Below are positions 1-64,000 of a stretch of DNA of 64,000 bases, one piece after another. Each line of letters begins with the position of its first letter. The first letter of the stretch is position 1. The notes beneath the pieces were generated by a model. It was not told the origin of the DNA and ran no database searches. It was given only the letters and a program-made list of their open reading frames with translations. The translations under genes and the position numbers were made by a program. Origin of the DNA: Bispira polyomma (lineage: Eukaryota); NCBI GenBank assembly GCA_965649765.1, contig OZ287751.1, positions 39,184,001 through 39,248,000 on the forward strand, written 5' to 3'.

Positions 1-1285
1 CGTGTAGCACGTTACTTTTAAAGAATAGCCTGAATTTTTATTTATTTTTTACCCTATCCAAAAATATGCAATTGTTACTGATATAAAACGATTTCAATTT
101 TAAAAATTCAGGTTTTTTTAAACATCCATTATCTCAGAAACGATGTTAGATAGAGCGATTTCGAGCTAATTTTCGACCTTCAAGAATGAATTTACGTATA
201 TGTAAACTGTTCAAATAATTTTCGATTTTCGGGGCCATTTTGAATTTCTGCGTCTTTTTCAAAAATGTCCGTTATCTCGGAAATGGTGCTAGATAGAGCA
301 ATTTCGAGCTTATTTTCGACCCACAGGGCTGATTTTGCTTATATGTAAACTTTTGAAGGAATTTCAATTTTGGCGGCCATCTTGAATTTCTGCGTCTTCT
401 TTGAAAACATCCGTTATCTCAGAAATAGTACTAGATAGAGGGATTTCGAGCTCCTTTTCGACCCACAGGGTTGATTGTGCTTTTATATAAATTTTTAAAG
501 TAATTTTTGATTTTGGGGTCATTTTGAATTTTTGCGTCTTTTTCGAAAACATCCATTACCTCAGAAACGATGCTAGATAGAGCGATTTTGAGCTCATTTT
601 CGACCTTCAAGAATGAATTTGCGCATATGTAAACTGTTCAAATAATTTTTGATTTTGGGAGCCATTTTGAATTTCTGCGTATTTTTTTTGAAAATGTCTA
701 TTATCTCGGAAGCGGTGCTAGATAGAGCGTTTTCGAGCTCATTTTCAAAGCACAGGATTAACTTTTTGATAGGTAAACTTTTGTGAAGTAATTTTTGATT
801 TTGGCAGCCATCTAGAATTTCTGCTTCTTATTCAAAAACATCCGTTATCTCGGAAACGGTGCTATATAGAACAATTTCAAGCTCATTTTTGACTCACAGG
901 GTTAATTTTGGTGATGTGTAAACTTTATAAAAAAATTTCTATTTTGGCAGCCATCTTGAATTTCTGTGTCTTTTTTGAAAACGTCTGTTATTTCGGAAAC
1001 GGTGCTAGATAGAGCGATTTCAAGCCCATTTTCGACCCACAGGGTTAATTTTGCTTGTGTGAACTTTGAAGTACTTTTCGATATTTCTGTGTCTTTTTTC
1101 AAAACATCAGTTATCTCTGAAATGGTGCTAGATAGAGCGATTTAGACCTAATATTCGACCAAAATTGCTGATTCTGCTTTTATGTCAACTTTTAAACAAT
1201 TTCAAACCTTGTACACTCAACAACGTCATTATTATGTCAACTTCATTGATGCTTCGTTTTTGTTATCAAAAACCGTTTTCTAGGT
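1..1285 (+). mobile_element. Helentron/HINE-type non-autonomous element, 5' part outside window, with ~8 copies of a ~142-bp tandem repeat
   Basis: Matches 18600-19912 along its length. Motif TATCTC(G/A)GAAACGGTGCTAGATAGAGCGATTTCGAGC recurs about every 142 bp. Ends with GATGCTTC, hairpin GTTTTTG-TTAT-CAAAAAC, then CTAG. Confidence 0.75.
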
Positions 1286-2016
1286 ATAGTTATTAATCAA
1301 AACATTTTTTTTTCAAATTTTTTATTGGGCCTAAACATTAAGGACAGCACTTGCAAAAGATGCAAAAAAACCATACAAAAACCATACATAAAAAACAATA
1401 AAGTACTGACAAAATACGGTACCCAAAACACAAAGAAAAAAAAAAAAAGAAAAATAAATGGTAAAAAACCCTCAGTGTTGTAAGTTTATTGAAATAGTTC
1501 ATTACTTTAATATATCGCTCATAACAGAATATTACCAAGTGCTTCCTTTCAACATATTTCCCTCAGATCAGATCATAGGTCGGTCGACGTCTGTTGCACC
1601 ATAATATTTTATTAATCAGGGGCAGAAAAATTGTGAAGTCTGTCTTATTGGATTGACATGGAGTACCAAGTAACACTTCTAGTAATGTAAATAAGGTCAT
1701 AATGTTCCTTGAACACCAATTTTAAAAGCTGTTTCAATTCCAGCCACAGGGGTTTAGTTTGGTACAGTCATAAATGTTCCAAGGTGTCCACTTTATTACA
1801 GTACCAGCATAAAGGGCTTTCTTTTACTTTCCATAGACATAAAATGTAAGTACATCCAAAAGTACGATGTATTATCGAGAACTGAAAACTCTGAAGTTTT
1901 AAATCTTGTGTAATCATTTAGGGTAAGCTATAAATTGTAGACCACATAGAAATTTCTAAAAAGGATAATACTTATCCCATTTATTCTCAGCTGCTGGTAC
2001 AGACTGGTGCTATGTC

Positions 2017-2223
2017 AATTTTATTGCATAAAATACACTTACCTCGTCCTAACAAATGCTTTAGTTGATGGCTGTCAACTAAACCACGGTTAAGTAGCCG
2101 AAAAAAGCTATCATACTACCTTAATACCTGTGGTTCAGTGGTGTACTAATTAACCCCCAATTAAGAAGGTCATGTGACCTCATTTGAATCTTCACACTGT
2201 TTTTGACCGTCTTAGTGTACACA
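2017..2223 (+). repeat. DIRS left inverted terminal repeat
   Basis: Reverse complement of about 7976-8163 with about 4 mismatches by eye. Contains hairpin TTTAGTTGA-N6-TCAACTAAA. Confidence 0.95.
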
Positions 2224-2268
2224 GCCATATTGGAAAATTTTAAGGAATTTTTGTTTTTTATTTATATT

Positions 2269-4246
2269 ATGGCGGATGATACTTCTAATGTTGTAAAAAG
2301 ACAATGCTGTATTTGTAAACACTGGCTTTTGGCCTGGGATCAGCATGATGCTTGCATTAGATGCAGATATGAGGGTAGATATGATCTTTGTGGACCAGAC
2401 ATAGCGGGAGTTTGCAAAATTTGTTTGTCTTTCACAGATGAACAATCAGATATTGTAAAAGCAAGGTTTCTTAAGTATAACCAGAAAGCATAAGTTAAGT
2501 CAATGGAAGATGCTTTACTGGGGGAAGAGACTGATCAGAACGTTGTTGAAAATATTTGCCCTAACGGTTCAAGAATCTCTGGCTTTGTTATTGACACAGG
2601 TTAGTTGTCTAGCAACAAGAATGGACAAATTTGAAAAACCCTCTACGACTAGTAAAAAAGATCCCGCAAAGTCTGCAAAATCTTCGGGGGGGGGGAGTCG
2701 ACTCACAAGTCGAAGAACTCATCAAAGCCAAAACCTGCTAAATCAGATTCCAACTCAAAGTCGGACTCGGCTAAACGCCCCAGTGAAGTTGATCAGAATT
2801 TGTTTAGTGGTGGGGATGTTGAGGAGGTTCCTAAACCTGGCTCTCATTCAAAGCCATCTAGCAATTCTAGAAAGCCATCTACAACTACTCCTGCTACTGG
2901 CTCTGCTACCCACAGATCATCTAAGACCTCTACAGTAACCTTACAAGGTTCAGGTAGCCAGGAAGAGCCTGAAAATCTTGATACCTCAGGCCACGGACAT
3001 ACAGGCCTTCATTTTAAGCCGAAAGGCTCAGAGAAACACTCTTCAGGCTCTACTTACCCTGATCATCGCTGCACAGGCCACGCTGGTTTTACTTCTGAGG
3101 TATCTGGAGAAGAGTCTGGTGACTTGTCGGAGTCGGACAGTGTCCACCGTAAGAGGCCTCATTCAGTTTCACCTTGACAGGAAAGTGATAGAACTTATGC
3201 TGAAACCGAGATTGACCCTTCCTACTCTGAGATGTTGACTGCAGTGAGAAAGCTTTTGGGTCTATCTGTACAAGTTCCTGAAGTCTCAGCTCCACCGGCA
3301 GTCTTCAATAAGAAACCTTCCAAGAAAGCATCCAATCTATAAGCTTTAGTTTTTCCACCGGCTGGAAATATGGAGGATGCCTGGAATTATAGGCAGAGGA
3401 AGGCATCTGAGAGAGATTCTGCAGGCAACCTGGGAGCTCAGCCTCTGGCTAAAGGACTTTTCCTGACGTTTGACAAACCCTCCATGAAGTGGTATACTAC
3501 TACACCTCAGCCATTTGCCTTGGTTCCTCCAAAACTACCAGATGGATTTTCCAATATTGTTAGATCGTCAACTTTGCCTTATATTTCTACACCAAGCAAG
3601 CAATATCTGGCTCAAGAGACAGCCTCCAGAGAGAACGTTCAGATATTAGGACATGTATCATGGTTTAGCTTGGCGCTTCAAGAGATCAACTCCAGGATTT
3701 CACAGATTTCATCTGATTTGAGAAGTTGTTCAACTAGAGATGTCTTCAACGAAAAATTAGACCTTTTAGATCATTTCACACAGTTACATTCCTCAATCAC
3801 AGCATCTTTGGACACTGGTTTAGAGACAATATTATCACACAACATGACCCTGGCTTGCAATTTGTTGCTCAATAGGAGGGATGCTTACCTCAGAGCCTGT
3901 CATGATCAAGTTACTTCAGATGACTCTTCTCAGATCAGCTCCTTTCGTTTCTAAGGAGGTTTTTCCTGCAGATGTGTTGTCCAAGGTTGAAAAACACTAC
4001 ATACAGAGACTTCATGTTCCAAAGTCACGTACTGAGTCAAAGGCACAGTCTAATCAACTTTTTGATTCCAGAAGGGACAACCATCAGCATAATCAAAAGC
4101 CTTACTCCAAGCCAGCCAGTCATCAACAGCCCCCGAAAAAGTCCGGGTCTTTTCGTCAGTTCGGTAGTCAGCAGTCCAGTAAACAGAACTACCAACCGAA
4201 CGCTCCCGCCTTCTGTGGTTCTCGCAGAAGAGGAAGGCGGAATTGA
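2269..4246 (+). pseudogene. DIRS gag-like ORF1, disrupted
   Basis: N-terminal Cys/His cluster (CCIC...DQHDACIRC...C..C), Ser/Lys-rich middle, LLNRRDAYL motif and basic C-terminus. Broken by stops and frameshifts into fragments at 2203, 2510, 2800, 3370 and 3881. Confidence 0.8.
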
Positions 4247-4249
4247 CTA

Positions 4250-6140
4250 TTGCGCCACCAGGCGAGCAGGAGGTCGTTTGAGAGATTTTTGTCAGGTATA
4301 GGAACAATTTCATCTTCATCCAAGTGTAGTTCTGATGTTACAACACGGCTATTGCCTAGATTTTCAGATTCGGCCAACCTTGGTCCGTTTTCTCACTGTC
4401 ATAAGTGGTTATTCGGATTCTCAGAAACAAAAATTACTGCTTCAAGCAGTAACAGATATGTTAGTAAAAAAGGCAATAGTCCCAGTTGTAAACAGAGCTA
4501 CACTAGGCTTTTACAGTCGATTGTTTCTAGTTCCAAAGCCCCAAAACAAATGGAGAGCAGTGATAGATTTGAGTATGGTCAACAGATTCCTAAACATTCC
4601 GACTTTCAAAATGGAAACGGCGGAGTCGATTCAAAAGTCTCTGGTCAAGGGCGAATGGGTGATATCTTTAGACCTCACAGACGCTTACTTTCATATACCC
4701 ATTCATCCATCTTACCAAAAGTTCCTCCGATTTCAGGTGGCAGATCGTGTCTACCAGTTTGTAGCTCTGCCCTTCGGTTTGGCGACAGCCCCTCTCGAGT
4801 TTACAAAGGTTGTGAAAGAAGTAAAATTTTTAGCTTGGGCTCACAATCTCAGAATTCACCAGTATGTCGACGACTGGATGTTGAGGACAAAATCTCGAGC
4901 TCAGTGTCTTCAGAAGACACAGCAATTGCTGATTCTAATTCAGAAATTAGGTTGGCTAATAAATTTCAAAAATCAGAACTCGTTCCAACACAAAAGCTCG
5001 ATTTTTTGGGATAGTGATTTAGAAAACGGCCTTGTGTTTCCAACCCAAAAGAAATGTTCCATACTCAAAGATCACATTGTTTCCATTCAAAAGTCAAAGT
5101 TTGTTACTCCAAGAAAGCTAATGTCTTTAATAGGTACCATGGCTTCCATGGAAAAGCAGATTCCATTGGCAAGAATTCACATGACACCTTTCCAATGGTA
5201 TCTGAAAAGGTACTGGATGTACCATCAGTCCCTAGATTTGAGGATTCCAGTCGAGTCGATTTTAAGGACTCATCTGGAATGGTGGGAAGATCCAAAGAAC
5301 CTTTTAAAAGGTTCTCCACTTCATCCAGAAGAACACAGTGTTCTGTTGTTCACGGATGCCTCAAACAAGGGTTGGGGAGCTCACATAGAAAACTTAAGCA
5401 CAAGTGGACTATGGAGCCCCTCAGAAGCCCATCTCCATATCAATCTGTTGGAGATGAAGGCTGTGTTACTGGCCCTGAAAAATTTCCAGTTTCAGGTACA
5501 GAACAAAGTTGTTCTAGCGGCATCAGACAACTCCACAGTGGTGTCTTATGTCAACAAACAAGGGGGGACACATTCTGTGGAAATGTGTCTGTTGGTCTGG
5601 AGGCTTTTGGCATGGACAAATGCCAGGGGCATTCAAATAAGAGCCAGACACGTACAGGGCAGTCTGAATGTTATTGCCGACTCCTTGTCAAGGAGGGACA
5701 AGACCATTCAGACCGAGTGGTCCTTATATCCAAGGGTGTTCAATGCAATCTGCAAACAGTGGCACAAACCAATGATAGACATGTTTGCAATCAAGCTCAA
5801 TCACATGCTTCCACTGTATGTGTCTCCTGTCCCAGACAGTCAAGCTTGGGCAGTAGATGCATTGAACATCTCTTGAGAGGGTCTGGACGGCTATGTGTAT
5901 TGTCCAGTAGCAGTGCTGTCGCAAGTGATTCAAAAGATAATCACTTACGATTGTCAGATGCTAGTCGTGGCTCCAGGGTGGCCTCAGATGCCATGGTTTT
6001 GGGATCTGGTGGAGCTCTCGGTAAGGCCTCCACTAGCTCTTCCACAGTGAGAACTATTGTTGAAACAGCCGTTCAACCACAAATTCCACAACAATCTGGA
6101 ATTCCTCAATCTTCATGTTTGGAATCTCCAGTCCCAGAGC
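4250..6140 (+). pseudogene. DIRS pol: reverse transcriptase, RNase H and methyltransferase-like domain
   Basis: RT motifs FYSRLFLVPK, LDLTDAYFHI, LPFGL, YVDD. RNase H motifs FTDASNKGWG, HINLLEM, SDN, NVIADSLSR. MT-like IDMFA...AVDAL...VAPGWPQMPWF. Premature stops at 4299, 5874 and 6048. End coordinate approximate. Confidence 0.93.
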
Positions 6141-6211
6141 CAAGTTCTGGAAGATTCTCACTTGAGGTGGAAAGCCGAATTAAGGCACCTTAAAGGGAAT
6201 TTTCCAGAAAA

Positions 6212-7185
6212 TTGTATCAGTCAAGGTGGTCCATTTTTAGAGACTGGTGTGTGGAGAATGAGGTGGATGTCAAAGCACCTTCTATTCCTCAAGTAGCTGA
6301 ATTTTTGAATTACTTGTTTATAGAAAAAGATTTGAAACCAGCTACCATTGTAGGCCACAGAACATATTGTAGATGGTTTGGGCTTGCTGGGCAACACTTT
6401 CTCAAAGAGTAGTGAGTTGAACAGACTTGTAGCTAGTTTCTTTAGAGACAAACCTAGAGCTAATAGAGCTATTCCTACGTGGGATTTAGTCTTAGTACTT
6501 TTAGCCCTTACAAAACCACCTTTTGAGCCATTGAGTGAAACTTCTTTAAAGTTATTGACCTTTAAGACAGTCTTTTTGATGGCTTTGGCTTCAGGGAAAA
6601 GGAGAAGTGAGATACATGCTTGGACTCATTCTTCTCTAAGTTTCAGGGAAAATTGGTCTGAAGTCACAATTTCCCCTTCCCCGGCTTTTTTAGCAAAGAA
6701 TCAGTTGGCCTCAGATGGACTAGATTCTCTTAGGCCAGTGGTCATTCCGGCCTTAAAGCCTACTCTTGATAAAGCTTTGATTGAAGATAGTTCTTTGTGT
6801 CCAGTCAGATCTTTAAAGTACTACTTAGATAGAACTAAGGATTTAAGGTCACACAAAAATTTGTTGTTTGTGTCTATGAAACAAGGTTTTGAAAAGGATA
6901 TTTCTAAGTCTACCAATTCTTTATGGATAAAACAGACAATTCTGTTTTGTTATAAGAATTGTGACAAAGAAGTACAACAAGTCTCTCAGGTTAAGGCTCA
7001 TGATGTGAGAGCCATGGCTGCATCTTTAGCCTTTAAGGGTGGCCTGTCTCTTGAGCAGGTATTGGGTGCATGTTTCTGGAAGTCTCATGGAACTTTCACC
7101 AACTTTAACCTAAGAGATGTATGTTGGAAGAATCAAGATATATTTAAGTTGGGTCCGGTGGTCTCAGCTCAAACTGTAGTTAACG
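6212..7185 (+). pseudogene. DIRS tyrosine recombinase (SAM-like N-domain plus catalytic domain)
   Basis: YQSRWSIFRDWC, ASGKRRSEIHA, LCPVRSL, HDVRAMAAS, WKSHGTFTNF, GPVVSAQ. Frameshift near 6365. Confidence 0.92.
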
Positions 7186-7823
7186 ATAGTAAGTTTCAAA
7201 TTACTAATCTTACTTTCATGTACCACACATTGTTATATGACATGAGTTACATGTATGTTTTGTTGTCTTTTCTTTGTAGACACCTCCACAATGTAGATAG
7301 TATACATATCATCTTGTACATATGTTGGGCCTTGAAGATATGCTGATATGCAGATGACGAGATCTTGCGGTCTCTGACAGAGCCTATCAACATGTCTTCA
7401 TCATATTTGTGGGTGATGTGATTGTTGAAGTTACCTGTTCTACCATCAAACTTCAGTGTTTTGTTTGGTGAGTAAAGTTTTAGACAGTTATACTCTCTTA
7501 CTCTTAACAGTAGCTTGTATTTTGTCTGGTAGCTTCATATAGTCATATATTCTTATATATTCATATGTATATTTTCATATATGATTTAATTTATAATTCA
7601 TTCTTACTTCATACAGTAGTTTGTTTTATGGTCTGGTTCTTTATCATATTCATGTATTTTAAGTAATAGTATATGATTATGTGTATATGTGCTGTGTCTG
7701 GGTTATTGTTTTTATTGTCTATTTTTTCATAGGTGATGTTTATTCCTGTATATTTGGCCTGTGCTTCAGTGTGTTTACTAAAGTTCAGAGAATTCGAACC
7801 CATCCAGCCGTATTTTTGGAATC

Positions 7824-7926
7824 AGCATTTGTTAGGACGAGGTAAGTGTATTTTATGCAATAAAATTGGTTAATTTTATTGTAATTATAATTTTTATAAA
7901 TAAAAATACCTACCTCGTCCTAACAA
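7824..7926. repeat. DIRS internal complementary region (ICR)
   Basis: 7824-7867 is the reverse complement of the left end (2017-2060). 7868-7926 is the reverse complement of the right end (about 8144-8202). The two halves are joined directly. Confidence 0.95.
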
Positions 7927-7975
7927 CTACATTCCCATCCCTTCTCCCCGCTTTTCGAATTATCTGGAGAGTTAG

Positions 7976-8204
7976 TGTGTACACTAAGACGGTCAAAAAC
8001 ATTGTGAAGATTCAAATGAGGTCACATGACCTTCTTAATTGGGGGTTAATTAGTACACCACTGAACCACAGGTATTAAGGTAGTATGATAGCTTTTTTCG
8101 GCTATTTAACCGTGGTTTAGTTGACGACCATCAACTAAAGCATTTGTTAGGACGAGGTAAGTATTTTTATTTATAAAAATTGTAATTACAATAAAATTAA
8201 CCAA
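7976..8204 (-). repeat. DIRS right inverted terminal repeat with right extension
   Basis: Inverted copy of the left ITR, plus an extension ending ...AAAATTAACCAA that is mirrored in the ICR. Confidence 0.95.
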
Positions 8205-9013
8205 GTTTGTGTAGATTTTTTTGTTTGTCAATTTTGAAATATTTGTTCAGAGATCGACAAATTTAAAAGCTAATTGGCTGTTTCATCATATTCTTGTTTA
8301 ATGATGCTTCTCCATTTTTTAGGTATAGCCCACAGTAATGAGTTATAGTCAAGTTGAGACAAGGTGCAGTTGTATTCCGCATCTATTTCTGATTTAGTTT
8401 AAAATCTCTTTTGGACAATTAATTCTCTTAGATGAGCAATACCTGTGTTTCGTATAAGGTCAAACTGTTCGCTTAGGGGTTTATTCCCCCTACCAATGTA
8501 TACTTATTATAACTTATTTTTCATGTTTTATTTTGTTTATTCCCAGAGAAAGGGTTTCAACCTCTTCCTCTCTGCACTGGGTGTCTAAAACATGCTATAA
8601 AGGAGGGAATAAACTAGGGTGGTTGTGCTATTAAAATAGAAATAATAAGTTAAATTTGTATTAAATAACTAATGATTTGTCTGGGGATACACCTGTGGCA
8701 AGTTGACACAATTTCTAGTTTTGAACAGAGCCAAGGCAGATTGTGTGAAATATGTATTTAAAGGGGCTTTATCAACAGTAAACAAGTCTGTCCCTGTGGT
8801 GTAGTACAAATACAGTGGAGCCTTTGTTAGCTGAGCTTATCGGGATTGGAGTTAACACAAGTTCTAGTGTCTTGCCTTAAAGACATTACCCCAACAAATA
8901 TTGTAAAGGCTTAGACCAAGTTTCCTGTCCTCGACAATACTTTGATTTTCACTGATGTATGCATGGCGAGAACAGAGTCGTTTACTATAGCATATCATTG
9001 TAAATCTGAATTT

Positions 9014-9243
9014 AAATTTGAATTTGGAAATTTAACGTCCACTCTAGTACCTTGAGTTCAGCTATATTGGGACGGATAGTTGGAGCACTGGAGGAAACAA
9101 GACAAACAGTTGATCAAGGCTCTGCAATGAAACTAGCGGCCTACAGTAAGGAACAACCACCTTTCCCACATAGACATCGATGGGAGTCGAACTTGCGACT
9201 ATTCGATCTCGAGAGGTGAGAGACCCGTGATTGTGAAGCGCAA
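9014..9243 (-). mobile_element. tRNA-derived SINE, partial
   Basis: Reverse-strand match to the SINE at 19947-20214. Confidence 0.75.
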
Positions 9244-10043
9244 TCTAAAATCTGACACACTAGTTTATTATGTCAATAATTTTAAATAACAATATTTAAT
9301 CAATCCAGTACTTTTAGGTTGACCTTGAGTTATACTAATGTGTACGGCTATTTGATTAATCACTATATATACTAGAGACCTAAACTTACTGGTTATATGG
9401 TGGTTTCATATTGCCGATTTAGTCCCCGACTATCCTGATTTTGAAGTCCTGGGCATGTTCGTATAGTCCGGGGGACCAAAACAGGGCGTCCACGGTGATC
9501 AGAAAAAGTCCTTCGGACTAGCTTCCCGAACCTTAAAAACATATTGGTGAATACGTTCGATCATATTGTCAATGCGTTCTGTTGGATAGGTTTTATCGCA
9601 CTCCAGGCCTGTCCTAACACTGGCCCTTTCGATCCTATTGGGATTTTCCCCCTTTTTGGTAGGACAAAACGGGCCAGTCTTACGATCGAACTTATTGATA
9701 TCCCAATCCGACGTATTGCGCGTCGATCAAACTTATTGTCACCCTGTCAGAACTTAGAGATGATACTTTTTTTACCCCGATCGAACTGGTTGGAGTAGGA
9801 CCGAACGTATTGACTATAGGGTCTGCTGGGGGAGCTAAACGATTGAACGATGGCATGTGTCGGGTGGTTTGGGCATAAAAAAATCGCGGTAGTGCAAGAC
9901 TCTTTGTATTTGGAGATTGCTGGCTGGGGATACATGTTGTAATTTTTATTAGCGAGGCTTTTTATTGTTTTTAATGTTATATGTACTTGATCTTAGGGAC
10001 TACTTTACAGTCAGGTTTTATTTTATCACACATAACATTTATA

Positions 10044-11450
10044 ATGCCTAGAGGAAAGATAGTGAAGAGTATGATGATGGAGATGGCTAAGGAGAGGGAG
10101 AAGACACCGAAGTTCGAGGTGGGCTTTTCGTCTGAAGATTCAGGGGCTGAGATAAAGAAGAAGGTAGAGTGGGCTAGCCTAGCACCCAGTGAGAGGAAGA
10201 AAGAACAAAGTGACAGAGAGGGGTCAACAGAGTCATATCAGTTCAGAAGTAGAGTTGAGAAGATGGGAAAGATGGTGCATGTGATCCTCACAGAGGCAGA
10301 CAAGGAGTCCATAGTTGAATTCGTGAGGGAAAACGAGGTTCTGTACGACAAGCTCCACCAACATTTTAAGGACTAGTCGCTGAAGGACAGGCTCTGAGAC
10401 AAGTTTGTTACCACCAATGGTCTCAAGGTTTCAGAGGTCAGGACTTGGTTTGAGTCGCCACACACCCATTTCGGCAAACTTATGATGAAGAAGTTAGGCC
10501 AAGCACCCCCAGAGTTCACAGACAGAGAGAACTGGTTACTGAGTCGTTTGGCGGTCTCACATCGTCAGGTATGTCAAGTCTTCAACTTTCAAGCCCAATG
10601 TCAAGTCAACCCAGGGAGCTTCACCACATAGACAGACCGAGATCCACAATCTCTCCAGGTGTTCGAGCATAGGTGAAGACAGCGCCACAGAGACCAGTCT
10701 TAGAAGTAGTCACAGACACCAAAACCAGACCCAGTTTTACACAGTCAAAGCATCCTGCAGTTTCAAACTATGTCCCTCAACATCAAGTTGTGTATGTGGA
10801 TACAGCTACAATGTCGACCTCCCTGACTGCCCAGCCATGTCCAAAAGATTCTTTAATACTTACTGGTTGAGACTACCGGGGCAACCAAGCAGGTGAAACT
10901 GGTCAGTCCATCACCCAGCAAACATTTTTCAAACCCACTATTGAATGCTTCTACCTATGATGATACAGCTCAAAACACTTTGTATATTTCTAGTTTTTTG
11001 AAACATTACAACACAGAAATACCAAAGGATATTGGATACGAACAGATCTTGAGCCCAACACCTGGCCTGATTACATCACCAGTCAACGATCAGCAACAAC
11101 AGCTTGTAACGCTCAGCCTACAGATAGTCAGCGATCAGCAACAACAGCTTGTAACACTCAGCCTACAGATAGTCAGTGATCAGCAACAACAGCTTGTAAC
11201 GCTCAGCCTACAGATAATCAGCGATCAGCAACAACAGCTTGGAACGCTCAGCCTTCAGATAGTCAGTGATCAGCAACAACAGCTTGGAATGCTCATCCTT
11301 CAACCAGTTAGCAATCAGCTTCAACAGCTTGGAACGTGCAGCCTACAACCATCCAACATCACCTCCGCATCACAGTCACAGCCTTCTCCCAATACCGCAG
11401 TAGCCAATCGGCAGTCTCCTGGCAGTCCTCTTCAGACCGTCATTCGTTGA
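10044..11450 (+). pseudogene. Harbinger MADF/Myb-like DNA-binding protein, disrupted
   Basis: ESIVEFVRENEVLYDKLHQHFKD*..KDRL*...VRTWFES...FGKL...GQA...TDRENW matches the MADF pattern. Contains stops and frameshifts. Confidence 0.75.
11081..11346 (+). repeat. 45-bp coding minisatellite, about 6 copies (DQQQQLVTLSLQIVS)
   Basis: Direct tandem repeats visible in the DNA and in ORF 10893-11450. Confidence 0.9.
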
Positions 11451-12059
11451 AACTTCCAAACAAACATAGTACACCATTCCCTCAAAAACAATTCACACAT
11501 ACACACAGAAATTACAAATAACTGGCCCAGAGTTCAAACTTAAAATAAAAATCCTAAACAAACAGATTACACTGTCCCCTCAAAAACAATTTACACATAG
11601 ACACAGAAATTATAAATTACTGGCCAAGAGTTCAAACCCCAAAGTAAAAATTGAATGACAGTAAATCTCCCAGTACCAGTGTTTGTCCCCAGAAATACAA
11701 AAAAGCCCAAATAATTACTAAATTGACAGAAAAAGCCCCTATTTCCTTTGTAAATTGTAACTTGTAAAAAAGACAAAAAGAAAAAAAAAAAAAAAAAAAT
11801 TAGAAAAAAAAGGAGAAACTCTTTTTAACTCCATATTTTGACAGTTGTGCGAAAGAGTCTCTCATAGACCAAAAAATCATTTCCTGAAATGTCCCTCTCC
11901 AAAACAAGTGGTCACATCACTGGCAGGGTTTAAACCCAGTCTTTTTCTCAAACAAGTGGTCATACCAATGACAGGGTTTGAACCCATGATCTCTGACACT
12001 CCATGGCCCATTAACCTATCTATTGCTGGGGAATCTTGGATATTCTGTAGTTGAATATC

Positions 12060-12700
12060 CTTTGATTGTTAGCGAGTGCTCTCTTAGAATAAGGTTACAT
12101 CAAACGTGTTCAGAAAGAAGGCGTCATCCACAAGTAGGAAGTAGTTGACATCACGGGATAGTGGTTCAGGTCTAGGCAGTCTGATGGATCTGTCTTTCAA
12201 CCTTTGTTTCAGTTCTTAATGATTAAAAATTTGTGCGTCTGAGCAGGAACCACTGCAGCCAAGGTCCACCCAAACAAATCAGTAGTCAACATCAACCAGG
12301 GCCAACAGCACAATGGAATGGAACCTTTTGTAGTTGTAAAATTCACTGCCAGCTTTTAGGGGTTTCTTTATGGGTACATGCTTTCTGTCAGTGGGGCCCA
12401 CAGCATAAGGGAAGTTCCATCTGTTTCTTTATACTTTTTTAAATTTCATCCAGTTTGCAGGGGAGGTCAGGCAGGAGAGATTTTCTGCCTCATATTCTCG
12501 GTTAATGGCCTTGCAGATCTCTGGGATGAGCTTGGTGATCGTCGATTTTCCCATCCTAAATGAGTACGACAATGAACTGTAACTCTCCCCACTGGCCAGT
12601 TGCCTCAAGATGAGGTGTGATCCTCTCCTTGATTTCCAGAAATAGATCTGGAGGCAACCTAAAGAAGTTCCTGTATGCAGGGGATAGGGGGGGGGGGAGG
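12060..12700 (-). pseudogene. Harbinger DDE transposase (DDE_Tnp_4-like) remnant
   Basis: Manual minus-strand translation gives YRNFFRLPPDLF...TDRKHVPIKKP..AGSEFYNYKRFHSIVLLALVD.DY*FVWVDLG..GSCSDAQIF...YFLLVDDAF. Confidence 0.88.
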
Positions 12701-12993
12701 CAAGGGGCAGGTGGTGGTCTTGGGTTCAATTCCTGTTGTTTTGCTTGAGCCTGAGCCTTGTCGCTTTCCTGTTCCTGTTGCGGTATAACCATGAGGAAGG
12801 ATATTTATAACTAAAAAAAAATAACAATGACCTAGCCTCTTCATACATTCTCTCTGGTCGATTACTGGTATTGTACTCAATTTTCTACTCAATAATCTAT
12901 TAGTTTTAGAATTCAAAAGTGGTATATATAGGGCCAGTTATCGTTGGCATAACAGTCCCGACTTTGATTTTTAGAGGTCTATCCTGATGACAG

Positions 12994-13091
12994 GGCCTGT
13001 ATTCACGAAAGGACTTAGCCAAGTCTTAGACTTAACTTTTGTGCTAGATTTAAGCCTAAGACCTGGCTAAGTCCCTTCGTGAATACGGCCC
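12994..13091. mobile_element. ~98-bp palindromic MITE with CAG target duplication
   Basis: Arms GGCCTGTATTCACGAAAGGACTTAGCCAAGTCTTAG and CTAAGACCTGGCTAAGTCCCTTCGTGAATACGGCCC. CAG on both sides. Confidence 0.75.
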
Positions 13092-14328
13092 CAGTGTTAC
13101 AGATCCGTCAGATCCTATTGCTGATACTAATCGGGTCGGAGAGGTCGGGGCATGTTTAGGTTTAAAGTCGTATGACCTTTAAGGTCGATCGGGATCGATG
13201 TCCAATCAAAATGGGATGCAATCAGTTCAATCTTGAAAGTCGCCCCACATTTTAATTTTCCCGTTAAAAAATGAAATCAATTGATTTTATCACCCTGATC
13301 TCAAAAGTGGGCCCATTCTTCCGATCATACTTGTGAGTGGAACCCACATAAGGTTTTGAACCATACAGACCTGTTTATAGAGGTCACTTTGTGTGACTCT
13401 TTTGGTCTCAACAGAGTTACTGGTAAGGTTTTGTATGATGCAGATCTGTTTCAACGCCACCTTTATGACTCCAACATGTGTTTTGCTCTTTATCTGTCTG
13501 GTTTAGAACCTTTAAATGTATTGTAAATGTATAGAAAACCTGAAGTCAGAAACTATCGTCACAAAGGTCACTGACAATTTTACACGTTTTCCTAAAAAAA
13601 ACCCGATATGTTTATACTCCTTGACGTGTATGGAAACAGTACTTATAAGATAATTCACTTTTAAAGATGAAAATGTTATCTCTAATTTTCACTGAAATAT
13701 TTAATTGTGAAATTAAAGATTAAAATTTCAAAAGAAAAATAAATCTGTACGACAAAGACATTATTTAAACTCTATGCCCAAGATGTACGTGTGTCAACAT
13801 GTTAATACAAATACTTTCCTTTATATATATTTATAATAATAAAACAACTTTACAGAAAGTCAATGTATATTTTACTGTGAGAGGAGTGAATAGTTGTCAT
13901 CATTTGATCACAGTCCCTAGTTTAAATTCAATGTGTACAGTGACCTTACACTGCATATACTAATATGGTAGAATTCTATATCTGTGTAGACATGTGTGTA
14001 GAAAGTTGGGAAAATGGAAAGGACATCATGTACCTTACTGATTCACCACACCATACTGTACTTTTTTAAGTTATTTGGTGTCACCGTAACATATTTATAT
14101 CCGTGTAGTATATTGTAAAGTACTGGAATCTCCATATGGCTGAACAGAATGATATTAAGAGAGATTAGATTTAGTCAACAAGCACATAGTTCAAAGTATA
14201 TAGCATTCAGTATTCATCCAATCTGTAGTTTGTTTACCAACAACATTTACTGTTATTTTTGTTTATGATGACATTGCAAAAAGTGGCTTTTTATTAGCAG
14301 ATAAAAGTTTGTTTTGCACAATACAAAT

Positions 14329-17300
14329 ATGTTCGCATCAATCAGTGGAAATCACCTGAAAAGGATCATGCTCGGCCTTACAGTTGTCTTGGGGTGTTTG
14401 TGCGGAAATAGTTTAGCTTTAACAGGCGACATTTTAATAACAGCTATTCCAAGGACAGCAGTCGAACCAGGGATTTTAATATCACAACAATACAAAGTAC
14501 ATTCAACATATCAAGTCAAATTGGAAATTTTTATCGGTGAGTATTCGTCTTTTTTTTTTCTCCCCGACCGTGCTTTATTTAAAATAAGGGCTTTATGGTT
14601 TTTCTGATAATACATTGACATATTGTATCAGTAAAAAGAAAAATTTAATTTAAAGTTGATATTTTGTTTGAGTTTGTTGCATTTAAAAATTACCTTATGG
14701 ATGTTTTGATGGATGACATTTAGAATTTGAACCTTTACATGTATTCTGTATACAACACAAACACAAAACAATTTTTGCTTGAATGTTTCAATATCTCTCA
14801 AACATTTGGCCCTGACTTTTGAGTTAACTTTAATTTAAAACTTGAAATTAATGCCATTGTAAATTTGTATTTTCCTTATATAATCTTCTAACATTAAGAC
14901 CAAAATCCTTACTAATGTTGATGTTGAAAAATGACATATTTGTATTTTCAAGTCTTATATAATAGCATGGCATTGTATGTCTATATATAGACCATTAAGA
15001 CCCCAACCTAATCCCTCCTGTCTTAAGACCCCCCCCCCCCTAACCTAATCCCCCTTGATTTAAAACCCCCTAGTTTAATCCCTCCTGGCGTAGAACCCCA
15101 TTGAACGCTTTGTTGATATCTGTGAGCATTGGTCGTGCCATCACGAAAGCTTGTTCATGAGTGTTTTTCAGATTGCACCTATCAAGAGATATATGTGTCA
15201 TATAAGCATGAAATGTACTTAACTCTGTCTCAGGGACATGCTCAGTGTCAAAGGCCTCATTTATATTTCAGATTTTACTGAGCAGTTTATCAAACATAAT
15301 ATGTAAAATTATGTAACCATCATTGCATTACTGTGATTAAACTGGGGACTTTCACTAGTACAACGCCCCAACCACTACGCTAGAGCTAGGAGACCTTACC
15401 TGGAAAGAGTTCCAGATGCTTTGTTCTGAAACAACTGATACATTTATTGTTGTTTTATTGACTCTCTTGTGTATGCTGTGTTTAGATATGATACACTTGG
15501 CCTATGTTACACATGATACACTTGGCTTATGTTACTCAACAGATTTAAACTGTCCCACCAGCTATGAAGCCTACACCCACATTATCAAGCCACTGGCTGA
15601 ATATTACTCCACAGACAGTAGACTGGTAATACTGGCCCATCTCTATCCTCTACCATACCACAGGAATGCCATGTTGTCTACTCAGGTAAGAACAACATAC
15701 CACAGGAATGCCATGTTGTCTACTCAGGTAAGAACAACCATACCACAGGAATGTCATGTTGTCTTCTCAGGTAAGAACAACCATACCACATGAATGTCAT
15801 GTTGTCTACTCAGATAAGAACAACCATACCACAGGAAAGTCATGTTGTCTACTCAGATAAGAACAACCATACCACAGGAAGGTCATGTTGTCTACTCAGG
15901 TAAGAAAAACCATACCACAGGAATGCCATGTTGTCTACTCAGGAAAGAAAAAACCGTACCACAGGAAGGTCATGTTGTCTACTCAGGTAAGAAAAACCAT
16001 ACCACATGAATGCCTTGTTGTCTACTCAGGAAAGAAAAACCCGTACCAAATGAATGCCATGTTATCTACACATTAAGAACAACCAAAATTTAAAACCTAT
16101 CTCTTCAAACATGCTTAGCCCCTCAATTTCCACCTTGTACACCCCCGTATCCATCCTTACAACCTTGTCTATGTTTTTACAAATTTCTCGATTAGTTTAT
16201 TGATTTTGTTTGTTGTCAATAGGGCACCTTAAAATTGCAAAATACAAATACATAAAATACAAGATATTTTAGACGTTGAAATAGTCTTTATTGGGATTGA
16301 ACTGAACGTTGTGTTACCTATAGCCTTGTTGTTTTAATTCAAGTTAGTGTGATTTGTCAAGTTCTCTAATAGAGAAGGGTACTGAACAATGATTTGCAGT
16401 AGTTCAACCCACCAGTTCTGTCGTACCTGTCTGTGTAAATATCACTCTTGTTTACAACGATATACAGAGATATTTATCAGGAAAGTTGGTAGAGCACATG
16501 TCACACAATGAAAATGACTTTTACATTGCTCGAGGAAGAAGGTAAATACAGCAAAAAATAGAGAGCAAAATCTCTCTAACTATGTAAAAACAAAAAGGTT
16601 TTACCCTAGAAAGTAATTTGCAAGTGGGCTTTGAAGTTTTATAACCTAATTGCTAGACCACACCAGAAGTGAATGGCAGCGGGCAAGTGGGACTGAAGTA
16701 AAATCTCTCGCTGCTTCTTTTTGGGATGATCACTTTGCAATATTTTGTTTTTGATTAAATACATATGAAATATTATATATAATTTGTATATGCCACAAAA
16801 CACTTTTTCTTCTTTTCTTTGTAGGAGATTTATTTTTAGTTCACAATTTTTTTTTTGAACACCAGAAAATGTATCTCTTTATGACAATAATTACAAAGTT
16901 TTATGGCCAAAAATTTATATATAATTTTTATGGTAACCTTATATGTTGACAGAAGTCCTAAAGTTTATACTTCTATAGTATACTTGCTGGTGATCCAATG
17001 ATGAACATTAACCGATAACTGGGCAAACTTCCGGGTCATTTAGAGAACAGCAATGTTTGATATGATGTACATCAGTTTTAGTTTGGTCTGTGTTTAATGT
17101 ATCGTTGGGTCTTGTTGATTCGATGGCCTTCTTAATTCGATATTTGATGTTTTTCTTTATTAACCAAACACGTTTAGTGACATTTACATGCCAAAAAGAT
17201 ATTTTAACATATTTGGATTAAAATACAGCTCCAGTTTTCGCCAAGAAAGGTAATTTTTAAGGTGAAATAAGCCAACAAAAAATGGTTAAAACTATCGAAT

Positions 17301-20300
17301 TTACAAGACACCAGTATAGCAGGTCCTTGTGTCAAATCAGGATGGGCAGTAATACACTTGTGGAGGAAACCAGAGTAGGGTAGTTAGTCAGTGTTCTGCT
17401 CTCTAATCCACTAGAGTATATAGATATACAGTAGAATTATACATTGGCTTATTCTATGGAAATTCTATGTTTGTGTTGTTTTAATCTGTCTTCTCATTAC
17501 AATTAGGGAGCCTTTACAGTGATGGAGTATAACCCGGCGATGGTCTTGCCATACATAGAAGCTGTAATGGCAAAATGGGACCAACTCTCAACCTCCAATA
17601 CCAGAAACCTGTCGGAATATGAAGTGCTTCAGTAGGAAAAGAATTTTTTTTTAAATTAATGTAGATATATTGAATAGATATGGAAACCTATTTGCAGGTG
17701 CTATTTGTTATCTCGTAATTATGAGATAAACTATTTCCTGTTTTAAAATATTTTGTTCTCGTAATTACGAGATATGTTTTATTTAAAACCCAAACCGAAT
17801 GTTATAAGTCGTAATTAAGCGTCCCTTGAAAAGGGCACTTAGTTGGTTTCACCCCTGGTTTCCTCGCTGCCGCCGCCGCCGCCACCGCCACCGCATGGTC
17901 TTCCTTGAATATCTCCTTCAATATTATCTGCATCAAAATTATTTTTGGCAGTTCTCTTAACCAGGAGTGGGAAATTTTTTTGATATTCTTGGCTTTGAAC
18001 TTTGGCCTACTTAAATGTCAGGTGACCCTAGGGGTGTAAAAGTGCTTGTCCCTAGGTTTTCTCAGAAAGTATTCATCATAGCTCAATGAAATTTGGTATG
18101 TACCTTGGTAAGGCAATTTTGAGGATGGGAGACGCTGATGAGATTAATCGGATGATAATTGACCGATTGTCAACCGATTGATTTTTATTGAAATGCGAAA
18201 AATCGGTACTTTTTTGCTATCTCAGAAACTATTGGGATTTCGGCTTTTTCTTGGTATAAGTTATTCATCTACTTTTTGATTTTATGTATGATATAAAAAT
18301 CTCACAGTTCTAAGTCCAGTACTCAATGAGTACTGAGTACTTCAAATGAGTAGTTTGCTCTATTTTGCTCTATCTTGCACTTTTATCAACTTTTTTTTGA
18401 AGTACTTGTCATAGTTCAATGAAATTTAGCATGCACGTTGCAAATACCAAAGCATAGATGTCCGTAAATTTTTAGATCAATCTGGTGATAATTGATTGAT
18501 TGACAGGGTCGATCAAGCATACAAAATGGGGAAAAAAATGTGTTGATGGGTGCTTTTTTGAGCGTGTGAGGATTTTTTTATTTTTAATTTTAGACCAATA
18601 CATGCATCGCGTAACTTTTAAAGAATAGCCAGAATTTTTATTTATTTTTTACCCCATTCAAAAATATGCGATTGTTACTGAGATAAAACGATTTCAATTT
18701 CAAAAATTTTAAAAATTAAGGTTTTTTTTAAAGCGTTCATTATCTCGGAAACGGTGCTAGATAGAGCGATTTCGAGCTCATTTTCGACCCACAGGGTTGA
18801 TTTTGCTTATATGTAAACTTTAAAAGAATGTTCAATTTGGGCGGCCATCTTGAATTTCTGCGTCTTTTTCGAAAATGTCAAATATCTCGGAAACGGTGCT
18901 AGATAAAGCGATTTCGAGCTCATTTTCGACCCACAGGGTTGATTTTGCTCATATGTAAACTTTCAAAAAATCTTCAATTTTGGCAACCATCTTGAATTTC
19001 TGCGTCTTTTTCCAAAATGTCCGTTATCTCAGAAACGGTGCTAGATAGAGCGATTTCGAGCTCATTTTCGACTTACAGGGTTGATATTGCTCATATGTAA
19101 ACTTTTGAAAAAATGTCCAATTTTAGCGGCCATCTTAAATTTCTGGGTCTTTTTCGAAAATGTCCAATATCTCAGAAACGGTGCTAGATAGAGCGATTTC
19201 GAGCTTATTTTCGACTCACAGGATTAATTCTGCTTATATGTAAACTTTAAAAGAATGTTCAATTTGGGCGGCCATCTTGCATTTCTGCGTCTTTTTCCAA
19301 AATGTCCTTTATCTCAGAAACGGTGCTAGATAGAGCGATTTCAAGCTCATTTTTGACCCACAGGGTTGATTTTGCTTGTATGTAAACTTTCAAAAAAAAT
19401 TTAAATTTTGGCGGCCATCTTGAATTTCTGTGCTTTTTTCGAAAATGTTCGTTATCTCGAAAACGGTGCTAGATAGAGCGATTTCGAGCTCATTTTCGAC
19501 CCTCAGGGTTGTTTTTGCTTATATTTATACTTTTAAAAAAAGTTCGATTTTGGTGGCCATCTTGAATTTCTGCGTCTTTTTCGAAAATGTCCTTTATCTC
19601 GGAAACGGTGCTAGATAGAGCGATTTCAAGCTCATTTTCGACCCACAGGGCTGATTTTCCTTATATGTAAACTTTTGAAGTAATATTTGATTTGGGCAAC
19701 CATCTTCAATTTCTGCGTCTTTTTCGAAAATGTCTGTTATCTTGGAAATGGTGCTATATAGAGCGATTTCGAGCTTATATTTGACCAAAAGTGCTGATTC
19801 TGCTTATATGTCAACTTTTAAACAATATCAAACCTTGTACACTAAACAATTTCATTATTATTTTAACTTTAGGGACGCTTCGTTTTTGTTATCAAAAACC
19901 AAAAATCTAGTTACATTCTTGTCATTACTATGTTTCTACAAATATTGGGGGGCGGCGGTGGCCTAGTCGTTAGCAAGCATTGCGCTTCACAATCACTGGT
20001 CTCTCACCTCTGGGATCGGCTGGCGTGGGTTCGACTCCCGTCGATGCCTATGTGTGAAAGGTGGTAGTTCCTTACTGTGGGCCGCTGGTTTCAATGCAAA
20101 ATCTTGATCAACTGTATACGGTGTTTCCTCCAGCGTTTCCAACTACTCGTCCCAATATAAGCTAAACAGATACTAGAGTGGATAATAAATATCCCAATTC
20201 AATTGAAAAAAAAATTCTACAAATATTGGCTCTCTCCTAATGAGAGCGTTATTAATAAAGTTTCAATAGAGATTCTATCTGCTTAAAATAAATGTGGGCT

Positions 20301-23238
20301 ACACAAGTATTAATAATCATAGACTGTTAGGGCCTATGTATCATGATTAGGGCTTAAAATACTTTACCAGACACTGTTTTGTTTGAGATTATATTTTGTT
20401 AGAAGTATTTTATTGGGCAATTTAAAACTTAACAATGCGTTCATATACACCTTGTGTAATATATGAGTACATTATAAACAGTCTTAAATATGAAAAGAAA
20501 ATGTGAAAAATCTGGTTTGGACAGATTGGCATAAAATGCTATTTTATTTTATTTTTATATAAAAAAGAAAAATTATTTGATGAAACTTTCCTAATATTTA
20601 CTGTCTTTTTATTGTTGACATAATGTTGAAATACATATAAAACTGACATTTTTTGGCTTGTATCAGTCAAGTGCATGCATTTTTGTTTGTGTATTTTTAA
20701 AAAGGTACATAACTGTGCTAGCTGTACAATCTACAGGGATCAGTGGAGAGGACTTCAGAGCTCACATAGACACATACAGGAGTCATGTACAGAAAGTCTG
20801 GAAATATGGTGCTAAACGTGAGTGTTTGCCCTCTTCTTATATACCGTAAACATGCACAGTTAACATGGTAGAATCTAATGCTGTGGTCACACTGGCCTTA
20901 CGTTTCGATTAAGCACAAAAAATGTCTAAAAATATAACACATATAAGTGAAACATTAGAATTTGCATAGTGAACGTAGTGTACTTAAGTGAATAGGTGAG
21001 TAAGATGGTCCCTTAAATTCAACATTTCGTGCTGCACAGAATTTACCTCTGTTGGGGGAGTTATTGCTGATCTCCACTAAAACGGTTGGTGCGTTCGCAG
21101 GTAACTAATCTGAAGTGTCATCACCTTCCAAACAATGGCAATAAATCATTGCTTTGTAATTAAATCAATATATTTAACATCACAACAAAATGCCCTCTCA
21201 ACCCTTTAAAACAGTAGGGTACGACAGACTTCTTGCAAGATAAACAACAGTTGTCTTATTAAAAAGACATCGGCACACAGTGTAACTACCAGTGTGACAG
21301 GGTTGGTTGCTTCCAACCAATCCATGAAGGCCTTACATATTATTTCCAACATGGCGGTTGTGCCTGATAATCGCCTGGTAATATAAATCTGACACCCCTC
21401 AGTTTGGACGGGTCGATTGCTTTCAAATCAATCCAAATGGTATTTCTAAGATGGCAGCAGCCTGTTAAATGGTGGTGTCCTTGTGAGAGTGAAAACAACA
21501 TCAGGCTATGCCTGACAAAAACACCTCACTAGGGTTGTTGTTTTGTGTGTGCGTGTGTAAAACATTAGACAGTTCAGAGACATTCCAAACATGACTCCTC
21601 TATGTACGTATTAGTGGTGCTTGGTATTTATCATGACAGCAGTTTGTGCCCCCGACAACTTCACTGTTTCCATTTTCTCCCTCATAATTCAGTTTTGCTC
21701 CATTTTTCCCCATTTCATCCCTAGTGTGCAGGCAGCCATTCTTCCATGTCTGGACTTTTTCCCAGGACTTTACCACTGCCGCCATCAGTGTTTAGATATG
21801 GCCATTTATTGATGGATGTATCCTTCCGAGAATTTTGCAAAATCTGGCTAAATTGATAAATGTTGTTTAGCTGGGATTTTGTGGGCGGGAAATCAAGAGA
21901 AGAAGGAGGAAATGTGTGCAGAAGGGAAGACTAATGAGGTTTTATGGAGATTGTTTGTCAACGGCAAATATGAAAAAGGGGGAAACTTATTAAGTTAGAA
22001 GATCCCAAGATATCAACTTTAGAATGTCAAAGTGGGACTTGTAGTTCGATTGAGAGGACTCAGATGCCTATAATAATCCAATGGAAAAATGGTCAAGTAA
22101 AAATGCTGAAACTATGCTAAAAGGATGGAAAGGCATGGCCATTTATTTTATCTGTTGATAACACAAAATTAGAATGTCAGTATTGTGTAGGAATGAAAAT
22201 GGCTGTAATAATGATAACAATAATAATTATACTTATCAGCAATATTATAGTGTTCTTATTGAATCATGCATAATAATCTAACATGCAACCAGTTATGCTT
22301 TAAAATCATACATAAAATCCCAACCCAAACGAAGAATTCACCATCTGTTGTGTGTTTTATCAATGTTACCTTTTTTGTCATCTTTTTTACAAACGTTTTA
22401 TAGCGTTACCAAGAATTAAGGGTGGTTCTCACAATGCGGTATGCAATACACAATGTGTGGTATTTAAGCAGCTATAATAACATTCCTTGGTGCAAGGTAC
22501 AGTAAATATGTGATTCTGGCATGTGAAACCCCTTCAACTGTGAGGACTTGAACCATGAATTCACCAGAATAAACTCCCTTTTTAATACCTCCTGTACTTT
22601 GACCTACTTTTTAGAGACCACTTCCCCAACCATGAATTTCACCAGATCAAACTCCATTGTCTTTATGCCTTTGGTACTTTGACCTCCTTTCAGAGACTAC
22701 TTCTCTAACCATGAATTCCACCAGATCAAACTCCCTTGTATCTATACCTTCTGTACTTTGACCTCCTTTCAGAGACCACTTCTCCACACATGAATTCCAC
22801 TAAATCAAAGTCCTTCAGCCTTATACCTGCTGTGATTGCCACCTCTCTGATCAAGGGTTTGATTCTCACACCACAGCATGTGTGTGGGAAAGTTGGCATG
22901 CAGTACACTTTCTGAAGGCCAATAGTTCTCAGTGCTGAAAAAATCTTTAACAAATACCCTGTACTGCGTTGATCCAGCTATACACTACCAATTGTGATGT
23001 ATTACATAGTTGTTGAAATTGGTGTTAATCCGTACATTCATTGACACCTTGTTATGTAAAAGCTTATTTGTTTTATTGATGTCTTGTACAAGGTGGTGTT
23101 GCTGCGACTCCAACATTTTTTATCAATGGGATACAAATGAATCTGCCCGATGACAGTACGTTACCCATGGACAAATACTTGTGGATAGGGTATATAGATG
23201 ATGTGCTCAAGGAAATGAATGACATTGTAAATTATTGA
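14329..23238 (+). CDS. A1: secreted DsbA/thioredoxin-fold (Thioredoxin_4-like) protein, CxxS; exons 14329-14536, 15543-15685, 17507-17631, 20705-20817, 23093-23238
   Basis: GT-AG junctions give one open frame: signal-like LGLTVVLGCLCGNSLA, then LEIFIDLNCPTS, YPLPYHRNA, KYGAKRGVAATPTFFING. Internal exon lengths (143, 125, 113) and phases match paralogue A2. The start could instead be ATG 14368. Confidence 0.88.
14997..15098. repeat. C-rich short tandem repeat (about 30 bp, 3-4 copies) in A1 intron 1
   Basis: AAGACCCC..AACCTAATCCCTCCTG repeated. Confidence 0.6.
15651..16085 (+). repeat. 43-bp minisatellite, 10 copies, spanning the A1 exon 2 splice donor
   Basis: Unit ACCATACCACAGGAATGCCATGTTGTCTACTCAG|GTAAGAACA. 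The first copy is the true exon end. Confidence 0.95.
16088..16260 (+). mobile_element. Short 3' remnant of an L2-like LINE
   Basis: AAAACCTATCTCTTC (KTYLF) as at 62960, followed by an AATAC-type tail. Confidence 0.5.
17815..19912 (+). mobile_element. Complete Helentron/HINE-type element with 8 copies of a 142-143-bp repeat, in A1 intron 3
   Basis: 5' subterminal IR AGCGTCCCT (17818) with an adjacent short IR, (GCC)n microsatellite, central tandem array 18720-19810, 3' subTIR AGGGACGCT (19871), hairpin GTTTTTG-TTAT-CAAAAAC, then CTAGTT. Confidence 0.82.
19947..20214 (+). mobile_element. Full-length tRNA-derived SINE with target-site duplication
   Basis: A box GGTGGCCTAGTCGTTAG, B box GGGTTCGACTCCC, A-rich tail, TSD TTCTACAAATATT at 19934 and 20215. 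Confidence 0.9.
22552..22850. repeat. ~78-bp minisatellite, about 4 copies, in A1 intron 4
   Basis: ACCATGAATT(T/C)CACCAGATCAAACTCC...TGTACTTTGACCTCCTTTCAGAGACCACTTC repeated. Confidence 0.85.
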
Positions 23239-23770
23239 CTACCATTTTCTGGGGGTCATTGAACATGAACAGAGGTAACAAGAGAAATGTCAATGCAAAA
23301 GCTAGTGTGTGGCAGTTAGATGGACATTTTTTTTGTGATAAAAGAAAAACCAAGTAATTTTTAATTGGAAAGCATTTTAGACAAAATTCAAATATTTCAA
23401 TAAGGTTTAATATTTGGTAACAAAAAATATTCAATAAAAATAAGAATTATACAGGTATCAGGTCTTCCTTATAGCTGATGTAAGCAATGTAATTTTGAAA
23501 AATGCCTGAATTTTAATTTCTGTCTTTACATGAACTTACAAAGGTACACACAGTGAAAAACTATTATCTTGATTAGCTTTGATATAACACGTATTACCAT
23601 CAATTCACTGTATTTTGTAAGAAAAACTGATGCTTTTGTAAAACAAAAATCAAAGTCAGGTGGCTATCAAAAATTCATAATTTTAGTAGCAGGTAACGAA
23701 TAAAATTGTCATTCCACAGGATTAGTGGGGGCTAAAATGGCCTAGTTGTTTTTATTCGTCTGCTTTAATG

Positions 23771-23947
23771 CAGTGAAACTTGTATATAAAGGCCACCCAA
23801 GAGAACACTGAAAAGTGGTCTTTATTGACGGGTGGTCTTTATATAGAAGTTAATTATTAATAAATATTAGTCCATTAAAATCATAACTGTGGTTTTTATA
23901 CAGAGGTGGTCTCTCTATAGAGGTGGTCTGTTGAGCAGGTTTCACTG
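23771..23947. mobile_element. Tc1/mariner-type MITE
   Basis: TIRs CAGTGAAAC(T/C)TG and internal GGTGGTCT repeats. TA follows the right end. Confidence 0.7.
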
Positions 23948-24254
23948 TATTACTAGCCTTTGACCTATAAGACAGTTTAAAGATTGAATTCCACTGCTTC
24001 TTTCATGCGAGAAAGGTTGCCTGGTAGTTGCCAATGTCGCTGGTTTGCAGTAAAAACTACAAAGTTTGGCCATCACAATATGACAAGAGATGTTGAAAGT
24101 AAAAAAATAAGTAAATTCCAAAGGATTATCGAAACTGCACTGCTGTAATCTTTAACCTTTTTCAGTTACTTCAAGGCTTTAAATTAGTACTTTCATCAGA
24201 TGGCCGGGGATAACAAGCTTGTTGTGGTAAAATAGAACCAAAATTAACCAGAAA

Positions 24255-25424
24255 TGTACTTGTCTAAAATTGAAAATAAAAAAAATCCTCACTTGCTCAA
24301 AAAAGCCAAAAACGAAGCATCCCTGAAGTTGAAATAATAATGAAGTTGTTGAGTGTACAAGGTTTGAAATTGTTTAAAATTTGACATAAAAGCAGAACCA
24401 GCAATTTTTTTCAAATATAAGCTCTAAATCGCTCTATCTAGCACCATTTCTGAGATAACGGATGTTTTTGAAAAAGACGCAGAAATTTAAGATGGCCGCA
24501 AAAATTGAAATTCCTTTAAAAGTTTACATATAAGAAAAAGCAGCCCTGGTGGTCGAAAATAAGCTTAAAATCACTCTATCTAGCACCATTTCCGAGATAA
24601 TAGATGTTTAAAAAAACCCTGAATTTTCAAAATTTTTAAAATTGAAATTTTTGGTATTAGTAACGATCACATATTTTTGGATAGGGTAAAAAATCAAAAA
24701 AATCAGGCTATTTGCTGCATGTAGTTGTCTAAAATTGAAAATAAAAAAAATCCTCACTCGCCCAAAAAAGCACTTTTTGTCCCGTTTTGTATGATTGATT
24801 TACCCTGTCAATCAGTCAATTATCACAAGATTGATCTAAAAATTTACAGACATGTATGCTTTGGTATTTGCAATATGCATGCCAAATGTCATTGAACTAT
24901 GACAAGTCTTTCAAAAGAAAAGTTAATGAAAGTGCAAGATACAGCAAAATAGAGAAAACTACTCATTTAAAATACTCAGTACTCATTGGGTACTGGACTT
25001 AGAACTTTTTACATCATACATAAAACTAAAAAGTAGATGAATAATTTATACCAAAAAAACGCCGAAATCCCAATAGTTTTCAAAATAGGCAAAAAGTACT
25101 GATTTTTCACATTTCCAAAAAAAATCAAATGGTCGGCAATCATCCGATTAATCTCATCATCCTCACCTGTCCAGAAAATTGAGCCATGACAAATACTTTT
25201 TGAGAAAACCTAATGACAAGCACTTTTACAACCCCAGGGTAACCTGACATTTAAGTATGCCAAAGTTCAAAGCCAAGAATTTGAAAAAAAATTTCCCACT
25301 CCTGGTTAAGAGAACTGCCAAAATAATTTTGATGCAGATAATATTGAAGCAGATATTCAAGGAAGACCATGCGGCGGTGGCGGCAGCAGCGAGAAAACCA
25401 GGGTGCTTTTCAAGGGACGCCTAA
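24255..25424 (-). mobile_element. Third HINE-type copy, inverted, with about 2 satellite units
   Basis: Reverse complement of 17815-19890, including the subTIRs (AAGGGACGC near 25412, AGCATCCCT near 24316). Confidence 0.82.
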
Positions 25425-25856
25425 TTATTTTGTACAAATCAGTGTTCAATGCTTTATGGGACAGTGAATTTTAGATGCTTGGTCAAATTTCTATCTCTAA
25501 GCTGCAGCCACTTTCACCCTATAGATACATTGAACTGGTTCATCTCCATCATTTGGAGTTCCTTTATTAGCAAGTAATACAAAGAAAAGGAAAAGAACCA
25601 TGAAGTTTTTGTAGCTTTATTATTTTTACACTTTTATGAAGGAGTATATACAAATAAGGCATGTATAGACACAGAAAAAGTCACTTTTATGCATTGATTG
25701 CTTTTGTTACAGCTATAATCTTTAGATCAAGGAGAAAACAATACAGGAAGAATAGAAGCAATAATAAGAGGGTGGTGGTGCTTTATGGATATACTAATAC
25801 AGACATTAATAATTAAATGCAATTCTTACATTTGGTGGTTTTTGGTGTTGACACTA

Positions 25857-26029
25857 CAGTAGAACAAACCTCTTATTATCCAAACATGTTGCAAGAGCCA
25901 AATTTTGTTTGGATAATAAAATGTCCATAAATTATTTTAGTATAAAAATTAAAATTTGTCAGAGTGGAACTGTATTCATAAAAGCGGAATAATCTGACAA
26001 TAGAAGTTTGGATAATAGAGGTTCTACTG
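25857..26029. mobile_element. Tc1/mariner (pogo-like) MITE; relatives near 31617-31802 and 39797-40025
   Basis: TA-CAGTAGAAC...GGATAATAGAGGTTCTACTG-TA. Confidence 0.7.
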
Positions 26030-27332
26030 TATCTAGAAGTGGCCTATATATAAAACTAGATTTATGGTATACAATATATTGATTGTCCTAAACAAAACAG
26101 GGCCTGTTATCCTCCGAAGAAGATCAACTCGAGTAAAGGCTATGCGTAACTGCTGTTACAATGTATAGAAATAACCTATACTTGTGACCATTCATTTCAA
26201 TAGAGCTGTCTGTGCTGAATTCAAATATGCAGTCATATTTTGTGCATCTCGCTTCTTGTCAGAGACAGAAAGACCTTATACTATAGGAATAACCCATGAC
26301 AAAGCATGGTATACAGTAATTTTTTACCATGATTGGAGGCGTAGTAATACAAAGGCGAAGCTGGAGTGTTTCTACACTCTAAGTGCTTAAACATGACAAA
26401 ATAAAATTATTACCTGATCGCAGCTGTTTTTTATTCACTGCAAAATTACGTTATTGAAGGAACTATAAGTCTATTTCCACTGGCCATCCAGTATACTATA
26501 GACAAAATTCATCTATTTCCATCTATGGGAAAACGGTTATTTTTACCGAAGCCTAGAACAGGTTTCAGAACAGATTCGAACACCAAAATTACAAAAGCAC
26601 ATGACTTAATTTCTAAAGATTTCATTTTATTATATATAGCAAAAACCTAAACCTAAGGCAAAAACAATTTGCAGTACCACGGTGACTGCTCTGTTGTGAA
26701 TAGAGACACTGTGGAGATAAGAGAGATCGAACCGAGATACCTCAGGATTTAAATGCGTTTCGCATCACCTTTAGTGTCATACTGAGTACTCATTTCAAAA
26801 TCGCCTAAGTGGAACCTAGATGTTAACATTGAGACATCCATAAGATTTTAGACATTTAGGTGCTGCATTGAGGTTGATTCTCTATTTTATTAATATCTCT
26901 CCATGAGACACTACAGTAAAGTACATTCTGTGTAAGGACAATTTTCTGTTCAAATGTACAATAACTCCAATAAGTATACACAAAGCTTCATTGTATGAAA
27001 TCGTCATTAAGAAAAGATTGGTTTTGATGAGTTAGAGAATACATATTAAATTAAGGCCAAACTTGATTTTAAAAGATTTAAAAAGCAAAACCTTTCATAA
27101 CAGCAGAAATAGATTTCTAACAGTGACTATTTACAATGTTTTACATACCTAAAAAATAAGATGGCCAAATGTTTCAAATCAAGGCTATAAAATAACATTA
27201 AAATCACATAATTTACACTAAACACGTATTGCCAAAAGGTTTAAAACATTTCTCTGTACTTGAACACTTGAACCTCTACTATGAGAACATCTACTACCGA
27301 ACATTGGATATTATGAACTCAAAAATTTGTCG

Positions 27333-27552
27333 GCCGTGGTGGCCTGGGGGTTAGAAGCACCTGCTTCAAAATCACTGACCTCTCAGCAATGTTGATTTAA
27401 ATCCAGTTTGTTCCTTCATGTGGAAAAGTTTGTCAGGTACTTACCATAGATCGGTGGGTTACAGTGCTTCAGCACTGGTTTATTCCACCATTGCATCTAA
27501 TATTACGACCTAAGCTTTTAACAACAATGTAAAACCCACGTAAAATTCAATT
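27333..27552 (+). mobile_element. tRNA-derived SINE
   Basis: GGCCGTGGTGGCCT...GTTAGAAGC head, with a body shared with 27730, 36645, 49958 and 51600. Confidence 0.75.
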
Positions 27553-27729
27553 AAAATTTTCCCAAATTGATATTGTTTTCTATTTTAGGAATATTTTATT
27601 ATCTAAAAAGATTATCACCCAGAAAATGTCATAGAAAATACCAATTTTATAACAGGTTGCACAAATAGAGAAGGAGCCATGAATAACTATATCTCTAATG
27701 TGACCTTCCAGTAGTACACTGTTCCTAAG

Positions 27730-27960
27730 GGCCGGGGTGGCCTAGTAGTTAGAAGCGTCTGCCTCATAATCACTGGCCTCTCACCAATGTGGGTTTTGAA
27801 TAGCATTGTTTCCTTTATGTGGGGAAGTTTGTCTGGAACTTGCCGTAGGTCGGCGATTTTCAGTGGCTTGAGCGCTAGTTTTATCTATCATTAAATTTGG
27901 CCGTCGTTATATGACCTAAGCTTTTTAAAAGCGATATAAAACCCAATTAAATTCAAATTT
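27730..27960 (+). mobile_element. tRNA-derived SINE
   Basis: GGGCCGGGGTGGCCTAGTAGTTAG head and AAATTC tail. Confidence 0.78.
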
Positions 27961-28251
27961 TACATTGTTCTCACATTTTGGGCAGAGTCAATTAAACCAG
28001 TAATTATGCACCTTGACTTAAAAAAATCAACACAATTACACATCATTTTTGAGTGATATATGATATACAGCTGTACACCTATACCTTCCAGTAAAATACT
28101 TAAAGACATTATACAACCATTCCATTCCACAATTACAATTACTTGAATGTGTGCTGTATGTGTGCTGAGTACCAGAAACTATGTGCTTTCCAATGGATAT
28201 TGCATCAGTTTAAGTAACTAAAATTAGACTAGCTTCATTGTTTCAAGTACA

Positions 28252-28437
28252 GTGGAAACGCTGGAGGAAACAATGCATACAGTCGGTCAAGGTTCTGCAG
28301 AGAAACCAGCGGCCCACAGTAAGGAACTACCACCTTTCCCACATAGGCATCGACGGGATTCGAACTCATGCCGCCCAGAGGTGAGAGACCAGTGATTGTG
28401 AAGCGCAATGCTTGCTAACCACTAGGCCACCGCTGCC
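28252..28437 (-). mobile_element. tRNA-derived SINE, close relative of the 19947 copy
   Basis: Reverse complement begins GGCAGCGGTGGCCTAGTGGTTAGCAAGCATTGCGCTTCAC. Confidence 0.8.
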
Positions 28438-28689
28438 ACTAAATAAAGGGGTTCAACTGTAATTCTACTTATCAGAGTTCTACTTAAAGGGGTTTAATTG
28501 TACAAGAATAACTGTAGTACATACATCCCTTGTACAAAAACATGTACAGATATCTATAGAAGTCAGTTTCTATGGGTAATTTATACATACAACACATATT
28601 CACGGACACAGACACTGTATGACATGGCATAGGTGTATCATTTCAGCCCTGAAACCTAGAGCTTATTCTCCTTGTTTTGATGATATATG

Positions 28690-30155
28690 TATATGTCACA
28701 GGCCAAATTAAAATCCAGGCGGATTTTAAATCCGCCTAGACTAAATTAAAATTTTGATTTCGCCTAGGCGGAATTAAAATTTCCAAGTTTGTCTTGTAGA
28801 ATTCCAATTTTGTCTTGTAGAATTTTAATCTCGCCTAGGCGGATTTAAAATCTGCCTAGTCCAAATTAAAATTTTGATTTCACCTAGACGGATTTAAAAT
28901 CCGCCTAGGCGAGATTAAAATAGGGGAAAATAAAATTTTAGATTGAGGCAAATTTTAATTATTTCTTTTATGTATGCAGTAAAAGTATGGATAACAACCT
29001 TAAAATTGAATTTATTTTATTTATTTTTAAAGCACTTTCCATTCATGGTTCAAAGCATTAAATCATACATGGAATATTATAGTAACTGCATTAATTAAAA
29101 TGCTGTATACCTGGGTAAAATTTAAACTTAACCACACCAATAATTTTTTTGTTTTGTTTACCCTACACTACATAAAAATCCAATGTTTTTAGTAGCTTAT
29201 TATGTATTATTAGTGTATTATCAGCGTAATATTTCTTATTAGGGGTAGTACATGGGTGTCAAAAGGTTTGGAATTGTATTTATTGGTAAAGTACTGAAGT
29301 ATACAACACAAAAGGATTATTGAAATAATTAAAATAATAACATTTATAGTGTGTCTATTGTTTGTCAGTCTATTATTTGTCTTACCTATTTGACCACCTA
29401 CTGTTAATTGTCATTAATTGGTTTAGCAATTGTCTTTGTCTCAGTACTTCCCCTGATGTCCTTAGCGCCCTGATAGAATGCAAAACACTGTAATTGCAAT
29501 TAATGTTTGCAGTGAAAAATCACATGCCTCACAAAGGGTTATGCCTTTTCAAAAACTCCATAGTGGTAATCCCTAAAGACTTTCTTGGTGCACTGCTCTT
29601 TTATATGTGCCCAGGAATGAATTGGTAGCACTTGGTAGTGTCTGAATTAATGTTTTAAACCATGAATGAAAAGTGCTTTTTGAGAAATGATGTTAATAAT
29701 TAATGCATTTACTTTATTCCATGTATGAATAAATGTTTTAAACCATGAATACAAAGTGCTTTATAAAGAAATAAATGAGTTCAATTTTAAGGCTGTTATC
29801 CATAATTTACTGCATACATAAATAAAATAATTTAAATTTCTCACAATCTGAAATTTTAATTCCCCCTATTTTAATCTCGCCTAGGCGGATTTAAAATCTG
29901 CCTAGGCGAAATCAAAATTTTAATTTGGTCTAGGCAGATTTTAAATCCGCCTAGACGAGATTAAAATTCTATTAGACAAACTTAGAAATTTTAATTCCGC
30001 CTAGGCGAAATCAAAATTTTAATCTCGCCTAGGCGGATTTAAAATCTTCTTAGACCAAATTAAAATTTTGATTTCGCCTAGGCGAGATTAGAATTTTAAT
30101 CTCGCCTAGGCGGATTTAAAATCCGCCTGGATTTTAAGTTGGCCTGTGACATATA
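28690..30155. mobile_element. Foldback-like element with ~400-bp modular inverted arms
   Basis: TATATGTCACAGGCCAA...TTGGCCTGTGACATATA. Arms are built of repeated CGCCTAGGCG(GATTTAAAAT) palindromes, then a unique inverted segment. Confidence 0.85.
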
Positions 30156-31880
30156 TATACATGTGTACATGTAGCAAAATGGAAATACTTGCAGAACCAT
30201 AGAACAAAGGTTTCCTTTATTACATGTGTATCTTCAAATTTGTATGCTTATTTGGGTGTTTGAGTGATTTATAAAAGCATCGCGACTGTATGTACATAAT
30301 ATATGTTTTTTTATACTTCCTTCATTCAACTTATTACAAAAGTCCAATGTAAAACTGAATTAATGAAGCCAGTCTTCCATGAATGTGACTAATCAATGAT
30401 GGATGGGTTAAAATGTGAATGCATACAAACACATACATTAATGCAGCCCTTCACTTAAGGTTGTCGCAATACAGTAGTAGAAAGCTATGTAAATATCTAA
30501 ATTTATTGCTAATTATCCAAACTCATTCTATCATCTGAAATCTATTGCTTGATTTGATGAACTCATTTCCATTCTTCATAAATTTAAGTTTTTCTCATTG
30601 CTTTATAAGGAAGTGCTTTTTCTATTCTATGAACCTTACATTGTGCAAACGAAATCACTGCTTTCCCAACAGATGACACAAATTGTACTTTGTAGTACTT
30701 CACAAGAAACTATCTTGCACAAAGCTTAATTCACTTTCTCCTTCACGCGACTAGTCTTTTTTTGTCGCACTCGATACTAGGTTAGTCTAAAACCTGTCAA
30801 TTACCTGAAGCCTGCGACATAACCAACTTGTAAACAAAGTAAATAAGAAGCGATAAAATTAAATGAACTACTGTATTTCAAATTAACAAAAAAAAATAGG
30901 ATTATTATTATATAAATTACAAAACAAAAAAAAATCTAACAAATTTGGAATTGTTTTAGCCATTTCACACTTTTTACTCTACAAAGCAAGCTCAAAAATA
31001 TGTTTGAACTCATTGGCTTAAAAAAATCACGGTCCTGCTTTGATTACGCTGACCTTATTTTCAGTTAGCCCTGACTTGTCCCACTTATAGGATGAATCAC
31101 AGTTTATGTTATACATGTACATAAATATATTAATGGAATGTCTACGAAGTCAGAGAAACAGAAAGATATTATAGCCTGTTCTCTAATGGAATACATAGAA
31201 ATTAAATAACAAAAAAATACTTACATTATATTCACTATCATCCTTACACTGAGAATTATTATAATTCTTTGAATTTTCTAAGAAAATTACACATTTTGTA
31301 AGAAAAATTCTAAGAATAAAAATTTCTAAAAATTTCTGAGAATGTTTACATTTCCAAAGTAAATGTTGCCAAATTGGGTATTTTAGCTGTGTACAAAACA
31401 GGTAGCATTAATATTTTAGTTGTTGACTTGGGGCTATTGTTTGTGGAAAAGTGTTATTGAAAAAAAGTATTTATATTATAATTTTTTCTCAGTCTTAGAA
31501 ATTTTCTCAGAAAATGCCCATTTTGTAAGAAAATTCAAAGAATAAGAGTAATTCCAATAAGAATAAGAATGTAAATGAACTTGTAAAATGGTAAATGAGT
31601 TTGTAAAATGGAATACAGCAGAACCTCTATTAACCAAAATTATGTTGTCTGAACTTTCAATTTTATGAACACAGTTTCACTCTCCCAATTTTATATTTTC
31701 CTATCGAGTTAGTCTAAAACACATCTTCTATTTTACAAACATTCAATTATCCGAACAAACTTTAGCTCTTGCAGCATGTTCGGATAATGGAGGTTTTCAC
31801 TATATTTGACTGATTTAGAAGTCCGGATAATAATAGAGGGTTGTTTCACTTGTTCAAGTCATGTGATCGGTTGTTGTTGT

Positions 31881-34800
31881 TTACATGTGTATGCCTCCAT
31901 TGACTGTCACTTTAGTATAAGGCTGCTGGTATTGGCGTTTTCTTCTTTTCCTGATCCTCAATACGATGACGACTATGGCCGCGATGCCAATCAGAGCCAC
32001 GACTACTGCAAACACGGCGGTCAAGGCAGTCCTAGACGAGTGGTGTACTTCACAGGCAAAGCTTTCTATAGGCAATGAAAATACTGGCTGATTGGCAACA
32101 GCTTGTGGGGAGGCACATCTACAAGTAAGACAAAAAAAAAACACAAAAACAATACAATTTATTTATTATGGTGACATGTGTATAAACCTAAACAACATGC
32201 AATAAATGTAAAACAGATACAAAACACAACCAGCCCAGCAGAGAGCTTAATATGAGTCACTACAATCAATAATGTGTGTGGTGATACGGAAAATATATAG
32301 AGGAAATATAATCATTAATTAATTTTAAGAATATAAACAAAGGGGAGATATTACAAAGCTAATCAGTCATGTACTAGTTACCTAGAGGGGGCAGTTGGTA
32401 GAGTCCACTACACCTTCACAAAAGCCCAAATTTTATTACTCAATTCTTGGGACGATTTCTAGCTTTCTATCTCCTCTAATTTGCACAGTACTCTACTATT
32501 CTTAGATAGAGGAGTATATAGTACTTGCTGAAGCAAGTATCTGTTACCCTGTGGTATGCAGAAGTATTTTGCATGTTTTAAAGAATTTTAAGTTTATGTT
32601 TACGCCTAATATGTTGCATTCAACACATTTGTATGGCGATGGGAAGTTTATTGATGGAGTGTAGCACATGTAGTTGAGTTGGGCAAGATTTCTAAATTTC
32701 AAACCTCTGGCCTTTTTGACCCCTATCCTCAAATACATGCCATGGCAGAGATTCGAACCTATGACTGTATCATCCAAAGAAAGGTACTTTTATTAGGTGA
32801 CTAATACAGACTATATATAGGACAGGAGACATTACATTACTGACTTGGATACTACTATAAAAGTTCAACTCAAATAATATAACACTGATTTGGGGAGTAA
32901 TAAAGTTGTACTCAAAGATTATGTACTTAATTTCCATGACCACATTTCCTGATTACTAATGGAAGTAAAAAATGACAATTTCACACACTTAAAGAGTTTC
33001 TAAACGAGAATCAACTGTCTACTGTGACATCATTTTTACAAAGATGTAAGCTATCTTCTCAACAAAACATAATGAGCGTGCTTTATAGAGAACACTCAAA
33101 TATACTTCAGATAATTCCTGTTGAGACCATTCAAACCTTGATTGTTTGCCAAGATCAAACTTCTACTTTTCAGCTAGCTAGACCATTGCAAACATTTCAT
33201 GCGAGCTGGTTATTTGCAAAGTACGCTGACTGAGTCATAGTATTCAGTACTTCGAAAGAGCACTTGATTTACATAAGTACCTAAGATCTGAAATAAAGTT
33301 TTTGTGTAGGTAAATAAATGGTTAAAATCAACGTTTTTGAAGTTCAAATATCAGTCTAGTTTGCCAAATCAAAATTTATAAAACCATTATGGCTAACTAC
33401 TACCTATTATAACTAACTAGTTATAAAATTCTACCAAATTTAAAACTACTACTTTTGTTTTTATATAATATTAGTACCACATATATTGTTTTAGCTTACA
33501 CAGATATTTCAAATTTCAGGCTCCACAAAATTCTTTACAGCTAGGTTGCATATTTACAGGCTACAGTTTTACTGCATTAAATTGCCCTCTCACATCCCCC
33601 ATCTAATGAAAATTACTATACCCACTGTAACAAAAAAAAGAAGAGTGCGTATCTGGGGGTGGTGGGGTGGGAATTACGTGAACACTGAAAGCTATTTATA
33701 AAATTACATCGCTGTAATTAAATTTGGAACTATTGTTTTAACAGGATATAGACTTAAATACACATTGGTTTATGTACACATATATCTATCACACTATAAT
33801 AACTACAATTGGTATTGACAAAGTACTAGCAATTTAGACACACAAATGGAGCCAAGATAAGAGACATACACAAGATTGGCCGGCAATGTGTACATACATG
33901 TATACGCAGCTGTCACTGCAAATATCAAGATTTTTTCTGCGCCTAATTGATGGCACACTTGTTAAAATCTTAGTCCGTTTCCAAATTCTAAACATGTTGG
34001 GAAAGGAAAATTTTGTTTATATTATAGAAGGTTCCTTAAGTAGAACAGAGGCATTTTTTTTAACAATGAATATTTCGAATTATAGAATAAGTTTGAGAAA
34101 TACAGGTTCTACTGTAGTGTAAAAGCCTGGACTGTTTCTACCTTACCTGTACCAAATTTGTTTTCATACAAGATTTTGTTGTTTACACCTAAAATAACAT
34201 GTCAAGGATTCATTCCAAACTAAATTTCAAACCAAAAAAGGGAGTTTGGGGGATAAATATCCCCAAATTACACCAAATTTACCTCATTTAATCACTTATG
34301 CAAAATCTCATTAAAATCTCTTGGCGTACAGTAGAATTGCCCCCATAAAAGCTCCGTAACTTACTTGGTATTGTCGTTATCATTGACCAGCTTGATATGA
34401 GGGTAGTTGTCCTCCACCATCCAGGAGTTATTACAGGAGCAGTCCCAGGGGTTGTTCATCAGTGTCAGTTTGTTCAGACATCCCCAGGGCATCTCCTCCC
34501 AGTACAAGCTGGTGATCCGATTGCCGTCCAGATACAGCTGACTCAGTGAGGTCATCTCTGTAAAGGCTGTGGCCTCGACCCACGAGATCCTATTCTTACT
34601 CACATCCAGGTACCTCAGGGTGACATGCAATCCCATCATGTCCTGCCGCGTGATGCGCTCCAGCAGATTGCTGTGCAAGTGCAAAGACTGGAGGTTCTTC
34701 AGGTAGCCTAGTCCAGAGCCTGCGATTACCTGGATCTGATTGCCCGAGAGATCCAGGGTGTGGAGGTGATCCAGCTCGTCTAGTTTGTGAAATATGGGGA

Positions 34801-35380
34801 TGTGTCTGAGAAAGTTATAAGACAGGTTTAGGTAGGCCAGCTGGTTAAGCAGGGCGAAGGCACAGGGTTGGACCTCGTACAGGAGGCATTCTTCCAGGCG
34901 GATCTCAGTTATATTAGGGGTCTGAGTGTGTGAAAAGACGGAATGCTTTAACACATATATAGGGTTCACAGAGAGCTTAATCACAGAGAGTTTCTTCAGT
35001 CCTGCAAATGTTGAATTGGTTAGCCCGGTGATTTCATTGTTTGTCATGTATAAGAAATCCAGATTCACCAGCTTGTCCAGTGCCCCAGATTTGATGTACC
35101 GCACATTGCTGTTCTCCAAGCTCAGTGTCTGAAGGTGAGCATACGGTACTGACTCCAGTACTTCTATGTTGGCCTTGTCTATGTTCAGAACCATGAGAGA
35201 CTGCTGGTAGTTGCTAGGCATCTCGGTGACATTCCCCCCGGAACAGTTTACTGACAGGGTCTTGTTGGAGCAGCTACAATGAGGTACAGGTTCCTTGGGA
35301 CAGAATCCAACCGCAGAACACAACTGGGTGCTTAGAAGTAGAACTACTGTACGGCAGCAGATAAGGAGTGTCCGAGACAT
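31881..35380 (-). CDS. L1: single-pass LRR membrane protein (signal peptide, LRRNT, about 10 LRRs, LRRCT, TM, short tail); exons 35380-34365 and 32118-31881
   Basis: CPKEPVPHCSC cap, LxxLxLxxN repeats, NPWDCSC, phase-2 GT-AG intron into CASP, TM ALTAVFAVVVALIGIAAIVVIVL, RIRKRRKR stop-transfer. An alternative in-frame ATG lies at 35419. Confidence 0.9.
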
Positions 35381-35912
35381 TGTTATGTTGTAGCAACAGG
35401 ACACTTGTCTGACGGCCATGTTATGATGGGTCCTGAAATAAAAAAGAGATACACTGATTATATAGACATTGCAGTGTTTAGCAATAGGACACTTGTCTTC
35501 CAGCCATGTTATAATGGGTTCTGAAATAAAAAAAGAGATACACTGATTATATAGACATTGTAGTGTTGAAATAGAACACTTGTCTGACAGCCATGTTATA
35601 ATAGGTCCCGAAATCAAGGAGATACACTGATCATATATTAGATATTGTAGCATTGTAGTAATAGGACACTTGTCTGACAGCCATGTTATAATGGTTCCTG
35701 AAATCAAGGAGATACACTAAATATGTATTAGACATTGTAGTTTTGTTATAATAGGACACTTGTCTGATGGCCATGTTATAATGGGTCATGCAATGATCAT
35801 ATATTAAGACATTGCAGTTTTGTAGTAATATGACACTTGTCTGACGGCCATGTTATAATGGGTCCTGAAATCAAGGACATACAATGATTATATATTAGAC
35901 ACTGTAGTTTTG
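35376..35912 (-). repeat. ~88-90-bp minisatellite, about 6 copies, spanning the L1 splice acceptor and start codon
   Basis: Minus-strand unit ...TTTCAG|GACCCATTATAACATGGC(C/T)GTCAGACAAGTGTCC...ACAATGTC. The last copy supplies the L1 ATG. Confidence 0.9.
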
Positions 35913-36644
35913 CTTAAAGTTTTACTTAAAAATAATTCTAGCTACTTTAGCTAATGTGCTTTGATGGTAAAAAATATTTCCCACAAAAAGCTTAAATTTC
36001 CGTTTTATATTTTTCAAGTAAAACATGGGTAAAAGATAAATATATGTAGTGCTGTGTCGAGATTGGTGTGAATATTACTGTTGTACAGTGACTTGTTGTC
36101 CCTGGTAGTGTAGTGACGTGACATATCGTGCAGTCGGCATTTTGTAAAGTCCTTTATTCCAGCTAAAATTTCAATTTCTATAAAAACTCCACTGATGGTG
36201 ACTAACTTCTTTAGATTAACATGTGGTTGATCTGTATGTTAGTTTAGACTTTTTTCTGAACAAACATGTAACGTAAAAATACATCACGAGGCACAACCAC
36301 AAGTTCACTGGCACAAACTTCTAACCTGTTTGCATCACATACTATCATTCATTAACCCAGTGTCTGTAATTCTGGTAACAAACCACATCTATAGTTACAA
36401 ATAATGTGCTTCATCTACAGCTGACACACTTTGTTCTTAGCAACTGATAGGGTTCTATTTTCTTGATACAAGACATAAAACGATTGGTCAAAATACCATA
36501 TTTATCCAAATAATTACCCTGTCATAACCCCCACCCCCCCCTGCCACAACTGGTATACTCATTTACTTTTACAAATATAAGATTTGGATGAAATTGTGGA
36601 CCGTATCGGGTGTTAACATTTTAGCATTACTACTTTGAGAGTCA

Positions 36645-36970
36645 AATTTAGAATTTGTTTGGATTTTACATCACTTTCAACAGCTTTGATATAACATACA
36701 GTATGTCATTTTCTGTTTCATGCATCTTAGAATCTGTTAGCACAGAGATAAGTGTTATAAAAGTTAGATCAGATTAGAATTGGTCATATTGCGATGGCCA
36801 GGATTAGTGTTGGGGGAAACCCGTGCTGAAGCACTATAAACCACCAATCTATGGCAAGTACCTGACAAACTTTCTCACATGAAAAAGGAATCTGTGGGAT
36901 TTGATCCCCAGAGGTGAAAGACCAGTGATTTTTAAGCAGACAATTATAAACCACTAGGCCACTGCGGCCC
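36645..36970 (-). mobile_element. tRNA-derived SINE, interrupted
   Basis: Matches 49958-50174 and is the reverse of the 27730 family. Confidence 0.7.
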
Positions 36971-38119
36971 CCCCCCCTCTTTGAGAGTTGAGCTCGCACA
37001 GACACACTATGCTAATTTTTACAAATGTTATATTCGGAGGAAGTTTTATATCGCTTTGGATTAATTTTAAGTGTTTGTGTTTTAGTATATCTACTGCATT
37101 GCGATTTGATATACAAAATGTCAATTTCCATTGAAATATATTATAAAAAATTATCATTTCACATGAACGTATTACAGTTTATTATTTATTCGGCCGTGAA
37201 ATACAATGTTTTGACATGTCATACAGACCAGGATATAAAATGTGTTATATTTACCCAGTGCCTTGACAATATATGAAAATTTGTTCTATATTTTTGGATA
37301 TTAAAGTTTGTAGTAAAGTGGATATTAAAAGTAAAACAACCCTTGTAGTAGTGTATATATCAGAAGATTATATACGACTCAAGAAGATAAAACGCACTGT
37401 TTGTATTCTTTTGTCAATTTTTTTTAATATACCCCACTGGGGTAGTTTTACTGTTATATTTGTTTGGGAAATACAACCCAACTTTAATTGTTGCCCAACA
37501 GATTCAGCCGCCAATATTTGGTTTCGTATAATAACACCCCTCCCCCTTGTAAAATACATTGTCCCCTGGGCATTTATTCAGATACATACGGTATATACTG
37601 TTGGTATTAAAATTGATATACTAATATACATCTGTCTATACTTGAAAAAAAATAAAAAATTGTTGCCTTGTATTTGTTTTCGGAAAAATAAATATCGTCA
37701 CTTTAAGATAAAAAGAAACAAGATTATTCAATTCTTTATATCTAAAAATGACTATTTTGCGTGATACACTTTTTCGATATGAACAGTGGTAGACTAGTAG
37801 TCAGAAGCTTTCCTTTTACAATCATCAGCCTCTTATCTCAACGAACAGGGGGTTCGAATCCCACTGAACGTCCTTCTAAATGTTCGTCAACAGGTTGGTT
37901 GTTTTACAGTACAAATATATTTATTTATTTTCACTTTAATATCACTTTTCACCAACTGTGTCTTTTTTCGTGATGAGCAGTTCATTAATGGAGGAAAGCA
38001 GTATTTGTTTTTAGATTTATACTCAACAGCATATATCTACCATCATCTGCATGGTAATTAACCTCATATATATGCCGTCATCTGCATGGTAATTTACTAT
38101 TTCCTGACTGTAACAGTCA

Positions 38120-38365
38120 ACTTGCATCAGTTACTGTAATTCCCCTAACTGAAGAGAGAGGTTTGAGGATGACCTAAAGTATTTAATCTGCCAGTGACAA
38201 AGGAAGGTCATTTTAAATGGTCATCCGAGCCAGCAGGCAAACAAGTATACAGATCTTGCAAAAGGATGTTATTGTTATCTCACCAAAAGAAACTAGTGTG
38301 GTTGGTACCAGGAGTAGAACTAGGGACCTTCTGATCATTAGATCAGCTCCCTAACCACTAGACCA
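38120..38365 (-). mobile_element. Second SINE family, relative of the 45163 copy
   Basis: Reverse match to TGATCAGAAGGTCC...GATGACCA(C/T)TTAAAATG...CTCTCTCTTCAGTTAGGG. Confidence 0.7.
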
Positions 38366-38957
38366 TCAGGGGACCAGTTCAAGGAAGCTGGTAAAAGTTT
38401 AATGCACTGTAAAGCACCAGCCTACAGCAAGTCCACTGCCAACTTTCACACATACATGCCAGTTTCCAGCGTCAACCACTGACTGCAAAATTGGGGAGGC
38501 CAGGAGTGTTTAAGCACTTATAAAGTCAACAGTAAAAATATAGATTTCTCTATAAAATTGGACTATTGGTTCCTGTTTTCAATAACTCTGGTCCTTGTAA
38601 TATGACCTTGGAAGTGGCGTAAAATCTAATAAACCCCAAAACCATTAATGGTAATATGCCAATGAATCAGAAAAATCCCCCTGAAATTTTATAAATATAC
38701 ATACAACAAGGGGCAGATCAAGATCTCATTATTTTGACGAGTGGCTTAGTTTTATTTGTTTTTTTGTTTGTTTTGAGGGTAGGGGGAGAGGGGCCAAACA
38801 TGTGGGGCATAGTCCATCAGCTGAAGGCTTTTTGAATAAACCATGCTTAATGAACGAGAACTCTTATTTTTTATCACTCACATATAACAGTGAAGAAGAA
38901 CAAATTCCAAACCAAACAGCATGGTTCTATATCGGTGCTCATAATTTTGTCCATGTT

Positions 38958-39636
38958 ACAATATTATTATGCATTTTAAATGTGCTTTATTGATGCTAGG
39001 CATCTTCTAAAGAGCAACAGCAGTATCATGGATCCAGGCATGTAGTCCATGGACATAGCAAGGTCGTTAGGAAAGATGTGGGGGTGTACAGGACGGAACT
39101 AAGGTGGGTAGGCAAAACAGATAGGTCATAGGTTTGACGCTTTTACCTAAAACCAATAAGTGTATATACTGATTAAAGGTCGACTGGGAGACTGTTCCAT
39201 AACAAGCAAGCTACAATGGAGAAAGCTCTGGCTCCCGCCTTCCTGGAGGGTCTAACAGAAGAAACAGAGTCTATTGCCTCTCTTTAGGGTACTGAAAGAG
39301 AGAAGGGAAGCGAGATAGGAGGGCTGTTGAGTGACTACAGCCTTAAATGTGGTGACGTGAATTTTGAACAAGATTCTAGAGTGAATTGAAAGCCAGTGTA
39401 GTTTGTCAAGGTATAGAGCGATGTAGGTGCCACCGCCTAGCCGAAAAATCACACTGCATAGGTAGTTTTGAATGATTTGGAGCTTTTTAATCTGTGACTT
39501 GTTTACTCGAAACAAAAGACAGTTGCATTAGTCAAAGCGACTACTCACAAGGGCGTTTGCTACAGTTATAGCAGTGTCCAGCGATGGGTGGTTTCAGGTT
39601 ATTTTAATGTCACAAATATGGTAACAGCAGGAGCTA
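38958..39636 (-). mobile_element. 5'-truncated L2/CR1-group LINE, degenerate
   Basis: KLQIIQNYLC.VIFRL...LHWLSIHSRILFKI. 3' tail shared with the copy at 62460. Confidence 0.85.
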
Positions 39637-42057
39637 AGTTTCTAGGTAATTTCGCCAGAATTTTAAAAAGAATATAATTCAAAATGCTCAATTTGTTCCC
39701 AATCATTTTGTTAATAACTATCAATCAAAAAGCGTTCATTATTATATGGCCTGACCATTAATTTGTGACCACCCATATGTAACACAATATTATGTACAGT
39801 AGAATCTTGATTATCTATACCCATTCGGAGACACGAAATGAGTTTGGAAAACCGCAAGGTTCAGATATTCGGGAGTTTGATCGTCAATAATGACCGTGAT
39901 AGCATATTTTGCTAAAATCCTCGATTATCACCTATGGAAATTGTTTTTTAAGTTGGGGGACATCAGTTCCATTAATCAAGTTTTTTCAGACAAAAACAGG
40001 GTTCGAATAATCGTGCTTCTACTGTGTATATCTTTATGTGCTATGTATTATGGTCTAATTAAAGAATAGCTAGTTAATTGTCTCTGTGACATATCAACAG
40101 TACAGAATCATCTCTGCAGTAGAGTTTAAATCATTGATGATTGATTGTGCTCAGGGACAATTAGCTACACATGCCTGTATTTATAGAAATAGGCATTTGG
40201 TAACAGATCGGGTTGGTAATTAGCTTAATACCCGAGTCTTACCTGTAGTTATGAAAATTATTGCATTATGTCCGTCATAATACAAAACTACCAAAAGGCA
40301 CTTGTACTTTATGTAATACTGTAAAGAAGAATGTTACAGACATATACTGCTTGCCTAGCAATTACAGTCATAGCAAAAATTATGGACAAAACAATAACAA
40401 ATCTTGTAATTTCAAGGAGATGAAAGTGGTTTATTAATGGTATATCAATCTTCATATAAAATGTAAATAAAATAAAACTAGGATATAGAAAGATTTCACC
40501 TTTCATAATGGGGAAAATTGTCATCAATATATGCAGGGTGACCATAAATGGTAAGATTGACCATAATCGCTAGCAGAGCAGTACCCTGTATGCTATTGTA
40601 TTAAACAAAAGAGCACTAATAAACCTTTTCTTCACTTCCCCCAAGTACTGCCTATCAGCACCAGTAATTAACTGTCATTCCCCCTAAATTAAGTGAATAC
40701 AGAGGCTTGAGGGAGACCTCAACATACCCATGCAAGGTTCTTTAACCCGTAACTGGGGCAAATATTTAATTATAGAGAAATGCCTTTTAAGTGATCATCT
40801 GAGCCAGTATCTATCTACCAACCTGCACTTATCAACTGTCCACGTAGAGCCAATCAGCACCAGTAACTGTCATTCCCGAGCTTCGTTGAAAGCAGAGACT
40901 TAAAGATGACCTTTCATTAACATACACCCAATTAGGGTTCTATTAGTACCTATATCAGTCTGTACCTAGTCGATTAAGGCCAAAATAAAACCCAGGTCCC
41001 CTATGTTCCTATAAGTGTGTGTATGTCATCCACTGGGTCACAGTGGCAGAAATACTGAATTATTAAAGAAATATATATATATATATCCACATTAACAATA
41101 TAATCCCAATGCAGGTCACAGATAATTTACTAAAACTTTATATTATAATAATACTTACATTTGTGAATGGTTGACCTCAAAGTGAAGACATATCCTTACT
41201 AACAGGTCACCAGGTACTCATTTAACGTATTTTAACCTTCAAACGTTTTTAGTAGCTGTAAATATATAGGAGACTCACTCACACATTACAAATGTAAGTG
41301 TCATATGATTCAGGTATAAATATCCTTGCAAAACTCCAACCTCTTTAAAAACAGTTTCGGCTTGGTCACAGGTTTTATTTAAAAAAAACCCCATTTATAT
41401 GACTTTCAGTCCTGTATGACAATATATCCTTATGTAGCTTAGAACGGCATCCCTCTTATAGGAAGTTTGTCACGACACACAAAGTTTTCATGTGATAAAT
41501 TATGTTCAACTAGTCACCGAATTTGTACATGTTCACTGTCAATTGATGCCTGGTTGTGTGGTTTTTAGGTGGTGGTAACAGAGACACTGTATACCACAAG
41601 CCAATAATTGACACACCAAAAACAGAGTTGACAAATATTGGCAGGTTACCAAAAGCACTTGAAAAAGATAAGGCACCACAACAGCAAAAAAATCAACAGC
41701 CAATTTTTATAATCCTAGTGATACTGTCTTATCCTTGATTATATTGGATTACTGTTTATAAAGACTAAATCATCGTCGTTTATAGCCATGTGTAATATGT
41801 CTAGAATTGTTCCTGCACTATATAGATATGCCATGCTAGGCTTTACAAAAGCATTCGTGTTTTTGAATGGACACAATCTCACACAAAATACTGCATTTAT
41901 TGCCATATACAGGTATAGTGGAGAAGACCATAATAGGTAACTTCCATTCAAGCCGATCAATTCCCTGTATGATTTTCTCGTGCTGTGTGAGTGTGGTGTG
42001 TACTTGCTATATATGCATAAGAAGCAGTGTGGCGTGTGTGTTGCTTGGTGAACTGAT

Positions 42058-42080
42058 ACACACACACACACACACACACA
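42058..42080. repeat. (CA)n microsatellite
   Basis: About 11 CA units. Confidence 0.9.
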
Positions 42081-42226
42081 TACTTGGCTTTAGAGTTTGT
42101 GAGTGAGCGAATGTGTGTGTGTGGCTGTCTGTATGTGTGTGTACAAAAGTGCTTCTTATGTTACCGGCAGATGGATGTTAAGACAACACGTGCTACTATT
42201 CACACATTAATTGTGTACATGTATAC

Positions 42227-42622
42227 TACGGAGCCCCTAAAGTGACATAGCAAAAGGGGTGGGGAGGAGATTTAAAAAGGTGTACATCTTGTTACCCCAA
42301 GTTATAATATTTATTACCTCGAGTTAATAAGTCATAAGATGGAAAATAGTTACCTTAACAGAGTATGTTATCTTACGAAACAACTTACTAACTCGAGGTA
42401 ACAACTTATTATCTTGACGAAACAACTTAATATCTTGAGAAACGACGTAGTATGTTGAGGTAATAACTTTTTATCTTGACGGAACAACTTACTATCTTAA
42501 GGTAACGACTTACTATCTAGAGGTAATGGCTTACTTTGTTGAGGTAACAACTTACTATTTTGAGGAAACCAGATTTCCAATAAAACTCTCATGCCTTGCT
42601 ATGTTACTTGAGGGACTCTGTA
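42227..42622. mobile_element. MITE with ~27-bp TIRs and an internal ~21-bp tandem array
   Basis: TACGGAGCCCCTAAAGTGACATAGCAA and TTGCTATGTTACTTGAGGGACTCTGTA. Internal AACAACTTACTATCTTGAGG repeats. Confidence 0.8.
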
Positions 42623-44086
42623 TGTATATGCATATATCCATATATCTGCTGAAAATGAATTAAAAATTCCCATGTGGGATTTGAATCAAGGACCCCAGAG
42701 GCTACAGCAAAACATATTGCTTGTGACTCCGTTTTGTGTTTTAACTAATTCTTTCATGTAACTACAGATGTTACCAACAAAGTGGTTTATTGGTGATTTT
42801 TTTGGGTGTAAACTGTTTGTAACACCACATATGTTGATTTGATAAAACCTGGGGGATTATTTACAACAAGGGCTAATAAGTCTAGACAAGTAATCTAGTA
42901 GAAAAGTATACTAGATCTAAGACAAAGTCTGGTTTACCCTTTGATGAATACCACCCTGTAGAACCATATTTTTTGTTTTCAAAATATATTGAATTTATCA
43001 ATTGTAGTCAAGATGCCTTATTTAAAATTGTGTAGTAAAATATAGAGTATATCACATGACACTGTGACGCAATATAAATATTTCTAATGCATATATATAT
43101 ATTCCTTTAGGAAATGACCAAAGTACCCATTTACATTTTGGAGAAATGCCTAATTATGTTTTTTTTCGCAGTGTAATTATCTTTGCTTGCAAGTCTAGAC
43201 ACTCGAGTATATTAGCCACTGCTTTGACTATTGTCTCAATAAATCTCTGATACTCCATTACACACCTTTAATAATTAATTTCTTTACTTGGGTTTAATGT
43301 TGGATTTGGCTCTCACAACCACTTATGTCTTTTTCTCTGTGTGTGTCTGCAAAACACCATTTTACTCAGCTCAGTATATTTCCAGTAATTATCATTTGAC
43401 CCCCCCCCAAAAAAAAAACAAAAAAAAAACATATATATATATATATATATAACCCGCCAAAAAACCACAACAAATGTATTTACTGTAAAAATGGAGAAGT
43501 AACAATGAAACAACGGATGGTTTTTCAGATAGCAGTCAGTATATGGATCATTTGGAAAGTCTGTTGATGACTCACAACTCAGTAGTTTGTGGAGACAACA
43601 TCAGTTGTTAAGAGTATTTGTTTGCAGACAAACCTCCAGTATAATATGCCTTCAGCAGTTATTCAAGTGGCGAGTTCTGCTCCACTAAGCCCAATCACTG
43701 AGCTCTAACTTATTAACGTCTGGAGATACAACACCAAAACAATAGCACCGCCTTCGGTGAGCTAAAAATCCATGGTTGATGTATGGTAGATATGATTGCT
43801 GTACATAGTTCAAACCTAGAGTATTTGGTCTCAACTCCAAAGCTTATGGTGGTCTTGCTTTAAGGCTCAAGTTTGTCGGAAAGTCTCATTGTATTTAAAG
43901 CTAAATAAATATATTGATATATAAAATGAACAATATTAATTTTAAATTGGCATAATGTACTCACATGAGTAACAGATTGGGATGTATCTTATATGAGCAC
44001 ATTATGCTACATTCTAGTGCAGTACTTGCAAGTAGAAGGCTGTTTTTCCTTGCCATTAGGTGTCCTAAGCTGCTAAAATCCCCTTT

Positions 44087-44341
44087 AGGGATTTACAGGC
44101 CGCCCACAACACAACACGACACAACCGACATAAAAATAGAAACAATACAATATAAAGTGATTATTTCAGACTTTTCCTAGCACGACACTGCACAACACTG
44201 CAACTGGCCTTGGAGAAATCTCTAAAAAACATTGTGTCGTGGGTGGTCTGTAAAGCCCTTTACAGACCGCCCATGTCACAGCACAATGTTTTTTTAGAGA
44301 TTTCTTGTCGTGTGCGGTTGTGGGCGGTCTGTAAAGCTCTT
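44087..44341. mobile_element. Two fused Harbinger/Tourist-like MITEs
   Basis: TIR AGGG(A/C)TTTACAG(G/A)CCGCCC, central junction GTCTGTAAAGCCCTTTACAGAC, internal ACGAC/ACAAC repeats. Confidence 0.7.
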
Positions 44342-45162
44342 TGAGGTTAACATTTATGTCTAAAATAGTTAAAACTTCCTACCGATAGTCTTAATGCTAA
44401 GAACAAAGTAATATTTAAATATATATTTTTGCATTTGGCCATTTTAGTTGTAACATAGCTTATTCTCTTTATCAATTGCTTTTGTCGAAATTGTGCCCCA
44501 ATGAATTGTTACTTATCAGCGTAGGAAAAATATAGATTTCCTGTTTTCCAGTCGAACGAGGTCATTGTTTTCATCATGGTTGATCGTTAGAGAGTAAAAA
44601 ACTTTTACTGCAAAGCCACGAAACAGTTCTTCAACTTCATGAAGGGGGATATTACTTCATCTGAATCCCTATTTCCACGCAGTCATGGTTTTTTTTATCA
44701 TTAACATATCATAATATGTTAGTTCCAATTTCTACACCAATTATTTAGGAAGGTGCCAGTTTGCAGCAAAGGTGAGATATTTTTGCTTTATTTGCAGTCC
44801 ACAAATGCTTTTCAGTATATTACTTATTCTCCTTTAAACGATTCATTTACTTCAACCAGCAGGTTAAAATGGTTCACGATCAAATCCATTTTACTTGATC
44901 TGGGACACTAGCTGATGTGTCATGGCGTGAAGTTCTTTGGCTTAACGTTAATAGTTCAAGGTTATATATTTAGCTTGGCTCAGGTCACTAACTGACTCAC
45001 TGTGGGACCAAGTTTATTTGGCCAACATATTCTGCTTTTGATCCTTACCTTTTTTGTAAAGACTGAGGGCAACAGTCAGAACCATGTCTTTAGAACAAGG
45101 TCTGTCATTTTCAACTGCAAAGCTTTCCTTATTGTTTCTGTATCATTGTTAAAGGCTTGTAC

Positions 45163-45478
45163 CCCGTGGCCTAGTGGTTAGGGAGTTGGTCTGATGATCA
45201 GAAGGTCCTGGGTTCTATTCCCGGTACCGGCCACTGGGTTCATTGCTGGGATAACATCCTGGCCAAGATTTGTACACACGTTTGCCCAGTGGCTCAGATG
45301 ACCACTTAAAATGGCGGTCCTCTGTCACTGCGTCCTATCCCCAGTAGCAGGCTTAAGATCCTTGGGGGGTCATCCCCAAACCTCTCTCTTCAGTTAGGGC
45401 AGTGACATTAAATGAGGCAGTTGACTGTTATAGTCAGAAATAGGGTTAATTGGCGCTCCGAATACCAGATGAAGGTAG
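45163..45478 (+). mobile_element. tRNA-derived SINE, second family (possibly Nin/Deu-domain type)
   Basis: A box GTGGCCTAGTGGTTAGG and B box GGTTCTATTCCC. The central-domain assignment is from recalled resemblance only. Confidence 0.7.
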
Positions 45479-45812
45479 ATAAATGCCATGAGTATAAATC
45501 CAATGTAGTGATTATCTGCATTTGTTTATCTATGAGTATACACATTTTTACACCAACAAATGTGTTACAGCAGGATTCCAGTGGTGAAGCTTAATTACTT
45601 TTTTTTTCAATTTGGGACAAAATACTTCAGGTACAAAACAACAGCCAAGAATCGTTTGTGATATCACATTGAAAGAGTGCAGCGTTCGAGTTTGGTAATA
45701 GTTTGCATTTCGTTCTTATCATTCCAAAGTTCAAAGTTTGTTGCATTTCCCAGCTGCTGGTCTTGAAGTGGACAAAAATAGGTAGCCCCGTCATAGATAC
45801 CACACAAAGTCC

Positions 45813-46051
45813 TCGGGTCATATTTACAAAAAGGTCTTAGTCTTATCTTAGGCTTAAAGCTTGACATATATGTCTAAAATAAAACATTTAAGATTACCTG
45901 CCGTTAGTCTTGGCGCTATAGGAGCAAAGTTGAGACTAAACCAAAGATCTTTTCTTACTGCCACTCAGGTCAAAGACCAAAAACTCAACCTTTTTGTCGA
46001 AAAGCGAAGACTAATATCTTAAGACTAAGACCCTGATGTGAATAAGGGCCC
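45813..46051. mobile_element. MITE related to the 12994 element
   Basis: Imperfect TIRs GGGTCATATTTACA...GGTCTTAGTCTTA and TAAGACTAAGACC...TGTGAATAAGGGCC, followed by CAG. Confidence 0.55.
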
Positions 46052-46626
46052 AGACCAATATTATGCAAACAACTAGAAGACACAATAAATTTGAAAATTA
46101 GGTAATTAGTTTTTTTCTCTTGATTATAACTTGGATAACATGAATCTTAATACATCAATGTATTCTTTTCTATTTTAAATGTAAACAAATTCCTACTGGC
46201 GTATCTTGTCACGGCCCATCTAATGGTAAGTTAAAGAACTTGGGGGACCTTGATCAATTTTCAATGCCCTTCATCACTTCTCAGTTAACATGACTAAATC
46301 CACTGTATAGCACTGTATAGGCCGTTATAGTGTCTAGACATTTCTCTAAAATATAGCAGACATGATTTTTTTCCCCTGAAAGTCAGACTCTTGACTCTTT
46401 TGAATAGTTACAGTTGTGATATCATTCTTTTTGTTTAGTGGTCTTAATTTTTTTTAATCTAATACGCATATTTAGCTGATATAGCTAATATCTGAATAAC
46501 ACTGAAAGCTAATATCTTATGTCTATGTATTCATTGTTAAACAAATTCAAAATTGGTAATATTTTCTCTAATGTTTGCCAACAATATTTACAGGTTATTC
46601 AGCTGACCCGAAACTTAGGATCCTAA

Positions 46627-46781
46627 AGGGCTTTACAGACTGCCTACGACTCTAAACGACACGACACATTCCTCCAAGGCCAATTTGCAATGTCGTTCTG
46701 GGACCAATCTAAATAATCAATATATATTGTGTTGTTTCTATTTTGATATAGAGTTGTGTCGTGGGCGGTCTGTAAAGCTCT
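46627..46781. mobile_element. Harbinger/Tourist-like MITE, same family as 44087
   Basis: TAA-AGGGCTTTACAGAC...GTCTGTAAAGCTCT-TAA. Confidence 0.75.
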
Positions 46782-48115
46782 TAAGATTGGCCAAATCGGA
46801 AGTTGTGCTCCAACATTTACAATGACTTTATTTTGATGCTTAATGTCCAGAAGATTTTAGCTGGCATGAGTTTGGAAGCCTGTTGATTTTAAAGATATGC
46901 AACCACATTTACAGCTTAGTTGGAGTACACTTGTTTTTAAGGAAAAAAAAACAACATAATTTAAAGTGGGCACGAGTCGGGGCATAGTCAATTTAATGAA
47001 CTTTTCTTGCCTATTAAAGGGTTGTTTTGATTGGACCAAAAGCGACTACCAATGGAAAGCAACAAAAATAAATTTTTAAAAAGCCACTATTAACACTGAT
47101 ATATGTTTGTTACACTGATATTCTTGTGTAACCAGTGTCCTCAGTGAACAACAATTTAAAGTCTTTTTTTTAAAGTGCATTTTAAGTGTGGTAAACTTTT
47201 CTAAAGATATATATAACTTTACTCAAACCTTTTAGGGGTGTCGTAAATAATGTCTGTTTTATCGTCTAATTAATGATAACTTTTTAACACTTCACGCATC
47301 ACATCAATTTAATCTACCATACAATGCAAATTATATACTCTTCATGATCAATTATGATGGAACACCCATTTGTCTAAAACTGTGTTATTAAAATTGTAGA
47401 ATTTGTCTCATTATATTTTTTATCTGAAAATTAAAACCATAAATATTGCATATATTTTAGTGTATTATGTATTAATCCCAACCCTTTTGAGTTACAAACA
47501 ATAATTAAATACTATCATTACCAACAGGAAATGAAATATCCTGGCAATATTATCAGGGTAGTTATTAAGCCTCACTGACATTTTTATTCCAATGGAATTA
47601 AATTACTTTTGACATCCTCCATCAAAACCAGCTTCAAAAAAGGGAAAGTTCCAAATTAAAATAATAACTGTTTCAAAACCATATGGCAAAATTGTCTGAA
47701 TTAGTCTGTTGAATGTACATGTTGCGAGTGGAGCAGTTTCAAATATTATGAAAAACAGTCGGTGTAATATTGTAAATATTAATGTTAAAATGAACCATAT
47801 GTTCGATTGGAACAAAACATAAGTCATTATAATATTTTTATGTGAAAATCTGGATATAAGGATAAAATTATTCTTACTAGAGGTAATGACTGTTAATTTG
47901 AAAAATGTTTACTGCCAAATTGATATTCTACTATGGTGTCAGCATTTAATTCGGAAACTAGAAATCTCAAACCATGAATTTTAAAGGTTAAACTAGAGTT
48001 ATACAGCTGCAAAGTTACATAGGATTTTCATCAAAGGGACCATGGCTTAGGTGTACATATAGAAAGATACATTTAGAGACATACAACTATAAACAAGCAA
48101 GGGCATTCACTTAAG

Positions 48116-49159
48116 ATGGAGAAGTTGTGTCCAAATAGTTCCTCTCTCGAAAACATCTGTAATGACACAAGGATTTGCGACATTGAAATGAATATAGTGT
48201 GCCAAGACAATCCAGCTATCTGTCAAGAAGTGGCTGAAATAGCAAAAGGTGAGATTGTAAATATAAGTGACATTCTACAAACCTGTTGTTGTACCATACC
48301 AATATGTAGCACAGGATTTGGGAGCCATAGTGCAATATTCATTCTGACAATCTTGTTATGTTGCCTTGGCATTCTGGGCAATACCACCACATTTGTGATA
48401 ATACAATTACACTTCAAGAAGAACCAACCCAATAACCTTCTGAAGGTTCTGATTACAATGTACAGTGTTACTTTGCTGTCCTCTTTGTTCACCCAAGTTG
48501 TGGAGTACACCTACTGTTCCTTTGAGGAACAAACGCACGTGCTTTACACTCTGCAAATGATCAGTATCTTCTTTCAGAAACTGACAATGTTTACGTCTAT
48601 TTATACCATTGTGCTAATTGCAACATGTCGCAGTCTGAGCACCATTTTCCTGCAGCACATACTACGTATATGGAAACGAATACCTATTGGCTTGATCATA
48701 ATTTTCAGTGTTGGAACAATGTTCTCAATGTTTATGACAGTCCAACCGTTTGATTCCCTCTACCTGGTAACCTTCAGTGTGATCATAGACGTCTTGATTC
48801 CTCTCATGTTCCTTCTGCCCTGTATTGTTGTCATGATGAGAGATATCTGGTTCCAAGGGGCTCACATCCAGTCTCAAGATCAGTCTATGTATGCAGTGTC
48901 AATGGAACATGAGCTTCTGACAGATACCAAAGAAGTTACCAAAGTTCTGGCTGCTATGGTAATCCTCTCAATGACGTCGCTAATTGTGGTCATGGTTCAG
49001 TTGGTATCTCTTCATATGCAATACAACATGATGGTAGCATTGAGGAATGTCGTTCACATTGCTGTGGAACTAAATGCATCTAGCTGTTTTGTAGTTTTTG
49101 CCATTTTCAGAACCAAATTTAGGGAAGTCCTGTTGCAAGCTTGCAAGAATCAACCATAG
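48116..49159 (+). CDS. Intronless orphan class A (rhodopsin-like) GPCR, divergent
   Basis: 347-aa ORF with seven hydrophobic segments, TM1 GILGN, a basic loop before TM6 (KEVTKVL), and TM7/helix 8 LNASSCFVVFAIFRTKFREVL. Confidence 0.85.
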   Translation: MEKLCPNSSSLENICNDTRICDIEMNIVCQDNPAICQEVAEIAKGEIVNISDILQTCCCTIPICSTGFGSHSAIFILTILLCCLGILGNTTTFVIIQLHFKKNQPNNLLKVLITMYSVTLLSSLFTQVVEYTYCSFEEQTHVLYTLQMISIFFQKLTMFTSIYTIVLIATCRSLSTIFLQHILRIWKRIPIGLIIIFSVGTMFSMFMTVQPFDSLYLVTFSVIIDVLIPLMFLLPCIVVMMRDIWFQGAHIQSQDQSMYAVSMEHELLTDTKEVTKVLAAMVILSMTSLIVVMVQLVSLHMQYNMMVALRNVVHIAVELNASSCFVVFAIFRTKFREVLLQACKNQP

Positions 49160-49735
49160 CTACAAGGAATAGCGATAATATATGCTTGGCTACTATAACT
49201 AAAATTGCTTTTAAGCCTGTGTTAAATATTACGGATAATAAGACTACTTTAAAGTGTGTTTTACATGCAGATTTGACTTTTAATATGATTGACAATGTGA
49301 TGATATACTTCTGGATACAGTTGCGTTGATAATCTGAAAGAGTAATGTATAAGTGAAGAATTAACTGTAAATAGTTTTTTAAGCGATACAGTTTAAATAA
49401 GGTGTAATTACATTAAATAATTAACAGTGAACTGCACGTTTTCATTATCCACAGTGGATATACCTTTATTATTGCTCTATATGCAAAAGTAAACAATGTA
49501 TTTTATAAACAATGTCTAGAATCATGATACTAAAAGCATATATTATTCTTTTTTTCACTTCATCAACTTTGTTACATAGTCTTGAAAAGGACTGAGATGT
49601 GTCAACGTTACTAAATGTATTTTACAATCTCCTACTGTAATGGCAAAAGCAATTCAGCTTTTCATGTTATGCTTTTGCTATAGTCTGTCGTACAAATTTT
49701 GCACTCTTTTGCTGTTCTATGCTGGATCACAAAAG

Positions 49736-52700
49736 TCAAAACTCAATGAGCGTGGCGTCCATGCTGATAATAGTATCATCTATATACCTAATCCATGCCC
49801 CCAGAGTGTCAGTATCCCCTACACTCAGTTCCATACCATTAATGAAGAAAGTAGGTGTTCCTGCCACACCACCTAAAGAATAAAAAAAAATACAGGATAT
49901 GAGTCAAATATGCTTCTGCATTTAAAAATGATTATTATTATGTTTTCACCTCTATTAAATTTGAATTGATTTGGGTTTTAGGTCGCTTTCAACAGCTTTG
50001 GTCATATTGCGCCGGCCAGGTTTAGTGTTTGGGGAAACCAGTGCTTCAGCACTGTAAACCACCGAACTATGGCAAGTACCTGACAAACTTTCTTACGTGA
50101 AGAAGGAATCTGTGGGATTCAATCCCCAGAGGTGAGAGGGCGGTGATGTTAAAGCAGACTCTTAAAACCACTTGGTGCTAATGAAGAAAATACAATGCTG
50201 TACATAATGCCATATTTATAGAACTATATGTGTAACTCACGTTTTGCTCCATATTTGAAGACCTTCTTACAGTGTTCTCTGTAACTGTCTATCTGGGCCT
50301 CAAACTTTGCAGGGTCTACCTGTGTGGATTCCACAGCCAGGGCAGTGATTTTCCTGAAATTTGCATGCATAGCTTTTACGTTTATTTCAACTGATTGTAG
50401 AAGTTTATAGAGTAATCTTTCATTTTTGTGTTAGTCAGTAAAATTATGAAATGGTTTTAGTTGTTTTTACTAATTTCACTACCCTTCATCTAGTACCCGT
50501 GTTTCTTCAGTTAGGCACTCCCCCAAGGCAACGCATTGTCAAAATGTGGGAAAACAAATACTGGACCCACCTTTTTGCCAAGCTTCAGGCCTCATCCCTC
50601 CACTAAATTTTTTCATGTAACTTTGGTTTTATGTAGTTTTTGTGTAATTCTAGTGCCAAATAATGTAAAAAAACACATATCCAAATAGATGGAGGCAATA
50701 TCTTAACATGGATATGACCTGTTTTGTATATAAAGTCGAAAATAACAAATGCAAATCTGTAAGAAAAGGTTTAATACACCCGTCTGTAACTATTATTATT
50801 ATATATTTTTTAACGCACTTAAACGATGCTACGCATTTTATAAAGCGCAACAGCAGAATCATTAACTACAACTATATACCATTATTAACAACAATTAAAA
50901 GATGAACTCTAAAATATACTGTATTTAGTATTGGTATGTTTTTGTTGTTTTGAAAATATACGAATAACAACATACTTGAGAACTTCCCATTCAGTATCAT
51001 TCCTTGTATTCATAACACCCAGTGGCTCCCACTGCGCTAACACAGCCCCGATATAGTCCAAAACTCTCTCAGGTTTGAGGTTTTGAATGACAAACATCCC
51101 CTGCAACATGGATTATCAATCAACTTTAGCTACACAACTAAATAATAAATCTGTGTTATGGTACATGATAATACATCCACTTTATGTATACATGTTATAT
51201 TACAATTGTCTTCATTGGTAAACGGGTTGTGCACTTGTTTTGAAACAGCTATTTAAGTCACTCAAATGCTGTATTATTCTAGGTATCAGTTTCACCCACT
51301 GAGTGGATCATAAAATGTGTTGCTGTTATTTGCTGTTGACAGTTTTGATATAGTATTCTGCAGGTTATGGCTATGGTTACTTAAGGAATCATTGTACTAT
51401 ATCAAGGGACTGTAATTTCTGATTAATCTCTTGTTTGGATCCACGCCCGAGTGATGTGAAGGCCATGTGAATGTAAAACTTGTGGTCATACACTCCAGAA
51501 GTATTTATGTGTCTATGTTAACTTTTAACAGAGATATAGAAACCATTGGTTTTGGGATGAGTCTGACCTCAAATTGACGTATATATTTTTGGCACTGGTG
51601 AATTTGAATTTATTTGGGTTTTACACCGATTTCAACAGCATTGGTCACATTGTGACGGCCCAAACTAGTGGTTTGAAAAACCAGTGCTGCAGCACTGCAA
51701 ACCACCGACCTACAGCAATCTGTGAAATTGAATCCCCAGAGATGAGAGGCCAGTGATTTTAAAGCAGACTCTTATAACCGCTGGGCCATCGCGGCCCCTT
51801 TTGCACTAGTGAATCTCCCCAATCCTTTGTTAGTGCTTGGTGTATTGATTGAAGAAGTGGATCAGTCAGATTAAAAGGTATACCATTCCATTGAGTTCAT
51901 AAACATTTTAAATGTCCCACTAGTCATTCAATGTTTTAACGGATACCATAGCCAATACTGTTTGAGAAACAAAAGGCAAATATTCATGTGAAAAGAAATT
52001 GATTTCCATTGAAAATAGTTTACTTGAGTTTTACTTGAAGAAAACAACAGAAAACAGTGTCTTACCTGGGTACAAAGTATAGCATTTCTATGGTATGGCA
52101 GAGGAAACATGTGCCCTTTTATGATGAGTTTGTCCTCATTCGTATAATGCCTGGCCAGAGGTCTGAGGATGTCTCTGTACGCCTCATAGCTGGATGGGCA
52201 GTTTAAGTCTGAAAACAACTAAATGTCATTTAAGGCCCTAGAAAACCATATTACATCACCATTAATATGTTAGTAAATTTTACCGTCTATTCTATCAATT
52301 ACTGCTGTCCTCTCCCTTGTGCTTAGACTGCCAAGGTCAAGAGCACTGGGAGGGTAAATTGGTGGTGTAGGTGCTGGGTGCTAACCCACGTTTACTGGCC
52401 GGAGCTGCCAATGCACCTGTGGCCCAGGCATTTAATTATATACACTTTACATTACATTGAGAATAACATTTAATAAATACAACGCATAAGCCTGAAAAAC
52501 CTCAGGTAGCCTGAAGACACAATGAGCGTAAGGAATTAGGTAAGGTACCTTTATGAATAACAGAACAGGCCTAGAAATAATAAGTAGTCTTAAAGTAGAC
52601 AGGTCAAACGTTAGGGTCAACTTAGTCTAAGGGTTAATGCAAATATGTTACCAAAAATATATTTTTTTTAATAAGTGTGGTGTATGTTATAAATAAATAC

Positions 52701-53559
52701 CTAAAAAGTGTTTTGTACCAAACTGGTGTTTATTATACTGGTTTGCTTGCCTACTGAACTTATCTCTTAGCTTCACATCAACTCAGGGAAACTGTGGTTT
52801 AGATTGAGTTCTCTGCCGCCGTTTTGTGGCTTTTGTAGCAACCGGCGACAAAGCAAAAATTACTATGTTCTTTTCAACGAAAAAAATACAGAATATTTTC
52901 AAATAATGATATTTATGTACACAGTCTCCTTCAAGTTGTAAATACATAAAAATATAGATGTATGTAATATGTACATATCCATATGGTGGGTTATGCAGTG
53001 ACATGATATGCCAAGCAATTACATTATTAGTGATACATTGGTAATACCTTCTGAAAGAGATTAAAAATTGATGGAACAAATTAATCTCAATTTCTCTTGT
53101 ATACCTTTCTACAAGTTGACGTGTATATGCGACCTGTCTTATCTACGAGACACAGGTCTTGATTTAACAGTGCTTAACATTTATTTATACATTAAACATA
53201 CCAAGGTAACATTAGAAAATTATATAACTAGTATTTTTTAACTTTCGGTTGTTCTTCAACTTTATTTTAACTTAAAATAGATGATGCCTATGTTGATATG
53301 TACATAATATGTTCCATGTCATTACATCATGTACAATATAAAATATTAGAAAATGTATGATATATTCCTACTTACCTAGAAAGGCTTCCAGTTTGACCAC
53401 TTGTGTAACATGAGATGTGGTTGGCTGTGAGATTAGCACACCAGGTTCTACAGCTGTTCTTGGTATCCTAGTGACAATCTCCCCTACATTGCCACCAATA
53501 GAAACCAGCAGTACACAGCCGAGAAGAACCAGTTGTCCGGCCCAAAAGGATGCCATCAT
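49736..53559 (-). CDS. A2: paralogue of A1, secreted CxxS thioredoxin/DsbA-fold protein; exons 53559-53376, 52208-52066, 51100-50976, 50353-50241, 49872-49736
   Basis: Spliced frame is open: signal-like N-terminus, IPRTAVEPG, LEAFLDLNCPSS, FPLPYHRNA, KYGAKRGVAGTPTFFING. Intron positions and phases match A1. Confidence 0.9.
49958..50174 (-). mobile_element. tRNA-derived SINE in A2 intron 4
   Basis: Same family as 27730 and 36645. Confidence 0.75.
51600..51797 (-). mobile_element. tRNA-derived SINE in A2 intron 2
   Basis: Reverse complement begins GGGGCCGCGATGGCCCAGCGGTTA. GCACT(G/A)GTGAAT flanks both sides, which may be a TSD. Confidence 0.75.
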
Positions 53560-55209
53560 CAGACTACAGATCAATGTCCACAAAAAATCAGAGCCAAGTG
53601 TCTGGCCTGGTGAATCCAAAGTTCTGTTTTAATTTTGTTTAAAGTATAATTACGTTTATGCTGTTTCAGATTGATTCCTGTTGTATATATATAAACACAT
53701 AAATGTGGTGTATAGTGTTTTTGATAGATATGTGTATGTACACTTATCCACCAAACTCCCTTTATTTGAAGCCTGATAACTCCCTCTGCCACTGGAAAAT
53801 CTTCCAGCTCTCTCTATATATATACAGAAGGATCAACCTGATAACAGGTGGTTAATATTGGTTTATCACATGTTCTATAGAAAATATGACATCTGTGTAA
53901 AAAAAGCACAACATACTGCAAGCTGTATGTACTTTTGATATATTTTTATAGTTAAAACAAATACAACACCTGTTTCATCCGTCTCATTGTGTATTGTCCT
54001 TATTGAATTGGTTTGATATATTATTTTTAGAAATATTATACATGATCAACATTATTTTTAGTAGAACACCTGATGTAAGGCCACTCTGGAGTACATACTG
54101 CACATTACTCAACCCCTATAAATACATTAATGGAAAAAATGCAATGGGCTTTAAAAATTAATTTGTAATCTACTTTTTCTTTTGGTTATATATGATATGC
54201 AGGCGAATTATTACTGTAGATATTACATTTTTAAAGTTACTTAGCTTGGGGTGCCGGGCCACGTATGCAGGTAAAATATACGCAGGCATTATGGCCCAAC
54301 TTGACATTAGGTTATTATAATTTTATAGTGCATTGTGATGATGCACTGTTGTTATTTACATACGATATATACATATATGTGGTTAATAGCACGTACTGGC
54401 GCAAGGAAAGTAGGGGCCGACGACCCACATGATATTTTAAACCTTTGCCTCAAATTTTAGCTGAAAGAAAATTTTACTAATTTACAATTTTTAAGATGAA
54501 ATTTACTGCAACATTAATTTTCACTACTGACCCATTTTAGTCAAAGGTTTTTATATTTCCACTGGGAACTAATTTTTATTCTTGAGTTTTTTTTAGGTCA
54601 GAGACCTTTTAACGTGATCGTTGGCTGGGGGTCTTAATGTTGTACGATGGGTCTAAGATGAACCATGTAGGGGGTGTAGGTTTATTGATAATATTCATGA
54701 AAACATATATGTTTTTTAATCATGGTTAATGTTATATTTGTCTCATATGTATGGTTGACATCTTTCTTTTATATAGGTGGACTGATAGAAGTTTATTTCA
54801 TTAAATTGAATAATAGATCGATGTAAAAAACAATGTTTTATGTTGAAAGCTAACACATCTTTTTTTACTTAACAGCTGAACTAATTAGAAAGTAGGTCAT
54901 ATAACTAAGCGAAATGGTTACTACTAAGGCCTAGAATTATACTTGGAACGGAATAGACCTGCGAAAGTATCAGTGTATAATAAAGCGGTCTTCACCTCCC
55001 ACCGACCTGCCTTTTTAAAAGGCTATTCTTGTTGGGGGTCTAGCGCCACATAAAACAGCTGAGTGTCTATTTATATGATATGTCCAATAACAGAGAAGGA
55101 AATATTTTAACAAAAACAAATTTGAATTAGTCATATTGTATGTGAGGAATAGGAAAAACGGAATGATATTTTTATCATCTATTTTAATGTACTTAACTGG
55201 TCAGTTTAT

Positions 55210-55440
55210 AGGGGCGAATACACCTGTCCGATATTGCTTCCGAATCCGTCATTTGACGTCCGTTTCCGTCATCCGATAAAAATCAAAATATAATGAAATA
55301 GAGAAATTGAATGCACCTGGCCGACGTCATCTCCGATTCGGGAGTCGATTTTTCAAAATATACATATAGCAATTTGGATGACGAAAACGGACGTTGGATG
55401 ACGGATTCGGAAGCAAAATCGGACAGGTATATCCGCCGCT
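55210..55440. mobile_element. CpG-rich hairpin MITE; shorter relative at about 56021-56130
   Basis: ~65-bp inverted arms ATACACCTGTCCGAT..TGCTTCCGAATCCGTCAT and ATGACGGATTCGGAAGCA..ATCGGACAGGTATAT. Confidence 0.75.
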
Positions 55441-57997
55441 TTAAACGATCGTAGGTCCAGAAAGAAAGTATCAAAATTCAAATAACATTTTTAAATGTAG
55501 TGTAAAATACATATTTAGTTGAAGTGTAAATTAAATATTTAGTTTATTAAATGGTTGCAATTATGTTACCACTACATTTATCAGAAAATAACGTAGAGGC
55601 ACTTTGATAGCAATGCATACCGCTTGAGTTTTATTTGTGACTAAAAGGCCTAAAGGCCCTCGTACACCAATAAGTTTACATAATGTAGTGACACTTTGTG
55701 TTTATATACATAATAAGACTGCATGGTTTATTTCAATTCACCATTAAAACTCTAACAACATTTTGAGATCTTTAGATATTACTCTCTGAAAAACTAACAT
55801 CTCATAAAATTATATTATCTATAAAGTTATTTTTGTTGATGACAGTAGTAATACTGATTGATCAATAATTTTCAAGAGCTTCTCTTGAAAACATGTAAAT
55901 ATAAGGACATAGATAATTTCAACGGGATGACTAAAATCAGATGACTTTATCCTGTGTGTTCAGTAGGTATCTTTATATTGGCTTGTTTAATAACCAGTAC
56001 CGTTTTACTAAAATGCTTTACAGGGTGAATATACCTATCTGATTTCACTTCCGTCATCTGAATCCTTATCCGAAAAAATCGAAAGATGCCGGATTCAAAT
56101 GCAAAATCTGGCAGGTGTATTTTTACACTTTGATGCATACATTTTCGTGGCAAATTAAGACTAAACAAACAAGCAACAAGTTACTTTAGACTGTGTTGAT
56201 CGATTTTGCAACTTGTGTCAATTAATTATAATGTTGAAGTATGTTATATATTATATATTATGACTATTTTACTGCACATTCTGTTGTACTGGTCTCATGT
56301 GATTTCACTTGCACGCATAAATTTGTTTCATGTTTTATTATTATTAATCAAACCATGTGAATGATTCTATTTAAAAAACAAAGAACTAAACTAATCAATT
56401 ACAGCACAGATAATTATTTCTGAGCCAATAATGTCTTCATTAATTCTGAGAATACAAACAAGAAAAAAGACACACATACAATGTAGCTAAAAACCCACAG
56501 GTCATGTGGCGTATGTCTGTCACTGAGACTTCACATCTCCAAGGCAGCAACATGCTACTAATACCTAGGTCTCATTTACATGGATGCCCATCACAAACAC
56601 ACCACAGACCTCTTTGCTACGGTCAGTGACAGAAGGTTTCAACTTTGTGTCAAGTTTGTCTACATTGGGATCATTTCGGAAGTCTTCGTTGATTTCCGTG
56701 AGCATTAGTCTCGCTGTCACAAAAGTTTTGGTATACATCTTACATTTTGATTAGTTTGGGTTTGGTTTTTAATCGTCAGTTGCAGGTTGTGTTGGCACAC
56801 TGTGGTTCGTTTAGCAATAGTTACCATTAGTAGCAGTTGGGAATGTTCTTTGCGATTGGTGATATATTAGTGGGGATTTGCTATTGTCCGTTATGTGTTC
56901 GTTTCTCATTAGTGGGTGTTAGTGAAGATATATTTCATTTCTGCGGCACGACAGCTTCGGCTTAGGGGGGATTTTGGGAAGGTGAAGGGAGGGGGGATGC
57001 GTTTGTCGAGTAACACGAGATACGTGGCGTAACCACCTGCTATGAATGGTCACAGATGGACTTCTGAATGAGACCGGCCCTTAAGTATTGTAGTTTTACA
57101 TACTAGAGTACTTCTACTAATTATGAGTCGTCGAGCTGATAAAATAGCAAAGGCTAAAGTTCAGCTTTTTTGTTAGTTGATACGAGGTGTGTGGTGGATA
57201 GTATACAGTCTTGGCTCTTGGTGATAATAACTATTGAACCTAGTGATATAGATACTGACATGCACAATTACCTGATTCATTCACTGAAATATATGATACT
57301 TGTATGTATTTGTGTCACACAGTCTATAGGTAAACCCAGAAATATATTGGTGGGTAAAAAAGATTTTGGTATATTGATGAGTTCATAAGTACACCACACC
57401 AATATAGGTATTCGTGTGGAATTACTATTAAAGTATAACCAGGTATTTACATCTCAGGAGGAAACATATCAGTTGAAAAAACGAGGAAGTGCACGTGGTC
57501 TTGTGTGAAATAGACATATATATTTGACAATTCCAGGTAAGACATAATTTAATTTTATATACCAAGGCATTTATAAAAATCATGACACTATGACGTCAGT
57601 TCTTTTGTATAATAAATCGGTTGATACAAGTTGATTTTATATTTGAATGTAAAACAATTGACCAAAATAATACCTTTAGTATAATTTAAAACTGAATTTA
57701 GTGATGCCCATATTTTGGTATTAAGTTACCACACATGAATGTTGCAGTCAGTATCTCACTATTGATTTGATTTACCACATGGAATAAATTAATGGAGTTG
57801 AAGAATAAACACCCAAAAATAAAGTAATCTTGACATCTGTAAAAATGTCTCAACAGAGTTCTGCTACATTCTTCACCTACACCACTTTGTCATATATCAT
57901 ATACCATTAATTTAAAGCTATTTTGTTCAAACTGACCTCAATAATTTACTTATTTTCATCCAGATTCATCAAGTTTTCCCTTGCCTGTCTCTGTCAC

Positions 57998-60504
57998 ATG
58001 ATGTTACACATACTATATCTGGGACTTGCCGCCATCTTGTTGTCATGGATATCCTTGGTTTCTGCCAATGAATGTCCAGCTGACTGCCAGTGCGTTGAAC
58101 TTGGTCTTGTGAGTTGCAAGAATTTGGTGGCATTTCCGGAGCCCACTGAAATCCCGCACGGAACGTCTGAGATCATTCTACAGAGCTGTGACCTAGGGAT
58201 CATTGAAAGCGTCCCAGACTATGGACCATCAATTCGGAACTTGTTCGTAATTAACAGCAATATCAGACAGATCGCGGATCATGCCTTTTCGAACCTGACA
58301 CAATTAAGGGTATTGTACCTTAATAGCAACAAACTCAAGACACTGACGAAGGACACATTCAGTGGCCTGGATCAGCTGGAAGAACTGAATCTGGGCAGTA
58401 ATCTGATAGAGAGACTGGCCAATAGGTTCTTAGACAACCTGCCTTCATTGACCCAACTTGACCTAAACAACAACAAAAACATCAGCTTTGATGTAAAGGC
58501 CTTCGAAGACTCCCCGTTACAACAACTGTCAGTGGAACACTGTGGTCTGAACACCAGTAAAACCTCAGTCTTCAAACAAGCCACTGCTTTAACGTCACTG
58601 GACCTGGATCATAATAGCCTCAATAAGTTACCTCCCGGAGTTCTTGAAGGATTGACAGATCTACAGCAACTTTACCTTGCGGACTGTAACATCACTGAAG
58701 TAGACGCTCGGGCTTTTGATGGTTTGGTCAAATTGGAAACACTGGACTTATCATTTAATCGTCTGGAAGGTTTGCACGAGGACGTAGTGCATGACATACA
58801 CCATACTCTGCAGACTCTTCTGCTGCAGCATAATAATCTGACAGGATTAAGTGTAAGTATACTTGATGAATGATGTGTTATAATTGTAATATCTCATTGT
58901 ATGACTCGTTTAAATATGATGTATGAAGTACAGTTAAATAATATTTAGAAATAGAGGTAAAATTCTACAAAAATGTTAGGATAATAGAGGTTTTACTGTT
59001 GTTCAGGGATATGTTTACTATTACAGAGTATACATTTAACACATACTGGCACTTGGTACTTCATTACTCAATATTTACTACTTCACAGTACACATTTAAC
59101 ACATACCTTCACTTGGTACTTCAGTCATCTATGTTTACTATTACAGAGTATACATTTAACACATACCCGCACTTGGTACTTTAGTACTCTATGTTTACCA
59201 TTTCACAGTACATATTTAACATATACCCTCACTTGGTACTATGGTAATCTATGTTTACCATTTCACAGTACATATTTAACACTTACCCTCACTTGGTACT
59301 TCGGTAATCTATGTTTACCATTTCACAGTACACATTTACCACATACCCTCACTCAATAGTTCAGTACTATGTTTACTATTTCACAGTACAAATTTAACAC
59401 GTACCATCACTTGGGCCTGGAGGGAAATCCCTGGCATTGCGACTGTTCGCTGAACTGGATGAAAGACATAGAATTCCAATCTGGAGAAAACGTCACGTAA
59501 GTAGCTGGTCCCTTCTCTACTTTTTGTATTTATTTGGGGTATATATTGCTTAAACATGTTTTGTGGTATATCACGACAGGCAGTTCAATAGAGGACATCA
59601 GAATAGCGTAGTTGGTCAAGGCTTTTTGCTCTGCAAACCAATGCACAATCAAAATCATAGGCAATGTCGATATCATATATCATAGGACTATGTCATGTTA
59701 TGGGGCTATGATAAAGACATTAAGAGAAGCAATAATGAAGGAGATATGACATGTTTCACATTTATGACCCTAGTTGGCCTTAAAGGGTTTCAGGGGAATT
59801 TTAAAGGCCCATTAGACTGGCAACTCATGGTTTTCTATATCTTCAATAATAATTCCTGTGCCAAAAGAAAATAACTTAAATAAAAAAAATCATTTTGATA
59901 GCATTTGTAATAAGGGAGATATATTTAAGGGAGGCCATGATGCGACAGTGGCGAGAAAACCGGGGGTGAATCCAAATAAGCACCCTTTCCAAGGGATGCT
60001 TAATTATCTGGATCTGCACCAAACTTTCATGGTTTCTTCCTCGGCCTATTATCTCCTAGCCTACAATCGGTTCAGTGGTTTATTAGTCGTAACCATGATA
60101 ACAAATTAAACGAACAAATCAACTGAAAGGGGAGAAAACATAAACTCCTTCTAGGCAGAGGCAATAAACATAGCATATAGAATTGTATTAAATATTTGCA
60201 TCTCTGTGTTTTCACACTTTACTATAGTTGTGCCATGCCTAATGAGGTCAAAGGTCAACAGGTGTACAACGTGACGTCATCCCAGCATTGTCGTTGTGGT
60301 TACGAAGGCTGTCAGGGGAAAGCTAGGGTTGCATTGTACATCTTCATCCCTGTACTCATAGTGTGCTCACTTCTCATTGGCTACTACCTTTTCAAAATCC
60401 TCAGAAACCGGAAGCTAAAGGCGCAGAGGACGTCCATCAGATACCGCTCTGTTTACAAGGATACGGTTGAAACATCCGGGGATAACGTGCCACTGAAAAC
60501 CTGA
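57998..60504 (+). CDS. L2: single-pass LRR membrane protein; exons 57998-58852, 59387-59496, 60228-60504
   Basis: Signal peptide, CPADCQC cap, about 9-10 LRRs, spliced GNPWHCDC, phase-2 intron into CAMP (same position as in L1), TM VALYIFIPVLIVCSLLIGYYLF, ~35-aa tail. Probable 5'UTR intron 57537-57963. Confidence 0.9.
59011..59414 (+). repeat. 60-bp minisatellite, 7 copies, spanning the acceptor of the L2 LRRCT exon
   Basis: Unit ATGTTTAC(T/C)ATTTCACAG|TACACATTTAACACATACCCTCACTTGGTACTTCAGTAATCT. The last copy is the true exon start. Confidence 0.93.
59940..60168 (-). mobile_element. Two adjacent HINE-like 5'-end fragments in the last L2 intron
   Basis: 59940-60003 is the reverse of the 17815 element's 5' end (AAGGGATGCTTAA). 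60004-60168 ends AAAACATAAACTCCTTCTAGGCAGAGGCAATAA. Confidence 0.55.
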
Positions 60505-60729
60505 ACATGCTTAAAATCTCGAGATGTAATTATAATAACCTGGCGAAATTCTAGAATTTACTGGACAGGGTGTAACTTTATTGAAAGTAGTTTTTGCCTA
60601 CTCTTACAGCATTATGGCATTCTCACGGACAGATACAGCGAAGTATCTCTTCTATAATCCCTATAGTCCCTGTGTCTCAATGTAGACATCCGCACAATTC
60701 ACAACAAAAGGAGGGTTAATTTATTTATA

Positions 60730-61566
60730 TGTGGGGGTTCACACTTTCACAATCTATAGAGCCATTTACTCGTCATTTCAAGATCTTGTCTGATCTGGAG
60801 AAAACTTTTAACATAATGTTAAAGTGCTTTCTTACATCTTTAACGCCACAATCGATGACCAGGCATCCTCTCTCTGGTGCACATTCCAATTAGTAAGTAA
60901 AAGAATAGTTCGATAGGAGAAAAGGTTTTTGTGATTAGAGTTCAGTCGTGAACACAAGATGCAAGTTAAAACTGACGATATGGGCATAAACTAGAGAGAT
61001 TGGCACAATCTGGTGTCAGCGCCAGAAATTTTTAGCATGTTAAAAACTTCCGTGGATGGTCGGCTCTAAAAGCTACATCTAGAGGGAACTGGAGAGAACT
61101 GGATAGGTCACAGCATAATCTGGGCATAATCTTGTCCAAACTTGTGCGGTTGTGTAAGAAACGGCTGAAATCAGGTAGATTGGGACAGAATGTATCATGG
61201 TCTTGGCTTATGTTGTGTGATCTGGACAGGACTGGTATAATCTGGAGCAAATGTTGCATAAACGTGTCATGATCTGCTCAGATCTGTTTAGATCTTGTAT
61301 GGTCTGGTATGAACATAGCATAGTCTGGTTATAATCTTGCAAGGTCTGGTAAAATCTGGGAATATCCTGGACATAAACTGGGCATATCCCAGATATAAAC
61401 TGGACTTATCCTGGGCATGATCAGCTGAGATTGTATCATACACTTGGGAAGATGTGAGATATGCAAATGGGCATTTTTATCATTCTGTCCCGACCAGCGT
61501 AGATCTTCGAATCTTGGGCAGACTTGTATCATTTTGGGTGAGATCTTGATAATGTGAACGCCACCT
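60730..61566. mobile_element. Harbinger-type non-autonomous element
   Basis: Imperfect ~25-bp TIRs GTGGGGGTTCACACTTTCACAATCT and AGATCTTGATAATGTGAACGCCACC, with many internal ATCTGG/AGATCT motifs. Confidence 0.65.
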
Positions 61567-62459
61567 AAATGATTTATTATACATAAAATGTTTACATTTT
61601 ACCAAGTCAACATATTTAACTTATTTTCTTTGAGTAAGTGAGTATAATTTTGAAAAGTACATATATTTGCATTATATTGTTTTTTCCCCACCATTCCAAG
61701 CGTATCTTTGAGGGATTGTTTTGCTTTAAAAAGATGGTGCTGTGAGGATGAGGATTTAGTATTTACAAATTATTCATTACAGAGTATTTTATGGTTTTGC
61801 ATTGTGTATTCATATGCCAAAATCCAATATGGCTGCTGCACCCTGTCCAGTGAAAATCTACAATCATTGTTAATAACCCTTTGACCTGTTTTGTTAAAGC
61901 AGCAATAATGTATACATATGAGGTTCACATCTTTTCGAGTGTTATTGTACCACAATTTTATTCGTAATTAGGAGAAATGTTAAAAAAGGTTTATGTATAT
62001 TATAATGAGTTTTGATGTATAACTTAGAGATGTCAGATTGTTAACAATGTATGTTATGGATGCACATATGGGTATAGTTTATACATGTTTACTTCTACAT
62101 TGTGCTTTAAATGTTATAGGATTATATACCTTACAGGCCAACTGTGTAACAAGGCATTTTCAGTCTTTCACACATTAAGTTTAAAATTTAGTGAAGTTTA
62201 TGTAATTCTATGTTTGTTTTAGTCTTTAATGAAACTATACTAGATTATGGCTATGACTGTTATTCTCTGTATTTTTGTATTTCCCAATAAAACGAGTAAG
62301 AGTACATCATTGTCTTTCTATTCACATTATCTTCTTTGTGCTGGGTGGTGGGGGTGTAGTCATAACACGCCTTGATTTTCGGTCCCAGGTCTTACAGTAT
62401 CAATTTTTTTATTGTGAATTCCGACAAACCTGGTTGGTAGCTAATTTCTCCTAATTCTT

Positions 62460-63138
62460 CATCGTCTCCTGCTATTATCAAATTCGGGACCTCGAAAGAA
62501 TCAGAAATGATCTGTCACTAGATACTGCTATCACTTTGTCCAATGCTCTAAACGTTAGTAGCCGCCTTGACTATTGTAATTCTCTTCTGTTTGGAGCTAA
62601 TAAGTCCCATATAAACACGTTGCAGTCCATTCAAAATTATCTATGTACAGTCATTTTTCGTTTGGGTATCCGTACTGATGTAACTCCATACCTCAAGCAA
62701 CTCTATTGGCTTCCAATTCACTATCGAATCCTGTTTAAATGCACGCAACTACCTTTAGCTGTTGTCTCAACAACCTGCTTACCTTGTTACAAAACTCTCC
62801 TTCAGCAAACTTAAACGGGGAAAGAGACTCTGTTTCCTCTATAAAACCCACCAAGAGGGTCGGATCTAGAACCTTCTCGGTCGACGCCCCTCTGCTATGG
62901 AACTACCTTCCAGTTGAACTTAGAATGCTTAAAACACTTTATGGATTTAGAAAAAAGCTCAAAACCTATCTCTTCAGGCTCGCCTATCCTCCATAGTCCT
63001 CTCTCTGGGTGCTGACGCATCCATTCTTACGACCTGGCTATTGTTTATAGATTTTTTGCTGGCTGATCGATTCTGATGTTGCGCCTTAGGAGATGCCTAG
63101 CATCAATAAGGCATGTTAAAAATGAACAATACAATACA
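62460..63138 (+). mobile_element. 5'-truncated L2/CR1-group LINE
   Basis: SSRLDYCNSLLFG, LYWLPIHYRILFK, GSRTFSVDAPLLWNYLP, FRKKLKTYLF, (CAATA)n tail. Confidence 0.88.
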
Positions 63139-64000
63139 AAGTCATTCCTCCCTATTCTTTATCAAACTATTGGAAATTCTTCACCATTCACCGTTTTATT
63201 AAATTTCCCCCCAAAATTTGCCATGGTTGGTAGCAGCTGCTTGGAAGTGGTAGCTTGCCACTAAAGATATTTGCCTATATATCATATGCCATCATTCTCC
63301 AAAATTCTCCCATCATACTCGCAGCACCCTCTTCTATATGGGACCTGGTTTTAATTATTATAACACTTCTAGTTACACCTCTATGCTTATGACGGAGGCC
63401 CTACACTATCCTATTTAGTAACTATGACCCATTTTGAGAAATTAACTAGACTTCGCCATTTAATATTTTTTAGCAAACTGTTTATATACTACATATATTG
63501 TATAAAACCTGGGCTTATTACAGATGACATCTATCCCTATTTAGATAAAATTATTTCTGATAAATTACTATTATAATTGTGAACCATGCATCAAAATGTT
63601 TCTGCAGATTATTTTTATTGTTGCCAAAACTTGCCTTTATTTGTCCTAACTGGCTTTGTATCTTGGGTAGACTTGATTTAAGTACGTGTCTGTGACTTTA
63701 ATATAATGAGACACAATGAGACACAGCTTGTCTTAAGACTGAAGGGCAGACTCGAATTAAGTACGTGTATGTTACTATAATATATGAGTACATAGTGAGA
63801 CAGAATCAAAACCTTTTTGACCAAAATCTTACATTTAACAGTCATATTTTGTGATTACAACCCTAGAAGGCCATCTTAGTTGGGACAAAGTTGAGAGAAA
63901 AATCAACACTCATTCACTGGGTTAAAACATATTATAATTTAGTCACACTGCTGTTATAGAATATGTAATTGCATATGTTGAATAATTAATACAAGTTTAT

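Follow-up and report, generated by a model that had tools for sequence, protein, structure and literature searches.

Ten tandem splice-donor copies in a probable mirage minisatellite of a putative thioredoxin-like gene of Bispira polyomma, and counts of minisatellites at exon edges in its genome

Introduction

Minisatellites whose repeated unit contains an exon–intron boundary have been described in amphioxus as "mirages", with examples in Adh3, the globin genes BflGb6 and BflGb9, troponin C and PGBD5 (PMC3087553, PMC3902484). According to these papers, mirages leave splicing undisturbed, and many but not all of their units keep the AG/GT. Units at the edges of an array are reported to escape homogenisation (PMC3087553), the same pattern that we find here. 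In humans, the 37-bp VNTR in intron 7 of F7 contains identical donors of which only the most upstream is used, and the next donor takes over once the first is mutated. Arrays in LMNB2 and PDGF are described as behaving like F7 (PMC1557585). CBS and IFI6 additionally use the two nearest pseudo-sites, as the Introduction of the same paper relates (PMC1557585); the CBS array is a 31-bp VNTR of intron 13, c.1444_1467+7(16_21) (PMC1557585, PMC2630376). Other published cases are the dual-specific AGGT sites of human UBC (PMC10809524), the repeats at exon–intron boundaries that have created introns in human segmental duplications (PMC2812944), and the earthworm metallothionein arrays, which are reported as intronic (PMC12783039) and have no bearing on the present locus.

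We analysed a window of 64,000 nucleotides of the Bispira polyomma genome (GCA_965649765.1, contig OZ287751.1, positions 39,184,001 to 39,248,000, forward strand) that contains a gene, A1, with a donor array behind its second exon. Like the amphioxus mirages, the array carries an exon–intron boundary in head-to-tail copies, with a unit inside the 10–160 bp range reported there, and in both genomes 5' and 3' boundaries are affected. The animal and the gene are different, and normal splicing and length variation have been shown in amphioxus; the amphioxus papers list single loci, whereas in the present genome the class is counted against control motifs. A1 shares with F7 a first unit that spans the exon end and the donor, followed by identical spares at a spacing of about 40 nt. 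The F7 unit, however, has 4 exon and 33 intron bases compared to about 34 and 9 in A1, its donor is weak (consensus value 74) whereas that of A1 is strong, and its pseudo-sites are all intact whereas A1 keeps GT in five of ten units (PMC1557585). The mostly exon-derived unit (24 + 7 in CBS) and the substitutions inside units are common to CBS and A1. Exclusive use of the first site is proven for F7 and two nearby pseudo-sites are in use in CBS and IFI6, whereas for A1 we infer donor use. In UBC, tandem AG|GT sites also lie at unit boundaries, but there the units are coding monomers of 228 nt that are removed in frame, whereas those of A1 are intronic, 43 nt long and mostly frame-shifting (PMC10809524).

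Results

The host gene

The gene model of A1, on the forward strand, gives a product of 244 aa from five coding exons. Coding exon 1 (14329–14536) starts with ATG, encodes a hydrophobic N-terminus and is 50% identical to exon 1 of the paralogue A2. Exon 2 (15543–15685, 143 nt) aligns to the homologues P0001 and P0002 and ends in PLPYHRNAMLSTQ, its last 34 nt being the exon part of unit 1 of the array. Exon 3 (17507–17631) provides the acceptor for intron 2; it is followed by exon 4 (20705–20817) and the coding part of exon 5 up to the stop (23093–23238). In A2, exon 2 and exon 3 are each as long as their A1 counterparts. Its exon 2 with a single CAG|GTAAGA donor lies at 52060–52208 on the reverse strand, and the initial annotation was right that this junction is shared with A1 and has no array; it falls at the same codon. 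In a third paralogue, on the same contig as A1 (L006:1342-2100; G000:C4, about 82.09 Mb), A1 exons 1 and 2 are represented by what looks like a single exon, again with the donor at the same codon. The intron of this paralogue has an array of about 50 bp that begins roughly 15 nt in and leaves the donor outside.

P0001 and P0002, retrieved in a search with the third paralogue, match Thioredoxin_4/DSBA and are continuous across the exon 2–3 junction (PYHRN..TQ|G), with no insertion. With an E-value of 6.5e-5, P0001 reaches the PF13462 (Thioredoxin_4) cut-off, and it aligns to A1 exon 2 at 48% and to exon 3 at 39%; the third paralogue itself gives E=0.011 against PF01323 (DSBA). No thioredoxin-family match was obtained when the A1 exons were scanned singly against Pfam, a homologue search with A1 exon 2 alone found nothing, and the paralogue exon, searched against PDB sequences, returned spurious PCNA matches only. 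A1 is a putative thioredoxin-like gene, with a DsbA-like fold (PF13462, PF01323) suggested by way of its homologue P0001, and it differs from DsbA-like thioredoxins in having a single CP cysteine instead of CxxC.

Structure of the array

TRF analysis places the array at 15652–16085, with a period of 43, 10.1 copies and 90% matches. The ten tandem donor copies reported behind exon 2 in the initial annotation are thereby confirmed, in units of 42, 43, 43, 43, 43, 43, 44, 43 and 44 nt followed by the last unit. Each unit consists of about 34 nt of exon end and about 9 nt of intron start, and ACCA is found at either border of the array (CTACCA at 15650–15655; AACAACCA ending at 16086), which fits a duplication primed by microhomology. 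Units 6–7 and 8–9 form a dimer repeat (15870–16043, with intact donors at 15900 and 15987 and dead ones at 15943 and 16030). The two dimers differ at 3 of 87 bases, and unit 6 is identical to unit 8. Unit 10 (16044–16086), which has a decayed donor and continues into unique intron sequence, is the most diverged, with 6–9 differences from every other unit. Both the dimer and the diverged edge unit are signs of concerted turnover. The authentic copy is a terminal unit: exon 2 closes with unit 1, at the same codon at which A2 and P0001/P0002 go on to exon 3. The array is therefore a mirage in the sense of the amphioxus work, a minisatellite-sized head-to-tail unit that spans an exon–intron boundary.

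The array sequence occupies a single place in the 1.035-Gb assembly, which rules out its origin as a dispersed repeat or transposon. An assembly artefact is unlikely, as units and variants are recovered in contigs from DNA runs: the contigs pile up on the first two units in 3/3 runs (depth 717 in X1, compared to 92 on the flank, for the region 14300–15740, which takes in the first two units), and the contigs carry the unit variants present in the assembly, the three runs being from one study that is possibly the assembly's own source. Over the same first two units, neither the joint nor an array-less allele was seen in the contigs of these runs.

A 25-bp duplication at 15488–15535 ends 7 nt before the exon 2 acceptor, so that exon 2 has repeats at both edges. 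Two inverted copies of a repeat (17853–18977 and 24364–25403, 1.1 kb, 80% identity) bracket A1 exons 4 and 5; they contain a 142-bp tandem unit that recurs at 120–1056 and 18740–19822. Two further mirages lie in the window. One, of acceptor type with a 60-bp unit (59010–59414, forward strand), has units made up of TTTCACAG and the beginning of the LRR-gene exon that follows, and its last copy (acceptor 59387) opens an exon reading ...GNPWHCDCSL. The other, with units of about 77–90 bp (35375–35912, reverse strand), repeats the acceptor and start codon of an LRR gene, and its last copy (ATG at 35419) opens a long frame with LRR_8. A retrotransposon-like element at 2016–8208 has overlapping long ORFs and terminal or internal inverted repeats, and resembles the tyrosine-recombinase (DIRS/Ngaro) type.

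The donors and their predicted products

Re-reading the units gave the same state for every donor as the initial annotation. CAG|GTAAGA is intact in copies 1, 2, 3, 6 and 8, with GT at 15686, 15728, 15771, 15900 and 15987. Copies 4 and 5 (dead donors, 15811–15862) read CAG|AT (15814, 15857), copies 7 and 9 CAG|GA (15943, 16030) and the decayed copy 10 CAT|TAAG (16074), so that the splice dinucleotide is retained in 5/10 units. The spare donors are strong (8/9 match to consensus). We reject the idea that RNA structure hides them, since every one of 100 shuffled sequences folds better than the region itself (z +3.3).

Donor 1 (15683–15691) lies at the junction that matches A2 and the homologues and would be the site in use. 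Donor 2 (15725–15733), at +42 nt, would add VRTTYHRNAMLSTQ in frame, as the initial annotation stated, that is 14 residues, giving 258 aa compared to 244 aa. Its statement that later donors frameshift or include a stop also held in translation: donor 3 (15768–15776, +85 nt) shifts the frame and leads to a stop in exon 3, and donors 6 and 8 include the TGA of unit 4 (15791–15793), which is in frame when read via donors 1 and 2. The use of donor 3, 6 or 8 is predicted to give products of 152–153 aa with stops 212–431 nt before the last junction, and such transcripts are, from general knowledge, likely targets of nonsense-mediated decay.

Minisatellites at exon edges in the genome

Three CAGGTAAG words 25–50 nt apart give 1159 matches in the genome, compared to 272 for the reversed word, although the single words are just 1.4-fold apart (32,599 and 23,195). 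Among the matches listed, the first 100 for CAGGTAAG make up 21 arrays, within the initial 75 Mb of contig C1. The reversed word, with its first 100 matches listed out of 272, makes up 6 arrays over 413 Mb, and a second control motif, CAGCTAAG, listed in full with 39 matches, makes up 13 arrays across the genome. Donor-bearing arrays thus occur at 0.28 per Mb, compared to 0.013–0.015 for the two control motifs. This is an enrichment of 19- to 22-fold per Mb, and of about 14-fold per motif site relative to the reversed word. If C1 is typical, the genome total is estimated at 240–290 arrays for this one donor word alone, and we estimate that similar repeats number several hundred. The word AAGGTAAG shows the same pattern, with 876 matches compared to 206 and 22 arrays in C1.

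The frame that ends at the first donor scores above the Pfam cut-off in 6/21 CAG-type arrays (MSP, peptidase C78, bMERB, calpain, Sec63 and WD40) and in 3/20 AAG-type arrays (ankyrin, ephrin-receptor-like and tyrosine phosphatase; 17 frames were long enough). An apparent exon precedes the array in 18/21 CAG-type arrays, as judged by eye and without a control. For the acceptor word TTTTCAGG, 106 matches were found compared to 34, and 5/20 arrays, in mirror-image geometry, end at an exon above the Pfam cut-off; this sample of 20 omits the later contigs and six other copies that belong to a single C7 family. None of 19 control arrays has a Pfam exon in the motif's own orientation. On the opposite strand, one of them forms an acceptor mirage with an NAGLU exon and another does so weakly (zf-C2HC), so that the control counts are conservative. 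A preference for donors over acceptors is not established by these counts, as the fraction of real sites covered differs between the two 8-mers. Authentic sites stand at the head of donor arrays and at the end of acceptor arrays, which would fit a spliceosome that picks whichever site lies closest to the exon core.

In L058:369-3316 (reverse strand) the intron is almost wholly a 105-copy acceptor mirage with a 29-bp unit, between two apparent exons; this array was found with a control motif and has no Pfam match. The calpain exon of L049 has duplications at acceptor and donor alike, and a nested acceptor mirage adjoins the HhH-GPD exon of L090. L072:1553-2686 is a coding 48-bp repeat with KK-xFDSIG-like peptides, which to us resembles a neuropeptide precursor.

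Retention of GT in sister arrays

GT was scored in all 21 CAG-type arrays and in the 20 of 22 AAG-type arrays that were retrieved, with units found by their flank columns alone. The arrays had been selected by three intact motifs, so that arrays losing GT early and throughout would be missed (the G+1>C triple was counted: 13 arrays). Downstream donors have kept GT in 259/268 cases in the CAG-type and 218/235 in the AAG-type arrays, or 477/503 in the 41 sister arrays together. Counted as distinct alleles, changes at GT compared to the other six motif columns stand at 8:45 and 13:38, respectively. The pooled ratio, 21:83, places 20% at GT where 25% is expected (one-sided P for excess 0.90), and the deficit is not significant (P=0.31). 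In the whole genome, where two intact units are followed by an intact third in the 1159 matches, freeing positions in the third unit adds 71 matches for GT, 99 for -3/-2 and 140 for +3/+4; these counts are not independent, and the 140 may include secondary donor-like words. Protection of the downstream GT is a hint only, since the unit counts of 9:77 in the CAG set are inflated by one alternating array and the result is not repeated in the AAG set. Some arrays, such as L054 and L056, have 14–16 perfect spare donors behind apparent exons. In the 29-bp array of L053:2140-3215 (oriented) GT is kept in 25/27 downstream units, and the -1 base is altered in 9.

Discussion

We regard it as probable that the A1 array is a mirage minisatellite of which donor 1 is used, while the other nine copies drift without effect. 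A 43-base piece spanning the junction was probably first duplicated at the short ACCA repeat and thereafter multiplied, probably by unequal exchange, in an order of events that we infer from the units. By analogy with human F7, the spliceosome would choose the first donor as the nearest site across the exon. Leakage via donors 3, 6 and 8 would be removed by nonsense-mediated decay, and the losses of GT would be neutral.

It has also been proposed that donor 2 gives a tolerated isoform. Here the product with 14 additional residues would be a kept one, and the loss of 1 nt in unit 1 would have been retained for the sake of the frame. The offset is exactly 42, the nearest pseudo-sites are in use in CBS and IFI6 (PMC1557585), and the insert repeats YHRNAMLSTQ, so that the second copy could occupy the normal position. 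An in-frame offset is, however, expected one time in three by chance, and A2 and P0001/P0002 have no such insert. Nor do donor arrays favour in-frame spacing: a multiple of three is found in 9/41 sister arrays compared to 35% expected and 15/39 in other arrays, a hint of a shortage at most (P=0.10). We consider a maintained isoform improbable; minor use of donor 2 may occur.

The initial annotation had concluded from the lost GTs that harmful decoy donors are selected against, that is, that spare donors steal splicing and changes that kill GT are favoured. A1 does have the lowest retention among 42 arrays (4/8 with unit 10 unscored; the next is 8/11), and a naive Fisher test against the sister arrays gives P=6e-4, a value obtained from units that are not independent. 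The other seven donor positions are unchanged in units 1–9. The losses, however, represent three alleles, G+1>A in the neighbouring units 4 and 5, T+2>A in units 7 and 9, and the decay of unit 10. The four clean losses thus trace to two mutations, each common to two related units and copied by duplication, which is one of the two outcomes that the annotation itself had named as speaking against selection. Three of 14 distinct substitution alleles across 43 columns fall on the two GT columns (binomial P=0.025; 2/10 without unit 10, P=0.076), and random placement of the observed allele patterns gives P=0.066 for at least 5/9 GT losses and P=0.10 for at least 4 among units 2–9, all of these values overstating the case because the locus was chosen for its GT loss. 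Over the whole 9-nt donor, 3 alleles are found compared to 2.9 expected. The anatomy of the unit was described correctly, but the contrast is weaker than the statement that the rest of it is well kept implies: the C>T of column 14 affects 5 units and changes at column 38 affect 4, similar to the number of GT losses, and 3/43 adjacent column pairs are altered in at least 5 of 9 downstream units. The frame-breaking donors 3, 6 and 8 are perfect, so the harm would remain, and no excess of GT changes is found in the 41 sister arrays or in the whole-genome counts. Selection against decoy donors at A1 is not supported, and we hold it to be very unlikely. The loss of GT at A1 is what three mutations give in a homogenising array.

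Each CTCAG|GTAAG had further been likened to a recursive-splicing site, a resemblance that holds for the AG|GT and its pyrimidine tract (11–13 pyrimidines in 18 nt at unit ends, 10–13 at the true A1 and A2 acceptors) and fails for the branch site, as no YTRAY-like motif, itself degenerate in animals, was found at -45 to -10 of nine unit ends. The stepwise removal of intron 2, with each CTCAG|GT serving as acceptor and then as regenerated donor, is most improbable: tandem AGGT sites are described as spliced in this way in human UBC (PMC10809524) and GT is, if anything, under-mutated in the sister arrays, but that deficit is not significant on distinct alleles, intron 2 is just 1.8 kb long, A2 does without the sites, and splicing to the AG of a GT-dead unit would create pieces of 43–173 nt that shift the frame in 5/5 cases.

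With the A1 array read as a mirage whose first donor is used, the locus alone is one more case of a known kind and likely harmless. What is new is the count, against control motifs, of the bias of minisatellites to exon edges in one genome; a literature search of main texts, with most subscription journals outside its scope, found no genome-wide count of mirages. It is plausible, if not quite probable, that the birth rate of minisatellites at exon edges exceeds that elsewhere more than tenfold, with about 1–3% of strong donors and many acceptors carrying mirages, as a result of junction-directed or exon-seeded mutation on a genome scale. We favour the explanation that arrays seed readily in exon-like sequence and survive only where the mRNA is unchanged, because in 15/21 arrays more than half of the unit comes from the exon (P=0.08, the boundary having been set automatically and roughly) and because arrays occur at either end of exons.

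The sister arrays show that many perfect spare donors in a row are tolerated and not purged, and the first-donor rule of human F7 would thereby extend to an invertebrate. If the enrichment is mutational, the origin of mirages, posed as an open question in the amphioxus work (PMC3087553), becomes testable with hundreds of loci, and mirage junctions can be expected to trip up both gene annotation and read mapping. If minisatellites are indeed born preferentially at exon edges, the genome would offer natural experiments, in the hundreds to thousands, on the spliceosome's choice between identical sites, and the arrays would be a lasting supply of new introns and extended exons.
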